Positions 1 to 64,000 of a stretch of 64,000 bases of DNA are shown one piece after another. The notes beneath the pieces were generated by a model that searched no databases, had not been told where the DNA came from, and saw nothing but the letters and a program-made list of their open reading frames with translations. Location: IMG/VR virus record IMGVR_UViG_3300034071_001657. One strand, written 5' to 3'. How positions within the stretch are numbered: the stretch's first letter is position 1; every line of letters begins with the position of its first letter. The position numbers and the translations under genes are program-made. This DNA is from a virus.

Positions 1-655
1 CACTATTGTTTGAATTATATGATAAACCATTTGTTAAAATTAAATGATTATTTCTTCCACTTAAATCCAACATTGAGGGAAAAGTTCCTCTTTCCATTTT
101 CAAGTTTGTATAGTATCGATATCCTGTGTATGCACTACCACCATATCCAACGAACCAAGCAAAATCATTATTGTAATCACTCGGTGTGGTGATTAGATCA
201 TAACAATACTTCCAAGTAATGCCGTTCACAACAACCGTTTTTAAAACTGTTCCTATACCAATTCCAAGTGCAACGTGTGCGCCAGAACTACTATGTGCCC
301 TACAGTGAAACATTCTGCTTCCGTCTGCGCAACTATAGTCACTAGATTCTGCATACCAACCACTTAAACAGTATGCTGTACTTGCAACTAATTGTGATGT
401 AAGGTTGATTTGATATTCGGTATAAGCAACAGTGCCTGTCTGTCTTAGTACAAACGCACTGTCTCCAGGATTAGGAAACGCAATTACTTCATTCGTTGGA
501 TTACTACCACTCTCGTAAGGCATACCAGAGCCATCACCAAACGCACTATTGGTATAGAAGTTTGATGAAAAGACTGTTTGGTTTTTGATTGTTCCTGCAT
601 CCATGCAGAAAACTAAACCATTAGCGACTCCGTTTGGTCCTGATGAAGAACTCAT
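1..655 (-). CDS. LamG/ConA-like lectin paralogue with inserted carbohydrate-binding-like domain (3' truncated by window edge; missing from the ORF track)
   Basis: Manual translation from ATG 655: MSSSSGPNGVANGLVFCMDAG...MLDLSGRNNHLILTNGLSYNSNNS, open to the edge. ATGA overlap with the upstream stop; same N-terminal motif as its neighbours. Confidence 0.8.
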   Translation of the reverse strand, partial: MSSSSGPNGVANGLVFCMDAGTIKNQTVFSSNFYTNSAFGDGSGMPYESGSNPTNEVIAFPNPGDSAFVLRQTGTVAYTEYQINLTSQLVASTAYCLSGWYAESSDYSCADGSRMFHCRAHSSSGAHVALGIGIGTVLKTVVVNGITWKYCYDLITTPSDYNNDFAWFVGYGGSAYTGYRYYTNLKMERGTFPSMLDLSGRNNHLILTNGLSYNSNNS

Positions 656-1389
656 AGTCCGTATCTTCCTTTCCAAGAAATCCAATTCGACGATACTTCA
701 GTTTGAGTAAATGGAAAATTGTAGACTTTTATTGTTGAGCGTCTACCAAAAAATTTCCATCCGTATAGTGTTCCGAACAAGCATCCGCCACCATCATAAA
801 CACTAGTTCCTGAAGTATTATTTGTATTTCCTGTTCCTATTAAATTTCCATTTATATAAAACGAAAAAGTGTTTGCTGATCTATTCCAAACCATTGTTCT
901 AAGTCGCCATGTGTTAAATGTATTATATGGGCTAGGGACAGTAAAGATAATTTCGTCTTCATACGATCCACCAGAACTGCTTGACATGCCCATTTTAAAA
1001 GAGCCTACACCTATACCATGTTGCCAATCAAATCCTGTCGCTCCACCACCATAGGCACTATCACTTACAACAGACCCGCCGTCGGCCTCTGGATAATTCG
1101 TTGAATATGTATATACAGATTCCTCTATTGTCCATCCTCCAGTAGTTGTACTGAAAGTATTATTAATAGTTGTAGAATTTGATGTTGAGATATAAAAAAA
1201 ATCAGAAGTATTAGAAGAATTTTGAAGCCATGTATTCGACTTCTCTCCCAGATTAATTGTTCCATGATTGCCATTTCCGCTCAGATCATACCATGTGGTT
1301 CCACTTCCTGGATAGCTTTTAACATTAGCGGCATCATACGACAAAATCAGTCCCGACAACACCGTTTTTGCTCCATGAAACAAGCTCAT
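652..1389 (-). CDS. LamG/ConA-like lectin domain virion protein
   Basis: Start moved to MSLFHG (ATGA overlap). LSYDAANVKSYPGSGTTWYDLSG N-motif, FYING, C-terminal KGRYGL. Confidence 0.8.
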   Translation of the reverse strand: MSLFHGAKTVLSGLILSYDAANVKSYPGSGTTWYDLSGNGNHGTINLGEKSNTWLQNSSNTSDFFYISTSNSTTINNTFSTTTGGWTIEESVYTYSTNYPEADGGSVVSDSAYGGGATGFDWQHGIGVGSFKMGMSSSSGGSYEDEIIFTVPSPYNTFNTWRLRTMVWNRSANTFSFYINGNLIGTGNTNNTSGTSVYDGGGCLFGTLYGWKFFGRRSTIKVYNFPFTQTEVSSNWISWKGRYGL

Positions 1390-2102
1390 ATACCATACCT
1401 TCCGCGTAGGGCTTGAAAATTTTGCGCGATCTCTGCCGCGCTTAATGCTTTTTTGTATGCCTTGATTACCGATAGTTTTCCAGTATATATGCCGCAGCAA
1501 GGACTGCGCACAATTCCAGGTGCAGACGCATTCTGTGCTGTCTGTGATGCAGGTAAGCCTAGGTAATCCTGATATACTCCATCCAAGTACAATAAAACTC
1601 TTGGAGAGCCAGCCACAGAGCCTGTTCTATTGAACACTGCAACTACCTGATGCCATTTGTTGTTATCAAAAGAACTGGTATATGCAGCAGCGCCCTCTGT
1701 GTAATCAGGACCACATAGAGCATATATTCCATTCGTGCCAACACCAAATCTGAATCCATCACCACCGCCGGCGTTACTTATCAGTCCAACTTGACCAGAA
1801 GAAGAGTTAACATTTTTAACCCAAACTTCAAACGTGTAATCTCCTGTGCTATTGGTAATAGCACCACTAAGACTAAAACCTAGAGAAGAATCTGCCGAAT
1901 AACTGCCTGATGCTGTCGCAAAGTTAAAACATCTAGTAACATCAGTTTCAAAAGGTACAGAGCCAAACATAGAAGCAGTAATACCACTCGAACTTAAATC
2001 GGTCCATGTGGTTCCGCTGCCAGGATAACTTTTTGTGTTACCTGCATCCAAACACAAGGATAAATTCTCGGTGACCGATCTAGGACTGTAAAAAATTGCC
2101 AT
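1386..2102 (-). CDS. LamG/ConA-like lectin domain virion protein
   Basis: [46 protein letters not shown]. Confidence 0.85.
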   Translation of the reverse strand: MAIFYSPRSVTENLSLCLDAGNTKSYPGSGTTWTDLSSSGITASMFGSVPFETDVTRCFNFATASGSYSADSSLGFSLSGAITNSTGDYTFEVWVKNVNSSSGQVGLISNAGGGDGFRFGVGTNGIYALCGPDYTEGAAAYTSSFDNNKWHQVVAVFNRTGSVAGSPRVLLYLDGVYQDYLGLPASQTAQNASAPGIVRSPCCGIYTGKLSVIKAYKKALSAAEIAQNFQALRGRYGI

Positions 2103-2103
2103 A

Positions 2104-2361
2104 TTACATCTCAGTAGGTCTCATCGGCAGCGTCCACTCTTCATTGCTGAGAATAGCTAAGATTTCTTCGTGCGTATATGGGCCCTCTGCGCCTGTGAGT
2201 TCTAGTGTAGAAGCAGGTCTTTCACCTTCCCACTTCACAAATGTCTTTGTGCCATCTACACTTTTTCTTACTGTGTCGGCAGATGATTCTAACACTTCAT
2301 TGAAGTTTACTTTGTCTAACTCTGAGACTGAAAAGATTAAATAATTTCTATCGTTGTACAT
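2104..2361 (-). CDS. Small phage protein of a type that accompanies LamG arrays (possible chaperone/adaptor)
   Basis: Start MYNDRNY with GGAG SD. RKSVDGTKTFVKWEG and GPYTHEEIL motifs. Confidence 0.65.
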   Translation of the reverse strand: MYNDRNYLIFSVSELDKVNFNEVLESSADTVRKSVDGTKTFVKWEGERPASTLELTGAEGPYTHEEILAILSNEEWTLPMRPTEM

Positions 2362-2374
2362 TATGTTCTCCTGA

Positions 2375-3112
2375 TTAAATAACATTATATCTATTTCTAT
2401 GCGCTTTATACTGTACGTTCACCTGTGAAGCAGTATGAGCAACATCATTATAAACTTGCATTGAACCCATGTCTCCGGAATAATATCCCCACCCCCAAAA
2501 CACTCCAACACTGCCCATATTTCCGCCGCCTAATACTCTAGGTGAAGATACTGTCAAAACATAATCTTGTACACCGTTGACATACATGGTCATCGTTGTT
2601 GCACTTGATCTTATAAATGCAAGATGCTGCCACGTTCCTGTGTTAACAGACGCACCAGTGCTTGTATAGTAGTTCCACTGTCCATCGTATTGAAGATAAT
2701 ATAGTTTTCCACCATTTAATCCGTACCCGACGTTTACTGGTCCACCGCTCCAATGAGAGAAAAATCCCATCTGAGCAGATGATGTTGTTCGTATCCAAAA
2801 GTATACGCTGCATACTGTTGACAGTAATACTGGCGTGCTTGTATTACCAGTGACACTATCTTGCATAGAAAAATAATCGTTTGTCCCATCAAACGACATA
2901 TAGCCTAGATGGTCTGATCTAAATATTGGGCCGTTGTTCAGTGTGCTATTTACATTTCCTTGTAAATCATATGCAGTAGAAGAGCCAGAGGTGAATGATA
3001 GTGGTCGAGCAAAATCTATAGCATATGTTAAATTGGTGGGTATTAAACCTACTAGAGAATTTTGTCTCGACTGATTCGCCCAATTTGTAGAAACTCCGTG
3101 ATTTAGTCCCAT
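2375..3112 (-). CDS. LamG/ConA-like lectin domain protein
   Basis: FDGTNDY, WQHLAF, MYVNG, C-terminal AHRNRYNVI. Confidence 0.8.
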
Positions 3113-3114
3113 TT

Positions 3115-4293
3115 CTATACTCCGTACCTTCCACGTAATGCTTGAAAGTTTTGTATCACTTGTTGTGTGGATAACGCGAGATTATAAAATTTTACGTTAC
3201 TGATTGAACCAGACCAATATGCCCCGCCGCCAGTCCAATCATAAATTGATCCGCCTATTTTTACACTGTTGCTCTTATTGACGTTTGTAGATGCATTAGT
3301 CCATGTATTAGTAGAAATTAGTACGCCATTCGCATATAGATATAATTCATTAGCGGTATGTGACCAAACAACTGTAATATTTTTCCATACGTTAGCTTGA
3401 AAAACAGAAGACACTTCTGGAGTAGGCCCGTTGCCATGACCTCCTCCAGTATCCCAATACACAAAGCCTAAATTACTGCCGTTTTGTCTTACTTGCCATT
3501 CCCAATCTAACCCTTTGCCTATTATGCCTCTAGTTTGGGAAACAGTTGATGGCTTACACCAAAAATCTATAGACGCACTATTTGTATTGTTCCAACTTAA
3601 ATCTAAACCTGTATCTATGTAATCGTCTGTAGCATCAAAACTAAAAGTGCCATCCGAAGCATACGATAAATTTTGTGCGGTGATAGTATTATTATTTGTT
3701 AAATCTAAAATAGCCTGTGTGTTTGATCTTGTACCATCTACAAACGGTGAATAAATTGAACCTGCTTCCATTTGAGGCTCTTTCAATTCAAAGATATGAT
3801 TGTACGTCGTGTAATCATCACCGTCCTGCATAAACCATAAAACTCTTGTTGTATTAGCAGGCGTTGTTAAAGTAATAAAAGCTGTTTGCCAATCCTCTTT
3901 ATCAGTAATACCTAATTGTGCTGTAGTAGCAAATGACATCGTGCTTATGTAGCTGACGCCATTATAAGCTTGAATTTGAAAACGTAAGGTGGGCGCGCCT
4001 GCTATTTTTCTATATTTTACAGAAAATGTATATGTTGTACTTGCTGATACACCTTCAATATATGTATTTTGACGAGTATTTTGATTTATATCAGAGATTG
4101 TACAATAATAAGTGCTATTAATAGTACGTGTTCCAATATTACCTTGACCTGAACCATCAACTGACCATGCTGCCCACGAAGGATTTACTAAATTTGTGGT
4201 AGGTTTACCTTTCCAAGACTTCTCGGTGTTATTCGCATCATAACAGAAAACCAGACCACTAGTAGAAATTTCTGGACCTGAGAATGCACTCAT
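3115..4293 (-). CDS. LamG lectin protein with inserted CBM-like jelly-roll domain
   Basis: [11 protein letters not shown]-motif; YTFSV...PQMEAGS insert; FDATDDY; LYANG; [11 protein letters not shown]. Confidence 0.8.
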
Positions 4294-5024
4294 ATGCTAT
4301 ATCTTCCACGATGAGCTTGAAAATTTTGTTGTATATCGGTGTTCGAAAATTTAAATCCATATATTTTTACCACACTAATTCTTCCACTGTACCATCCAGA
4401 TGATCCTCCTCGACTACCGAGATAAAGTGTATAGTTACCAAAGCTTCCTGAGCTAGTCGAAGTGCTTGTAGGATATCCAGGACCAGTAACAAAATTTACT
4501 AAATTACCATCGCAGTATGTCAGTCTTCCTGTGCTATCGGATACTTTAGAAAAAATATTAACATGTGTATTCCAAACAAATCCAGCCGTTTGTATTGCTG
4601 GCGGAGAATGTAAATAATTTCTTACTGCAACACCATTATGATTAGTGTGATGCATGCCTGAAGAGAAACTATTTCCGTCGCTATTAACAGATAACCCCCA
4701 AGCACCGCTGTTTGAATTCCAATCCGCACTATGCTCAATCAGCATCGATGATGGGCCTCCAGCTAACCTAAACCATATTTCGCATACTATGTAATCATAT
4801 GAACTAAGATTTATAGTATTTGTAGAAGCAGCAAAATCATTGAAGCCATCGAATACAATTGCACCGTCGAGAAATCCGATACCATTGTAAAGTGTAAAAT
4901 GATTACCGTTTCCACTTATATCAAACCAAGTGCTTCCACTGCCAGGGTAACTTTTTGTGTTGGCTGCATCTAAACACAGCACCAATGCGTTTGTAACGAT
5001 TCTAGGACTATGATTAAGTGCCAT
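4290..5024 (-). CDS. LamG/ConA-like lectin domain protein
   Basis: [41 protein letters not shown]. Confidence 0.85.
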   Translation of the reverse strand: MALNHSPRIVTNALVLCLDAANTKSYPGSGSTWFDISGNGNHFTLYNGIGFLDGAIVFDGFNDFAASTNTINLSSYDYIVCEIWFRLAGGPSSMLIEHSADWNSNSGAWGLSVNSDGNSFSSGMHHTNHNGVAVRNYLHSPPAIQTAGFVWNTHVNIFSKVSDSTGRLTYCDGNLVNFVTGPGYPTSTSTSSGSFGNYTLYLGSRGGSSGWYSGRISVVKIYGFKFSNTDIQQNFQAHRGRYSI

Positions 5025-5026
5025 TT

Positions 5027-6190
5027 TTATAATCCGTATCTTCCGCGAAGAGCTTGATAATTTTGTCGAATTTCTGCCGCTGACAAAGGACGATTGTATA
5101 ATCTAACAGAAGAAATATTTGAACTACTAGGATATCCGCCGGCATTATAGTCGCCTATGTATGTTGTTGCAGTATATGTTGTTGGCTGATTAGTCATTAC
5201 CTGCGTAGCCTCTTGAGAGCCATTGACATAAATCGTCATATTTGCCCCATCGAAAGTACCAACAACATGATACCAAACACCAGTTGTAAATACTGTAGTC
5301 GAATATATCACACTATATGATGATGCCGTTGTTCCTATAACTTCCCACCTCATTTGATTAGTGCTTCCTGGCATCCAAAAATTTACATAAGACGATGAAT
5401 TAAATCCGAAAAAGCCTTGATTTCGATTTATGGCATTCAGTTTTATCCAGGACTCTAACGTTCCGCCTGATGAGAAATTAAATTCTCTTGAAGTAATAAC
5501 GATTCTATCGTCGATTCCATCAAATAAGATACTTCCTCTGTTAGAAGAATTATATGACGGACCGTTGGTTAATGTTCCATCATTTCCGCGAAGGGTTAAA
5601 TCATTCCATGCGTTTCCGTTTTGATTATAAAAAGGACTAAAGTTCGTAGCGGCACTTCCTCTTTCTAGTTGCAGTCCGTCAACCCACATTGTTACACCTG
5701 TATTATAATTATCTATGCGCACCTGAACAAATGCAGTAGTTCCTTGCGTCATCGTATACGACCCCGACACTCTGGTCCAGCCAGTAGTTACGCTATAAAA
5801 TGTTTGTCCAAGTGCTGTGTAATTGCCAGAAGAGTTTGCTTCAAATATCATCAAAGAAGCAGTGTGTGACGTTGCGCCTTTTACCCAAAAACTAAATGTC
5901 CAAGTTTGTCCTATCGCTGCCGGAGCAAGATTCCATGTAGATGAATTATAAGTGCCTGTATACGCACTAGAACCACTAGTAACTATTTTTAGTGGAACAC
6001 CTCCGACAGGACTATCGGTAACAGAACTATCTCTAGATAGAGTCATTTGATACCCACCACCAGGACCGAACCAAGTATGTGAATCCAAAGGTTGAGGAAA
6101 TACATTCAGACTGTAGCTTTTCATATTAGCGGAATCAAGGGAAAAAATTACTCCGCTGGTTGAAACTCTAGGACTGTAACTTATACCCAT
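5027..6190 (-). CDS. LamG lectin protein with inserted CBM-like domain
   Basis: WTFSFWVKG...WTRVS...DGLQLERGSAAT insert; FDGIDD; WYHVVGTFDG; [11 protein letters not shown]. Confidence 0.85.
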   Translation of the reverse strand: MGISYSPRVSTSGVIFSLDSANMKSYSLNVFPQPLDSHTWFGPGGGYQMTLSRDSSVTDSPVGGVPLKIVTSGSSAYTGTYNSSTWNLAPAAIGQTWTFSFWVKGATSHTASLMIFEANSSGNYTALGQTFYSVTTGWTRVSGSYTMTQGTTAFVQVRIDNYNTGVTMWVDGLQLERGSAATNFSPFYNQNGNAWNDLTLRGNDGTLTNGPSYNSSNRGSILFDGIDDRIVITSREFNFSSGGTLESWIKLNAINRNQGFFGFNSSSYVNFWMPGSTNQMRWEVIGTTASSYSVIYSTTVFTTGVWYHVVGTFDGANMTIYVNGSQEATQVMTNQPTTYTATTYIGDYNAGGYPSSSNISSVRLYNRPLSAAEIRQNYQALRGRYGL

Positions 6191-6447
6191 CAGAAACTCT
6201 CTCCACAGATATGATTTTCCGTGATTGCTCTGATGGCACGAACGTATTCAAATGATGTCAAATTATTCTGTTGAAGAACCATGTCTACTGAATTCCAAAA
6301 TCCATCGATGACTTCCTGTGAGCATTCGCAACTACATATAGCGCGATATGGCACATATCCAAATGGTGCATTGTTGAAATCTATTTCACTTTCAACATCG
6401 CCTTGTATCATGCCTTGCGTCGTTAATATTTGAAAAGTGTATTTCAT
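6190..6447 (-). CDS. Hypothetical protein (85 aa)
   Basis: ORF coupled by 1-nt overlaps to both neighbours. Confidence 0.6.
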   Translation of the reverse strand: MKYTFQILTTQGMIQGDVESEIDFNNAPFGYVPYRAICSCECSQEVIDGFWNSVDMVLQQNNLTSFEYVRAIRAITENHICGESF

Positions 6448-7202
6448 TATCTTACCATTATCATGTATTGATTGGTTCCGCCATGTGTTAATCCATTGGA
6501 GACATAGGTATTGTTTTCAAAGTTTCCGCTACCGTCAGTAGTTGATCCTCCGCACCATGGACCAGCGTAATAGAAATTTGCGCCACAGTATGTAGTGACC
6601 ATAGAAGTAGGCACACCACCATACCCTGCAAATCCGCAACAATCTCGCATGTAGTAAATATTGCTACTAGTTCCTGTTACAGGATAACCTATTGCGCCTT
6701 GCATACCAGGAAATGAATCCGTTCCGTAGACTGCGGTGTTACTTTTTAGTGTTGATGTTGACGCACCTTGTTGAGTATCGCTAGTCAAAAAAGTAGTGTA
6801 GCTTATATCAAACCTTTTGTATATGAAAGGTCCCCAAGCATTATTATTTATGTTCGCTCTGTTGCCAAATATAAACTCTGTAAATGTTCTACTGGTTGCA
6901 TGCCAATATGTCCACCATCCGGCTTGATATGCTTGCGTGAAATCTTTTACTGAGCCTATTGGACCACCTTGCCAGCCCCAATTCTGCCCATTGTAATTCA
7001 CTACCGACGGATGGCTTCTTGCTATCATCATCCAGCCACCGCCGTCTGTAGTCATGTCGCACCAGACTAGTTGTCCAGAATTATTTCTTCCATTTGGCCA
7101 TAGCATGTAATAATTATCTTTTTGATAAAGATAAGGATATTTTTCAAGTAATTCTTTAGCGGTGGATGCCTTAGAGGTGTCTTGATTATAAACTAGTGCC
7201 AT
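6447..7202 (-). CDS. Fibrinogen-related-domain (FReD/intelectin-like) protein
   Basis: VWCDMTTDGGGWMMIAR signature; Cys/Gly-rich C-terminus. Confidence 0.7.
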   Translation of the reverse strand: MALVYNQDTSKASTAKELLEKYPYLYQKDNYYMLWPNGRNNSGQLVWCDMTTDGGGWMMIARSHPSVVNYNGQNWGWQGGPIGSVKDFTQAYQAGWWTYWHATSRTFTEFIFGNRANINNNAWGPFIYKRFDISYTTFLTSDTQQGASTSTLKSNTAVYGTDSFPGMQGAIGYPVTGTSSNIYYMRDCCGFAGYGGVPTSMVTTYCGANFYYAGPWCGGSTTDGSGNFENNTYVSNGLTHGGTNQYMIMVR

Positions 7203-7208
7203 AGAAAT

Positions 7209-7616
7209 TTAGTCCCTTCTTTTTTTATTTCCTATGTTGTACTTAGCAACTAGTTCCCATTCATTACGTTCAGAATATGCAATGATCTTAATCTGAGAAA
7301 GTGGAGCAATTAAGTCCCGTGTGACACTCTTGTCAACTAGAGACACAAGCCCCCATTCTTCTAATAGGTTTACGATAGTATTTCTTCGAGCAACATCGTT
7401 GTCATCGAAGTCTGTTGGTTTGCCATCAAGTCCGAAAAGTTCTTTGAAGTGTACAATGTAATATTTGCCACGTTTATGTAGAATATGACAAGATTGATAA
7501 AGCTTCTTTTCTTTTCTCGATGCAACCCCGATTCTTGTTAAAGTTTCTCTGACCTTTAAAAAATCGTCTTCCGAAGGCAACAAAACTTCAACTAATGTTT
7601 CCACGCTTATGGTCAT
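7209..7616 (-). CDS. regA: Translational repressor RegA
   Basis: DDFLKVRETLTRIG, LYQSCHILHKRGKYYIVHFKELF. Confidence 0.97.
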   Translation of the reverse strand: MTISVETLVEVLLPSEDDFLKVRETLTRIGVASRKEKKLYQSCHILHKRGKYYIVHFKELFGLDGKPTDFDDNDVARRNTIVNLLEEWGLVSLVDKSVTRDLIAPLSQIKIIAYSERNEWELVAKYNIGNKKRRD

Positions 7617-8019
7617 GCTTTTTCTCCTTGGTGTTCACCCCACCTTTTTCTAATTTATTTTTTATTAATTGTATTTGATCACCATTGAGAATTCTCAATA
7701 TTTCTTTAGCTTTTCGTTTGCTACACTGATAATATTCAGTTAATATATCGAGGTCCTCAATCTTCTCTTCCTTAAGCCATTTTGAGTATCTTTTCCTAGG
7801 CCTAAGTGTATTTAGTAAATAATTGAACTGAGGACTTCCATCAAGCGAGGCGCGTAGATTCATCTCATTGACGTAGAGAATTGAGTCAGGAAAGAAAGAC
7901 AAGCCTCTATTTACAATAAAGGCATTGTATGATTTTTCAGCAAGATCGTCATTGTCTGTGCCGCGCATCAGGTTTTCTTTTGTCTCTGATGCTGCCCTTA
8001 TGAAGTCAAAGGGATTCAT
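7588..8019 (-). CDS. gp62: Clamp loader small subunit
   Basis: YNAFIVNRGLS, NEMN, RKRYSKW; lies between gp44 and regA. Confidence 0.92.
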   Translation of the reverse strand: MNPFDFIRAASETKENLMRGTDNDDLAEKSYNAFIVNRGLSFFPDSILYVNEMNLRASLDGSPQFNYLLNTLRPRKRYSKWLKEEKIEDLDILTEYYQCSKRKAKEILRILNGDQIQLIKNKLEKGGVNTKEKKHDHKRGNIS

Positions 8020-8954
8020 TTGAATTCACATGCCGCCATCACTTCAGTCAGAAATGCGGCAAGATTGATTTCTTGGTCTGCTACGAAAGCCGCCTTGTAC
8101 TGATAGTCGGCGAGCAACAGAACCATCTGAGGCACAGAGTTAGGCTGAAGAATATCGACGATGTTATTGTAGAAAGTACGAAACAGAGAAGTCGAATCGT
8201 TGTCAATGTTATCAGCCACCCATTTTCGCATCGTGGAAAAATCTTTGGCTTTCAGTGCAGAGACTAGAGACTGGAAGGATGCGTCCGACATATTGGCTAG
8301 AATGCCAGTGTCGATTTGACCAGTGGCTGCATATCGCTGAAGTTCATTCAATGTGCGGCGAAAGTCTGGAAAGTGTCGCATGATCAACTCAGGCAACACC
8401 TTAGACTCGAACTTTACATTTTCATTCTTTAGAATTGTCATCACACGGCCAAAGAACTGTGTTGCAAGTTTCGGCCTGTCTGATTTATTAATCTTGAAAT
8501 GAACAACAGAGCACCTGCTGTGCAAAGGTTCAATGATGCGATTCAGAAAATTACAAGTAAGAATGAAGCCGCAGTTAGCGGAGAATTCTTCCATGAAGTT
8601 ACGCAATGCTGGCTGAGTGCTTTGCGGATTCAGATAGTCTGCTTCATCGAGGATGACATACTTACGTCCACCACTGAACGAAACAGTAGATGCGAACTGC
8701 TTGATTTCGTTGCGCAGTGTATCAATGTTGCCATTCATGCTACCATTGATAATAATGTAAGTCGCACCAACTTCTTCAAGCATGGCCCTGGCAACAGTAG
8801 TCTTACCGATGCCTGGGCCGCCTGACAGAATCAGATTTGGAATGTTTTTGTCATCGACAAACTTTTGAAAAGTTGATTTCAGTTCTTCAGGAAGAATAGT
8901 CTCCGCGATTGTTTTCGGTCGATAACGTTCGACCCATAGAAAGTCTTCGAGCAT
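8016..8954 (-). CDS. gp44: Clamp loader large subunit (AAA+)
   Basis: LWVERYRP, GPGIGKT, DEAD, SRC motifs. Confidence 0.97.
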   Translation of the reverse strand: MLEDFLWVERYRPKTIAETILPEELKSTFQKFVDDKNIPNLILSGGPGIGKTTVARAMLEEVGATYIIINGSMNGNIDTLRNEIKQFASTVSFSGGRKYVILDEADYLNPQSTQPALRNFMEEFSANCGFILTCNFLNRIIEPLHSRCSVVHFKINKSDRPKLATQFFGRVMTILKNENVKFESKVLPELIMRHFPDFRRTLNELQRYAATGQIDTGILANMSDASFQSLVSALKAKDFSTMRKWVADNIDNDSTSLFRTFYNNIVDILQPNSVPQMVLLLADYQYKAAFVADQEINLAAFLTEVMAACEFK

Positions 8955-8981
8955 AGTTCACTCCACACATAATAAAATACA

Positions 8982-9010
8982 ATGATAACTCAAATCGACA
9001 ACGAAATCAA
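8982..9010 (-). promoter_or_regulatory. Sigma70-type promoter upstream of gp44
   Basis: TTGATT-17-TATCAT on the minus strand; the -35 contains the TGA stop of the upstream gene. Confidence 0.55.
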
Positions 9011-9288
9011 TTCTGCTCAGTCTTCGTTACCGTTTCATAGAGAGAACTAATATCGTCAAGTTCTTGTTGAACTTCTTGGAAGTTTTGCTTGTGATAGATT
9101 TTGGCAAGCTTGCGCATGTACTTCTTAGGAATCTTCTGATTGTCTTGCACAGTCTGAAGAATGTCTTTTACCAAATCTTTCTCTGCTTCGATTCGAGTAT
9201 AACTCGAAGAGATTTCTTTGAGTGCATTCTCGATAGCCTTTCGATCAGCACTGGAGGAGGGAACAATCACGTTTGTAGTTGCAGTCAT
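9007..9288 (-). CDS. dsbA: T4 DsbA-like dsDNA-binding protein
   Basis: ALKEIS...IEAEKDLVKDI...LAKIYHKQNF pattern and size. Confidence 0.7.
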   Translation of the reverse strand: MTATTNVIVPSSSADRKAIENALKEISSSYTRIEAEKDLVKDILQTVQDNQKIPKKYMRKLAKIYHKQNFQEVQQELDDISSLYETVTKTEQN

Positions 9289-9304
9289 AATATATCCTTT
9301 TCAA

Positions 9305-9979
9305 TTACTCAACAAATTTAGAACCAGCTTCAGTTGCAATCCAATATTGAATCTTGCCGTTTGCAGTTTTGAAATGTGCCACACCCTTAGATGAAATGGC
9401 AACGTCATAGTTCTCAGATAGCAATTTAAAGTTCTCAGTCACAAAGATCATATTGAATTCAGATTGAGTTTCACCAACATCAATCGAGAAAACGTCAGAG
9501 TCTTGATTCTTAACATCGATAGCAGCAATCGAGATTTTGCTGCGGTCGCCTCGAACGCAGACATTAGGCAAGCCCATCACACCAGCAAGCTTCAAAATCT
9601 GCGACAGAGTGGCTTGCGGGAGAGAAAAATTCACTTCGGCGTTTTCTACGTTCAAGTCTTTTTCTGGTGGCGCAATGATCAAAGATTCATCAGAGAGTCC
9701 GTAGTTGGTTACGGATGAATCTGACTTGATCTTTAGGCTCTTTGCGCCATCGTTAACAATGATGTTAGGGTCCTTAAGAGAACTGACAACAGCAAGAAAA
9801 CGATTTAGATCATAGATGCAAATCGTGTTGTCAAAGCTTTCTGTAATCTCAACCTTAGCCAAAAGGTTCTGAAGCTTAGAAATTGTTCGAAGAGTGTTTC
9901 CATTACGAATGATGATTCCTGGATTGATTGATGCAAAATTTTTCAATACAGAAATCGTCGTTTCACTTAGTATCATCAT
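9305..9979 (-). CDS. gp45: Sliding clamp
   Basis: LSETTISVLKNFASIN, IYDLNRFL, YWIATE. Confidence 0.95.
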   Translation of the reverse strand: MMILSETTISVLKNFASINPGIIIRNGNTLRTISKLQNLLAKVEITESFDNTICIYDLNRFLAVVSSLKDPNIIVNDGAKSLKIKSDSSVTNYGLSDESLIIAPPEKDLNVENAEVNFSLPQATLSQILKLAGVMGLPNVCVRGDRSKISIAAIDVKNQDSDVFSIDVGETQSEFNMIFVTENFKLLSENYDVAISSKGVAHFKTANGKIQYWIATEAGSKFVE

Positions 9980-10328
9980 TAATCTCCATGTTCCTCAAAT
10001 TCGAGGGGTAGTATTTCTCAAACTCATTAAGCGGCAATTCCATTTGATCCGTTTGATTTTCTTCATGTTCTAGGTCATGAACATACAACATTATAATCGC
10101 ATAGTGAATAATTTTCAAGATGTCTTTACGATTATAGCCATTCTTCTTACCATACCTCTGAGCATACTTGATGACATTGCCTCTTGTGAAGCCAATGCCA
10201 TCACCGTTGTCGATGATGAATTCAGTGGTTTGAATTCCATCAAGCCCATTTGCATAATGCTCAGTGTATGTTGAATCAATGTATGTCTTGAGTTCTTTTA
10301 GCAACTCATCTTCATTGTATTTGTACAT
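9963..10328 (-). CDS. DUF3310-like conserved T4-like protein
   Basis: Start MYKYNE with GAGG SD; HY...GNVIKYAQRYGKK...DILKIIHY. Confidence 0.75.
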   Translation of the reverse strand: MYKYNEDELLKELKTYIDSTYTEHYANGLDGIQTTEFIIDNGDGIGFTRGNVIKYAQRYGKKNGYNRKDILKIIHYAIIMLYVHDLEHEENQTDQMELPLNEFEKYYPSNLRNMEINDDTK

Positions 10329-10335
10329 GTTCACC

Positions 10336-11175
10336 TCAACGCTTTGGAGAATCTTTGCTGGCAGTGGGCGATGCGCCAATGGTTGCAATTGCGGCTAGAC
10401 TACCACCGAAGATATACGTGCCTGCATGTTTAAGCTTGACCCAAGGAAGCATCCAAACTTTAGAGCCAGACTTTCGAGCATATTGGCAGAACATATAGTC
10501 TTCTGACAAATAACGTTTTGAGTCTGGATCAATCACGCAGTCAAAGTATGCCATGATCTCTCGGCTACCATCAAATGCTTTAGTGCGAACGTGGTCTGGC
10601 TTATAGAGCCGTTCTGGATAGTCTCGGTCCATACGTTCGAATGCTTCACGTTTGATTAGCATGAAGCCAGTGCCACCCTCTTTTACTTCAACGGGTTCAT
10701 CAACACGAAACTTTTGAATGCCATCAACGGGATTGAAAACATAGTCGCCAACAAACTCCTCAAGCAAAAGAGGATTTTTATCAGCATAGCCTTTGTCTAC
10801 AGCAAGCTTGATTTTTTCCCATGAGATTGCTTTCTTTGGATACGGACCGCAGATGATGTCCATGTTGTCATTGTTGATAGCATAGTGATGAAGAACCAAA
10901 ACATCTTGGGCTTCAAAGTGGATATCGCTATCGATGAAAAGAAGGTGGTCATAATCACTTCGGAGAAATTCATCAGCAAGGTAGTTCCTCGCGCGTGTGA
11001 TCAATGATTCATTAAACATAAAGAAAAGCTTGGCCTCAATACCATACTTGGTACACATAGTCATGAGGTCTGCAATTGCTTTAGTGTAAGAGCCGTGACA
11101 CATACCACCGTACATAGGTGTGGCAATAAAAAGCTTCTTGGTTCTCAGTTGTTCTAGGTTCAATTCAATTTCCAT
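10336..11175 (-). CDS. GT-A fold glycosyltransferase-like protein
   Basis: IATPMYGG, ESLITRARN, LFIDSD (DxD), GTGFMLI, YLSEDYMFC; start MEIEL with GGAG SD. Confidence 0.75.
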   Translation of the reverse strand: MEIELNLEQLRTKKLFIATPMYGGMCHGSYTKAIADLMTMCTKYGIEAKLFFMFNESLITRARNYLADEFLRSDYDHLLFIDSDIHFEAQDVLVLHHYAINNDNMDIICGPYPKKAISWEKIKLAVDKGYADKNPLLLEEFVGDYVFNPVDGIQKFRVDEPVEVKEGGTGFMLIKREAFERMDRDYPERLYKPDHVRTKAFDGSREIMAYFDCVIDPDSKRYLSEDYMFCQYARKSGSKVWMLPWVKLKHAGTYIFGGSLAAIATIGASPTASKDSPKR

Positions 11176-11213
11176 AGTCACTCCATAAAAAAATACACTC
11201 TGATTATATATGC

Positions 11214-11238
11214 AAAAAGAGGCCTTTTTCAAGGCCTC
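11214..11238 (-). terminator. Rho-independent terminator after cobS, overlapping a possible TTGAAA-18-TATAAT promoter (11203-11232)
   Basis: GAGGCC/GGCCTC stem followed by TTTTT on the minus strand. Confidence 0.7.
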
Positions 11239-11260
11239 ACTTTGATTTGTACCGCTCAGA

Positions 11261-12433
11261 TTAAGCGGCTTGCACTGCCTCTACTGGCGCAGGCTCAACC
11301 GCAGCCGGCTGGGCATCATTGTCAATCTTGGTGTAGAGGTCCAAGAAGGAAGTTTTTGTTTCGTTATCGAAGCGGTTGATACAGTATTGAATCGCATCAA
11401 CTTTGTTTCCGAAGATTGCGAAAGCTTCAGCAATATGCACAAGACGGCGAGTGGAGATCAACTCATCAATCGCACCCTCTTCAAAGGTCTTGCGAATAAT
11501 GTCTGCCCACTTGACAAGGTTCTCGGCAAACGCATCGTCATTCAAACCAAGACTATCGAAAACTTTTTTCATAATCTTGATTTCGACTTTAGTGTCGGGA
11601 TACTCTTGCTCAACGGTGATCGGAAACCGCTCAAGGAAAGCATCATCGAGAATCGTGGCAGCCATGTAGCGACCAGTATCGTCGCCTTTGCCTTTGGTGT
11701 TCGCAGTAGCGACAACCGTGAAGCCGTTTGCCTTTTCGACAAACTCACCCGTTTTCTTGATGAGAATGCCTTTTCCTTCAAGGACGCCTTGCAAGCAAAT
11801 TAGTTTGTTAGAACCGCGGTCAATCTCATCGAGAACCAAAACAGAACCACGCTTCATGGCCTGAATGACAGGGCCATCAAACCATTTCGTTTCACCATCA
11901 ATCAGGCGAAAGCCACCGATCAAATCATCTTCATCGGTTTCGGGAGAAATATTCACTCGCAAGAATTCACGTTTGGATTGCGCACAAGCTTGCTCAACCA
12001 TGAAGGTCTTGCCGTTGCCAGAGAGGCCTGAAACGAACACGGGATAGAATCGATTGCTGGCAATGATCGATTTCATCTTATCGAAGAATCCAAAGGGAAC
12101 ATAGAGGCTGTTCACTTTGGGAATAATCGCACCCTCTTCAACACGACCGACTGAAGAAATTTTGGCAAGCGGCTTTGCTACCACAGGAGCAGCCACAGGC
12201 GCAGGTTGTTTGGGAAGTTCTACCACGTTAGAAACACCAGAAAGGTTAATATTAAATTCATCGAGAGGCAGGCGGTACGTGCCGCGACCGACTCGATATT
12301 TATCAGACTCAATCCAGAAGTGCCGAGCAAAACCTTCATTGGTCATCGAAACCAACTGCTGGCGAGTTACAACGGAACCGAAACGTTTGGCGGCTTCGGT
12401 CAGAAAGGTCACTTTATCAGATTGGCTAAGCAT
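11261..12433 (-). CDS. cobS: CobS/MoxR-type AAA+ ATPase
   Basis: GLSGNGKT, DEDDLIGGFRL, LDEID, TANTKGKG, AFLERF, ISTRRL; start MLSQ after AAGGA. Confidence 0.9.
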   Translation of the reverse strand: MLSQSDKVTFLTEAAKRFGSVVTRQQLVSMTNEGFARHFWIESDKYRVGRGTYRLPLDEFNINLSGVSNVVELPKQPAPVAAPVVAKPLAKISSVGRVEEGAIIPKVNSLYVPFGFFDKMKSIIASNRFYPVFVSGLSGNGKTFMVEQACAQSKREFLRVNISPETDEDDLIGGFRLIDGETKWFDGPVIQAMKRGSVLVLDEIDRGSNKLICLQGVLEGKGILIKKTGEFVEKANGFTVVATANTKGKGDDTGRYMAATILDDAFLERFPITVEQEYPDTKVEIKIMKKVFDSLGLNDDAFAENLVKWADIIRKTFEEGAIDELISTRRLVHIAEAFAIFGNKVDAIQYCINRFDNETKTSFLDLYTKIDNDAQPAAVEPAPVEAVQAA

Positions 12434-12466
12434 CACAAAGTCCTTGAAAATCAACAGTACATAGGG

Positions 12467-12495
12467 AGAATAACACGATTTCGGCGGTGTGTCAA
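12467..12495 (-). promoter_or_regulatory. Sigma70-type early promoter for cobS
   Basis: TTGACA-17-TATTCT with TGn extension. Confidence 0.75.
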
Positions 12496-14606
12496 GAGAT
12501 TTTTTCGACTACTTTCGAGAGAAGAACCCGATTGATGACCCGATTCTGGTTCATCTTGAGAAAAGCACCACGAAGACGGCGAGCATTGAACGAAGTGTTG
12601 TTTTCTCCCAACAGATCGTCCAGGTTCTCATCTTCAACTTCCAAATCCTTACCGCCAGGAATCAGGAAGTATTCATCGTAACCATAGTTTTTTACGCCAT
12701 AGAACTTTTCTTCCTTGAATTTTTTGAAATTCTCTTCCATGATATCACAACCGAACAAGCCCATGGCATGATCAAAGTCGCGGCGTTTCTTTGGAAGAAT
12801 ATAGAAGCCGATGAGATTGCATCCAGTTCGATCCTTTAGAATGTTCAGAAGAACAGGAGTAACACCCTTCGATCCAATCATGTAACGTTTGTTCGTTTGC
12901 TTATCGAAAATATACGATGATTGACTGATGGTCGATTCAGACAAAGAATAAAAAGAACCACGCATGCACAACGAAGAGGAGTCCTCGCCGTCGGTCAAGA
13001 AAACTACGTTTACGATTTCAGTTTTGTATTCTTTTCGGAAAGAATTCACAATACGGCTACTTGCGAAAATCGTATTGTTCAGAGGTGTGCCGCCAAGCCC
13101 CATAGCAGGGTTCAAATTCGACCGAAGCCGAGAGAACGCTAAATGGCTAACCGAAGCCAAGTGCAACAGGTCATTTGCCATGGTTCGAAATTCTGAAATT
13201 TTCATCCGACTAGAGAAAAGGTTCAGAAGATTGAAATGGCTATCCATCATCACCGAATTGGTTTCAAGGGAAGATTGAATACCATTGTCATGATGATTCC
13301 GCTCTTCAGAGTGGCGAAGATATTCGGTAGAGAATGCATAGACCTCATACGGCACTTTGATTTTCTGACAGAAATAGATTAGTGACAATAACTGTTCGAC
13401 GGTGCCGAGCAAATTATCACCCATTGAACCAGACCAGTCCAAGAACAAAACCAATCCGTGATTCTTGCCAGCAGGAATCGAACCGAACTTACGAAAGATA
13501 TCGTCATTAAACTTGTAGGTATGAAGCTTGTTAGTGTCAAGCACACCACTATCAGAAATCACCATGCGGCGAAGTTCGGCAGCCTTTTTGCGAAGTTCAA
13601 ATTCTTTGACCATGTATAGAATAGAATTCTTGATTTTCTTTTCAAAGGCCATAATTTGACTTGGCGAATCCGCAACAATCTTCTTACCGATATCATTGAA
13701 CACGGTACCGACAAGTTTTTTGAAGGGAACGATAAGCCGTTTCGGCTCGACACTTTGATCGGTAGCGAGATTGCCAACGCGAATAACTTTGTCAGATGAC
13801 GCCATTTTCTCCAGGGATTCCTGAAGCTTTTGATCCGTTAGAGACTTGATTTCATCACCATAGGCACCAACCTCATTCGGAGGTAAGGCATAATCAGCAC
13901 CATCGTTTTCCGAATACTCATCATCAAAGTCTTCAGAATCATCGAAATCATCGAAATCAAAATCGTCACCGAAATCATCGTCGTTTTTGCCAGAGAGCCG
14001 TTCAGCCATTTGCTCGGCAAACTCTTGCATCTCTTCTTTTTTGTCTTCCATCTCTTGCTTGCAATACTCGAAAATTTCTTTGCTAACTCGAACAACATCA
14101 TCGAAAGTATTGCAAGTTTCAACTTTGTCAACGAACGATTGTTCGGTGCTATCAAAGTCTAGACTGAGCATTGAGCCAATCTTGAAATGAAGATTGATTC
14201 GATCAATCAACAGAAGACCATCAAGGTTTTTGTTCTTCACGCCGAAGAAATCCATACGCATAAAGTCTTGATAACCTTTGCTGAAGGATCGCTTGAGGCC
14301 AGGGTAACGGTCTTTGATTTGCCGTTCGATACGGGCATCTTCGACAACGTTTAGGAACGTGCCAAAGCCGCTTGGCATACCGTCTTGAACTGAGCCGTAT
14401 TCAACAGGCGTAAAGATAGCATGGCCAACCTCATGACCGATAAAGAGGTCATGCATATCGTTGGTCATATCGTTAATGACTGGAAGAGTCAACGTGCGAG
14501 TTCCAACGTGAAAACTCGCGGTCGGAGTTTTTACATACTGAACATTGATGTTCTCGGTAGCCAGAAGCCTAGCGAGATTTGACTTAGAAATTTGATTGTT
14601 TTGCAT
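12492..14606 (-). CDS. CobT-like protein: HEXXH metallopeptidase-like domain, acidic linker, VWA/MIDAS domain
   Basis: HEVGH, NVVEDARIE, D/E-rich linker, DWSGSM, GGTPL, FLTDGE. Confidence 0.85.
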   Translation of the reverse strand: MQNNQISKSNLARLLATENINVQYVKTPTASFHVGTRTLTLPVINDMTNDMHDLFIGHEVGHAIFTPVEYGSVQDGMPSGFGTFLNVVEDARIERQIKDRYPGLKRSFSKGYQDFMRMDFFGVKNKNLDGLLLIDRINLHFKIGSMLSLDFDSTEQSFVDKVETCNTFDDVVRVSKEIFEYCKQEMEDKKEEMQEFAEQMAERLSGKNDDDFGDDFDFDDFDDSEDFDDEYSENDGADYALPPNEVGAYGDEIKSLTDQKLQESLEKMASSDKVIRVGNLATDQSVEPKRLIVPFKKLVGTVFNDIGKKIVADSPSQIMAFEKKIKNSILYMVKEFELRKKAAELRRMVISDSGVLDTNKLHTYKFNDDIFRKFGSIPAGKNHGLVLFLDWSGSMGDNLLGTVEQLLSLIYFCQKIKVPYEVYAFSTEYLRHSEERNHHDNGIQSSLETNSVMMDSHFNLLNLFSSRMKISEFRTMANDLLHLASVSHLAFSRLRSNLNPAMGLGGTPLNNTIFASSRIVNSFRKEYKTEIVNVVFLTDGEDSSSLCMRGSFYSLSESTISQSSYIFDKQTNKRYMIGSKGVTPVLLNILKDRTGCNLIGFYILPKKRRDFDHAMGLFGCDIMEENFKKFKEEKFYGVKNYGYDEYFLIPGGKDLEVEDENLDDLLGENNTSFNARRLRGAFLKMNQNRVINRVLLSKVVEKIS

Positions 14607-14630
14607 AACTTTCTCTCTCAGTATGTATGT

Positions 14631-14659
14631 ATCATAGCATGCTGGGATCGATATGTCAA
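14631..14659 (-). promoter_or_regulatory. Sigma70-type early promoter
   Basis: TTGACA-17-TATGAT with TGn extension. Confidence 0.8.
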
Positions 14660-15315
14660 GCCGCGGCTGTTGCAAATTTACAACAGTTTTTCATCAGAGT
14701 GTTCATCTCGATATCGGTATCCGATTCAGCAAGGCGCGTGGCAGTGGGAACGTCAATCTTGGGATCGACAACCTCACAGTTCCGTGCCCAAACCCAAACA
14801 ATATTTTTGTGAGTAGGATACTGCTTGCCGTTTCGTGCGGTGTAGGTAGTCATCTCATCATCGAGTGCAATGCCGAATTTCATCTCAAGATTGGAGCGCC
14901 ATCCCGTAGTGTAGGGGCGTTCAATTGCAACCACGACCTTGCCTACAGTGCCTTTGGCAGTGCGCCCAGAAACAACCTTGACAACAGAACCTTTCTCGGC
15001 AATCTTGGAGTTCTGAATCGCTCGATTCATACGGTGTTCGAAGTGTCGATTGTAAACAGCCTGCCGAATATCAGCAGCCAGGCTTTCAATATCACCGTCG
15101 ATAGTATACTCAACATCATCATCGAGCCACACGGACTTGATGGTTTTGCTTTCTGCATCCCAGTAGTAGGCGCTTGTGATCCACTCCCAAACGTCAGACA
15201 TTACACGCTCAGAGTTACCCTGAGTGTACAGAGTAGTGCCGACACCAACCACTTTGGTTTCGCGGATCGGACCCAGATTGGCATCGTAACCAACAGTGCG
15301 AGTGAACTTGATCAT
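14656..15315 (-). CDS. Early hypothetical protein with KOW-like motif
   Basis: KGSVVKVVSGRTAKGTVGKVV; first gene after an early promoter; codon style matches the early block. Confidence 0.65.
   Translation of the reverse strand: MIKFTRTVGYDANLGPIRETKVVGVGTTLYTQGNSERVMSDVWEWITSAYYWDAESKTIKSVWLDDDVEYTIDGDIESLAADIRQAVYNRHFEHRMNRAIQNSKIAEKGSVVKVVSGRTAKGTVGKVVVAIERPYTTGWRSNLEMKFGIALDDEMTTYTARNGKQYPTHKNIVWVWARNCEVVDPKIDVPTATRLAESDTDIEMNTLMKNCCKFATAAA
14667..14686. promoter_or_regulatory. Palindrome CTGTTG-N8-CAACAG just upstream of a -35 box (copy 1)
   Basis: ctgttg caaattta caacag. Confidence 0.55.
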
Positions 15316-15345
15316 TTCAAAGCCTTTTTAATCTCAACAGAATCT

Positions 15346-15373
15346 ATTCTACTCTGATTGCAGGATTTGTCAA
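15346..15373 (-). promoter_or_regulatory. Sigma70-type early promoter
   Basis: TTGACA-16-TAGAAT. Confidence 0.65.
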
Positions 15374-15385
15374 GCACTATCGAAA

Positions 15386-15405
15386 CTGTTGTTAAAATAC
15401 AACAG
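15386..15405. promoter_or_regulatory. Palindrome CTGTTG-N8-CAACAG just upstream of a -35 box (copy 2)
   Basis: ctgttg ttaaaata caacag. Confidence 0.55.
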
Positions 15406-15423
15406 AATGTGTGGGGTAAAAAC

Positions 15424-15443
15424 TACTGTATTCGTATACAGTG
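15424..15443. promoter_or_regulatory. LexA SOS-box-like site (CTGT-N8-ACAG)
   Basis: TACTGTATTCGTATACAGTG versus the E. coli-type consensus TACTGTATATATATACAGTA; intergenic. Confidence 0.5.
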
Positions 15444-15446
15444 GTT

Positions 15447-16019
15447 TCAACTTTGGTTGACATGCCGATTGATAAAATCTTGATATTTTATTTTAGGTTT
15501 GATATCAATACCTTTACTTTCTAGATATTGTTGTGCTTTTTCTATTCGTTTTGATTCTTCATATTCATTCATTACCTCATAGTAAGTACCAACTCCAATC
15601 TTAATATTTTTACAAATTTTTCTAATCGAATATCCTGCATCCCGCAATTCAATAATTTGTTTGCGTATTTTTTCTCCGTTTTCGCCAGTTATAGTGCTTG
15701 GTCTTCCCCAAGGTTTTCCATCCAATCTTTTTCTTTCAATACCTTCTTTAATTAATTCGCTACTATTAATTTTTTGAAAAGTAACTATACCATGCATAAT
15801 TCTATGATGCCATGAACATAAAGTTATTGTCGAATGCTCACTAATAAATCCCCTATCAAACAAAGCACTAAAGATTTCTTTTGGTGTACAATCTTTAATT
15901 TGTTTTGTATCATCATACTTAAAGTATTTTCTACTTTCTCTAGTATGAACTATTGGATCTATATGGTGTAAATGTAGATCGTCTTTTGATCCACATACTG
16001 CACAAAAATCTAGTTTCAT
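15447..16019 (-). CDS. HNH endonuclease fused to a resolvase-type arm and HTH (putative free-standing homing endonuclease)
   Basis: CAVCG..LHLHHIDP...ITLCSWHHRIMH; IKEGIERKRLDGKPWGRP; GYSIRKICKNIKIGVGTYY; more AT-rich than its flanks. Confidence 0.75.
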   Translation of the reverse strand: MKLDFCAVCGSKDDLHLHHIDPIVHTRESRKYFKYDDTKQIKDCTPKEIFSALFDRGFISEHSTITLCSWHHRIMHGIVTFQKINSSELIKEGIERKRLDGKPWGRPSTITGENGEKIRKQIIELRDAGYSIRKICKNIKIGVGTYYEVMNEYEESKRIEKAQQYLESKGIDIKPKIKYQDFINRHVNQS

Positions 16020-16035
16020 TATTTTATTTTCCAAA

Positions 16036-17592
16036 TTAAGGTTTATAGAATACGAAGATCGGCTCGTACTTGAGCCACATGCCGTTGACTTTGCAAAAGT
16101 TCTTGGCTTTGGGCAGACCAGTCTCAGAGTCCAATCGATTGCCGCCAGGCATCTGAGCCAAAGACATCTTGACCACACCTTTATACTGCATGCCTAACTC
16201 TTCAAGAATCTTTCGGCTGTCTTCTTCGAGAGGCAGCATATCTGCACCAAACTTTGCATCGGCAATATTCCACAGCAGATAACGATCATTGCGTAACCAC
16301 TCAACCGCAGTCTTCAGTGTTGGACGTAGAAAGCCCTCGCGCCATGCATCATAGCCAGTAAATTTTTTGTACGATTGTGTCGGGTCTTCACTATACGCCT
16401 CTTTTGCAAAGTAAGGCGGTGAAGTGAAGACCATATCTAGTTGTCCTTTGTATTCTTGGAATCGCTTGTCTTCTCCGATGACTTCGGAGCCCAATTGATA
16501 TACATCGAAACTATGGGAATTCTTAAACAAAACTCCTGCGTTCTTGGAGGCATTATAGAAATTAGCCAAATCGGCATACTTAGTAGAATTATCATCAATA
16601 GTGTGATCGGTATTAGGATCAGTACCCACATAGTGAAGAGGAACGCCAGTGCGAGCAGACATGGCACCGAGAATACGACCACCCCAACCACTAGAGGGAT
16701 CGTATACCACAATTCGAGTTTGGTTTTTAATGTGTTTAGTAAATTTTTCATAGAGGTACTTTGCAGTAAGTGGAGGAAAATTAACAGCGTACTGGCACCA
16801 CGAAACGCGAAATGCTTTCAGCCCGAGAGGAAACAACTTCTGACCATACTTGTACATGCGCAGGCGCAACTTCGTACTTGTTGGGTCTTTGATATTCTTC
16901 TTACAGTTTTCTGGAATACTCTCTACACTTGTAACTTCAAGATATTTTGCACCTTTCAAGTCTTCATTATAGCCAGTGTATTCATCGTCTTCATCACGGG
17001 ATTCGATCCAGTAGTCATATCCATAGTTACGGATGTTGTTTGATTCGAACCATTGTACAAATTCATCTCCAGTTTTAAACTTTCGCTTGTGGGTACCAAT
17101 CTGCACCAGTTCACCGATTTTGATTGTGTTAGAGTAGTGATAAAAAGAATCGCGTTTGAAATGTCTCTTTGCATATTTAAGAGTCTTCTCTAAAAGATCA
17201 TCACGGACAAAATGATCATAAATTGATAACCCGTCATCGTTCTTTGTGTAGTTGATTCGAGTCTTCATCATTGTGGGAAACCATTGATTGGCAGCATTGC
17301 CAACAACGCTTGTGTTGCGAACTACATCTTTTTCGCCTGTGAGTTCGTCGACCTGTTCAAATTCATGGACTGGAAACGAATGCATCTCTCGAAACTGTTT
17401 TCGAATCTCATCTTCATTCCACCCTACTCTAGGTGGTTGTCCTAGAACATCCCATGCGTAAACCACCGCCTTGCGTAGATCGATGAACCATTGTTTGAAT
17501 TCATCGTCAGTCATCCATTGTACTTGTTCGAACGTCTTGTTCGTTTCGTGATTTAATAGCCAATCATTGCGTTCGTAAAAATGTTTAGTCAT
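16036..17592 (-). CDS. Amino-group DNA methyltransferase-like protein (SPPY, probably N4-C) with a large N-terminal region
   Basis: YDPSSGWGGR (SAM-binding motif I), FTSPPYF (motif IV). Confidence 0.75.
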   Translation of the reverse strand: MTKHFYERNDWLLNHETNKTFEQVQWMTDDEFKQWFIDLRKAVVYAWDVLGQPPRVGWNEDEIRKQFREMHSFPVHEFEQVDELTGEKDVVRNTSVVGNAANQWFPTMMKTRINYTKNDDGLSIYDHFVRDDLLEKTLKYAKRHFKRDSFYHYSNTIKIGELVQIGTHKRKFKTGDEFVQWFESNNIRNYGYDYWIESRDEDDEYTGYNEDLKGAKYLEVTSVESIPENCKKNIKDPTSTKLRLRMYKYGQKLFPLGLKAFRVSWCQYAVNFPPLTAKYLYEKFTKHIKNQTRIVVYDPSSGWGGRILGAMSARTGVPLHYVGTDPNTDHTIDDNSTKYADLANFYNASKNAGVLFKNSHSFDVYQLGSEVIGEDKRFQEYKGQLDMVFTSPPYFAKEAYSEDPTQSYKKFTGYDAWREGFLRPTLKTAVEWLRNDRYLLWNIADAKFGADMLPLEEDSRKILEELGMQYKGVVKMSLAQMPGGNRLDSETGLPKAKNFCKVNGMWLKYEPIFVFYKP

Positions 17593-18067
17593 TCTCATTC
17601 ACTTTTCTTATAAAGATGCCACATTTATTTAGGAAATTTAATCCATCGTTCGCTCGATAATCTTCGGCATAGAAAACTTCTTTGATACCTGATTGATAGA
17701 TCATTTTAGCACACTCTAGACATGGTGCACAAGTTACAAAGAGACTTGCACCGTTACCGCTTTCGGTAGACTTGGCAAGTTTGGCAATGGCATTCGATTC
17801 AGCATGAAGGACTTCTGGTTTTGTTTTCAGTCCAACGTATGAGTATTCAAGACCAGGACCACCTTGTTCTTTAAACGCAACATCTTGTAAAACGATTTCG
17901 TCTTCGCAATTGTTATCCCATCCACTTGGCATACCATTGTAGCCAATGGAAATAATTCGATCATCTTTGACTACAATCGCGCCGACCTTTTTTCTCCTCG
18001 CGGTACTCAAGTTGCCGAACACTCTGGCAGACTTCATATATGCACCAAGATATTTTTCTTTAATCAT
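17585..18067 (-). CDS. cd: dCMP deaminase
   Basis: GYNG, HAESNA, PCLEC zinc motifs. Confidence 0.93.
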   Translation of the reverse strand: MIKEKYLGAYMKSARVFGNLSTARRKKVGAIVVKDDRIISIGYNGMPSGWDNNCEDEIVLQDVAFKEQGGPGLEYSYVGLKTKPEVLHAESNAIAKLAKSTESGNGASLFVTCAPCLECAKMIYQSGIKEVFYAEDYRANDGLNFLNKCGIFIRKVNEND

Positions 18068-18842
18068 TTTTAATTCCCAAAGTGGCATTTAACTTCGTTA
18101 AATCTGCACACGTATATTCTTGATAATTTTGTCTAATGTTATCTGGCATAGGCACTTCGACAATTTTCGCATTCGTTTTTTCTGCTACATGTTTCGCCAC
18201 ACTCAAAAATGAAGTGGGTGTTCCTGTGCCAACATTCCAAATTCCACACTCATCAATGTCTAGAAATTTTTCATGAACATCAAGAACTCGATTCACATGA
18301 ATAAAATCTCTCTGATATTTTTCTGAATTTTCAAATACTTTTATTTGACCACTGTTAATAGCTTGCTGTTCGAATTTGTGATACGGAGAAGCTTGATCAC
18401 CTTTGTGGTCTTCATGTGGCCCGTAGACATTGAAATATCTAAACCCTTGCAAAACAGTTTCAAGATAAAAGTGTGTAGAGTGCCTTTCAATTAGAAATTT
18501 AGACCACGCATATGGGCTTCTAGGATCAACTGAAGAACTTTCTTTGAACTCTTTGCCCGAACCATAAACAGAGGCTGAACTAGAATATTGTAATTTGACT
18601 CGCCAAAACGCACAGGCCCTAATTAGTTTTACTGTAAAGTCAAAGTTTTGTCGTAAGACTTTTTCAACATCACGTTCGACTGTTGATGACACTGCACCAA
18701 AATGCATAACAGTGTCAATATCAGCAAGATTCGGAAAAGTATTTTCATTGTAATCATACACAGTAATTTTATGTTTTTTGGAGAACCGCTCGACGGCATT
18801 CTGTCCTATAAATCCTTTGTTACCAGTAATCAATATGTTCAT
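18060..18842 (-). CDS. hldD: ADP-L-glycero-D-manno-heptose 6-epimerase
   Basis: TGNKGFIG, GAVSST, SSASVYG, YAWSK, RYFNVYGPHEDHKG.QAS, RDFIHV. Confidence 0.85.
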   Translation of the reverse strand: MNILITGNKGFIGQNAVERFSKKHKITVYDYNENTFPNLADIDTVMHFGAVSSTVERDVEKVLRQNFDFTVKLIRACAFWRVKLQYSSSASVYGSGKEFKESSSVDPRSPYAWSKFLIERHSTHFYLETVLQGFRYFNVYGPHEDHKGDQASPYHKFEQQAINSGQIKVFENSEKYQRDFIHVNRVLDVHEKFLDIDECGIWNVGTGTPTSFLSVAKHVAEKTNAKIVEVPMPDNIRQNYQEYTCADLTKLNATLGIKND

Positions 18843-19578
18843 GTATATCTTTCTCTGTTAAAGTATATGATCCAAAGTGTTTTACTGATTCTGTAGATAG
18901 CTTAATTGCACACTGTATTGCGTAGTCCATGTCTTCGGTATCGAGATACACTGAAGACAGAACCGCAAGAAAAACATCTCCTGCGCCAGTTACATCATGT
19001 ACAGAAACACTCGGTGCTTCATAGTGTTTGTCTGCTCTCTTTGCACCATCTGCCCCTAGTGTGACAATCAACTCTTTTGGAAATTCATGACCAGTCGATT
19101 CATTATATTCTAACTCATTTATCTTAACAATGCAACCACTATACACGCTTAAGTTCTTTTTCTTTGTGTCCACGAAGATTGGTTTATTCTGCCATCGCTC
19201 TTTGATTTGGCAAATAAGTTCCTCGGTAACAAAGCCTTTATCATAGTCTGATATGACTATGGCATCATAATTCCGCAGAAATTTATCAACAGGAAAAACA
19301 ACCTGTTCGCTTTCATAGCTCTTGGTGTCGATTCTGAGTAGTTGATGACTTGTTCGAATGTCAATATATCTTTCTTTTTTCGAGAATGGTCCATGCACAA
19401 AATCAATTGTGTTATCGAACGCCTTTAGGTTTCGATACACATTGAATGCCATGCCTGTAAATTCTTTACTGAATTTATAGTCCATGATAGGCACTGGTGC
19501 TTCAGGCGAAAGTCTCGAACATGTTCCATAATGATAGACATCTAAACAGATATCACCAACCAAAAGAATTCTACTCAT
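18820..19578 (-). CDS. hldA: Heptose-7-phosphate kinase (stand-alone PfkB domain of HldE)
   Basis: RLSPEAPVP, ISDYDKG, DVTGAGDVF. Confidence 0.85.
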   Translation of the reverse strand: MSRILLVGDICLDVYHYGTCSRLSPEAPVPIMDYKFSKEFTGMAFNVYRNLKAFDNTIDFVHGPFSKKERYIDIRTSHQLLRIDTKSYESEQVVFPVDKFLRNYDAIVISDYDKGFVTEELICQIKERWQNKPIFVDTKKKNLSVYSGCIVKINELEYNESTGHEFPKELIVTLGADGAKRADKHYEAPSVSVHDVTGAGDVFLAVLSSVYLDTEDMDYAIQCAIKLSTESVKHFGSYTLTEKDIHEHIDYW

Positions 19579-19961
19579 AGTTTTTTGATTTTTTCAATTT
19601 CGCTTGTCGATGAATATGTGTTGAGCCTTGGAAAAAATTGAATGACGCCGTGAGGCACTTTTGCATTTTTGTGATCGGACCCACGCAGCGTAATGTCTGG
19701 CTCATACGATGAGATAATGGATTCTAATTCTTCGTCTGTACCAAAAGCAACAACATCATCAACCCATTTTAAATTTCTAATCAATGTCATTCTTTCAAAT
19801 AGACTATTGATTGGTCGGCTTTCACCCTTCAATGATTTAACTCTGATATCAGAATCAATTGCAACTAGTAAATAATCGCCTAGACTTTTTGCATGTTTCA
19901 GTAAACTGATATGACCAAAATGCACTACATCAAAAGTTCCGTTCACAAATATTTTTTTCAT
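19575..19961 (-). CDS. hldC: Heptose-1-phosphate adenylyltransferase (stand-alone domain of HldE)
   Basis: NGTFDVVHFGH, KGESRPIN, SSTS. Confidence 0.85.
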   Translation of the reverse strand: MKKIFVNGTFDVVHFGHISLLKHAKSLGDYLLVAIDSDIRVKSLKGESRPINSLFERMTLIRNLKWVDDVVAFGTDEELESIISSYEPDITLRGSDHKNAKVPHGVIQFFPRLNTYSSTSEIEKIKKL

Positions 19962-20314
19962 TTTTGACTATCTCCAGGATAAACTCTGTAATTATCTTCA
20001 ACACTATCTGGCGTGCTAACTTCAATAATTGTGCCTTCTTCTAAGCACTCTAGTTGATGTGGCAATAACGGTTCGTTTCTCCAGACATTTCCAACATTCA
20101 ATTCGTTTTCATGTATTTTAGCAGTCTTTGTATCTATGTGTCTAACTAAGAATTTACCAGACAACACATACCAAGTTTCATCTTTCTCGGAATGAAAGTG
20201 CATGCTGAACTTCGCACCTGTATTGAACTTCAAAAGCTTTCCGCAATACTTATCGTTGGTGATCCATATAAGTTCGTGACCCCATCCCTTTTCAATTTTG
20301 CCCGATAATCTCAT
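19958..20314 (-). CDS. Cupin, sugar-isomerase-like
   Basis: KGWGHE, SMHFHSEKDETWY, PH, EVST..DNYR. Confidence 0.8.
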   Translation of the reverse strand: MRLSGKIEKGWGHELIWITNDKYCGKLLKFNTGAKFSMHFHSEKDETWYVLSGKFLVRHIDTKTAKIHENELNVGNVWRNEPLLPHQLECLEEGTIIEVSTPDSVEDNYRVYPGDSQK

Positions 20315-21084
20315 GCTACATTCCATATTAAAGAGTTTTCTTTTGCATGTTCATTTACGAAAGTCCAAATCTTTGCATCATAAAATGCTTCTGATGGATA
20401 TGGAGGCTTTTCGCTGTCTTTTACTTCTTTGTCAAATTTGTATTTCGACACATATAATTTAGCACGACCAAGCTCTCGCTCAGTCATCTTATGGCCTATT
20501 TGTACCGCGTGTGCGGGCAAATCGGGAAAGGCCATTTGCAGCCCGCGGTTTAATGTGCCGCTGCTTGCGACAGTCCAAATTTCTTTTATCTCAGAGGAGC
20601 AAGGCAGTTCTCTGGCAATTTTAATAATGCTGCCTAGTACACTAGGATGTTCTAGGCCTAGCGGCAATGTTTTTCTTGTGTTAGGACTTTCTTCACAATA
20701 TGCTTTTGCTCTAGATAAAGTCACATTCAACATGCCCATGTTGACCCAGTGAATTGTTCCACCCATATCTAAAACTTGTTGCTGATGCCATGTGGGTGTT
20801 TCTCTCTTTGCCATGAAAAATGTTGCTTTCTTTCCATATCTATTGCACACATGCGTGAGAGAGATTGGACCCCAACCGACTTTGTTCGCGCCGCCGAACA
20901 CCCATTCTTCGGTAGGATCATTTTTAATAAGATGGTCGATAAATCTAACTTTGCTTCCGCAGCCTAACAAATCATCACGAACAACAAAAAATTTATCTTG
21001 ACGTTCTACAATTGGTTTAGGGTTCGGATCAGTCCAGTCTTTGACATATTCGAGATAGTGTTCAGGCGTTAACAAGTTTGTCAT
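20311..21084 (-). CDS. PLP-dependent fold-type II enzyme (ACC deaminase/cysteine-synthase-like phage family)
   Basis: VVRDDLLGCGSKVR (PLP lysine), VASSGT phosphate loop, YDAK. Confidence 0.7.
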   Translation of the reverse strand: MTNLLTPEHYLEYVKDWTDPNPKPIVERQDKFFVVRDDLLGCGSKVRFIDHLIKNDPTEEWVFGGANKVGWGPISLTHVCNRYGKKATFFMAKRETPTWHQQQVLDMGGTIHWVNMGMLNVTLSRAKAYCEESPNTRKTLPLGLEHPSVLGSIIKIARELPCSSEIKEIWTVASSGTLNRGLQMAFPDLPAHAVQIGHKMTERELGRAKLYVSKYKFDKEVKDSEKPPYPSEAFYDAKIWTFVNEHAKENSLIWNVA

Positions 21085-22159
21085 ACAAAGGCCTTTCAAC
21101 TTTAACATCAATCACAAGATGAATTCTTTCATCGTCTCCACCATTGATTGCTTGATGGGCTTTTCGAGTATCGAGAAACCAATACTCACCAAACTTCATA
21201 TTGATTTTCTGTGGAACACCTTGTGTGTTCCACACAGTAAAAACTACATTCTCATTCGTCTTGATTGGCACGTGAATTCTTGCAAGCTTGCCCATGCTGC
21301 CACCAGAATCAGGATCGACTTGATCAGTATGCCTTTCCAGTTCACCGCCGCCAGGCTTCAGCCTCATAAATCTAACTCGATGAACTTCAGTGCCTAGAGT
21401 GTTGACAAACTCTCGTACTTCAGGAAAAAGATCATAGAGTTTAGTATCTTGTAAACGAAAATCTTGATCTTTGTTTTCTTCTTTCCACTTATCATTCATC
21501 TCAATTGGCTTTGTGATAAACGATGGATCTGAAGTGTATCCTCTCAATGATAATGCAGACCATGAATTATCTTTATTATAGTTACTGTAATGATTTGTGA
21601 ACTGTGGTAGAGAATTTAGTTTTTGATAAATCGATGAAACAAAGTTTTCATCCACGTTTCCAATCTTTTTAATAGAGAGGAACTCAGCAGGATCAACGTT
21701 AGGAAACGCTCTCTGTGTTCCTTTGTAGTAGATAGCATGTATTTCTCCATAGGTTGTGATTTTAGGACCGACATAACAAAATCCTAAGTCTTCTGCTAAC
21801 TTGCAATGCTCTTCATTCTCTGCCCATACATATAGCCAAAAAGAAGTTCCGTTCAGTGCTTTAATTTGAGACTCTAGCGTAGAAATGTTTCCAACCAATT
21901 TGCCAATCGTAATGTCACCCTTTAGCTTTTTTGCAATCACGGTTGACCCATGCATAGTGATATCTGATGCAGATTTACTAGTTGAGACTTCCATCATTGC
22001 ATCACCAAGATTGACAAGGGTTCCTTTGTGCAAGGCTTCTGCAATATTATTCTTTTTAAACTTGGCGAACGGCGAAAGTGTGTATGCATTATAATCTGCA
22101 TACTTCGCCTCAAGTTCTTTTAAATAATCTAATTCATATCCGTATTGCCATTCTTTCAT
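21062..22159 (-). CDS. GNAT-like domain fused to an Asp/Asn beta-hydroxylase-type 2OG-Fe(II) oxygenase
   Basis: C-terminal HTD...RIHVPIKTN...HQAIN...RIHLVID; N-terminal VWAEN...LGFCYVG resembles a degenerate GNAT motif. Confidence 0.7.
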   Translation of the reverse strand: MKEWQYGYELDYLKELEAKYADYNAYTLSPFAKFKKNNIAEALHKGTLVNLGDAMMEVSTSKSASDITMHGSTVIAKKLKGDITIGKLVGNISTLESQIKALNGTSFWLYVWAENEEHCKLAEDLGFCYVGPKITTYGEIHAIYYKGTQRAFPNVDPAEFLSIKKIGNVDENFVSSIYQKLNSLPQFTNHYSNYNKDNSWSALSLRGYTSDPSFITKPIEMNDKWKEENKDQDFRLQDTKLYDLFPEVREFVNTLGTEVHRVRFMRLKPGGGELERHTDQVDPDSGGSMGKLARIHVPIKTNENVVFTVWNTQGVPQKINMKFGEYWFLDTRKAHQAINGGDDERIHLVIDVKVERPLYDKLVNA

Positions 22160-22338
22160 TGTGACTCCTGTACGATTTGAGCGTCTTTTTTATAAACTAT
22201 ATTAATGAATCCTTCTGGTTCTCTTGCCCAAAAAACGTCAGAAGTTTCCCTGTCTTCTCTGACAACATCAAAGACTTTTCCAACATGATTTGCATACCAG
22301 ACTATGCCATCTCCGTGAGAAATAATTTTGATTTGCAT
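22156..22338 (-). CDS. Hypothetical protein (60 aa)
   Basis: Start MQIKII immediately after the upstream stop; ATGA overlap downstream. Confidence 0.6.
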   Translation of the reverse strand: MQIKIISHGDGIVWYANHVGKVFDVVREDRETSDVFWAREPEGFINIVYKKDAQIVQESQ

Positions 22339-22339
22339 A

Positions 22340-22471
22340 CTATTTTCCAGAAATAATGTCAATGAGTAAACCAATTACGATTCCGAACGCTGGAATTATA
22401 ATCAATGATAACCCAAACAGGATTAAAATAAAAACAAACGTATAAAATATTTTTGATATAAAATGTTGCAT
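22340..22471 (-). CDS. Small membrane protein (43 aa)
   Basis: Long hydrophobic stretch IFYTFVFILILFGLSLIIIPAFGIVIGLLI. Confidence 0.5.
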   Translation of the reverse strand: MQHFISKIFYTFVFILILFGLSLIIIPAFGIVIGLLIDIISGK

Positions 22472-22476
22472 TGCAG

Positions 22477-22484
22477 TATAAATA
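22477..22484 (+). promoter_or_regulatory. Plus-strand T4-type late promoter
   Basis: Exact TATAAATA in intergenic DNA. Confidence 0.55.
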
Positions 22485-22538
22485 CGTGGTGTGAAACACA
22501 ATTTCACGCCTATTTTAAACAACCCAAAAGGTATTCAA

Positions 22539-22643
22539 ATGTTAACTTCTATTCTATCATTTATTCGAGACGTTTTCAATGGTATCATCGAAACAAGAAC
22601 GCTAGTTGCAAAAGAAAGACTGAAATATAGAGGGTGGGAATAA
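22539..22643 (+). CDS. 34-aa plus-strand peptide MLTSILSFIRDVFNGIIETRTLVAKERLKYRGWE
   Basis: AAGG SD, upstream TATAAATA, stop abuts the def stop; fills the intergenic gap. Confidence 0.5.
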   Translation: MLTSILSFIRDVFNGIIETRTLVAKERLKYRGWE

Positions 22644-23174
22644 TTATTTTTTCGCTATTTTTTTGACTTTTCTTTTAAGGATCGCTCTCTTTCTCAAGGA
22701 GCGATCTTTTTCCATGCGCGACACTTTTTCTAGAAACAAAACGCCATTCATGTGATCAAATTCATGTAGGACAACTCTGGCAGTCATGCCAATGAATCTT
22801 TCGGTATTCGTTTCACCTTTTTCATTTTGATATCGTAGCCGAACAAAATCTGGTCGTTTGACATTCATATACAACAGAGGAAAACTCAAACACCCCTCTT
22901 TCATTGAAATTAGATTTTCCGACTCGCTAATAATTTTAGGGTTAAAGAGGGCAAACGGCTTATCTTCTTCAGTTCGAACAACGAATACTTTAATAGGAAT
23001 GCCGACTTGGCATGCAGACAATCCTAGCCCATCGTACTTGACCATACACTGATGAAGTTTCTGTGAAAGTTCAATTGGATCACATTGTGGATTTTCAAAG
23101 TTAAATTCTTCTTGTTCAGACAACAGTACAGGACTATTTTCTTCAATTAGTTTTAGTTCATTAAGATTAATCAT
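22644..23174 (-). CDS. def: Peptide deformylase
   Basis: GLGLSACQVG, EGCLS, HEFDH. Confidence 0.95.
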   Translation of the reverse strand: MINLNELKLIEENSPVLLSEQEEFNFENPQCDPIELSQKLHQCMVKYDGLGLSACQVGIPIKVFVVRTEEDKPFALFNPKIISESENLISMKEGCLSFPLLYMNVKRPDFVRLRYQNEKGETNTERFIGMTARVVLHEFDHMNGVLFLEKVSRMEKDRSLRKRAILKRKVKKIAKK

Positions 23175-24883
23175 TTTACTATCCTCGAAAAATTATTTAC
23201 TTTATCAAATCGAATCACGTTTCTAAATTTATCCTGAAGAATATCGCCTTTGTGTGAGATGATGAACAAATTGGTATCTTCAAGTAGATTTAGAATCTTC
23301 ATCAATTCTTCGGTGCCATTTGTGTCTAATGAAGAGTCAAAAATTTCATCGAGAATGAGAAGATTTGTGTTGGCAGAATTTTTAATCTTTGCGACAGCAC
23401 GCCAAGTAAGCATTAATGCCATATCGATTCTTTGCTTCTCGCCTTCACTAAATGACGCATAGCTAAACTCATCCCTATGCCTAGACTTAATTGTTTCTTT
23501 GAATGCTTCGTCTAAATTGAAATTCACAAAGAAATCTAGTGCAGACAGATAGCGATTGACCAGTCGATTGATGATGGGTAAATACTGTCTCACAATCTTG
23601 GTTTTGATGCCGCCGTCTTTCAATAGTGTCGTTGCGAAATCTAGATACTTCTTTTCGTTCATTAAATTTTTTAAATCAGTTTCACACAAAACCTGTTGTT
23701 CTTTCAAAGATGCAATTTCATTTTTCTCTAGATCATCAACATTCTTAGAATTTCGAACAGTGTCGATTTGCTTTTGAAGTTTTGCAATTTGATCATTGGC
23801 AGATGATATGCTGGTATTGTTTACTGCAATTTTAGTTTGATATTTTTGTATGTCTTCTTGTGCAGTATTAATCTCTTCAATCTTTTTCTGTTCTTCATCA
23901 ATCTTGCTTTTCAACAATTCAAGACCATGAAGACATTCAGTTTTCTTTGTATTTAATTCTGATAGAATGTTTTGCTTAAACGCATCCTGAATCGCCTGCT
24001 TACAAGTTGGGCAAGAATCGTTGGTAGCAAAGAAAGTTAAATCGGTGTCTATCTTCGAAATATTGTTTTCGATCTGAGATTCTAACTTTGTGACCTTTTT
24101 AATTTTCGTTTTTGCAGAAAGTAGACTATCCACAATCTCTTGTCTTAAATTAATCTCTCGTTTTAAATTATCGTTCGACTTCTGCAATTCTACAATAGAA
24201 GAATTATTATTGGTAATCTCTAACTCATACTCAGAGATTCTATCGACATTGTTTTGCTTTAGTTCGTTAAGTCTTTCCAATTGAACTGTCAAAAGCTTTT
24301 CTAGAAGATTTTGTTGATTCTTCTTTCTGAGAATGTCATCTTTGTTTGTTGTAGTCTTCTCTTTGATGAGAGTATTCATCTTAGAAAAGATTTGAATATC
24401 TAGCAGGTCTTCAATGATTGCGCGCCTATCAGCAGCCGATAACTGCATGAATGGTACGAACGATGCTGAGCCTAAGATTACGATTTGCGTGAACGATTTA
24501 AAGTTTAATTTGAGAATGTTTTTCTCAAGAAACTCCTGATAGTCTTTCGTTGCAGCATTTTGATTTACTAGTTCATTGTCTGCATAGATTTCAAATATCG
24601 CCGGCTTAATGCCGCGAACAATTTTATAATTTTTAGACTTGATAGAAAATTCAATCTCAACCAAACAATCTTTCTGATTGATGCTATTCATCAACTGAGG
24701 CTTATTGATATTTCTAAATGGCTTGCCAAAAAGACCAAAGCACAAAGCATCTAGCAGTGTGGACTTGCCAGATCCATTTGTGCCTACAATCAACGTGGAA
24801 CTATTCTGATTAAGAGGTACCTCAGTAAACAGATTTCCCGTAGATAGAAAGTTTTTCCATTTTACTTTTTCAAATACAATCAT
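23171..24883 (-). CDS. gp46: Rad50/SbcC-like recombination nuclease subunit
   Basis: GTNGSGKS, CPTC hook, FSEGEK, LDEIFD. Confidence 0.96.
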   Translation of the reverse strand: MIVFEKVKWKNFLSTGNLFTEVPLNQNSSTLIVGTNGSGKSTLLDALCFGLFGKPFRNINKPQLMNSINQKDCLVEIEFSIKSKNYKIVRGIKPAIFEIYADNELVNQNAATKDYQEFLEKNILKLNFKSFTQIVILGSASFVPFMQLSAADRRAIIEDLLDIQIFSKMNTLIKEKTTTNKDDILRKKNQQNLLEKLLTVQLERLNELKQNNVDRISEYELEITNNNSSIVELQKSNDNLKREINLRQEIVDSLLSAKTKIKKVTKLESQIENNISKIDTDLTFFATNDSCPTCKQAIQDAFKQNILSELNTKKTECLHGLELLKSKIDEEQKKIEEINTAQEDIQKYQTKIAVNNTSISSANDQIAKLQKQIDTVRNSKNVDDLEKNEIASLKEQQVLCETDLKNLMNEKKYLDFATTLLKDGGIKTKIVRQYLPIINRLVNRYLSALDFFVNFNLDEAFKETIKSRHRDEFSYASFSEGEKQRIDMALMLTWRAVAKIKNSANTNLLILDEIFDSSLDTNGTEELMKILNLLEDTNLFIISHKGDILQDKFRNVIRFDKVNNFSRIVK

Positions 24884-25962
24884 TCAAAAGTCTCTTCAAC
24901 TGATATAGCTTCAATGTAAAGTTCTCGCATAAAATTTTTCAATTTTGCACTATCTACTTCTTTAAAGTCTTGCTGATCTATGTAGTTTGACAGAATCGTC
25001 ATCGTATCTTGTGCCTGATCAACTTCATCAGAATCATCATTCACAGAATCACCCTCACTAAAATCTTCAACGACAACAACATCGGCAGGGTTTTGCTTAT
25101 ACAATTCATCCATAAACATATCAAAAATATATGGGTCTTCTTTTGCTACCACAATAACTTTTATGTAAGTGTTCTCGTATGATTCTTTTCGAATCGAATT
25201 ACGTAAACGATCCCATGACATATTTGAATCGTCATACGCAATTTTATGAAACATTTTACACGGATTTTCTATGAAAGTCAAATCAGTTGTATCTGTGTCG
25301 AAGATATGAAAACCTTTTGCATCACGATGATCTGACCAAAACAATTCATAAGGTGTGCCAAGGTAATTGACATTTCTGGCATTTGACCTGGTATGAAAAT
25401 GCCCACTAAAGACTTGATCGTAATTCTTCAAAAAATCATCACTCATACCATCATGACATTCAACACCTTTCATCAGAGAGAATCCACTTAGTTCAAAGTG
25501 TCCTATACAATATGGCGAAATCGATTGCGAGATAAACTCATGAACTTCTTTTTCATTTTCGTTGCATATCCAAGGAATCATATCGAAAGAAATGTTTTCA
25601 ATCATTAACTTTCCAGGCTTCTGCCACAAGACAATATTGGAATAGTCTTTCAGCAACAAGTCTGGAGAATTAACTTCTAGGCTATGCTTCCAGAAAATGT
25701 CGTGATTGCCGATCAATGCATGCAGAGTAATACCTTCATCAAGAAGCCTATCGAAAAAATATTTTCGACTTTCGGTCAACGAAAGAAAATTAATATACTT
25801 TCTACGATCAAACAAATCTCCAAGTTGAATAATTGTCTTTATATCATTATCTAATAAGTACGGAAAGAAATAATCATTAAAGAATTTTTTGAAGTATTCA
25901 TGAAAGATTAATGAATCATTTCTCACACCAAAATGAGTATCACCGAGCAGACATATTTTCAT
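24880..25962 (-). CDS. gp47: Mre11/SbcD-like recombination nuclease subunit
   Basis: DTHFG, GDLFD, GNHD, SGHFH. Confidence 0.96.
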   Translation of the reverse strand: MKICLLGDTHFGVRNDSLIFHEYFKKFFNDYFFPYLLDNDIKTIIQLGDLFDRRKYINFLSLTESRKYFFDRLLDEGITLHALIGNHDIFWKHSLEVNSPDLLLKDYSNIVLWQKPGKLMIENISFDMIPWICNENEKEVHEFISQSISPYCIGHFELSGFSLMKGVECHDGMSDDFLKNYDQVFSGHFHTRSNARNVNYLGTPYELFWSDHRDAKGFHIFDTDTTDLTFIENPCKMFHKIAYDDSNMSWDRLRNSIRKESYENTYIKVIVVAKEDPYIFDMFMDELYKQNPADVVVVEDFSEGDSVNDDSDEVDQAQDTMTILSNYIDQQDFKEVDSAKLKNFMRELYIEAISVEETFE

Positions 25963-26137
25963 ATTTTGATCTAGTTCCTTTCTCTGGCTTAGACTGACTC
26001 GAACGAATTACCTTGTCTAGCAAATCACGAATAACAATTAAATGAGTCATTGATGTTTGTCTAACATCAAAAGGCGTTTTTTTATTTTGTACGTTTTTAA
26101 TCCATGCTTCAAGTTGCACTGGCAATGGCGTCTGCAT
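25940..26137 (-). CDS. Hypothetical protein between gp55 and gp47
   Basis: Start MQTPLP with AGGAGA SD. Confidence 0.55.
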   Translation of the reverse strand: MQTPLPVQLEAWIKNVQNKKTPFDVRQTSMTHLIVIRDLLDKVIRSSQSKPEKGTRSKYENMSAR

Positions 26138-26669
26138 TTTGTGTTTCTCCTTTTTTCTTTCTTGAAGATACTTTTTTTCTCTTTGTATCTTCGAAGGTAG
26201 TAATAAAATCACGAATGAAATGATCGCTATAAGACTCATGCATGATGCCATTGATATGTGAGTTTACGATGTCTTCTCCATTGTTCTCAATCAATGCAGC
26301 AATTACTTCATTCTCCATATTTTTATATTTCACGTACATATGCTTTTTTTCTTTTTGAATTCTTCGAAGAAATGCATAATATATGATTTGTGTGAAATAT
26401 GCAAATGGGTTTCCAGATTTCTCTGGATCAAAGTTATCAATGTATAACAGACAGTTTTCTACACCATCGGAAATCATATCTTCTTTAAAAGTGTAGTTTG
26501 CAAAGTTAGGTTTTCTTGCCAAATGAGTGGCAATCTTAAATAGACAAACTCCAATATATTCTGGAACTCTGGGTCTATCGCCACTGTTCTTAGTGGACTC
26601 GTTCACAGACTTTTTATAAATTACCATTTCCGAAAGGAATTTAGCATTATCTACATAATGACCAGCCAT
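26109..26669 (-). CDS. gp55: Late-transcription sigma factor
   Basis: HYVDN, PNFANYT, NPFAYFTQIIYYAFLRRIQKEKK. Confidence 0.96.
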   Translation of the reverse strand: MAGHYVDNAKFLSEMVIYKKSVNESTKNSGDRPRVPEYIGVCLFKIATHLARKPNFANYTFKEDMISDGVENCLLYIDNFDPEKSGNPFAYFTQIIYYAFLRRIQKEKKHMYVKYKNMENEVIAALIENNGEDIVNSHINGIMHESYSDHFIRDFITTFEDTKRKKVSSRKKKGETQNADAIASAT

Positions 26670-26687
26670 AGTTTACCTCCGAGGGGG

Positions 26688-26716
26688 TTGCTTTTTACTT
26701 GACAAACAACTATAAT
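26688..26716 (+). promoter_or_regulatory. Plus-strand (antisense) sigma70-type promoter
   Basis: TTGCTT-17-TATAAT in the gap upstream of gp55. Confidence 0.5.
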
Positions 26717-26750
26717 AGTCGTGTCCTGTGGTTAAGACATAAAGGATCAA

Positions 26751-27125
26751 TTAATGAATGATATCAGATTTATGTGTCTTTAGCAAGGATTTTAGAGTTT
26801 CTTCCTCAGTACCTTCTTCAATCCTTTCTTCTAGATGAAGTCCACTGTCAATTATCTCATCGTAATTTTTGATTATGTCAGATGTAGGTTCAGCACATGC
26901 AACAATTGATGTTTTATATATCCGAACAGGATATTGAGTATTGAAAGTTGGATCCCATTTCAATATAGTGATACTAAGTTTTCCAGAATTAGTCATATAC
27001 ATAACAAATTTAAGTGGATCATCTATTTCAATGTAAGAGACTGTTTCTTTCTTGACATTTGCAATGATTGTTTCACCATTAGAAAGTTTAAAGACTTTTC
27101 TAATTAAAAGCTCTTTGTTTTCCAT
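26751..27125 (-). CDS. Conserved hypothetical protein between uvsW and gp55
   Basis: KLSNGETIIA motif; position typical of aquatic T4-like phages. Confidence 0.7.
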   Translation of the reverse strand: MENKELLIRKVFKLSNGETIIANVKKETVSYIEIDDPLKFVMYMTNSGKLSITILKWDPTFNTQYPVRIYKTSIVACAEPTSDIIKNYDEIIDSGLHLEERIEEGTEEETLKSLLKTHKSDIIH

Positions 27126-27127
27126 GT

Positions 27128-28582
27128 TTAGCCCTTTAAATTAATTTCATATATCTTGTAGGCAAACTTTTCTTCATTATAAATTTTCATTCTTTCTATA
27201 AAATGATCTAGAGTAAAATTTTTTCTAGACTTATAAGTTAAATCGTCTGCAATGTCAAACAGTGTAGCTGATTCTTTGTTGTCTCCCAATCGTAAACCTC
27301 TACCTATTGATTGAAGAGTTCTAATCTTACTTTTACTTGGTGATGCGAAAACAATATTGTGCAGATTACGTATATTTATCCCTGTTGAAAACGTCCCATA
27401 TGAAGCAACAATGATTGCATCGTTTTCTTTTTCTGTGATTGATCTAACTAGTTCTCTGTCTTCAGCAGAAACACCTCCATGCACAAAGAAAACTTTTCTA
27501 TCGCCACACTTTGCCCAAATCATATCGTACAGAAGCTTTCCGTGTTTTTCTACTAGCTGATAAAGAACTAAAGTGTTGCCATTTAAACTGAGTGTTAAAT
27601 TTCTTATGAATTTGTTTCTTTTTGGATTTGCAACAAGAAAATCAATTTCGTCTTTGTATTTGCTCTTTTTCAAGAATGAGCATGATTCTTCATCATATTT
27701 CAATATCAAGGCTTTAATTTTAAATTCTGACAGATTACCTTTTTCAATTAATTCTTTTGTTGTAGTGACTCTTTTTTCTCTACCAAAAAGTCCTTCTAGT
27801 ACAAGCTTATGAGTTTGAGTACCGTCGAGTGTTCCTGTCAATCCAAAACGATATGCGCAGTCTGTTAGATTGGTCATGATTGTTGTTAGTGATTGCGCTT
27901 TGAATAGATGTGCTTCATCGCCTATGACCAAATTAAATTGCTGAAACCATTCTTTTGGTTGCTTGTATATTGATTGCCAAGTGGTTATAATGATTTGTTT
28001 GTTCGAATCTTTTGATTTATCAAATGGTATTTGGTGAATATTTGTTTGACTGTCGAATCCGTAATCTATAAAGTCTTTGTATAGCTGAGACACTAAAGAC
28101 ACTGTTGGAACAATAATCAACGTCTTCGTGTTGAGATATCTAGTTATAAGATAGATAATAAATGATTTACCGGATGCTGTGGGTGATATCAGTAAGCCTC
28201 TTTTATTTCGAATAGCATACAGAAAAGCTTTTAGTTGATAGTCTCGTACCTCAAAGGGAGAATTCAATTGTTCAATAAAGCTTGCTGCTTCTGCAACAGA
28301 AAATTCATTGGCAATATCTACATTTGAATCTATCTCTATGCCGTAGTTTCTTTCTTCACAGAATTGTTTAATGTATGGTATTAACCCATAGTAAATTTTG
28401 TGATCAAAGGTATTAAATAATCTGATCTTTCCATCCCAAACTTTATTTCTAAATGCTGGCATAAATTTATACCCAGGCACATAGAATGTGAAGTATTCGC
28501 TAAGTTCCATTGCTTCGCCTCTTTCGCAATGAACTTTTACGTATACTTCATTTAATTTAGTGATGAATAGATTATTGGACAC
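27128..28582 (-). CDS. uvsW: SF2 DNA helicase
   Basis: SPTASGKS, DEAH, GLTGT, QSIGRGLR. Confidence 0.96.
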   Translation of the reverse strand: MSNNLFITKLNEVYVKVHCERGEAMELSEYFTFYVPGYKFMPAFRNKVWDGKIRLFNTFDHKIYYGLIPYIKQFCEERNYGIEIDSNVDIANEFSVAEAASFIEQLNSPFEVRDYQLKAFLYAIRNKRGLLISPTASGKSFIIYLITRYLNTKTLIIVPTVSLVSQLYKDFIDYGFDSQTNIHQIPFDKSKDSNKQIIITTWQSIYKQPKEWFQQFNLVIGDEAHLFKAQSLTTIMTNLTDCAYRFGLTGTLDGTQTHKLVLEGLFGREKRVTTTKELIEKGNLSEFKIKALILKYDEESCSFLKKSKYKDEIDFLVANPKRNKFIRNLTLSLNGNTLVLYQLVEKHGKLLYDMIWAKCGDRKVFFVHGGVSAEDRELVRSITEKENDAIIVASYGTFSTGINIRNLHNIVFASPSKSKIRTLQSIGRGLRLGDNKESATLFDIADDLTYKSRKNFTLDHFIERMKIYNEEKFAYKIYEINLKG

Positions 28583-29009
28583 CTTGCGTAAACTTCTTCC
28601 ATTCTATAGCATTTTTTATTTGAAAGTTTCTTTGATTTAGATTCTTGATTACTTCTTCAATAAAATCTAGTTTTTCTTTTTGATTAAAAATGCGCATGTT
28701 AATTTCAATAACGTCTTTATCAGATTCTAGATACATATCTATTTCATTTTTCATAAGCCTTTTCATAAAAGGCTCCCATTTCAATTCGTCAAGTTCCTCT
28801 TGAGAAAGCTTTCCGTTATAGTATTCATATTTTTTAAGCATTAGGTCTTTCGACTTAAACTCAAAAGATTTAAGTCTTCGTCTTTCTTCAAAGTATATAT
28901 TCATATACTTGCTATGCAATTCAGGTATCTTAGTTGATTCGACGCCGAGTTCAGTAGAATCAATTTTAGAATCTTGTCTCCAAGATTCCATAATCTGGTC
29001 TAATGTCAT
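28572..29009 (-). CDS. uvsY: Recombination mediator
   Basis: IPELHSKY, YYNGK, RNFQIKNAIEWKKF. Confidence 0.92.
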   Translation of the reverse strand: MTLDQIMESWRQDSKIDSTELGVESTKIPELHSKYMNIYFEERRRLKSFEFKSKDLMLKKYEYYNGKLSQEELDELKWEPFMKRLMKNEIDMYLESDKDVIEINMRIFNQKEKLDFIEEVIKNLNQRNFQIKNAIEWKKFTQGVQ

Positions 29010-29034
29010 TATATATCTCCACTACAAAACAATC

Positions 29035-29063
29035 ATTATATCACATAACGGCATTAGAATCAA
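29035..29063 (-). promoter_or_regulatory. Sigma70-type promoter for uvsY
   Basis: TTGATT-17-TATAAT with TGn; the -35 contains the gp3 stop. Confidence 0.7.
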
Positions 29064-29572
29064 ATATAATCTGCTTCGTATTTGGTATAGTTGAAAGTTA
29101 CTGTAGAGGTAATAAAATCATGTGATTCAGTAGCTGACAGTTGAAATCCTGTTAGATTGGTAGGAAACAAATCAAAAAACTTCAATTTGACATTTGCATT
29201 GTTTGAATTTGTTTTTATGATGAGAGTCGCACTAGAGGTAAAGTTTTCATAGCTTCCAGGAGAATTTTTAAGAGTAGACTTAGGAAATCCTTCTGTGCCT
29301 GCCAATGCGTGAAGCCAATTATAAATTTCAAACCAAGATTTCATGTCTTCATCAATTATGTATGAAACTGTTATTTCTTCAAATGTTATAATAGTTCCTG
29401 GAGTTTGAACTGTAACAAATGGAGTTGGTGTTGTTGCAATGCCTAAACTTATTGTGGGTAAATTTATTGTTTGAATAAAAAACTGAATGTTTGGCAATCT
29501 ATCAATAACAAAGTCGAATTTGTTGTTTGATAGAAAGCTTTTGTTTGTAGGTTCTATTGGTAGCGTCGCCAT
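29060..29572 (-). CDS. gp3: Tail completion / tube terminator protein
   Basis: NKSFLSNNKF, IDEDMKSWFEIYNW, FPTNL; follows gp23. Confidence 0.85.
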   Translation of the reverse strand: MATLPIEPTNKSFLSNNKFDFVIDRLPNIQFFIQTINLPTISLGIATTPTPFVTVQTPGTIITFEEITVSYIIDEDMKSWFEIYNWLHALAGTEGFPKSTLKNSPGSYENFTSSATLIIKTNSNNANVKLKFFDLFPTNLTGFQLSATESHDFITSTVTFNYTKYEADYI

Positions 29573-29605
29573 GTTGACTCCTTTTAGAACTATTTATGCA
29601 TAATG

Positions 29606-29628
29606 AAAAAGGGGCCCGAAGGCCCCTT
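29606..29628 (-). terminator. Rho-independent terminator after gp23 (cUUCGg loop)
   Basis: AAGGGGCC-TTCG-GGCCCCTT followed by a T run. Confidence 0.9.
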
Positions 29629-29676
29629 GAACGGGGGCCCGCAGACCCCCTACCGATGTAACCTCGGCTTAATCAA

Positions 29677-30993
29677 TTACATTAGATTGGTGATAGCGAT
29701 CTTTCTGTAATAGATATTCTTGTTAGCAAAAGCGATTGTACCATCAGCAGCAGTTGTTGCGAATGGGTTTGCAACCATTCCATAACGTGTCTTGAAGCCG
29801 ATCTTTGGCTGGAATGTATCTTGACCAACCGCACGAACCATCTGGAGAGGAACGTATGGGCAGTAGAAGAGACCAGCGTCAAATGCTGAAGTACCTTTGT
29901 AACCGATTGTGGCATAGTGAACGCCAGAAGAAGCTGCAAAGTATGGATCGATGTAAACACGAATGCGACCATTGAGAACACCAGCGAATGTGTTGCCTGT
30001 GTCATCAACTTGTAGGTTGTTTGCAAGTGCAGGTGTGTAATCAAGAACACCAGCCATCTGAAGAGCAGAAGCGACATCTGATGAGCAAATCATGATGTTG
30101 CCTTTACCTCTACGGGTAGCTTTGGCGATTGCATTTGATTCACGCTCTAATTGGAACATTAGACCCTTGAACTTCTCAACTGACCAACGACCATTTGCGT
30201 CAACGTCAAGATCGAAAGTGCCTGCTGTTGCAACGTTTTCTTGTGCACCGATTGTTGCTGTTCTATTGATTTGACGAACAACTTCACGATTGATTTCAGC
30301 AAGAATTTCTGTTGAAAGAATGTTGGCAAGTTCTTGCTCTGCGTCAAGACCGTGAACTGCTTTAAGGTCTTGTGCAAGTTCCATCGTGTATTCTGCTTTG
30401 AGAGCGCGGCTCTTTGCAACGACGGAAATCTTTTCGATGCTGAATGCCATCTCAGGGAAGGTGTTTGAACCGTCACCTAATGCTTCAGCAGCGTATGTTG
30501 AAAGACCTGTACCAACTGTGTAGTTGTTTGCAACGTCTGCATCAACTGGTGTTTGACCGCCGTGTGTGCCTGTACCAGAGAAATCTGTATCGGCTTCGTT
30601 GAACAATGCTTCAGCACCACCTTGATTGGTGTAGCGTGAACGCATTGCGAAGATAAGTCCTGTTGGACCGCTCATTGGCTGAACGCCGCAGATATCGTAT
30701 GCAATTAGATTTGGCATTGATCTACGAACCAAGCTGATTAGAACTGGGTCATAGATATCAATGGCGCCGTCACCAGCAACAGATGAAGAACCCTTCATTG
30801 CGTTGGTTGGAGCATCTTCTGTTAGAAGAGAAGTTGGTGAACGATAACCACCAGAAGAATTTTCGCGGCAAGAAATTTCTTGATTCTCTAGAAGTTGTGC
30901 AACAACTGCTTTTCTATGTGAGTCTTTGATTGATGGCAACTCAGTATGTTCAAGAACTGGTGCCCATTTTTTTACTAAAGCTTCGATTGACAT
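29677..30993 (-). CDS. gp23: Major capsid protein
   Basis: KWAPVL, GVQPMSGPTGLIFAMR, SRALKAEYT, FQPKIGFKTRYG. Confidence 0.99.
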   Translation of the reverse strand: MSIEALVKKWAPVLEHTELPSIKDSHRKAVVAQLLENQEISCRENSSGGYRSPTSLLTEDAPTNAMKGSSSVAGDGAIDIYDPVLISLVRRSMPNLIAYDICGVQPMSGPTGLIFAMRSRYTNQGGAEALFNEADTDFSGTGTHGGQTPVDADVANNYTVGTGLSTYAAEALGDGSNTFPEMAFSIEKISVVAKSRALKAEYTMELAQDLKAVHGLDAEQELANILSTEILAEINREVVRQINRTATIGAQENVATAGTFDLDVDANGRWSVEKFKGLMFQLERESNAIAKATRRGKGNIMICSSDVASALQMAGVLDYTPALANNLQVDDTGNTFAGVLNGRIRVYIDPYFAASSGVHYATIGYKGTSAFDAGLFYCPYVPLQMVRAVGQDTFQPKIGFKTRYGMVANPFATTAADGTIAFANKNIYYRKIAITNLM

Positions 30994-31028
30994 ATTTTTC
31001 TCCTTTGAGTATTTAAAAACTCTGTTAC

Positions 31029-31036
31029 TATTTATA
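31029..31036 (-). promoter_or_regulatory. Late promoter for gp23
   Basis: TATAAATA. Confidence 0.85.
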
Positions 31037-31041
31037 ATTTT

Positions 31042-31812
31042 TTACTTTTTGAGTGTTCTTGAAATGCTCTGAACATAATGAGCCATCGCTGGCGAAACTG
31101 ATTCATCGAGAGTCGTAGAGGCATCAGAATCTATTGAAGACTCTTCAACTTTTTCTTCGGATTTAGTTTGTTCAAAATACTTTTTCTTTGTGAGAATAAG
31201 TTTTTGCTTATAGTCTTCTTCAGAAATAAATTCAATGTTTTCTGCTAAAGACTTAAGTTTTTCAGTTTGAATTTCTGATAAACCCTCGGAAACTGTCTTG
31301 ATTAGATCGCTCATTTTGTGAACGTTCAATTCTTCAGTTAATTCTGCATTTGTTGAAATGGCCTTGTTCAATTCTGCCTGAATTTCATCAAGTTTCACCG
31401 TAAGTTGCTCAACGGCATCAACTTTTTCGTCTGGAAGATCGATATAGTTCTCAACGAATAGATTTTTCAATCCATTCATGAAGCCCTCGGCAATCTCAGT
31501 TTTTAGATTGTGTTGAATTGAAACTTGATTTGTTTCTAACCACTCTGAAACTACGTAGTTAAGATACTCATCTAATTTTTCAACTAATCCTGCGGCAAAC
31601 TCTTCTGTTTGTTCTTCTAATTTTAGATCGAATTCTTCTTGAAGCTTTTCTTTCTGTTCATCTACTTTGGCAAGAACCGCTGCTTCAAAAATAGATTTGG
31701 CATTTGTTTTAAATTCTTCTGAAAGATTTTCGTCTGCGAAAAGAGCGTCAACATCACTAACGTCGATCTTTTTCTCTTCCAAACTTTCTTCTTTATTATT
31801 GTCTACTAACAT
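31042..31812 (-). CDS. gp22: Prohead core scaffold protein
   Basis: LSEEFK...IFEAAV, YLNYVVSEW, LKNLFVENYI; synteny. Confidence 0.93.
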   Translation of the reverse strand: MLVDNNKEESLEEKKIDVSDVDALFADENLSEEFKTNAKSIFEAAVLAKVDEQKEKLQEEFDLKLEEQTEEFAAGLVEKLDEYLNYVVSEWLETNQVSIQHNLKTEIAEGFMNGLKNLFVENYIDLPDEKVDAVEQLTVKLDEIQAELNKAISTNAELTEELNVHKMSDLIKTVSEGLSEIQTEKLKSLAENIEFISEEDYKQKLILTKKKYFEQTKSEEKVEESSIDSDASTTLDESVSPAMAHYVQSISRTLKK

Positions 31813-31856
31813 ATTGCTTCTCCTTTTATTTTAATTCATATTATGAATCATTATCT

Positions 31857-31864
31857 TATTTATA
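31857..31864 (-). promoter_or_regulatory. Late promoter for gp22
   Basis: TATAAATA overlapping the gp21 stop. Confidence 0.75.
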
Positions 31865-32510
31865 AACTTTTTAAGAATGCTTCAAAAACTTTAAGTTTAA
31901 CTTCTTCTAAATTCTTAGAACTTGTTTTTTGAATCACTCTCTTAGTTTCTTCTATGTGTTTGCCAATCCAGCGACCTTCAACAAAAACCCATTCTTTATT
32001 TTCCATAACACCTCTTACAAAGGCATCGGGCGCTGATGGATCCGCAACAATGTCAGCAGCAGTTGCAAGATAGAAATCATCTTTCACAACTTTTATGCCC
32101 TCTTTATTTTCTTCTAGTGTTCCCATACCTCTTGTGGAAACGCCTAGAGTAGCACCTTCTTCAATTAAATTCTTGACAATATTTCCATAAGGTGTATCTA
32201 AAATTTTAGCTTTACCATAGAAATCTGTTTTGTCTGCTTTTAATTCTTTAATTAGAAGTGCAGTTCTTTCTAAATTAATTGTTGGTCCATCTGGATGTCC
32301 AAGTTCACCAAATGCTCGGCCTTTTGAAACAAACTCATTAATATACCGTGTGGCTTCTCTGTTTAGAATGTCGAACGAATACATTCTACCATTTCTGTTA
32401 GGTCTTTCAGATTGCATAAAAATGCCTTCGATGAAAAGATTTCTCTTTCCAGATTCTGAAGCCTCGGTGATAAATTTAATTTCTTCGTTTAATTCTGTGA
32501 TTAGTTTCAT
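31860..32510 (-). CDS. gp21: Prohead protease
   Basis: MKLITE, NRNGRMY, GELGHP, GVSTRG, DIVADPSAPDA. Confidence 0.97.
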   Translation of the reverse strand: MKLITELNEEIKFITEASESGKRNLFIEGIFMQSERPNRNGRMYSFDILNREATRYINEFVSKGRAFGELGHPDGPTINLERTALLIKELKADKTDFYGKAKILDTPYGNIVKNLIEEGATLGVSTRGMGTLEENKEGIKVVKDDFYLATAADIVADPSAPDAFVRGVMENKEWVFVEGRWIGKHIEETKRVIQKTSSKNLEEVKLKVFEAFLKSL

Positions 32511-32956
32511 GGTGAAACTCCATCGTCGGTTGTTTCTCTACTTGTATAACCAGCGGTTTTCTTACCCTCAACAATAACTGTATATCCTGCACCAGCAGTA
32601 AATCCTAATGTCGAGAGATAAATGTCACCATTTGTATTTGCAATATTATTTGTTATTGGTGCCGTCAAGTTGGTTACTAAATCCATAGTTCCAGAGCCGG
32701 AGAGATATGCAATCGTATTTGGCGAATCGCCTGACCACATAAGTTTAACCTTAGAATTTGCTCCGGCAATTGACCAGGTCAATTTATTTATGGTAATTCT
32801 TTGATCTGTTGCTGAACCATTTGCAACGGCAGTTAATCCAGAAACATCAACCTTAAGAACATTGGTCTCTCCGGTACCGTCTGATTCATTGGTAAATTTA
32901 TATGCCCATGCTGCGGCATGATCTTTCAACTTTTGTGACGTTACGGTATCAGCCAT
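32507..32956 (-). CDS. Hypothetical virion protein
   Basis: MADTVTSQ...KFTNESDGTGE; in the head operon. Confidence 0.65.
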   Translation of the reverse strand: MADTVTSQKLKDHAAAWAYKFTNESDGTGETNVLKVDVSGLTAVANGSATDQRITINKLTWSIAGANSKVKLMWSGDSPNTIAYLSGSGTMDLVTNLTAPITNNIANTNGDIYLSTLGFTAGAGYTVIVEGKKTAGYTSRETTDDGVSP

Positions 32957-32957
32957 T

Positions 32958-33503
32958 TTATTCCTCTAATAGGTTTAGAGAAAACTCTAAAAGCTTGTCA
33001 AAGTCTTCTTCAATTTTTTCTAGAAATAATTCTTGATTTTCTTCGTTCAAAGAATCATACAATGCAATTAAGGCCGACTGATGTTCTTCGTTCTTTGTTT
33101 TGGCCATGATTGTTTTATATGCTTTTTTAGCAGCCTCTGGCTTGTCACGAACCATTGCTGATGCTACTGCAAAAGGTCCACCTTTTGATTCATCACCAAC
33201 ACCTTTCTTTTTGAACTCTTTACCGATGGTGTGTGCCATTTTAGTTTCTTGTTTACTAAAATCGGCCTCATCGAGTTCAACTTCTTCTTTTTTCAGTGCG
33301 CCCCGCGCTTCGGCAGATTTAAGCATTGCAATTCTATCACGATAACCAGCTACTCCTGGCTTAATATCTTTTGAAGCCTTTTTCTCCCCTGCTGTTGGCT
33401 TGGCGATATGCTTCATTGTAGTTTTAGCTTGATGACTTTCTGCTTCATCAACTTGTTCAACTTCTTCTTCCGTTACCAAAAGAAAATTTTTAAAACTCTT
33501 CAT
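32958..33503 (-). CDS. Putative internal head/core protein (gp68 position)
   Basis: MKSFKNFL start; repeated EEVE..DEA linkers. Confidence 0.55.
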   Translation of the reverse strand: MKSFKNFLLVTEEEVEQVDEAESHQAKTTMKHIAKPTAGEKKASKDIKPGVAGYRDRIAMLKSAEARGALKKEEVELDEADFSKQETKMAHTIGKEFKKKGVGDESKGGPFAVASAMVRDKPEAAKKAYKTIMAKTKNEEHQSALIALYDSLNEENQELFLEKIEEDFDKLLEFSLNLLEE

Positions 33504-33693
33504 TTGCGGTTTCCTCATCCTCTGAGTTATTATTATCCTCTTCTTGATTAAAGAAGGACTGAGCTATTTCCATTTTTTTGGCTGATAGAACATCATTAAT
33601 CTTTTGATCTAGCGCCAACAAAATGTTGTTTTTAAATTCTGTTGCATCTGCCGATAAGGCATTTAATACTGCATTTTCAATATGTTCTGACAT
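33490..33693 (-). CDS. gp67: Prohead core protein
   Basis: Small acidic protein directly after gp20; KKMEIAQSFF. Confidence 0.7.
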   Translation of the reverse strand: MSEHIENAVLNALSADATEFKNNILLALDQKINDVLSAKKMEIAQSFFNQEEDNNNSEDEETANEEF

Positions 33694-33711
33694 AATAATT
33701 CTCCTTTCAAT

Positions 33712-33719
33712 TATTTATA
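33712..33719 (-). promoter_or_regulatory. Late promoter for the gp67 operon
   Basis: TATAAATA. Confidence 0.8.
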
Positions 33720-33741
33720 AAAAACAAAACTTTAAAGGTGT

Positions 33742-35298
33742 TTATTCTTTGTGTATAACAACAGGAATAGGTTTAGGTGGTTCTTCAGGAGGTGGTGGCG
33801 CATTGTTAGTTTGTGTCGCAGGCTCATCTTCCTGTTGTGCGGCCTCTTCCTCAATTTCTTTTTCTATCTCTTCAATATCTTCTTCAGTAAATCTAAGCAC
33901 CTTTGTTTTTACATAGTTTTTAGAGAAATATTTTCCAACATAATTATCTATTTCTGTTAGTAATGTAAGTCTCTCTTTTAATATTTCAGCATCTTTTAAT
34001 TCTGTAAAGTGAGAATCTGTTACGAAATCATAATTAATTTCTTCTTTTAATTGTTTCCATTCTTCTCTAGTGCAGATACCTTTTAATATTAATTGAGTTT
34101 CTAATAACTTATCAAATAAGTGAGAGAATCTCATGCGAAGTCGGCTAATGAATTTAGAAAACTTCAATTCATCTCGACTGATTTCGGATGCACGACCTAG
34201 AGAAAATCCAGCATCTGATTCCAATCTTGAAATTGGAACGTTTAATGCCTTATACAATTTTTTCTGAAAATATAAAACGTCTTCAATTTCTCCCAGGTTT
34301 TGTCCTGCTGGCAATGTAGTAATCTCTGTGCCTTTGCCGCCTTCTCTTCTTGGCAACCAAAAATCTTCAAGCATTGTTTGAAATCTTCTATCGTCACGGA
34401 TTTCACCTGTTTGAGCATCATAGACTAGTTTATTTTTATATTTCTGCATAATCTCACGAAGATATTGCTCCGCTTTAATTTTTGGTAAGTTACCAACATC
34501 AATATAAAAAATTCTACGTTCTGGCGCGCGAGAGATGCGATAAATGACTGTTGCATCTTCAAGCATTCTTAATTGATTCAATGGACGAATTGCTTTATGT
34601 AGATAAGATATAATTACTTTACCTTCACGATCTGTTAATCCAGAATGCACATAGCAAATAGAATCTTTTGCAATTTTTAAACCTTGATTTGCATCTCTTG
34701 CAAATCCGACATTTGAATACACAAAATATTCAATTGGCTTTACATATGCACTAGATGATAATGGTGTTCCTTTGTTTCTTGGTATTTCTCTAACTTTTCG
34801 AATTTTTCTTGGATCAATGTATCTAACTTCTTTGATACCTAGTCTTGGATTTTTTTCATCAATTACCATATGATAATAAAGTCTACCATCAACATACCAA
34901 CGTCTGAAAACATCATACGCTTGGTTGTTAAAATCGAGCAACTTCATAACATGCTCGAATTCTTCTTTTATTTTTTTCTTAATGGTGTCTGGCTGTTTCA
35001 TGTTCTCTAAAACAATTGAAACAGGATATCCATCTTCTTGATAGACTATGGATTCATTAACAATATCATCAATTGCAATATCGCATTCGGCTTGTGTTGC
35101 CATTTCACGATATCTGCGAATTAATTCGGCGTCAGTTTTTACTTGACCTTCTAAATCAACATAGGTTCCATAGACGCCACTACCAACGACAGATATTGCT
35201 GCATCGTCTGTGTCTGTTGGCGGCACAAAAGATTTAGCACTATCTTCTTTTTGCGGATCGTCTTTACCTATCTTATAACCAAAAAGTTTTATTGCCAT
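33742..35298 (-). CDS. gp20: Portal vertex protein
   Basis: WYVDGR, RAPERRIFYIDVGNLPK, EDFWLPRREGGKGTEITTLP. Confidence 0.98.
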   Translation of the reverse strand: MAIKLFGYKIGKDDPQKEDSAKSFVPPTDTDDAAISVVGSGVYGTYVDLEGQVKTDAELIRRYREMATQAECDIAIDDIVNESIVYQEDGYPVSIVLENMKQPDTIKKKIKEEFEHVMKLLDFNNQAYDVFRRWYVDGRLYYHMVIDEKNPRLGIKEVRYIDPRKIRKVREIPRNKGTPLSSSAYVKPIEYFVYSNVGFARDANQGLKIAKDSICYVHSGLTDREGKVIISYLHKAIRPLNQLRMLEDATVIYRISRAPERRIFYIDVGNLPKIKAEQYLREIMQKYKNKLVYDAQTGEIRDDRRFQTMLEDFWLPRREGGKGTEITTLPAGQNLGEIEDVLYFQKKLYKALNVPISRLESDAGFSLGRASEISRDELKFSKFISRLRMRFSHLFDKLLETQLILKGICTREEWKQLKEEINYDFVTDSHFTELKDAEILKERLTLLTEIDNYVGKYFSKNYVKTKVLRFTEEDIEEIEKEIEEEAAQQEDEPATQTNNAPPPPEEPPKPIPVVIHKE

Positions 35299-35312
35299 TT
35301 ATTCTCTCTCAT

Positions 35313-35376
35313 AAAAATAGGGGGCGTAATAGCCCCCTATTAGTGAACACTATTACGCAACTATATTTATGTTGCG
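35313..35376 (-). promoter_or_regulatory. Structured gp20 leader: terminator-like hairpin, competing or pseudoknot pairing, and a CATAAATA late promoter inside a hairpin
   Basis: Stem 35316-35325/35332-35341; 35324-35332 complementary to 35350-35358; 35356-35361 complementary to 35371-35376. Confidence 0.7.
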
Positions 35377-35387
35377 AAATAACTCAA

Positions 35388-35960
35388 TTATAAAGTCGCA
35401 ATTGAAGTCGCAAGTGTATAAGTAATATAGCTATATTGAAACGTCACAGAAAATTCAGAAATCGTATCTGTTGTATCATAAGACAAATCGATTGCAGAAA
35501 CATCAGTGGGAAAAGAATCTTTTAAAACGTAGAAGCCATTAGCAATATTATTTCCAGAAACATCAAGTTGTTGAACTTGAATGTTTTGTTTATAGTCAGC
35601 AATCGTTGATTTAGACCTATTTTCAAAGTTATTGGTTGATATACCAGCTATCCAATCCTCAAAATATTTTCTTAATACTTGATCCTGATCTGCAATAAAT
35701 GTTGCGGTCCAGTCGCCGTAAGTTCTGTCACCAGGAAGCTTCATTCTTCTTCCACCTTGAACTGGAATTTCTACAACACCAATGGTAAATGCGGGTATCG
35801 CGGCAGATTTGCATAACAAAGAATATGAACCGGAATCAGCAATAGTGCTGGTGAAACGTGGAAGATTTAATCCTAATGGATTACCAAAAGTAATTTTAAA
35901 GTTATTTGGTCTAGAACCTTGTCCCAGCGCATTTTTAAATGTTGATAGTGTGAACGACAT
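35388..35960 (-). CDS. gp19: Tail tube protein (paralogue 2)
   Basis: RPNNF, LCKSAAIP, GRRMKLPGDRTYGDW, FPTDVSAIDLSYD, EFSVTFQY. Confidence 0.9.
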   Translation of the reverse strand: MSFTLSTFKNALGQGSRPNNFKITFGNPLGLNLPRFTSTIADSGSYSLLCKSAAIPAFTIGVVEIPVQGGRRMKLPGDRTYGDWTATFIADQDQVLRKYFEDWIAGISTNNFENRSKSTIADYKQNIQVQQLDVSGNNIANGFYVLKDSFPTDVSAIDLSYDTTDTISEFSVTFQYSYITYTLATSIATL

Positions 35961-35974
35961 TTTTATTCCTTTCC

Positions 35975-36598
35975 TTATAACGTTCTAGTGTGATAATCAT
36001 ACACCCACGTTACGGTGTACTCGGAAATAGCGTCCGTACTATCGTAAGATAAATCAATTGCAGAAATATCACTAATGAAACAATTGGCTAAATTATACGT
36101 TATAATGGGCGGTTGTGATACAACCACTTGGGTCACAACGTCTTCTACTCGCGTTACGGTTCTACTTCTGCCAAAAAGGCCACCACCTACACGTTCAACT
36201 ATCGTTACTTGTTTTATTACTTCTTTTGTCACATCACCGGCGGCAAGTTGAGATACTATAACAGTCCCAATGCTGCCTTTGCTTGAAGATGCTGCGACTG
36301 AATCAAAATTTATACTTGCAGAAGAATTCTGTAACCTCTCAAGTACAACTCTTTCATTATACTGTGGATCCAAAAGCATAGTTGTGGTCCATTCACCAAA
36401 TGTTCTATCTCCAGCAAGCTTATAACGTCTACCACCAGACATAGGAACCTCAATGGTTCCTATGGATGATCCTGGTAGAGATGCTGCTTTACATAAAATT
36501 GTTGTGTTGAGTGAAGGTAAAGAAACAGAAAATAAATTAGGTCTAGCTCCTACCCCTATTAAATTTTTTAGGGTACTTAGTGTTGCTAAATTAGACAT
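35975..36598 (-). CDS. gp19: Tail tube protein (paralogue 1) with a ~40-aa insertion
   Basis: GARPNLF, LCKAASLP, GDRTFGEW, SAIDLSYD. Confidence 0.8.
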   Translation of the reverse strand: MSNLATLSTLKNLIGVGARPNLFSVSLPSLNTTILCKAASLPGSSIGTIEVPMSGGRRYKLAGDRTFGEWTTTMLLDPQYNERVVLERLQNSSASINFDSVAASSSKGSIGTVIVSQLAAGDVTKEVIKQVTIVERVGGGLFGRSRTVTRVEDVVTQVVVSQPPIITYNLANCFISDISAIDLSYDSTDAISEYTVTWVYDYHTRTL

Positions 36599-36636
36599 TT
36601 TTTTCTCCTTTTATGTCTCGTTGACCTTATTTATCC

Positions 36637-38532
36637 TTAAACTTCGGCAATGTTAGATGCGCCTCTAACTGAAACGAAATTAAGTTGAATAAAGTTAATT
36701 GATGAAATTGGACGAACAAAAATGTCAGCAACAAATTCATTTGCTTCAGTAACGGCTGGAGGATTATTAGTTTCATCGCAGACAACTCTGAATTCTGTGA
36801 TGCCTCTTCCACCAACGACGCTTCTTAGATATGGCTCAACAGCATTCAAGAAAGCCTCTCTAGTTTGTGCATCATTCTGTTCAAATAGAACGCTACCGGC
36901 AAATGCGCCAATTGATTCTCTGATAGTGATGAACAGTCTGCGAACATTGATTCTATTGAACGAAGAGTCGGTTGTTACAAAAGTCTTATCGCCAAATAGA
37001 ACTGTTCCGCGTCCAGGCTGTGTAAAGATCGGATTCACGGCACGCTTGTAGAGAAGGTCTCTATTCGTTTCGTTTGGATTCCAAGCAAGCTTAACTGAAT
37101 TTAGAATGTTTCCATTTGTGTATCCAGCAGGTGAGAACCATGGTGCACGATCTCTGTCTGTTCTTGCTAGTAATCCTGCAACATCAGCATTACATGGAAC
37201 GTAAACATAATTGTCTAGGTACTTGTTGTACTGATATTTCCAGTTTCCATCCATGATGCCGTATGTTGATGCTGTGACAGTATCAGCAAATGCAATAATG
37301 TCATCTGCTTCATCGCCTGCATTGTTAACAACATCAGCAGATTCTGGAGAGAAGCAAACAACAAAGTCTTTACGATCTTCAGCAACACCAATTGCATAGT
37401 TGACAACAGTGGCACTTGCTGCACCCATTGGCATGACAGAGATTGGAAGATTTGATTTATTTTCAAACACGCCAAGTGCGGTGATTTTTTGACTATCTGT
37501 TGCTGCCGCACCATCTGCACCACCAGCAAGACTGTAATTTTTGACTGCGGTGACTGCGGTGAATGTTAATCCACTAGCAAGTGCTGAACCCCAATTTGTT
37601 CCTGCGGCATCTTGATCCATCCAACGAACATAGTTGGAACGATCATTGATAACATTCTTATAGTAGTTATTTCCACCATTTGTAGTTTTACCATCAGAAG
37701 CTTTTGACACTGCGGAAAACTTTTCTAGAAGAGTATTCTTTGTTCCTGTGATAAGACCGTCTTCATCGACAACAACAACGTGCATTTCATCGTTCGTTGA
37801 ACCTTTTGATGCTGCAAATGTTGATGTTCCTGGAGCCTGATCAAAAACCCCAAAGAATTCCCAACGTCTAACTGCTGATGCACCAGTTGCGCCTGTTAGA
37901 TGTTTTGATTCTAGTGTGAAGTGTGTTGCATTTGTGATTGATGCGACTTGAATTGAACGTCCACCTAGAACAACAATATCACCAACAACTAATTCAGTGT
38001 TAGCAGATGAACCTGTTCCAACAACTGTTGTACTGCCTGCGGTAACTGTAAAGGTTCCAGTTAGATTTGACTGCCATGCTGCCGAACTTGGGCATGTAGA
38101 AACTTTTAGTGAGTTTCCTAGTGCGCCAGGATACTTTGCTGCCCATGGACCAACATCACCCGAACCATCAACATAAGATTCGTATGCTGCATCATTCTTG
38201 ATTGCAAGTCCTGTTCCAGCGGTACCGCTTCCTGTCGTTGCTTCGGCAGTTGCGTTAAGTGCGCCAGTTGTATTTGCGGCGCGAACAACCTGAAGTGACG
38301 AACCATAGGCTAAAAAGTTTGCTGCTGTTAGGAAATCCACTGCATTAGTTGCATTGGGCGTTCCGAAATTCTGAACTAATTCTGTTTCGCTAGTGACCAA
38401 AACTGCCTGCTCAACTGGGCCCCATCTAAAGGCTCCAGCAAAACCACCAGTTGTGGTACCAACGGCACGAACTGATGAAATTTGATCAGTTTCTGTGACT
38501 TTGATTCCTGGTGAGATTAAATTGATTGCCAT
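36637..38532 (-). CDS. gp18: Tail sheath protein
   Basis: SPGIKVTE, FRWGP, PWFSPAG, FGDKT, RINVRRLF. Confidence 0.97.
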   Translation of the reverse strand: MAINLISPGIKVTETDQISSVRAVGTTTGGFAGAFRWGPVEQAVLVTSETELVQNFGTPNATNAVDFLTAANFLAYGSSLQVVRAANTTGALNATAEATTGSGTAGTGLAIKNDAAYESYVDGSGDVGPWAAKYPGALGNSLKVSTCPSSAAWQSNLTGTFTVTAGSTTVVGTGSSANTELVVGDIVVLGGRSIQVASITNATHFTLESKHLTGATGASAVRRWEFFGVFDQAPGTSTFAASKGSTNDEMHVVVVDEDGLITGTKNTLLEKFSAVSKASDGKTTNGGNNYYKNVINDRSNYVRWMDQDAAGTNWGSALASGLTFTAVTAVKNYSLAGGADGAAATDSQKITALGVFENKSNLPISVMPMGAASATVVNYAIGVAEDRKDFVVCFSPESADVVNNAGDEADDIIAFADTVTASTYGIMDGNWKYQYNKYLDNYVYVPCNADVAGLLARTDRDRAPWFSPAGYTNGNILNSVKLAWNPNETNRDLLYKRAVNPIFTQPGRGTVLFGDKTFVTTDSSFNRINVRRLFITIRESIGAFAGSVLFEQNDAQTREAFLNAVEPYLRSVVGGRGITEFRVVCDETNNPPAVTEANEFVADIFVRPISSINFIQLNFVSVRGASNIAEV

Positions 38533-38594
38533 TTTCTTCTCCTTGATTTATATGTTATATGCTTCAAAAATTGTTCAATCATTATTATTCTTTT

Positions 38595-40220
38595 TTATTT
38601 ATAAAAAACGAAATCTTCATCTTTTTGCCAAACTTGGCCTGAAGCATCGGTAAAAGTTTCTTCTTCGTGTCCCGTTGATATAATACCGAAAGGAGTCATT
38701 TCTTCTTCAATGTCTTGAATTCTTTTTTCATATAATTCCTTGCGTATATTTATATTTGTAAGGTCTTTGAAATACGGGTTGGTAGTGAGCCACGAAAATA
38801 AAACTAATGGCATAACTAAATCATCATGATATCCTTCGTCGGCAGCGTAACTGTTCTTTTTTTGAATGAATGTAGATATTTCAGATATCGTATCTGCATC
38901 TTTAATCAAAAGCATTTTGCCTTCGACTAGGGATTTAAAGTTCGAACATCCAATTCTTTTGATTTTTTTGTCTGTGACTACGCCCAATTGAGTTTTGCCG
39001 CCTCCAAATCCACCAGAAACTACTTGTCCATTGGTAGTTCTGTTTACAAAAATGATATTTTCATATTCATACTCGTTGTAAAGAATTTCAGCAACTTGCT
39101 CTGAACTATTGATTTCAATTAGAACATATGCTTCGTTGAATTCTTTAGCTATTTTGTATATTACGGAGGGATATAAAAGAGGACTTATCTTGTTATCTCT
39201 GAATTTTCCTATTTGCTTATACGGCATTGACGTAACATCGATGATGTTGAACGCTGAGTAATCTCCGTCTACACCTTTAGCGGTGTCGGCAACTATAACA
39301 TAAACTCTATTTTTTTCGACTCTTTCGTATACATCTAATCCATCTTTGCTATAAATTGGCTCGTCTGGTGATAGTTGTCCTATTGTATCTGCGGCAATCA
39401 AAGTCATGCTGGAACCCAAGAAATTACAAAGAACTTCTTGGTTAAAGCGTAACTCCCCTAGAAGTCTTCTCTGCTCTTCGGCCCAAGCCTCATCTCTCCC
39501 AGGAATCTCCCAGTATGGTATGAATAATGGCACAAATCCATTTCGATCATTCTGTGCATCGTTCCAGAATTTCCAGAAATGATTATATCCTAGCGGTGTG
39601 GACGATAAAAGAATCTTTGTTGTTTCACCAGCAGAGATTGTAGGATACACTGAGGTAAAGAATTCTTCTGCTAAATTGTTAGGTATGATTGCAGTTTCAT
39701 CAACGTAGAGTAAGTTAACAGATTTACCACGAATACCTGCGCGGCTTGTTGCTGCGGTGAACACAATTGACCCGTTTTCAAGTGCAATGTCACCTTTGTT
39801 CCACGTGCTAACGCCTTGCTGAAGCCAAATAGGAAGGTTTTCATACATGATCTGATAACGATACAAAACTTCTCTAGCGGCCGCGGCTTTGTTAGCTAGA
39901 ATTGCAACTGTTTTGCTTTCTTGAAATAGGGTATACCATAGAATGTAGGCAGCCGATGATGTAGTTTTTCCTTGCTGGCGGCCTTCCATCAAAATAACTT
40001 TACGATTATTATGAATAATGTTTATTTTATTTACTTGACACGGATACAAATTAAAAGTTTGTAGGCCATGGTCCAATGTAACTATTTTACAATAGTTTGT
40101 AATAAAATAGATTGGATCTTCAGCACACTTTTTGTATTCTTCTATTTGTTCAAGTGTGTAAGATAGTCTAACGTTAATTGCTTTTAAATTAGCATTACCT
40201 AAATAATTTTTAGTCGCCAT
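38595..40220 (-). CDS. gp17: Terminase large subunit
   Basis: RQQGKT, LYVDE, STPLG, HDDLVM. Confidence 0.97.
   Translation of the reverse strand: MATKNYLGNANLKAINVRLSYTLEQIEEYKKCAEDPIYFITNYCKIVTLDHGLQTFNLYPCQVNKINIIHNNRKVILMEGRQQGKTTSSAAYILWYTLFQESKTVAILANKAAAAREVLYRYQIMYENLPIWLQQGVSTWNKGDIALENGSIVFTAATSRAGIRGKSVNLLYVDETAIIPNNLAEEFFTSVYPTISAGETTKILLSSTPLGYNHFWKFWNDAQNDRNGFVPLFIPYWEIPGRDEAWAEEQRRLLGELRFNQEVLCNFLGSSMTLIAADTIGQLSPDEPIYSKDGLDVYERVEKNRVYVIVADTAKGVDGDYSAFNIIDVTSMPYKQIGKFRDNKISPLLYPSVIYKIAKEFNEAYVLIEINSSEQVAEILYNEYEYENIIFVNRTTNGQVVSGGFGGGKTQLGVVTDKKIKRIGCSNFKSLVEGKMLLIKDADTISEISTFIQKKNSYAADEGYHDDLVMPLVLFSWLTTNPYFKDLTNINIRKELYEKRIQDIEEEMTPFGIISTGHEEETFTDASGQVWQKDEDFVFYK
38596..38603 (-). 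promoter_or_regulatory. Late promoter for gp18
   Basis: TATAAATA overlapping the gp17 stop. Confidence 0.75.
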
Positions 40221-40599
40221 TGTTTTTCAATAACTTCTGCAATTCTGCTGTGCTTCCAACGAATAGATTATTGTTTACTTGCGTAGGCTGAGATTTATCC
40301 TCGCCTTTAAGTTCTTTTGATTTCTTCGCTAAGTCTAACAAATCTTTATTTGTCTCTGCTAATGTTTTAATAAGTTGGCCAACGACCTCATATGCTCTAG
40401 GTGATTCACCTTCTTTTGCTAAGAATATGATATTTTCTATGGCATGCTTGCCGTTTTCTATTAGGCCTCGCAAATTGTTTCTTGCATACTCATAATCGTC
40501 CTGTGCCACATCTTCTTTATCTTCTATTGCGGGCAAAAGTTCAACTGTCGGCTCTATTTGTAGCGCGGTATTTAATTTTTCGTCAACTGTTTTTTTCAT
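40210..40599 (-). CDS. gp16: Terminase small subunit
   Basis: DDYEYAR, SPRAYEV, NNLFVGSTAELQK. Confidence 0.95.
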   Translation of the reverse strand: MKKTVDEKLNTALQIEPTVELLPAIEDKEDVAQDDYEYARNNLRGLIENGKHAIENIIFLAKEGESPRAYEVVGQLIKTLAETNKDLLDLAKKSKELKGEDKSQPTQVNNNLFVGSTAELQKLLKNNGD

Positions 40600-41324
40600 G
40601 TCGTTGTTTCTTCTATTTCAAATTCACTGTTTCCAGAAAAAACTTGAATTGCATCGGGTGTAGTTGCATCAAGGCCTTCAAAGTATGATATTGTTGCTTT
40701 ATTAATATATTTATTTTTGGTGACAGGACCAAACAAATATCCTTTTACAACAAAGTCTAAGTCCCATGTCAATACTCTTTGATCATCAAACGATCCTTCA
40801 TATGAATCATCTGATGTAACAGACAAAAGTTCAATCGGTATATCTAAATTTATATTGAGTTCTGGCAAAACTTTCATCGTAACCGTGAAGTCTGGTGTAA
40901 AGAACGGTACAATTTGTTCTATTACTTGTATACCATCCTCAGCATTCTTAGTGAAAAGATTTAAGGAGAAATTAAAGTCGTATGGCACAGGTGAATATGC
41001 CCTCGCAAAATCCAATCCACCAGTATTTACACCTTTTACAAATCTATGTCCAGAGTTTAATTTTCTGATAGGATTGTAACTCATACTGTCCATAGAAAAT
41101 CCAAGTCTTGGTAGAGTAATCGATGTTGCTCTATTCAGTGTTGGATCGGCACTTACTCTGGTAATGAATCTTTGCTTTGGACCGTAGGCGATTGGAACAT
41201 TTATTGTCTGTATTTTGTTTCCTGCATTGTCAAATCTTTTGACTTGTATCTCATTGAATATGTTACCGAACATAATAACATATCGTCTAATTGTTCCATT
41301 GTAAAAATCGTGACCGAACATCAT
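40596..41324 (-). CDS. gp15: Tail sheath stabiliser / terminator
   Basis: VPIAYGPK, LPRLGF, QVIEQIVPFF. Confidence 0.94.
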   Translation of the reverse strand: MMFGHDFYNGTIRRYVIMFGNIFNEIQVKRFDNAGNKIQTINVPIAYGPKQRFITRVSADPTLNRATSITLPRLGFSMDSMSYNPIRKLNSGHRFVKGVNTGGLDFARAYSPVPYDFNFSLNLFTKNAEDGIQVIEQIVPFFTPDFTVTMKVLPELNINLDIPIELLSVTSDDSYEGSFDDQRVLTWDLDFVVKGYLFGPVTKNKYINKATISYFEGLDATTPDAIQVFSGNSEFEIEETTT

Positions 41325-41325
41325 A

Positions 41326-42138
41326 TTAAAACTCCCTTACCGCAGAAAAAGGATTGTATTCTGTAAAATCTAAAACATCATTTTCATTAAGTTCATCAAT
41401 TAGGAACTCATTCTCTGCCGTAGTGTCTTTTTCTGCAATATGGACACCCTCTTCAATTAGATATGTACTATCTTGAAGCAGTAATAGATCGCCGTCTTCC
41501 AGTAGTGCTTTGGTAATAAATTCGGAAGATTGACTAAAGATTTCTTCGATGTTATCAATTTCTTGAACATCAGTATCAATTTTTTCATTTGAGTAGCGAT
41601 ATCGTTCGCATCGAATCTCATGAGTATAGAGTTTACCAAGTTGAAAGAAGTTTTCTATGTTTTCGGTAAACTTTATTTCATACATGTATCCCGCCATTGG
41701 TAGCCAAATCAAATCACCTTCTCTTGGTCTTAAGATTGATTCATAGTCATAGGCTACTTCGTTTAAAATTTCATTACCATCTTCAAGTTTTAAATTATAC
41801 CCATATTCTGTTAACATGGATGTTTTGAGTGCTTGATCAAATCTTTTTTGTGCAACTACGAAATTAATCGACTCGTCGATTTGAAGACCAAACTTCGAAA
41901 GAAAATCTTCTTGACCCACGAACCCATCAAATGTTTTAATATACAGTTCTAAATGAATCGCATCATCAAACTTCATTGATGCATCTTCGCCATACAATTT
42001 ATCTAAATTAACATGAGTTCTAGGTAGATAATATGCCTCTACACCATATATCTTTATGGCTTCTATAATTAAATCTTCGACAAGATTTTGTTCTTGTCTT
42101 ATCTGTGTATATTGATTGAAGAATGCGTTACGGGCCAT
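41326..42138 (-). CDS. gp14: Neck protein
   Basis: YYLPR, SKFGL, PREGDLI, FFQLGK, NPF. Confidence 0.94.
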   Translation of the reverse strand: MARNAFFNQYTQIRQEQNLVEDLIIEAIKIYGVEAYYLPRTHVNLDKLYGEDASMKFDDAIHLELYIKTFDGFVGQEDFLSKFGLQIDESINFVVAQKRFDQALKTSMLTEYGYNLKLEDGNEILNEVAYDYESILRPREGDLIWLPMAGYMYEIKFTENIENFFQLGKLYTHEIRCERYRYSNEKIDTDVQEIDNIEEIFSQSSEFITKALLEDGDLLLLQDSTYLIEEGVHIAEKDTTAENEFLIDELNENDVLDFTEYNPFSAVREF

Positions 42139-42888
42139 TTAGCCCACCATGTCAGATACGGGTAATGAATATGAAGATATCATTTCTTCTTCAAGCTTGG
42201 TCAATTCTTCATCTGCTTCATCATATATTTTTTGCCCGTTGAATGTCACACCACCAGGCATTGCGATACCTTCGAACTTTTTAAGATTTGTTCCCCACTG
42301 TTTTTTAATTAATGCTGTGCAATATCTCTTTAGCCAACGATCATTCCAAACATCACTGTAAGTATCTGGGTCCACTATTTGATACGCTTCGACGATGATG
42401 TATTCTCCGACAACAATCTTTTCTCCCCACGACATATCAATATAAAGCTTGTCTGTGTGTCGATTAAATCTTAGGGGTTGCTTGCCCACAAACATCTCTT
42501 CGGCTAAGGCAACATTTTGCAGTGCCATATAGTATGGTGCAAAAGGCCCATAGTTGAATGCGAACAAATCGTTCAGGGCGATTTGATATCGCAGATTGAA
42601 AAGATTGTTTGTTGAATAGCTGTTACCAATGTCAAAGATATTGATGACGCCGATAATGTCTTCTGGAATGGAAAGATATCTATTGTCTACGTCAGTTTGC
42701 GTAACTTGATGGGCCAAAAATACTTTTTGAGTACCATCGAAATGATAATCTTGATAATATGCTAAAGCTTCATCTATCGCATCCTCTACTTGTTCATCTG
42801 CCACATTGATTTCAAGTAGAGGTGCGCCTAGATGTCTTAAGCAATTTTCTTTAAATTCTTCCCTATTTGCGGGTCTTGATGAACTCAT
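42139..42888 (-). CDS. gp13: Neck protein
   Basis: LGAPLLEINV, YHFDG, KKQWGTNLKKF, PGGVTFNG. Confidence 0.95.
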   Translation of the reverse strand: MSSSRPANREEFKENCLRHLGAPLLEINVADEQVEDAIDEALAYYQDYHFDGTQKVFLAHQVTQTDVDNRYLSIPEDIIGVINIFDIGNSYSTNNLFNLRYQIALNDLFAFNYGPFAPYYMALQNVALAEEMFVGKQPLRFNRHTDKLYIDMSWGEKIVVGEYIIVEAYQIVDPDTYSDVWNDRWLKRYCTALIKKQWGTNLKKFEGIAMPGGVTFNGQKIYDEADEELTKLEEEMISSYSLPVSDMVG

Positions 42889-42890
42889 TG

Positions 42891-42936
42891 AGAATTTCCT
42901 CCATTTTTTATACTATTTATAATTGGAGGAAATTCT
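42891..42936 (-). promoter_or_regulatory. 13-bp hairpin covering the gp13 Shine-Dalgarno, with a TATAAATA late promoter (42914-42921) in the loop
   Basis: AGAATTTCCTCCA (42891-42903) / TGGAGGAAATTCT (42924-42936). Confidence 0.85.
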
Positions 42937-42938
42937 AA

Positions 42939-43787
42939 CTATACTCCCATCTGCTTTCTTATTTTTGTGGCAGAAATGCTATGAATAGACTCATCAAAGA
43001 CTTCTTGCTCAATCTTATATCCGACATCTCTACCGTAAGTAATATTTACAACATTTGGAACAACTTGAATTTCATATTGACCTTGATAAAGAGGGTCTAA
43101 GTCTCTGCGAATGAAATTTTTGACTTGTTCTATGGCAAATGGGTTTGTTCCTTGCCAGCCTTGACAGTCTCGAATTTGAATAATCACCTGCCCTGTTTTA
43201 GATAAAGCACGTTCGAACAAAGCACGATGTCCAGGATGCCAAGGCTGCCAGCGTCCAAGCATTTGTACAGTTTCTTTTTTCCAATCAAACGATGGACGCC
43301 TTTGATTCTTTAGAATCCTTTCACCGACGTAAGGAACCCATTTCTCAGCATTCTGTTCAGTAACTCTGAAATCATAAATGTCGGGAGGAACAAAAGCTTT
43401 ATTGGTATCTTCGTATCTACCCGCATCAATCGAATCGATCCAGATTGTCCAATCTGCTTTGAAATTGTGGCGCATTTCTGGTAATGGTGCAACGAAATCA
43501 CAGATTACATAATCGGCCGAACAAGTTAATGCAAACTCAGCCATGCGAATGCTTTGTCGAATTCTACCCTCTCTACTGAAGTCCCAATCATTGTATTTTT
43601 TTCTCACTTCATCAGCATTGAACCACTGAACACTTACAACGTTACTTCTAGGTACGCTTTCTAGCGTAGTAAGTCTAATACTAGATAGATTTTGAATTGT
43701 GCCGTTTTCTTCAAGATATTTTTTAAGTCTTTCGGCAAAGTATGTCTTTCCCGCGCCTGGCAAACCCATAATCAAGATTTTTTTCAT
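42939..43787 (-). CDS. APS-kinase-like domain fused to an HxGH nucleotidyltransferase
   Basis: GLPGAGKT, NADEVR, DFSREGRIRQ; C-terminal GRWQPWHPGH and SISATKIR. Confidence 0.8.
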   Translation of the reverse strand: MKKILIMGLPGAGKTYFAERLKKYLEENGTIQNLSSIRLTTLESVPRSNVVSVQWFNADEVRKKYNDWDFSREGRIRQSIRMAEFALTCSADYVICDFVAPLPEMRHNFKADWTIWIDSIDAGRYEDTNKAFVPPDIYDFRVTEQNAEKWVPYVGERILKNQRRPSFDWKKETVQMLGRWQPWHPGHRALFERALSKTGQVIIQIRDCQGWQGTNPFAIEQVKNFIRRDLDPLYQGQYEIQVVPNVVNITYGRDVGYKIEQEVFDESIHSISATKIRKQMGV

Positions 43788-43788
43788 T

Positions 43789-44739
43789 TCACGTTATCCT
43801 TTTAGAAAAGATTCTTTTAACTATTTTTTGAATACTTTCATCACTATCATCAGTGCATTCTATGTCATAATAAACTGGAGGAACATAAATTTCATTCAGT
43901 TCTTGATATTTAGATTCTTTTTTGTCGCTAACCCAAACTATAATATCGGGATTTAATATTTGCCTCATTTTAGGTAGGGGGCACACCATATTAATTATTG
44001 TAACTCCAGTCTGAGAATTTCTTGCCAAATTTAACATTCGATAACAATGTCGCATTTGACCATCAGGCGTGAAGTCAACGTCTTTATGCTTAATTCTTTC
44101 TTCTATTGAACTTAATATAGAAGAACTTTCAAATATTGCGTTAAGTTTTTTTGCAACTGAATTTTTTGATGATTCTGGCAAGCCCATAACTAAAATTCTA
44201 AATTTGTTGTCTGCTAATAGTCGATAATATTGTATCATACCTTCTTCTAAAGAATGAAACACCCAAGGTCTGAAAAATAAACATTGATTGGTATTCAATA
44301 AAATATTGGTATGTATTTTCCATTCAAATAAATTTCTATAATTAAAATCTGTTCTTTCTAGAGCATTTTGTGCATTTACAGTTGCAAACTCCCCCATTCG
44401 ATTTGTTTCATCAACATGATACCAAAAATTTACAGTTGTTGGTTCAAGCGCAACCATAAAACACCATTCTTCTGTAGAATCAAATTCTTCAAAATGAATT
44501 AAATTGTGAGATGGTTTTCGTATGACACCCGATCTTTTTATGTCAACGGTAACTCGTTCTCCCAAAACTTTATAGAAAATTTGTTCACTATCAGGAAAAA
44601 TTAAATTAAAATTTGGTATTTCCATTCCGTGTTGGGTTTCAACAAAAGTTAATCCTTCACTAACGCTTTTTAAATTTTCTGCGTCATTATCTGGAAAAAA
44701 TTTGTCGGCATGCACAAGTTGCACCATTCTTCTACTCAA
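43789..44739 (-). CDS. 2OG-Fe(II)-oxygenase-like domain fused to a degenerate APS-kinase-like domain
   Basis: LIHFEE, FFRPWVFHS; then ILVMGLPESSKN, DVDFTPDGQMR; start may be ATG 44727. Confidence 0.55.
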   Translation of the reverse strand: MSRRMVQLVHADKFFPDNDAENLKSVSEGLTFVETQHGMEIPNFNLIFPDSEQIFYKVLGERVTVDIKRSGVIRKPSHNLIHFEEFDSTEEWCFMVALEPTTVNFWYHVDETNRMGEFATVNAQNALERTDFNYRNLFEWKIHTNILLNTNQCLFFRPWVFHSLEEGMIQYYRLLADNKFRILVMGLPESSKNSVAKKLNAIFESSSILSSIEERIKHKDVDFTPDGQMRHCYRMLNLARNSQTGVTIINMVCPLPKMRQILNPDIIVWVSDKKESKYQELNEIYVPPVYYDIECTDDSDESIQKIVKRIFSKRIT

Positions 44740-44740
44740 T

Positions 44741-45448
44741 TTACCATTCTCCTGTCCAGTGTTTTAATCCATTTTCTTTGTAAAAATTTCTCTTCATTGT
44801 TTCATGATCTTCAATAATTTCTTTTCCTCTATAGATAAATGTGTTATATGGTGGATTTTCTTCATAAATTAATAAACCAGAAAAAGATTTTAATTTATCC
44901 AAAAGGTCTAAAAATACATCTTCTCCAGGATTGGTGTTTATTATTTTTTGTGTGAATGTGTATGTTACCGAATGCATATATGTCTGGGGGCCCAAAAAAT
45001 AAACGCCGTGATGTCCTTGTTTTCTTCTAAAAAGATAAAGGTCTATGGTGTTAGCAAACAAGATATTACCAGGCTCACTAATCATAATGTCGTGAGAAAA
45101 ATCATAATGTCTACAAGTAGGTAAAACTTGTTTTACATTGTCTGATATAACAGTATCTAAATGCACATTCGCCAATCTGTCTAGATCAACGTATATTCCA
45201 CCTTCATAGTACATTTTATATAGTCTCCAAATGTCAGTCTTTGGCACAATATGAAAATTTTCTACAAGACGAAAATCCACTCCCATATTTTCTCTGAGAT
45301 AATCAATTATTTCCTCGTCGGTATGAACAGAAAATTCCCAATTGGAATTTAAGCTTCTTAATCTTTGTGCTCCAAGTTTGATCAGATCAAATTCACTGTC
45401 TAGAATATTTTTGTCATTCCACGACAAGTGAATCTTTTTTGGAATCAT
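44741..45448 (-). CDS. Glycosyltransferase, GT32/OCH1-like
   Basis: IPKKIH, DIWR, GGIYVDLD, GP, KHWTGEW. Confidence 0.85.
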   Translation of the reverse strand: MIPKKIHLSWNDKNILDSEFDLIKLGAQRLRSLNSNWEFSVHTDEEIIDYLRENMGVDFRLVENFHIVPKTDIWRLYKMYYEGGIYVDLDRLANVHLDTVISDNVKQVLPTCRHYDFSHDIMISEPGNILFANTIDLYLFRRKQGHHGVYFLGPQTYMHSVTYTFTQKIINTNPGEDVFLDLLDKLKSFSGLLIYEENPPYNTFIYRGKEIIEDHETMKRNFYKENGLKHWTGEW

Positions 45449-46212
45449 CTCCAAACTTCCATGTTAGAATATACTTTAATTAAATCAGGAGGAATGATAA
45501 AATTTCTAGGCTTATATTGAACTCTTCGATTAACCTTGTGTAAAGGAACTCCAATTTCTTTATCATATTCATCCCAATTTCCTTCGACATTATTAAAATC
45601 GTGATCAAAAAAAGGTTCATCAATAAAAGAATATATGGCTTTCATTATTAAGTCTGGAGTTTGACACAATCTATCATATTCGACTATTAGAAGCTTATGT
45701 TTTTCATTACCTGTGATAGCTTGTTTAATTCCAATATATGGAAACCCAATTATACCCGTATTTCCCATAAGTGCTTCTGCTCTAGAATATACCGTCCCCC
45801 CAATACTTCCGCTTACTGTGTTGACGGTCATGGGATTTTCAACGTGTGCTTTTTCAAATGAGTCTATAATCCAAGCGATGTCTCTGACACAAACAATAAA
45901 TCTAGATTCTGGAAAAATAGCATTGACTTGAGGAGTCAAAAGAGTCCAGGCTCTATTCGTGTTGAAAATAACTTCTTTGTCTATTTCTTGATAATACCCA
46001 CTAAACATTCCTTTCACAGTATTAACTCTTCGTGAAATAGGAACTTCATATTTAATTCCAGGCCCAGTTTGTATTGTTTCTATAACACCCTTTGTAATAT
46101 CAGCAAGAGGATCGGTAATTGATGCGTGAAATCTAGGATTTTGTTTCAGAATAGAACTTAAAAGTGTTGATCCTGATCTAGGCAATCCTGTAATAAAGTG
46201 ATACTTTTTCAT
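45445..46212 (-). CDS. PAPS-dependent sulfotransferase
   Basis: GLPRSGSTLL (5'-PSB), VCVRD...S (3'-PB), VEYDRL. Confidence 0.88.
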   Translation of the reverse strand: MKKYHFITGLPRSGSTLLSSILKQNPRFHASITDPLADITKGVIETIQTGPGIKYEVPISRRVNTVKGMFSGYYQEIDKEVIFNTNRAWTLLTPQVNAIFPESRFIVCVRDIAWIIDSFEKAHVENPMTVNTVSGSIGGTVYSRAEALMGNTGIIGFPYIGIKQAITGNEKHKLLIVEYDRLCQTPDLIMKAIYSFIDEPFFDHDFNNVEGNWDEYDKEIGVPLHKVNRRVQYKPRNFIIPPDLIKVYSNMEVWR

Positions 46213-46213
46213 A

Positions 46214-46891
46214 TTAACGTTCTTGTCCATTTGATGCCTTTTTCCTTTTAGTGATTGTTGTTTCTTCGTGTGGAAGATCATATGCGTAAAATCCTCCTTG
46301 TATTACGCCAAAAACATCCGTTCTAATAGTTATATCTAGAGACTCGTTGATTCCATATTTCAAAGTGTGTGCCAATAAATTTTTAGCACTCAAAGGATCA
46401 ATTGCATATGCATGGGCCCTAAGAATGAATTTGTAGTTTGCGTTTTTCTGAGCCATTGGAGGAATTGGAGTGACGGCCCAACCTGATGCTTGTTCTCTGC
46501 CACCAAGATATACAATTTGATTGTATCCATGATGATTTGTGTATGGCATGACCATTATTGAATCATGTTCTAAAATAACAATGGGCATATTTACTTCTAT
46601 ACAGTGCGCCCATAAACTAGCATGGCTTAAATATACAGCAACTTCAGTAATGCTAAGTTCAGTGTCGTATTGTTTAATCCAATTAATCCAATTTTGATTT
46701 CTTAAGTTTTCGGGTATGACTATTTCACCAGAAGTGCCATCAAAGGCGTCCCATATTTCATACTTTTGTTCAACTCTTTCACAACTAAGTTGACACCTTC
46801 GAGACAGCATTTCACTCAATTCATGATTTTTAAGTGTGATGATATAAGCCTTATCGACGGTCATGTCGTTACATGGCATAAGTGTTTTCAT
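46214..46891 (-). CDS. Glycosyltransferase, GT25-like
   Basis: AYIITL, AFDG, SHASLW, ILEHD, AHAYAI. Confidence 0.8.
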   Translation of the reverse strand: MKTLMPCNDMTVDKAYIITLKNHELSEMLSRRCQLSCERVEQKYEIWDAFDGTSGEIVIPENLRNQNWINWIKQYDTELSITEVAVYLSHASLWAHCIEVNMPIVILEHDSIMVMPYTNHHGYNQIVYLGGREQASGWAVTPIPPMAQKNANYKFILRAHAYAIDPLSAKNLLAHTLKYGINESLDITIRTDVFGVIQGGFYAYDLPHEETTITKRKKASNGQER

Positions 46892-46898
46892 AAATTAC

Positions 46899-47705
46899 TC
46901 AATCATTTGCAAGCAATAATATGTCTCTGTATTCTGTTGTGTTCATTATATTTTTTGTTAAGGTTAACAAATCAAAGAAATTTAAAGGTTGCAATTTATA
47001 TGTTGGATTATTAATATCTATTTTCTCAATCATGAATGGTGAATATTTATTTCTATCGATAAAAGAGAAAATATCAAATACTGAAAATCCACACTGTGCA
47101 ATTTGAGATGGTGAATATTCTAGTATAATATTGGGTCTGTTGTTTTCAAAAAATTTTGACCCTCCGTTTAATACTCTACATTCAGAACCTTCAACATCAA
47201 TTTTTATTAAGCTTATTTTTTTCGTGTCAATATTATGTATTTCACAAAATCGATCTATAGTTGAAACTTTAACTTGACAATGGCTGTTATGAATTTCTGG
47301 ATTACAAAACTTAGGATTCAACATATGATTTCCAAAGTTTTGTTTCGAACTGTATAATTCTCCAACGTATTCTGATTCCGCTAATGCTAGTTTAACTGCC
47401 GTAACATTATTTAAATTGTTTAATTTTATATTATTTTTTAGAACCTCAAAGTTTTTATTATCTGGTTCAAATGAAAATACTTTTCCATTTTCTCCTACAA
47501 TCAAACTTGCAAAAACAGTTTGCCATCCTATATTAGCACCAATATCTAAAAAATAGTCACCTTTTCTCATAAGATAATTATATGCGTTTATTGCCTCCAT
47601 GTCAATATTACAGCCATAATTTCTTATGATATTTGATGTTAATTCGTTATCATCATGAATTTCAAATATGAATTCGTGGCCAAGCAGATTATAATTTTTT
47701 ATCAT
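46899..47705 (-). CDS. FkbM-family methyltransferase
   Basis: DIGANIG, FEP, KIDVEGSE. Confidence 0.9.
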   Translation of the reverse strand: MIKNYNLLGHEFIFEIHDDNELTSNIIRNYGCNIDMEAINAYNYLMRKGDYFLDIGANIGWQTVFASLIVGENGKVFSFEPDNKNFEVLKNNIKLNNLNNVTAVKLALAESEYVGELYSSKQNFGNHMLNPKFCNPEIHNSHCQVKVSTIDRFCEIHNIDTKKISLIKIDVEGSECRVLNGGSKFFENNRPNIILEYSPSQIAQCGFSVFDIFSFIDRNKYSPFMIEKIDINNPTYKLQPLNFFDLLTLTKNIMNTTEYRDILLLAND

Positions 47706-49071
47706 GTTCTTCTATCAATTTTTCAACTAATTTAGAAACTTCTTCCAGGGGTTCTTTCCATGAACGAACTTTTGTTTGTCTAGAAACGTAAAAATTATCT
47801 CCATACCAAGGAGATGTTCCATCACGTTTTGATGTTGTCCAAATATAATATTCAGCTATAGGAACCATAACAAACGTTCGTTTCCCCATAGCACCAGCGG
47901 CATGCACAATGCTAGTGCAAGAAGAAACAATACAATCCATCTGATCTATTAAATCGAGAGTATCTTCCCAAGATTTTATTCGATCCGATAAATCTATTAA
48001 TCTAGAACTTTCGTATTGACAAGGTTTTTTGTCGAAGAAATATAATTCACAATTTTCTGGTAACGCATCAACCATAAGTTCTATGGGTATTTTTCTGTAT
48101 TCATCTTGTGCGAAATATGGATTACCAGAATTTTTAATACCTATTTTGAATTTTTTATTTTCTGGCAATTTATTTTTTTCTTGTCTCAATGGTAAAATAT
48201 ATGGTCCATTCCAAAGTTGGGCTTCTGTCAATCCCATTTCTCCTGGCAATCCCATAAGAGGCGTCCAATAATTTTTTTCATCTATTAAAATTTTGTCAGT
48301 CAATACATCAAAACCATTTCTAATTAAGACCTGATTGATGTCTCGATAATACTCACTATCATTTGATACTAAAATAGGATTCATACCATAAGATTTTAGT
48401 CTTTCAAAAAATCTTATATTAATGATTACGTCGCCATAACCCCCCTCTGCGTCAACATATAGAGTTTGTCCAGGATGAATAATTCCATCCCATTTTTTAT
48501 TTTTACTTTTTGTATCTAAAAAATATTTGTCGGGATGAAATTTTCCTATAAAAGACAGAATACCCTCTGCCAAATTACCTTCACGAAGAAGTTTTCCAGA
48601 AAATGCTGATTTTAGTTTTGTGGCATTTTCTGGATATTTCTCTAACATGTCTAATAATATTTTTTCGGCAACATCTTTTTGACCCATCAACGAAAGATTG
48701 GAAGACTTTAAACAATTTAGTTCAAAATCGTCTGGATTATATTGCAAATTTTGTTCCAAATAAAAAAGTGCTTTTTCTGGCATATTCATTGTATTATATG
48801 CTTTTATTAGATTTAATCTAGCAACATATAACTGATCGAAATCTTTCGCTAAACTGTATACATACTCTGCACATTTAAGATATGTGTCGCGTTTGTCAGA
48901 TTTTAATGACAAATATCCTATTGTATCATACTCTATTAAATTTGATGCGGTAGAAAAGTAATGATCAATAATATTCCAGGCCAAATCTCTTCTGTTTGCT
49001 CTTATTAAATCCATTACCATCGATTTAATAAATTCTGGATTTACGGGTAAAGGTTTACTTTCATCAGTCAT
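47689..49071 (-). CDS. TPR-like N-terminus plus GT9-like (heptosyltransferase-fold) glycosyltransferase
   Basis: WDG, EGGYGDVI, DT...D.IVSSCTSIVHAAGAMG, SPWY. Confidence 0.78.
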   Translation of the reverse strand: MTDESKPLPVNPEFIKSMVMDLIRANRRDLAWNIIDHYFSTASNLIEYDTIGYLSLKSDKRDTYLKCAEYVYSLAKDFDQLYVARLNLIKAYNTMNMPEKALFYLEQNLQYNPDDFELNCLKSSNLSLMGQKDVAEKILLDMLEKYPENATKLKSAFSGKLLREGNLAEGILSFIGKFHPDKYFLDTKSKNKKWDGIIHPGQTLYVDAEGGYGDVIINIRFFERLKSYGMNPILVSNDSEYYRDINQVLIRNGFDVLTDKILIDEKNYWTPLMGLPGEMGLTEAQLWNGPYILPLRQEKNKLPENKKFKIGIKNSGNPYFAQDEYRKIPIELMVDALPENCELYFFDKKPCQYESSRLIDLSDRIKSWEDTLDLIDQMDCIVSSCTSIVHAAGAMGKRTFVMVPIAEYYIWTTSKRDGTSPWYGDNFYVSRQTKVRSWKEPLEEVSKLVEKLIEEHDKKL

Positions 49072-49621
49072 TTTTCAAAACAACCAATTTTATATGAATT
49101 TCACTGATGAGATTGTTATGATGTTCAGCATATTTTTGTATGTCTTGATAGGGAGATATTCCTTGAGATTGTAAAAAATTTAATTCGTGCGTATCCGGAA
49201 TATATTCAAAATCTACAATTTCAAAATCAACTTCGTAATATTCACCAAGCCTAGAAGCAGGTTCTTTATTTTTTCTACACAATTCATTAAATTTTTTACT
49301 GAATAATTTAAAAGTCATCGGTGTTATTGGTCTACGATGAGTTGGATCGGCCAAAAATGATTCGTGTCTTGGATGAGGAACTCTGATATCGATTATTGCG
49401 CCATGTTCACAGATACGGTGTAATTCTTTAATACAGTGAAAAAATCCTTCACCCAAGTGTTCAAATATGTGATGCGCCTTCACAACTTTTACAGAAGAAT
49501 CTGTAAAAGGCAATATATCAGTTTCTAAATTTAGAATGTGGGTTGGATTGGTTTTTGGATCAATATCAATAGTGATATAATCATTTTCAGGAGTATCCCC
49601 TGCACCTATACTTATTTTCAT
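49064..49621 (-). CDS. Class I SAM-dependent methyltransferase
   Basis: IGAG, LPF, HIFEHL, ELHRIC, DPTH. Confidence 0.8.
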   Translation of the reverse strand: MKISIGAGDTPENDYITIDIDPKTNPTHILNLETDILPFTDSSVKVVKAHHIFEHLGEGFFHCIKELHRICEHGAIIDIRVPHPRHESFLADPTHRRPITPMTFKLFSKKFNELCRKNKEPASRLGEYYEVDFEIVDFEYIPDTHELNFLQSQGISPYQDIQKYAEHHNNLISEIHIKLVVLKND

Positions 49622-49646
49622 AGATCACCTTAAATATTAAAATATT

Positions 49647-49675
49647 ATTATAGCAAATAAAATTTGGTAAATCAA
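49647..49675 (-). promoter_or_regulatory. Sigma70-type promoter heading the modification operon
   Basis: TTGATT-17-TATAAT with TGn. Confidence 0.7.
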
Positions 49676-49687
49676 TTTTTGAATAGT

Positions 49688-50995
49688 TTATCCTGTGCGA
49701 TTGCGACCTGGTTGTGTCCTGAGTCCTGCCGCGTGACTATTTCCTGCTGAAATTTGCACCCAATCGGTAAAGCCTCCAACAATAGATGTCGGACTAACTC
49801 GATAATTAGTATCGCCAATACCTAAACGCCCGTAAGGATTAGACCCCCAAGCCCATGCTGTGCCATTTGATCTTATGCCCATTGAAGTCGTAAACCCTGC
49901 TGTCAGTTGAACCCAATTAGTAAAGCCTCCCGCAACGGCGACAGTATTAGAACGATTAGTCATTGTCCCATCACCCAACCTACCTTCACTATTATTACCC
50001 CAGGAACGTGCCGTACCGTTTGCACGTAATCCTAATGAGTGATATCCTCCAGCCGCTACTTGAACCCAATCAGTAATTCCACCAATAAGAGAAACTGGGC
50101 TTGATCTATAGACTGTAGTATAATCGGCAAGTTGTCCTGAATTGTTGCGACCCCATGACCAAGCTAAACCGTTGCTTCTAACTCCTAATGTATGAAACCA
50201 TCCGGCAGAAACCTGTGTCCAATCACTAAATCCCCCCAAGACAGAGACAGGGCTTGATGTGTTGTAAAACGTATTATTACCGAGTTGACCAAATTGGTTA
50301 AATCCCCATGTCCATGCTGTACCATTTGCACGAACACCAACCGAATGAAATCTTCCTCCAGCAACTTGTTTCCAATCGGTAAATCCTCCTACGACGGAGG
50401 TGGGGCTTGATCTATCATTTGTATAATTGATTCCTAGCTGTCCTCGGCCATTATATCCCCACGCCCAGGCTTGACCGTTAGCTCTAATTCCTATAGTGTG
50501 TCCTAGAAAACTATTACTAACAAAAACCCAATCTGTAAAACCTCCTACAACAGATACTGGACTGGATCTACTAGTTCCTGCCCCGCTCAAATTTATTCCG
50601 AGTGCTCCATAACTATTTGTTCCCCAAGACCATGCGGTACCGTTTGCTCTAAGGCCGATAGAAAAATTTGCCGAAGCTGAAATTTGCACCCAATCGGTAA
50701 AACCTCCGACTATTGAAACAGGACTAGACCTTGGAATTACAGTGCCGTCTCCTATTGTTCCTGAAGAGGAAACTATTTGACCCCAAGACCAAGCCGATGG
50801 CGTAGCAACAGTGCTACTTATAGATTCTCTCCAAGCAGCACCGTCCCAGACTATTAACTTATTTAATGTGGTATCAAAAAATAATTGTCCAGGAACCCTA
50901 CTACCCTCCGTAGGTCTTGATGCCGTGGCTCCTGTAGTAAGTTGAACAATCCTGTCTGATGTTATGACAGTGGTGCCGCCTACACTAAAAGTCAT
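49688..50995 (-). CDS. RCC1/BLIP-II seven-repeat beta-propeller protein
   Basis: Repeats of RSSPVSVVGGFTDW.Q.SAG..H....R.NGTAW.WG.N..G.LG; N-terminal G.LFFDTT...VWDG..W module. Confidence 0.9.
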   Translation of the reverse strand: MTFSVGGTTVITSDRIVQLTTGATASRPTEGSRVPGQLFFDTTLNKLIVWDGAAWRESISSTVATPSAWSWGQIVSSSGTIGDGTVIPRSSPVSIVGGFTDWVQISASANFSIGLRANGTAWSWGTNSYGALGINLSGAGTSRSSPVSVVGGFTDWVFVSNSFLGHTIGIRANGQAWAWGYNGRGQLGINYTNDRSSPTSVVGGFTDWKQVAGGRFHSVGVRANGTAWTWGFNQFGQLGNNTFYNTSSPVSVLGGFSDWTQVSAGWFHTLGVRSNGLAWSWGRNNSGQLADYTTVYRSSPVSLIGGITDWVQVAAGGYHSLGLRANGTARSWGNNSEGRLGDGTMTNRSNTVAVAGGFTNWVQLTAGFTTSMGIRSNGTAWAWGSNPYGRLGIGDTNYRVSPTSIVGGFTDWVQISAGNSHAAGLRTQPGRNRTG

Positions 50996-51654
50996 TCTGT
51001 GTTCCCGTTAGGTTTTTTATAAATGTCTTCTATGGCCAATAAATCATCTATAGATTGAGCAGAATTTATTGCATTATTTAATTCTAGTTCATAGTTAAAT
51101 GTAGATTGTACATGATTATGTATCGCTTGTACAATAGATAACATTTGTTGTTTATTTAAGTTTACCCAATCGCCGTTATTAAATTTCCAATTGATAATTT
51201 CATCATCATTCATGACTAATAATCTATCAGAATATTTAGTTCTATCATCTCGATTGGTGCTGAAGAATCTTTCAACTCCGTTAATCTCCAAATTAAAGCC
51301 AGAAATTTCTTTTTTGTATCTTAAGTCTGCTGCCACTTCTCTATGTTTTATTTTTGCATCTTCTAAACTATAATAGACAACTTCGTAATGTGCAATTACT
51401 TTATTTTCTAAAAATTCCCAAGTTGGTCCATAATACATTTGAGTTAATACGTTTGTAATTGGAGGCCTATCTTCTTCGGCAGGGTATATGATGATATCAT
51501 CATTCACAATAAATGGAAATGACTCCGATAACGGTTCATCATACGGAATTTCAATGTTGACACGATATCTTACTCTGAAAACATCTTGAATGTATTTGTT
51601 ATTCCAAGGTATAATTCCCAAAACAACCATATTTTTATATTTTACAGCATACAT
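50992..51654 (-). CDS. DUF4376-like tail-fibre-associated protein
   Basis: RYKKEISG...INWKF...HVQSTF.YE...INSA C-terminal pattern. Confidence 0.6.
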   Translation of the reverse strand: MYAVKYKNMVVLGIIPWNNKYIQDVFRVRYRVNIEIPYDEPLSESFPFIVNDDIIIYPAEEDRPPITNVLTQMYYGPTWEFLENKVIAHYEVVYYSLEDAKIKHREVAADLRYKKEISGFNLEINGVERFFSTNRDDRTKYSDRLLVMNDDEIINWKFNNGDWVNLNKQQMLSIVQAIHNHVQSTFNYELELNNAINSAQSIDDLLAIEDIYKKPNGNTE

Positions 51655-51671
51655 TTATTTTTCTCCAAAAA

Positions 51672-52946
51672 TTAAACAGCACGAATCGCATGTGTGGCAT
51701 ATCCTGCCGAAATAAAATCCCAATCTGTAATTCCACCAACAACAGATACTGGACTCGATCTTTGTGCGGTTGTTCCATCACCTAATCTGCCAGTAGAAAA
51801 TCCATTATATCCCCAAGTCCAGGCTGTACCATTTGAACGTAAACCCACCATATGGGTGTCCCCACACGAAATTTGAGTCCAGTCTGCAAAACCGCCGACG
51901 ATAGATACTGGACTTGATCTACTAGTTCCTGCTCCGCTCAAATTTATTCCGAGTTGGCCGTACTGATTGCTACCCCAAGTCCATGCAGTGCCATTTGCTC
52001 GAAGACCAGCAGTATTTTGCCAGCCTGCACTAATAAGTGTCCAATCTGTCCACCCTCCAACAACAGATACTGGACTCGCCCTTTGAGTAACAGAGTTATC
52101 TCCTAATCTTCCATTTGCATTGTTTCCCCAAGCCCAGGCTGTACCATTTGCACGAACACCAGTGCTATGTCTAACACCGGCCGAAACTTGTATCCAATTT
52201 GTAAATCCTCCAGCAACTGAGACGGGACTCGATCTATTTGTACCAACACCCTCTCCTAATCGACTATATCCCCCATCTAGCCCCCAAGCCCAGGCTGTAC
52301 CGTTTGACCTAACTGCTAATGTATGGTATGCAGAAGCGGAAATGTTTGTCCAAGTAAAGCCTCCTAAAACAGAAACTGGACTTGATCTATGAACGATTCC
52401 TGCAACACCGTTTCCGAGTGCTCCAAAATTGGCTCGGCCCCAACACCATGCTGAGCCATCGGCACGTAGTGCTGCGCTGTGATACTGTCCATTTGAAACT
52501 TGTATCCAATCTGTAAAACCTCCAATAACAGAAACAGGACTTGACATAGATAATGTCGTAGAAGTGTTATTTCCTAGATTACCATATTGATTCCATCCCC
52601 AAGACCATGCTGTACCATTAGCTCGAATTCCCGTCGTGTGTCGTAATCCTGAAGAAATAGTTACCCAGTCTGTAAAACCTCCAATAACAGAAACAGGACT
52701 AGTCGTTCCAGTACCAGTTCCAGTTCCTAAGCCGCCAGTTGAATTATCACCCCAAGTCCATAATGCGGCCGCACTTGCTGTTGATGTTATAGAGACCCAT
52801 GCAGTTCCATTATAAACTTCAAATTGACTCAAAGAGGAATTAAACCGAATCATTCCTGTGACAGGAGAACCAGGAGTTGCTGTGCCCAAGGTGAACTCCC
52901 TAGTTAATAAATTTATAACTGTTGTGCCATTAACTGAAATTGTCAT
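51672..52946 (-). CDS. RCC1/BLIP-II seven-repeat beta-propeller protein
   Basis: Same repeat; N-terminal GMIRFNS...FEVYNGTAW. Confidence 0.9.
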   Translation of the reverse strand: MTISVNGTTVINLLTREFTLGTATPGSPVTGMIRFNSSLSQFEVYNGTAWVSITSTASAAALWTWGDNSTGGLGTGTGTGTTSPVSVIGGFTDWVTISSGLRHTTGIRANGTAWSWGWNQYGNLGNNTSTTLSMSSPVSVIGGFTDWIQVSNGQYHSAALRADGSAWCWGRANFGALGNGVAGIVHRSSPVSVLGGFTWTNISASAYHTLAVRSNGTAWAWGLDGGYSRLGEGVGTNRSSPVSVAGGFTNWIQVSAGVRHSTGVRANGTAWAWGNNANGRLGDNSVTQRASPVSVVGGWTDWTLISAGWQNTAGLRANGTAWTWGSNQYGQLGINLSGAGTSRSSPVSIVGGFADWTQISCGDTHMVGLRSNGTAWTWGYNGFSTGRLGDGTTAQRSSPVSVVGGITDWDFISAGYATHAIRAV

Positions 52947-52960
52947 CTTTTTTCAACCAA

Positions 52961-54211
52961 TTAAGTAGAACCTCTAATTGCTGCTGAATTATTATATGCT
53001 GAAATTTGCACCCAACTAGTAACCGCTCCTACAACCGATGACGGGCTTGATCTATAAATTGTTGTTCCGTCACCTATGTTGCCTTGTCCATTATAACCCC
53101 AGCCCCATGATGTACCATTTGAACGAATAGCCATAGTATGAGCTTGCCCTGCGTCAATTTGTATCCAGTCGGTAAATCCTCCAACTACTGAAACAGGGCT
53201 AGACCTTGGAACTACAGTGTTGTCTCCAAGTCTTCCTAAGCTATTTTGTCCCCAACACCAAGCTGTACCATTTGCACGAATAGCAGTAGTATGAAAAGCT
53301 GAAGCAGAAATTTGTATCCAGTCGGTAAATCCTCCAACTACTGAAACAGGGCTACTTTTATTTATTACAGTGCTGTCTCCAATCTGTCCCCAATTATTTC
53401 TACCCCAACACCAAGCCGTACCATTTGCACGAATAGCAGCAGCGCCCTGGCCACCGGCCGATATGTGTGTCCAATCAGTAAACCCGCCTACTACAGATAC
53501 AGGACTACTTCTATTAGTTATCGCAATATTACCCAGTCTTCCGTATTGACCATAGCCCCATGACCATATAGTTCCATTCGTTCGTCGGGCAAGAGTAAAA
53601 CTACTTCCACCTGAAATCTCGATCCAATCAGTAAACCCACCTACCACTGAAACAGGACTCGATCTATTGATAGTATTATTGTCTCCAATTTCTCCAAAAA
53701 TACCTTCCCCCCAACACCAAGCTGTACCATTTGCACGAATAGCGGGACTATGAAAACTGCCTCCACTGATTTGCGCCCAATCAGTGAATCCACCTACCAC
53801 CGAAACAGGACTCGATCTATCTACTGCAAAACCGTTGCCTAATTGTCCAGCAAAATTCGAACCCCATGCTAGTGCTGTGCCATTATCTCTAATGGCTACA
53901 TTATGAGAATAACCAGGTGAAATTTGTATCCAATCAGTGAATCCGCCCAATACGGATACCGGACTTGATTGATTCGCCGCTGAACTGTTCCCTAATCGTC
54001 CTGAAGAGCCGAATCCCCATGTCCATGCGTTACCTGATCCACTAGAAGTTAAATCAACCCACGCAGAACCATTCCATCCTTGAACTATCCTTTTATTTTC
54101 ATTAAAAAAAACTGTTCCTGTAGTTGGAGTGCCTGGAATTAGAGATGATTGTCCTAATATAACGTTTCTATTTCCGTCGATAACTAAATTGGATCCTACC
54201 CTGATTGTCAT
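52961..54211 (-). CDS. RCC1/BLIP-II seven-repeat beta-propeller protein
   Basis: Same repeat; N-terminal GTVFFN...GWNGSAW. Confidence 0.9.
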   Translation of the reverse strand: MTIRVGSNLVIDGNRNVILGQSSLIPGTPTTGTVFFNENKRIVQGWNGSAWVDLTSSGSGNAWTWGFGSSGRLGNSSAANQSSPVSVLGGFTDWIQISPGYSHNVAIRDNGTALAWGSNFAGQLGNGFAVDRSSPVSVVGGFTDWAQISGGSFHSPAIRANGTAWCWGEGIFGEIGDNNTINRSSPVSVVGGFTDWIEISGGSSFTLARRTNGTIWSWGYGQYGRLGNIAITNRSSPVSVVGGFTDWTHISAGGQGAAAIRANGTAWCWGRNNWGQIGDSTVINKSSPVSVVGGFTDWIQISASAFHTTAIRANGTAWCWGQNSLGRLGDNTVVPRSSPVSVVGGFTDWIQIDAGQAHTMAIRSNGTSWGWGYNGQGNIGDGTTIYRSSPSSVVGAVTSWVQISAYNNSAAIRGST

Positions 54212-54255
54212 ATTTTATTCTTTCCGGTTTTAGTAAAAATACTAAGATTACCTTT

Positions 54256-55947
54256 TTATTCTTTTTTATTTGTTTCGAGGGTGGTTATTCTATCAGAAAG
54301 TTCTTTGATAGACTCAACCAAATATCCGATTAATCCAGAATAATTCAAGGTTTTCATTTCATTGCCGTCTTTAGTTTCTGTAGTATCAACTAAATGTGGT
54401 AATATTTTTTCTACCCACTGAGCAATTAAACCTGATGATTTTTTATCATTGTCTAGCCATTCAAATTCTACACCATCGAGCAATTTAATTAAGTCTGTCG
54501 CATTATTTATTTTAGTAATATTCTTTTTATGTCTTTCATCTGAAAGTGAATTCAATACCGTTGCGCTGAAAGTTCCAGTAGAGGGATTGAAAGTTAATTT
54601 AGTCGAACTTACGCCAACGGTAGTTGCTGTTCCAGATGTTGCGTCTTCCCAAAGAGGGTATCTAGTAGCGTTGGTTGAAGTGTCATCTGAGATCGTGGCG
54701 CCCGCACTGATGCCAGTTAATTGACTTCCATCACCATAGAATCTAGTTGCATATAAGTAGCCACCATAGTTTAATCTAGTTGTTGCAGAAGGATTCGTTG
54801 TTCCGCCGTCAAATTGTCCAGATGTAGCAGTAGTACCATTGTATTCGACGAATGATGATGAAGTTGAGCCGGCAGTTACACCACGATCACCAGGAAGTGT
54901 TCCTGATGTAATATTAGTGGCACTGGTTGTGTCAGTGGTTGCTGATGTTGCAAGACCAGAAATTTTGCTCGTCGCAATAGCAGCACCAGTTGCAATATCA
55001 GCATTGACAATTGAACCAGTTAAACTCAACTTACTGTATGCAATAGCAGCACTTGCAGAAATATCACCATTTACAATAGTTGCATCAGCAATCATCGTGC
55101 TAGTGACGGTGCCACTATCCGCAGTGGTAATTACAGTTCCATTTACCGCTGGCAATGTGATTGTTGTACTTCCTGCCGCAGCACTGGCTTGAAGAACCGT
55201 CGTGCCGCTTGTTGAACCTCTAAATTTAATTGTGTTAGCTAGAACTGCACCATTGACTTGAAGCTTGCTTGTGCTATCGAAATCTGTGTTTGTGCCAACT
55301 AATATTCTACCACTGTACTCTGCAAGTCTGATTTGTCCAGTGTCATAAACTTCAATGCTTGGTATACCAGAAACATCATTAACGGAATATATCACTCCGG
55401 TCATCGAATCCGTCACGGAGAATAACTGTCCAGTGCTACCTTCAAAGGATAGAGTGCCTAAGCTGCTTGTGCTCTCCATTAAAACATTAATTGTATTTGT
55501 GCCATTGCTGCTTAAAAACTCTAACTCTTTGACAACACGTAATGATGCACCTGCGCCGCTGTTGTTTGCGGTAAGCATCGGGCTTGCCGATGAACCGCTA
55601 AAAGACGATGCTACAGTTGTTGTTGCGCCTCTTGCAGTTACTGTGGCTAGTGTATCAGATTCTGAAGTTAAAAATCCTGATACTGTTCCCGTTGCGACAG
55701 AAGCTGCGGTAACGTGTCCAAAAGTATCGAATGTAAAACTGATGTCCTGTATAAAAGTGGTTCCACCGCTATTATCGCTGGAGATATTACCAACGCTTGA
55801 AGTATCCGCGTGAGAAACTGTAGCAGTTGACCCCTCACCGGCAGTGTGAGATACAGAGATTCCAGACCCAGAGCCAGCCACGTCGGCTACATAATTGCCA
55901 TCTGTCTGTGTTCCTAGAACTATTGGGCCGGAAATTAGTAATGCCAT
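54256..55947 (-). CDS. Tail fibre with C-terminal intramolecular chaperone (peptidase S74)
   Basis: S/T/G-rich; FDTFGHVT; GDGSQLTGI; SDERHKKNI...GLIAQ...LNYSGLIGYLVESIKEL. Confidence 0.88.
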   Translation of the reverse strand: MALLISGPIVLGTQTDGNYVADVAGSGSGISVSHTAGEGSTATVSHADTSSVGNISSDNSGGTTFIQDISFTFDTFGHVTAASVATGTVSGFLTSESDTLATVTARGATTTVASSFSGSSASPMLTANNSGAGASLRVVKELEFLSSNGTNTINVLMESTSSLGTLSFEGSTGQLFSVTDSMTGVIYSVNDVSGIPSIEVYDTGQIRLAEYSGRILVGTNTDFDSTSKLQVNGAVLANTIKFRGSTSGTTVLQASAAAGSTTITLPAVNGTVITTADSGTVTSTMIADATIVNGDISASAAIAYSKLSLTGSIVNADIATGAAIATSKISGLATSATTDTTSATNITSGTLPGDRGVTAGSTSSSFVEYNGTTATSGQFDGGTTNPSATTRLNYGGYLYATRFYGDGSQLTGISAGATISDDTSTNATRYPLWEDATSGTATTVGVSSTKLTFNPSTGTFSATVLNSLSDERHKKNITKINNATDLIKLLDGVEFEWLDNDKKSSGLIAQWVEKILPHLVDTTETKDGNEMKTLNYSGLIGYLVESIKELSDRITTLETNKKE

Positions 55948-55958
55948 TCTACTCTCCC

Positions 55959-58900
55959 TTACTTGTACTGAACATCAAACCAGCAGTCTGCTGAGCCGAT
56001 TGTTTTTGTTGCCGCTGTAGTAGAATTGCCGATAACAATTCCTGTAGTAAAATGTCTTCCATATCTTCCAAGGTCCAGTGAGAAGTTTGATTGTGCAGGT
56101 ACAGTAAATACCATGACTGGAACGCCGCCATCTGACGGTAAACTTGCTGCATTGTAAACATGAATAAATTGGGCTGAGGCTCTAGCACTATATCCTGTTA
56201 TCATATACAGTGTACCGGCACTGGCTTTAACTACCAACGAGCTTGCGAGTGCCGTACTAGTTGCGTTGGTTGGAGCAAATGCTGATATGTTTTCTGGATA
56301 CGCAGCGGTGGCCATAGCACCATTTAAATTAGTCCAATGTCTGGATACATCACCTGCCGCAACTGCTGTCGGAACAGAGTTGTTTGCAACACCTCCAGTA
56401 AGCACAGGATTGTTTCCTGATACCGCAGCATCATGCGCTTGAATACCACCAATGCCTTGCGAACCGGCGGTGCCGCCAGTGACTGTTGTAGTTCCACCAA
56501 CTTGTGCTAGATTGGTGGCTAAGTTAGTAATTGCAGAAGAACCGTCACTCAGTCTAACAAACACTGGTGTTCCAACTGGTGCATCAACGGTTAAAGAGCC
56601 TCCAGAATCAGCAACATTTAATGCGCCAGTAGTTGTTGTCCAGAGTTGAGATACATCACCAGAAGAAACCGCAGGAGGAGATGAAGTATTTGCTACACCA
56701 CCAATTAGTACGGGTTTATTTCCTGAAGCCGCCGCGTCGTGCGCTTGAACACCTCCAATCGCAAGTGTTCCATTAGTACCGCCAGTAACTGTTGTAGTTC
56801 CACCTACTTGTGCTAAATTGGTGGCTAAGTTAGTAATTGCAGCAGAACCATCGCTTAATCTCACAAATACTGGTGTTCCAACTGGAGCATCAACGGTTAA
56901 AGAGCCTCCAGAATCATCTATAGATAAACTTGAACCACCATCATCAACGGTTAAAGAGCCTCCAGAATCATCTATAGATAAACTTGAACCACCATCAGCA
57001 ACATTTAATGCGCCAGTAGTTGTTGTCCAGAGTTGAGATACGTCACCAGAAGCAACTGCCGGTGGGGCGGAAGAATTCGCTACAGCACCAATTAGGACAG
57101 GTTTGTTTCCTGAAGCTACGGCGTCATGTGCTTGAATACCGCCAATCGCAAGTGTTCCATTAGTACCGCCAGTAACTGTTGTAGTTCCACCTACTTGTGC
57201 TAAGTTGGTGGCTAAGTTAGTAATGGCACTAGTACCGTCACTCAGTCTAACAAATACTGGTGTTCCAACTGGCGCATCAACGGTTAACGATCCAGAATTG
57301 TCTGAAACGGGAACAACATCATTTGTTGCGATAGTAACTCTCTGGGTGCCAGCATCTCTTGTGCCAGTGCCCATTGAAATTGCTGTACCACCTAATTGAC
57401 TTAGATTAGTTACGGTTGATACCGTGGTTACAGCACTTACAGTATTTACGTTACCGATTGAGTTTGTTCCCGCTGGTAATGAGGCTACAATATCAACCTG
57501 AAGTTCGTTTCCTGATACTGCATTATCTAATGTTTCAACCGCGGTTTTAATCGCGGTGATATCAGTCGCAACAGTGCCAGGCAACGAAGCAACATCGACA
57601 TCACCAATGTTATTTGTTCCCGCTGGAAGTGCGGTATCTATGGCTGCACTTGCGTACAGTCTTCCCACATTATTAGTTTTTAGCCAGGTATAATCACCAT
57701 CAGCACTAGTGCTTGCTGCTATTGTGTCTTGTCTAACTGCGGCTATAGGCAATAGAGAATCAGCATCGGCCGATGCGGCGTCTTCTGCTTTGGCTAATGC
57801 TAAACTAACTGGTTGTGTTGCTTGCCAGAAAGTTCCCGTAACTGGCACACTATCATTTGTCGCAATCGTAACTCTTTGGGTTCCAGCATCTCTGGTGCCA
57901 GTACCCATTGAAATTGCTGTACCACCTAATTGACTTAGATTCGTGACGGTAGATACAGTTGTTACGGCACTTACCGTATTAACATTACCTATTGAATTTG
58001 TTCCTGCCGCTAGTGACGGAAGAGAAGCTAGGCTGACAGGCAGTGTTGTAATAGCAGAAGAACCATCACTCAGTCTAACAAATACTGGTGTTCCAACTGG
58101 TGCATCAACGGTTAACGATCCCGAATTATCTGAAATAGGAACCACATCGTCTGTAGCAATGGTAACTCTCTGGGTTCCAGCAGTTCTGACACCAGAACCC
58201 ATTGCAATTGCATTTCCGCCTAATTGACTTAGATTCGTTACAGTTGATACAGTGGTTACTGCACTTATCGTGTTTACGTTACCAATCGAGTTTGTACCTG
58301 CGGGTAGTGAGGCTACAATATCAACCTGAAGTTCGTTTCCTGATACTGCATTGTCTAATGTTTCAACCGCAGTTTTAATAGCGGTTATATCACTAGCAAC
58401 CGTACCAGGCAATGAGGCAACATCAACATCACCAATGTTATTGGTTCCTGCTGGGAGTGCAGTGTCAACAACCGCAGAAGTCCAAAGTCTACCTTGAGAA
58501 GTTACTCTAAGTTGTGTATAATCGTTGTCTGCTGGAGTGAGTGTAGCAAGTGCATCATCTCTGACAGCCAATGCTAAAACACCAACGTCGGTGGCTCCGG
58601 CGGCCCCATCAACTGGTTTTCCTAAATTATTGGCACCAGTTCCTGGAGTTATTGCTCCTCCAATTGAACCAATGTTAACAGCGTCATCGGTTGCAATCGT
58701 AACTCTTTGAGTGCCGGCGGTTCTGACACCAGTGCCCATTGCAATTGCTTGGCCATTTAACTGAGTTAGACTAGTTACCGTTGTAACTCCAGTCACAGTT
58801 GTTACTGTGCCAACGTTCCATGTACCAGATTGTGTTGCGGCTACTGTACCATCAACAGTAAGGCTTCCACCCGCATCATCTATCGATAGACTTGATCCAC

Positions 58901-59144
58901 CATCGGCAACATTAAGTGCACCATTTGCTGTAACCCAAAGTTGAGATACATCACCAGATGAAACTGCTGGAGGAGATGAAGTGTTTGCAACACCACCAAT
59001 CAGTACAGGTTTGTTTCCTGAAGCTGCGGCGTCATGTGCTTGAATACCGCCAATCGCAAGTGTGCCGTTAGTGCCACCACTAACTACTTCAGTACCCGCA
59101 ATCTTTTTCAGATCGGTGGTAGGATTAGATGATCCTTGTGCCAT
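55959..59144 (-). CDS. Repeat-mosaic fibre/virion protein (1061 aa)
   Basis: Several interleaved 25-75-aa repeat types; small C-terminal beta-sandwich. Confidence 0.75.
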   Translation of the reverse strand: MAQGSSNPTTDLKKIAGTEVVSGGTNGTLAIGGIQAHDAAASGNKPVLIGGVANTSSPPAVSSGDVSQLWVTANGALNVADGGSSLSIDDAGGSLTVDGTVAATQSGTWNVGTVTTVTGVTTVTSLTQLNGQAIAMGTGVRTAGTQRVTIATDDAVNIGSIGGAITPGTGANNLGKPVDGAAGATDVGVLALAVRDDALATLTPADNDYTQLRVTSQGRLWTSAVVDTALPAGTNNIGDVDVASLPGTVASDITAIKTAVETLDNAVSGNELQVDIVASLPAGTNSIGNVNTISAVTTVSTVTNLSQLGGNAIAMGSGVRTAGTQRVTIATDDVVPISDNSGSLTVDAPVGTPVFVRLSDGSSAITTLPVSLASLPSLAAGTNSIGNVNTVSAVTTVSTVTNLSQLGGTAISMGTGTRDAGTQRVTIATNDSVPVTGTFWQATQPVSLALAKAEDAASADADSLLPIAAVRQDTIAASTSADGDYTWLKTNNVGRLYASAAIDTALPAGTNNIGDVDVASLPGTVATDITAIKTAVETLDNAVSGNELQVDIVASLPAGTNSIGNVNTVSAVTTVSTVTNLSQLGGTAISMGTGTRDAGTQRVTIATNDVVPVSDNSGSLTVDAPVGTPVFVRLSDGTSAITNLATNLAQVGGTTTVTGGTNGTLAIGGIQAHDAVASGNKPVLIGAVANSSAPPAVASGDVSQLWTTTTGALNVADGGSSLSIDDSGGSLTVDDGGSSLSIDDSGGSLTVDAPVGTPVFVRLSDGSAAITNLATNLAQVGGTTTVTGGTNGTLAIGGVQAHDAAASGNKPVLIGGVANTSSPPAVSSGDVSQLWTTTTGALNVADSGGSLTVDAPVGTPVFVRLSDGSSAITNLATNLAQVGGTTTVTGGTAGSQGIGGIQAHDAAVSGNNPVLTGGVANNSVPTAVAAGDVSRHWTNLNGAMATAAYPENISAFAPTNATSTALASSLVVKASAGTLYMITGYSARASAQFIHVYNAASLPSDGGVPVMVFTVPAQSNFSLDLGRYGRHFTTGIVIGNSTTAATKTIGSADCWFDVQYK
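56888..56997. repeat. Exact in-frame 54-bp tandem duplication (DDGGSSLSIDDSGGSLTV)
   Basis: catcaacggttaaagagcctccagaatcatctatagataaacttgaaccaccat occurs twice. Confidence 0.9.
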
Positions 59145-59473
59145 TATTGTACCTCAACTCCGAAAATGTTTACTGATAGGTTTGCGTTTCCGGCATAAAC
59201 TCTTACAACATCTGCGGCGTCTAACGTAATTCCTATTGTTGCAACAAACGTTGAATGTGCATCAATTGCCTGATCATAGTACAAATACTGAGAATTTCCA
59301 TCGGAGGCACCATCAACCGCAACACTTATTCTAAAAGTTGTCGCAGATGATCCTCTATTACAGACAGTAATGCTACTGATCGAAACAGATTTTCCTGCCC
59401 CAACAGTATAAACATCAGATAATGTTGTTGCTGCTAGGCTTGATTGCCCCAAAACTTTTATCGTTTCTGCCAT
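59144..59473 (-). CDS. Small beta-sandwich fibre-associated protein
   Basis: KVLGQ, VYTV, ITVCN, GITL, FGVE. Confidence 0.7.
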   Translation of the reverse strand: MAETIKVLGQSSLAATTLSDVYTVGAGKSVSISSITVCNRGSSATTFRISVAVDGASDGNSQYLYYDQAIDAHSTFVATIGITLDAADVVRVYAGNANLSVNIFGVEVQ

Positions 59474-59474
59474 A

Positions 59475-60461
59475 TTAGGCCCCCATGAAAGCGAAAGTTC
59501 GTGCCCATAGGGCAGGTTTATTTGTGTGATTGTCTGTATTTAGATAGTATGATCCGTCTTGGCTATCAAGTAAATCACTATTTAAGTTTGCAACTAATGT
59601 GTTACTCGAATACGTGATTCCAGTGCCATCACCAGTAAATGTTCCAGTTGAAATTATATTTGCTGCTTCAAAGTCTGCAAGCTGAAATTGCGCATTTGAT
59701 GTATCTATATTTGCGTTTGCACCAGGTTCTATTGGATAGTTTTGAAACACCTTCCACTTTGAATCTGTGGCATCTCTAAACATACCAGCGTGAAGATTTG
59801 CGCCGTCATAGTAGTGACCAATAAAGCCAAAGTCGAGAACATTACTTGTATTATTTTTTGCCAAAGAAATAATGTTATCTTCAACAATCAAATTATTTGC
59901 AGTTACTGAAGTTACATTACCGCTAAAGACTACGTTTCCAGTTACCGTTAAATCTTGAAAGGTAACATTAGCAGAAGTTCCTAAATCTTGCCCTATAGTA
60001 GCACTATAAGAATTTCCATCTGCGGTGTAAATTACAAAGTTTGAATTTCCAGAAAAATATTTAAAATCAGCAACACCAGCAACATCTGTATTTGATGCGG
60101 AAGTAACTCTTCCATATTGATCAATTGTGATGACTGGAATTTTAGATGCACTACCGTAGGTGTTTGCAGTTACACCAGAAGTTTCTAAATCAAAAGTTAC
60201 TGTGTTAGGTGTAACCGCTGAAGATATTCCACTTCCACCAACAAATGTGAGAGAATCCGTTCCTAATGTAATAACATCATTGCCACTGTCTCCGATAATA
60301 TCTAAATCGGTAACAACTCCAGTGAAAGTGTTTGCAGTAATCGTGTTAACAACAAGAACAGCGGTGCCATCAGTAAGTTTATTTACCTCACCAATAACTT
60401 CATTCGTTGTTACACGAAATTCATTAAAGGTATTTGAAATAGCTACATTTGCAATTGTCAT
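59475..60461 (-). CDS. Fibre/baseplate-anchored structural protein
   Basis: NTFNEFRVTTN anchor-like N-terminus; YGSASKIPVITIDQYGRVT; VEDNII; LNSDLLDSQD; ends FAFMGA. Confidence 0.7.
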   Translation of the reverse strand: MTIANVAISNTFNEFRVTTNEVIGEVNKLTDGTAVLVVNTITANTFTGVVTDLDIIGDSGNDVITLGTDSLTFVGGSGISSAVTPNTVTFDLETSGVTANTYGSASKIPVITIDQYGRVTSASNTDVAGVADFKYFSGNSNFVIYTADGNSYSATIGQDLGTSANVTFQDLTVTGNVVFSGNVTSVTANNLIVEDNIISLAKNNTSNVLDFGFIGHYYDGANLHAGMFRDATDSKWKVFQNYPIEPGANANIDTSNAQFQLADFEAANIISTGTFTGDGTGITYSSNTLVANLNSDLLDSQDGSYYLNTDNHTNKPALWARTFAFMGA

Positions 60462-60467
60462 CTCTGA

Positions 60468-60704
60468 TTACTCTCTTGAGGTTATTTTAAGCAAAAGATT
60501 TTTAATCTCGCATAATTCATTTTTTATGTTATTTATGTCTGCTTTTACTCTGTTTAATTCGGCAGCATTTTCTTTTGTTTTCTCACTACGATGTTTTTGA
60601 ATTTTATATTTTAGTAAAGCACCGGTGTCTGTATTGAGAATAGCTTTAGAATTAATATCTCTCTCGGTAAACCCCGATGCTTTTTCTTTTAGTTCAACTT
60701 TCAT
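60468..60704 (-). CDS. Small coiled-coil protein
   Basis: RDINSKAILNTD...DINNIKNELCEIKNLL. Confidence 0.7.
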   Translation of the reverse strand: MKVELKEKASGFTERDINSKAILNTDTGALLKYKIQKHRSEKTKENAAELNRVKADINNIKNELCEIKNLLLKITSRE

Positions 60705-60705
60705 A

Positions 60706-63700
60706 TTAGGCTAGAGCAATCGCGCGAAGATTTTTAATTCTTGGTGAATATGACGTATTTTCTGATGTAAATACAATCTTTACAGTGAAATATTTATATC
60801 CAACATAAGTTCTTCCATCTGGTGTCGTATAGCCCACAGTATCTGCCAAGATTTTATATGCATCTTGCGAAGATGCGTTAGCACCAAATACCGACTCTAC
60901 AGTCAAGAATGTGTTGTTAACAATGTTGGAAACAACTCTTTCAATTCTGCTTGTTCCGACGGCAATGGTATCACCAATTCTCAATTCTTCAATAAATCGT
61001 GTTGAAGTTCCAATCACATTAGTTGAAACGTCAGAAACTTCAACCGTACCATTGAGAATCTGAGAACCTCCAGTTTTTTCAGTTGTTGAGATTACATATT
61101 TTTCTTCAGCATAAACATTTTGATTATCATTAATAATTGCAGTACCATCAAGTGTCATCTGTTTATAGAATTTATCGTCAAAATTGTCTGTATCATTTTC
61201 ATTTAGAATTTTATAATACACTTTGATATCAGTTCCTGCTGAACGATTTACATCAATATAAACATTTAAATCCGAAGCCTCAAATCCATCATTTAATGAA
61301 ACTCTTCTGGTTATGTATCTAGACTGTGAAGTGTAAGGTCCTGTTGGACTTTCTTCAAATTCTTGAGTTACTGTAGCACCAGAACCAGAGGTTGTCAAAT
61401 TATTTCTAACTGTCAGATATATAGTATTTGTGATTTCGGCAACTTGTCTATACTCTTCTCCAAGAAGAATATATTCTCCAGCATTTAATTCTGTGGTAAA
61501 TGCTGTGCCCGATCCAACAATTACATTTGATCCATTAGTGTAAGTAACAGTTCCAGTTAATGTATTCGACACTGAGTTATTAATTGATTTATTTTCTAGT
61601 GCTACATTTACACGTTCTAAATCAATATAAGGCGTTATATATTTGTTCTGAGTAGAAAGCGTAGCTCTCAGAGTCATCGATTTTGTGGTATTAATATTTG
61701 CAGTTTCATTTGCCGTATTGGCAACATATTTTGGTAAAACTTCTGAAACTTTTTCAAAGTTTTTGACTGGTTTGAAATCTGAAACATTATAACTGCTATC
61801 AGTTAATCTGAATTCATAATTCACATTTGTTCTTGATAATGTTAAGTTTTCAATATTAGGTATGAAAGAGTTATATGTGTAATTTGCCGCAACAGGTCTA
61901 TTTTGAATCAATGCAACACCAGATGATGTTGTTGAAAATTCAGCAAGTCTCATCAAGAATTTAATGTCTTGATTAATTTTTGCAGTCCATGATGTGCTGT
62001 TTGATGCAGTAAACAAAGTACCAGATGCAGGCTGTTTATCAATTCGAATATTGACTTGAGAATTTGTAATGTCAATTTGACCAAGTTCAGCAACCCACAA
62101 TTGAAAGTCATTGTAATTACCATCAGGTCTAACCGTAAAGCAATATTCTGCTTTAGATGGCAGATAAACTGGACTGTCAAAGGTAAATGTTGTTGCTGTC
62201 GCCGAGGTTGCGCTAGTATTGATTCCAGAATTAGAAACGCGAACACTTGCGCCACCAATTACTTTTCTACTTGGAAAACCATTTTGCATTTTTCTTATTT
62301 CAACTCTAACACCAATATTTGAATTGCTTGATTTAGTTTTAAAATAAAGATCAATTGAACTTAAAAAGATGCCTTGTGGGTATGTGTTCTCATCAATATA
62401 GAAACTTTGTGCAACAGGATCAAATCTTCTCAATCCAGTTTGTGCTGGGTTTCTCTGAACTGTTTCAACTAACACTGCATCATCATAAACAATTGATGGT
62501 GGAGTTGTGTTTAAAACATCATCAGTATTGTTTAGTGAAAGACCTTGCGAGTAAATTAGTTTTCTTGAAAGAGTTGTTGCCAATGAATCGGAGTTTGTAG
62601 AACTGTCTGTTAATTTGAATTCTCTCTGTCCGATGTTAAATGTGTTGGCGGGAACTCTAAGAACGCCAACTACTCTATTGTTTTCAACTCTAAGATCGCC
62701 AGCACTGAGAGTAGTATATAACGATGAATTTGCTGCTAAAATTCCATCGTTGTCAAACATAGAATACAAATCTTTTACTTGTGTTGATCCTACAAGTCTA
62801 ATCTGAGTACAATTGGCGGTAACATCAACCCCATCAAAATATGCGTATAGTTTTGTGTTATCTTTTAATCCAATTGATTCAAAAATAAAATCGCGGCTTC
62901 TCATTACATGATTCACGGAAGAATCTGTAACTCTGTCTACTGCGGTATTTTTTTCTGAAGTAGGAATTTCAAGATTTGATCTATCAACAACGGTAGAAGT
63001 TGTGGTAATTGTTGCATCTCTGCTCACTGAACTAATGAGATTCTTGTATTTTTCTGCAACATTAATTCCAATCCAGTGTCTATTAACTGGATCAACTTCA
63101 GTGTTCCATGCATCCGATAATCGTTTCCAGTTGTCGGATTGCCCTGTCGAGTCAGAAACATTTTCTCTGTTCGGATCGCGGATGGTGTTTAGCCAATTGT
63201 CTGTTGCAGGTATTACGTTCATATCACCGACCCAATTGAAGTTTAGGTCTTGTGATAAGTTTACAAATGTAGATGCATATGGCTGTTGAGCGAATGTTGC
63301 TTGAGTGTAACTCAACATCAGTTTTCTTCCATTAGTGACTGTTACACCAGAAGAACCTGTTGAGTTATATCTCAATGAAATTTGAACTTCGTTGTTTGAA
63401 TATGCAGAAGCATACTTCTCAAATCTGTCAATAGACGCTTTGTAGTCTGGAGATAAAACATCAGCAACATTGTGTCCAGTAAATGAGTCTACAAGAATAC
63501 CATTCTTGAATCTATCAAGACCTTCGCTGTCAACAATAATTTTATCTCTGGCCTCTTTCTCTAAAAGATTCAATGCGGTAAAATACTCTAGTCTGTCTAC
63601 GCGCTCTTGAATTCTTCCGATGTCTTTCATCGTGTAGCGTTTGTTTTTGAATAGCGTCAATTCAACATTGGCAGGCTGTGTTGGATATGAAGGCAATTCT

Positions 63701-64000
63701 AACTCGGCCAATTCTAATGCGTCTGGAACTCCAGGCGGTGGACTTGGATTTGGATATCCAGGAGAGCCATCAATTATACCAAGTTCACCTTTGAAATTTA
63801 TAAACAACTTAGCTTTTCTGCCTTTATAATACTGTAAGTCTGAATCGAAATCTGAAGTTGGCGCTGGTATATGCAATCCACCAGTCACGCTTTGATATGT
63901 TTCACTTTCTGTTGGATTTGTGTTCGAAGTAGTGTTCGCAGCAATAATTGGTCTAAAGTCTAAACAATTTTTGAGATCAAAAGTTTCACCAGTTCTTGTG
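60706..64000 (-). CDS. Large DUF4815-type virion structural protein (5' truncated)
   Basis: Frame open to the window edge (DLKNCLDFRP); RYTMKDIG, RFKNGILVDSF, DPVAQSF, YITRRVSL, PRIKNLRAIALA. Confidence 0.88.
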   Translation of the reverse strand, partial: TRTGETFDLKNCLDFRPIIAANTTSNTNPTESETYQSVTGGLHIPAPTSDFDSDLQYYKGRKAKLFINFKGELGIIDGSPGYPNPSPPPGVPDALELAELELPSYPTQPANVELTLFKNKRYTMKDIGRIQERVDRLEYFTALNLLEKEARDKIIVDSEGLDRFKNGILVDSFTGHNVADVLSPDYKASIDRFEKYASAYSNNEVQISLRYNSTGSSGVTVTNGRKLMLSYTQATFAQQPYASTFVNLSQDLNFNWVGDMNVIPATDNWLNTIRDPNRENVSDSTGQSDNWKRLSDAWNTEVDPVNRHWIGINVAEKYKNLISSVSRDATITTTSTVVDRSNLEIPTSEKNTAVDRVTDSSVNHVMRSRDFIFESIGLKDNTKLYAYFDGVDVTANCTQIRLVGSTQVKDLYSMFDNDGILAANSSLYTTLSAGDLRVENNRVVGVLRVPANTFNIGQREFKLTDSSTNSDSLATTLSRKLIYSQGLSLNNTDDVLNTTPPSIVYDDAVLVETVQRNPAQTGLRRFDPVAQSFYIDENTYPQGIFLSSIDLYFKTKSSNSNIGVRVEIRKMQNGFPSRKVIGGASVRVSNSGINTSATSATATTFTFDSPVYLPSKAEYCFTVRPDGNYNDFQLWVAELGQIDITNSQVNIRIDKQPASGTLFTASNSTSWTAKINQDIKFLMRLAEFSTTSSGVALIQNRPVAANYTYNSFIPNIENLTLSRTNVNYEFRLTDSSYNVSDFKPVKNFEKVSEVLPKYVANTANETANINTTKSMTLRATLSTQNKYITPYIDLERVNVALENKSINNSVSNTLTGTVTYTNGSNVIVGSGTAFTTELNAGEYILLGEEYRQVAEITNTIYLTVRNNLTTSGSGATVTQEFEESPTGPYTSQSRYITRRVSLNDGFEASDLNVYIDVNRSAGTDIKVYYKILNENDTDNFDDKFYKQMTLDGTAIINDNQNVYAEEKYVISTTEKTGGSQILNGTVEVSDVSTNVIGTSTRFIEELRIGDTIAVGTSRIERVVSNIVNNTFLTVESVFGANASSQDAYKILADTVGYTTPDGRTYVGYKYFTVKIVFTSENTSYSPRIKNLRAIALA

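Follow-up and report, generated by a model that had tools for sequence, protein, structure and literature searches.

A probable DNA base-modification module interrupted by an unrelated heptose cassette in an uncultured phage

In microcin C, a methyltransferase-fold transferase of the 3-amino-3-carboxypropyl (acp) group acts before PLP-dependent decarboxylation on a peptide-adenylate target (MccD/MccE), and in wybutosine a methyltransferase-fold acp transferase is followed by 2OG-dependent hydroxylation on tRNA (TYW2/TYW5). We know of no acp chemistry of either type on DNA, and literature searches, incomplete for earlier predictions, returned no report of an NPPY-type fold that transfers acp to DNA. 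The pathway by which phages M6, ViI and PaMx11 hypermodify thymidine joins an entry enzyme to amino-acid tailoring enzymes (a decarboxylase and an acetyltransferase); M6 gp52 and ViI gp226 have been proven to decarboxylate amino-acid:base conjugates in DNA, for which they require a free primary amine (PMC8989533). In the caprazamycin and muraymycin pathways, the AspH-type enzyme Cpz10 hydroxylates the beta carbon of the nucleoside's four-carbon aminobutanoyl chain, which is proposed to be derived from SAM; the intermediate it acts on is also the substrate of a PLP decarboxylase, Mur23 (PMC9814697). The orphan phage N4-cytosine and N6-adenine DNA methyltransferases (PF01555) form a further group of comparison.

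The locus described here resembles each of these systems in part. It shares with M6, ViI and PaMx11 a fold-type-II PLP enzyme, homologous and conserved in its catalytic lysine, as well as the logic of entry followed by amino-acid tailoring, but its relatives have no detected dUMP hydroxymethylase, 5-hmdU kinase or amino-acid:DNA transferase (ADDT), and carry an SPPY enzyme and an AspH-type hydroxylase instead. The pairing of such a hydroxylase with a PLP enzyme recalls the nucleoside antibiotics, in which, however, the substrate is a small molecule and the chain is attributed to Cpz13, not to a methyltransferase fold; Mur23 is likened by its description. The microcin C and wybutosine enzymes are likened by reaction logic and not by homology. 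The class I fold, SAM motif I and SPPY motif IV are those of the orphan methyltransferases, from which the enzyme found here differs in scoring under the Pfam cut-off, in an N-terminal extension of 255 residues and in its near-constant tailoring partners.

The run occupies positions 16036 to 22159 of the window, that is, of the whole 64,000-nucleotide stretch analysed, which we take from its ORF translations (gp23, gp55, gp47, gp46, peptide deformylase, cobT/cobS, gp45 and gp44) to be a T4-like myophage. The eight overlapping minus-strand genes described in a sequence-only reading were all recovered with the same fold assignments, every ORF in the ORF list overlapping the following one. They encode a fused GNAT and AspH-type hydroxylase (21062..22159), a fold-type-II PLP enzyme (20311..21111, with a probable start at the ATG at 21084), a sugar-isomerase-like cupin (19958..20326, probable start 20314, ATGA-coupled), an HldC-like heptose-1-phosphate adenylyltransferase (19575..19961), an HldA-like heptose-7-phosphate kinase (18820..19578), an HldD-like ADP-heptose 6-epimerase (18060..18842), a dCMP deaminase (17585..18088) and an SPPY amino-methyltransferase fold (MTase; 16036..17598). 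ATGA junctions link PLP to cupin (20314-20311), cupin to HldC and HldC to HldA. HMM searches upheld the identities of the cytidylyltransferase (HldC), PfkB kinase (HldA), epimerase (HldD), cupin and dCMP deaminase. Promoter and terminator scans of the run gave results at chance level, with no T4 late promoter on its coding strand. A GT-like gene lies about 5 kb from the run. The adjacent HNH gene, considered as a cognate restriction endonuclease, has no homologue in any related locus and was rejected in that role.

Which of these genes belong together? In 56 distinct related loci, delimited by gp46 and cobT/GT/gp45, the MTase was present in 55, GNAT in 52, AspH in 49 and PLP in 33 (about 60% of relatives), although these counts are not independent, because the loci are related phages retrieved with the core genes. 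The MTase stood without GNAT, AspH and PLP in 2 of the 56. Moreover, the same domains occur as single chains: MTase-PLP fusions of about 680 aa, and MTase-(GNAT)-AspH-PLP fusions of 1,057-1,191 aa, with all four domains joined in proteins of about 1,100 aa on integrative elements. The fusions adjoin resolvase, integrase or R-M genes; neither Pfam nor PADLOC supported a restriction-enzyme identity for the genes beside the bacterial fusions, and a contig search with the Nitrosomonas fusion as query returned no match. The MTase fold, GNAT, AspH-type hydroxylase and PLP enzyme thus travel jointly and fuse, and the Hld genes do not. The family has hundreds of viral loci: one search gave 270 MTase loci, and another 199 clusters at E < 1e-30. 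The cupin, HldC, HldA and HldD genes are an ordinary mobile heptose cassette that landed inside this core, and the dCMP deaminase, which lies within this interval in 15 of the 56 relatives and elsewhere in many others, is an ordinary T4-like nucleotide gene and no part of the core. The run is therefore almost certainly two modules: a probable DNA base-modification module, and an unrelated heptose cassette that, with the deaminase, interrupts it. The single coupled pathway originally proposed survives as a conserved, sometimes fused, oxygenase-GNAT-PLP-MTase module, without its heptose link and without the deaminase; the gene-neighbourhood comparison it called for found the core genes together and the Hld genes apart from them, and its fallback of two or more independent modules is borne out by these separate distributions.

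The MTase, our candidate entry enzyme, has a class I SAM-dependent amino-methyltransferase fold, with motif I (DPSSGWGG) and motif IV (TSPPYF) invariant, behind an extension of about 255 aa. Its match to N6_N4_Mtase (PF01555) is weak (22.7 against the Pfam cut-off of 26.7 bits), and sequence searches of the PDB gave noise or nothing. The best matches to its predicted model were true methyltransferases, Trm11 and TrmN (Z 14.8), which are tRNA m2G methyltransferases, and the fold searches pointed to no acp transferase in particular. In the hydroxylase protein, the C-terminal domain (about aa 160-355) is an AspH/proline-hydroxylase-type Fe(II)/2OG dioxygenase, matched by PF05118 (HMM, E 1e-12) and by jelly-roll folds, with an invariant HxD...H triad (H277-T-D279...H335) and 2OG arginine (R345). 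Its top structural matches, a proline hydroxylase (Z 15.5) and Cpz10 (Z 15.2), rank above AlkB-like folds; the fold leaves the substrate unfixed, because proline hydroxylases and human AspH match it as well as Cpz10 does. The N-terminal GNAT fold (about aa 9-151) was undetected by HMMs, but the predicted structure shows it at residues 9-149, where it matches 2pc1 with Z 11.9. The acetyl-CoA pyrophosphate loop (motif A, QxxGxG/A) is deleted from the fused GNAT and retained in stand-alone relatives, which match PF00583; the fused domain probably serves in substrate binding only. A complex prediction for the MTase with GNAT-AspH scored 0.00, which is evidence neither way.

The kinship of the PLP enzyme with the thymidine-tailoring enzymes of M6 and ViI, suggested from the outset, proved to be true homology. 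The enzyme matches phrog_7093 (E 1e-31), M6 gp52 (BLASTP E 3e-10; hhalign 98%) and ViI gp226 (hhalign 98%), and its K54 aligns with the aldimine lysines K36 of M6 and K92 of ViI. Some relatives have a member of the ViI-like clade in the PLP slot instead, so the MTase pairing spans at least two PLP clades. An entry role for the PLP enzyme is unlikely, because 22 of the 55 MTase loci do without its gene, as does a 98%-complete genome.

Searches for another entry enzyme in complete or near-complete relatives found none. A dUMP hydroxymethylase (ThyA, PF00303) was found in 0 of 5 relatives, 3 of them complete, while 10 control genomes were positive, and the ViI and M6 dUMP hydroxymethylases had no tblastn match in the relatives or the window. 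The relatives likewise gave no match to 5-hmdU kinase and ADDT, or to TET/JBP or DpdA with Que genes, the positive controls being silent as well in one search for each set. Cultured phages offer a further comparison, although their ParB-MTases are distant from the MTase of the window (hhalign 91%, E 1e-6). In Erythrobacter phage ZS04, a PLP domain is inserted within a ParB-MTase. The genes found in the slot between ParB and terminase differ among cluster B mycobacteriophages: DpdA/Que genes in Rosebush, for which dPreQ0 has been measured (PMC6884629); TET, ADDT and a full-length GNAT-AspH homologue in LilMcDreamy; and an MTase and PLP pair in Vincenzo, which has no tRNA genes. No PLP, GNAT or AspH gene could be recognised beside the shorter MTase relatives of the cultured phages DAC16, PMS2 and Vibrio 2.058.O.

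How might the core act? It is a widespread and unstudied enzyme set that probably attaches an amino-acid-like chain to DNA bases and then trims it; that DNA is modified in some way beyond methylation is more likely than not. We tentatively propose, as the best of the readings considered but one that may well prove wrong, that the MTase fold places the aminocarboxypropyl arm of SAM on a DNA base, with hydroxylation and/or decarboxylation to follow. The enzyme would bind the exocyclic amine of adenine (N6) or cytosine (N4) in phage DNA and transfer the acp arm in place of the methyl group; the AspH-type enzyme would then hydroxylate the beta carbon of the chain; the PLP enzyme, where present, would decarboxylate it to an aminopropyl or amino-hydroxypropyl group; and a catalytic GNAT, a separate gene in some relatives, might acetylate the amine. 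Extended to the family, phage and mobile-element proteins called DNA methyltransferases might be acp transferases that start a thymidine-independent hypermodification on adenine or cytosine, and, equally tentatively, this chemistry might be diversified by hydroxylation, decarboxylation and acetylation, sometimes in one four-domain enzyme. If so, a family with hundreds of viral loci would represent a new entry route to hypermodified bases, and the annotation of genes as orphan methylases would have to be revisited. The likely role would be sequence-limited protection from host nucleases. Many 6-bp restriction sites are missing from the relatives (per 50 kb they lack 8-12 of the 6-bp palindromes, and ViI lacks 3), which counts against a blanket shield; mean palindrome avoidance (0.63-0.80 in relatives, 0.70 in ViI) did not separate the groups.

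Could the MTase instead be a plain m4C/m6A DNA methyltransferase, with the PLP enzyme, GNAT and hydroxylase in auxiliary roles, their substrate being a small molecule (SAM or methionine by-products) or some other target? The canonical SPPY and motif I are the ordinary m4C/m6A signature, the structural matches are methyltransferases and solo homologues exist. We nevertheless regard this as rather unlikely, for it leaves unexplained the repeated fusion with homologues of DNA-acting decarboxylases of two clades, the PLP insertion within the ZS04 MTase fold and the GNAT-AspH gene beside an ADDT in LilMcDreamy. A hypermodification of DNA with a different order of steps is also unlikely: the MTase might methylate, the oxygenase oxidise the methyl group and an amino acid then be attached, as in the methylase-then-oxygenase logic established for C5-MTase/TET loci (PMC13229309), or the PLP enzyme might transfer acp from SAM, as proposed for the four-carbon chain installed by Cpz13, and the MTase N-methylate the product. 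The first order sits poorly with an oxygenase of AspH type ranked over AlkB-like folds, and with a LilMcDreamy GNAT-AspH that stands beside a TET already performing methyl oxidation; the second, with the loci that lack PLP. The same tailoring chemistry might be directed at tRNA, other RNA or protein. Wybutosine provides the precedent of acp transfer followed by hydroxylation, the best fold matches of the MTase are tRNA enzymes, the related phages carry 15-25 tRNA genes and peptides are frequent targets of AspH-type enzymes, yet Vincenzo keeps the MTase-PLP pair without any tRNA gene, the ParB fusions adjoin terminase and their slot is common to proven DNA-modification genes, and we consider such a target quite improbable.

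That ADP-heptose is attached to the modified base in one pathway, a strong form of what was first suggested, appears extremely improbable. In its favour, the genes overlap in a single run, the cupin-HldC-HldA trio is found at this position in a few close relatives as well, and the GT-like gene is near. However, the trio occurs within 1 of the 56 distinct loci and HldD within none, and core genes are found close to none of 80 HldD loci and to only 2 of 80 cupin loci. HldA is absent from three complete genomes that bear the core, and in the relative G003 the trio is 60 kb away. These distributions, together with the HldA-less complete relatives, led us to reject heptose as a part of the base-modification pathway. 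The cupin is a constant partner of the Hld genes, whose best NCBIfam matches (rfaE domain II, rfaE domain I and ADP-heptose epimerase) all fall under the curated cut-offs. The cassette would convert host precursors into ADP-heptose, the probable use of which is in surface glycans; GmhA and GmhB are not among the genes of the run, and the host could supply both. The rfaE-type genes of aquatic myophages have already been described as LPS-related (PMC7029224). Split HldA and HldC genes, plus HldD, likewise occur in small mobile clusters in aquatic myophages; the cassette found here differs in the absence of GmhA and GmhB from the run and in its constant extra cupin.

Eight minus-strand ORFs, each overlapping its neighbour and with an ATGA junction seen, were found at 16036-22159 of the window, and the identities first assigned to them were upheld: an AspH-type oxygenase, a PLP enzyme, a cupin, HldC-, HldA- and HldD-like enzymes, a dCMP deaminase and an SPPY methyltransferase fold (MTase). 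Translations of the window place the run within part of a T4-like myophage, flanked by gp46/peptide deformylase and cobT/cobS/gp45. Immediately after the MTase gene lies an HNH plus HTH gene (15447-16178, probable start 16016), which looks like a recent mobile endonuclease and has no counterpart in any related locus.

Do these genes form a single pathway, as the sequence-only reading had proposed? Using the MTase, oxygenase and PLP genes as queries, we retrieved related loci from viruses and retained only those covering the whole interval. In the resulting 56 distinct loci, which are kindred phages picked via the core genes and not independent events, the MTase was present in 55/56, GNAT in 52/56, the AspH domain in 49/56, the PLP enzyme in 33/56 and dCMP deaminase in 15/56, whereas cupin, HldC and HldA occurred in 1/56 and HldD in 0/56. 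The reverse search is cleaner: a core gene lay nearby in 0/80 loci fetched with HldD and 2/80 fetched with the cupin, whereas the four heptose genes keep company with one another in 53-73 of 80 loci. Furthermore, HldA is missing from three complete genomes that have the core, the cupin-HldC-HldA trio lies 60 kb away in another genome, and rfaE-type genes, arranged in small clusters, have previously been reported from aquatic myophages as LPS-related (PMC7029224). The run is therefore not one unit, and the heptose block is an inserted cassette; the suggested heptose link was rejected, the oxygenase, GNAT, PLP and MTase genes were borne out as a module that travels together, and the earlier interpretation is thus partly supported. 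The cassette (L268-L427) is abundant among viral contigs, with at least 598 cupin loci, and lies in varied gene surroundings; in 21 loci, a 104-aa HAD-like gene beside it might be its missing phosphatase.

The core is a functional module: single chains of 1,057-1,191 aa contain all four core components (MTase, GNAT-like segment, AspH and PLP), and shorter ones (about 680 aa) combine MTase and PLP. These fusions adjoin resolvases, integrases and R-M genes, and other MTase-PLP fusions occur in either domain order. Four- or two-domain fusions on small integrative elements (L159:4658-9238, L162:9340-13000 and L165:5859-9765) are each directly preceded by an unannotated gene of 224-325 aa; R-M genes lie near those of L159 and L162, and L162 also carries an integrase and, by inspection, a Rep-like HUH-motif gene. 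Some T4-like relatives encode GNAT and AspH separately and have another PLP clade in the PLP slot. The acetyl-CoA loop, retained in stand-alone GNAT relatives, is missing from the fused GNAT, so acetylation in this phage is doubtful. Three loci with the ViI-like PLP clade (L115, L120 and L142) have a fused loop-less GNAT-AspH plus an extra stand-alone GNAT with the loop intact.

The claimed kinship of the PLP enzyme to thymidine-tailoring enzymes was confirmed: it matches M6 gp52 (E 3e-10; hhalign 98%) and ViI gp226, and its invariant K54 aligns with K36 and K92, the lysines proposed for these two enzymes, both of which act as decarboxylases on base-linked amino acids in DNA and require a free primary amine (PMC8989533). 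In a tree whose long branches leave the deep topology uncertain, the alternative clade groups with ViI gp226, and the window's enzyme lies across the long central branch, on the M6 gp52 side. Because the PLP gene is missing from one 98%-complete relative genome, it is dispensable, as expected for a tailoring step. A 1,430-aa protein, possibly encoded by a giant virus (P0024, L166:8001-12293), couples a related PLP domain with a domain faintly resembling poxvirus cap-methyltransferases (PF01358).

The substrate of the module is probably DNA, in keeping with the kinship of its PLP enzyme to M6 gp52 and ViI gp226. One ParB-MTase, that of Erythrobacter phage ZS04, lies near the terminase and is interrupted between its motifs I and IV by a PLP domain; related pairs occur in Mae-JY30 and Pam4. 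In cluster B mycobacteriophages, the ParB-terminase slot holds dPreQ0 genes in Rosebush, whose dPreQ0 base has been measured (PMC6884629), TET, an amino-acid:DNA transferase (ADDT) and a full-length homologue of the window's GNAT-AspH in LilMcDreamy, and MTase plus PLP in Vincenzo; as a caveat, these ParB-MTases, including that of ZS04, are only distant relatives of the window's MTase. The target might instead be RNA, given that relatives of the window's phage carry 15-25 tRNAs; Vincenzo encodes none. LilMcDreamy genes 1-4 (L155:1-3759) encode ParB, a TET/JBP-like protein (annotation: queuine tRNA-ribosyltransferase), ADDT and GNAT-AspH but not a 5-hmdU kinase, making this cultured phage a candidate for uncharacterised thymidine hypermodification.

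The module works like the M6/ViI pathways but is set apart by the missing hmdU synthase: complete or near-complete relatives yielded no ThyA-family hydroxymethylase in searches whose positive controls responded, and no 5-hmdU kinase, ADDT, TET or DpdA in searches that are weaker where they ran without such a control. Amino-acid tailoring enzymes require an amino acid on the base, and the 3-amino-3-carboxypropyl (acp) group, the other arm of SAM, is itself an amino acid whose alpha-amine is free. Given that no other entry enzyme was found in these relatives and that the SAM-dependent SPPY enzyme (class I fold, nearest Trm11/TrmN, Z 14.8) is the sole constant gene, we propose that it may transfer acp to N6-A or N4-C, and that the chain would then be hydroxylated and/or decarboxylated. 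Precedent comes from Cpz10, which, together with proline hydroxylases (Z 15.5), best matches the hydroxylase model (Z 15.2); it beta-hydroxylates a four-carbon chain of proposed SAM origin, and the intermediate concerned is also the substrate of a PLP decarboxylase, Mur23 (PMC9814697). However, SPPY is the ordinary methylase signature, the fold search singled out no acp transferase, and solo MTase homologues occur in cultured phages and in 2/56 loci. We regard acp chemistry as possible but short of probable, and some DNA modification beyond methylation as rather likely. Within the literature searched, no published description of the module was found, although Iyer et al. 2013 may have predicted related loci.

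The related phages continue to avoid many restriction sites, which argues against blanket modification; any modification is therefore probably sequence-limited. CGCG is wholly absent from three related genomes (G002, G003 and G005), AGCT is nearly absent from G004, and many 6-bp palindromes are likewise absent or nearly so in G002-G005, which points to strong restriction pressure from hosts.

Elsewhere in the window, translations revealed a second accessory block within the structural region (42939-49621), encoding an APS-kinase-like/nucleotidyltransferase fusion, a sulfotransferase-like protein, glycosyltransferases and an FkbM-like methyltransferase, as well as tandem LamG-like paralogues and RCC1-repeat genes (652-7202 and 49688-54211), which are probably tail-associated.
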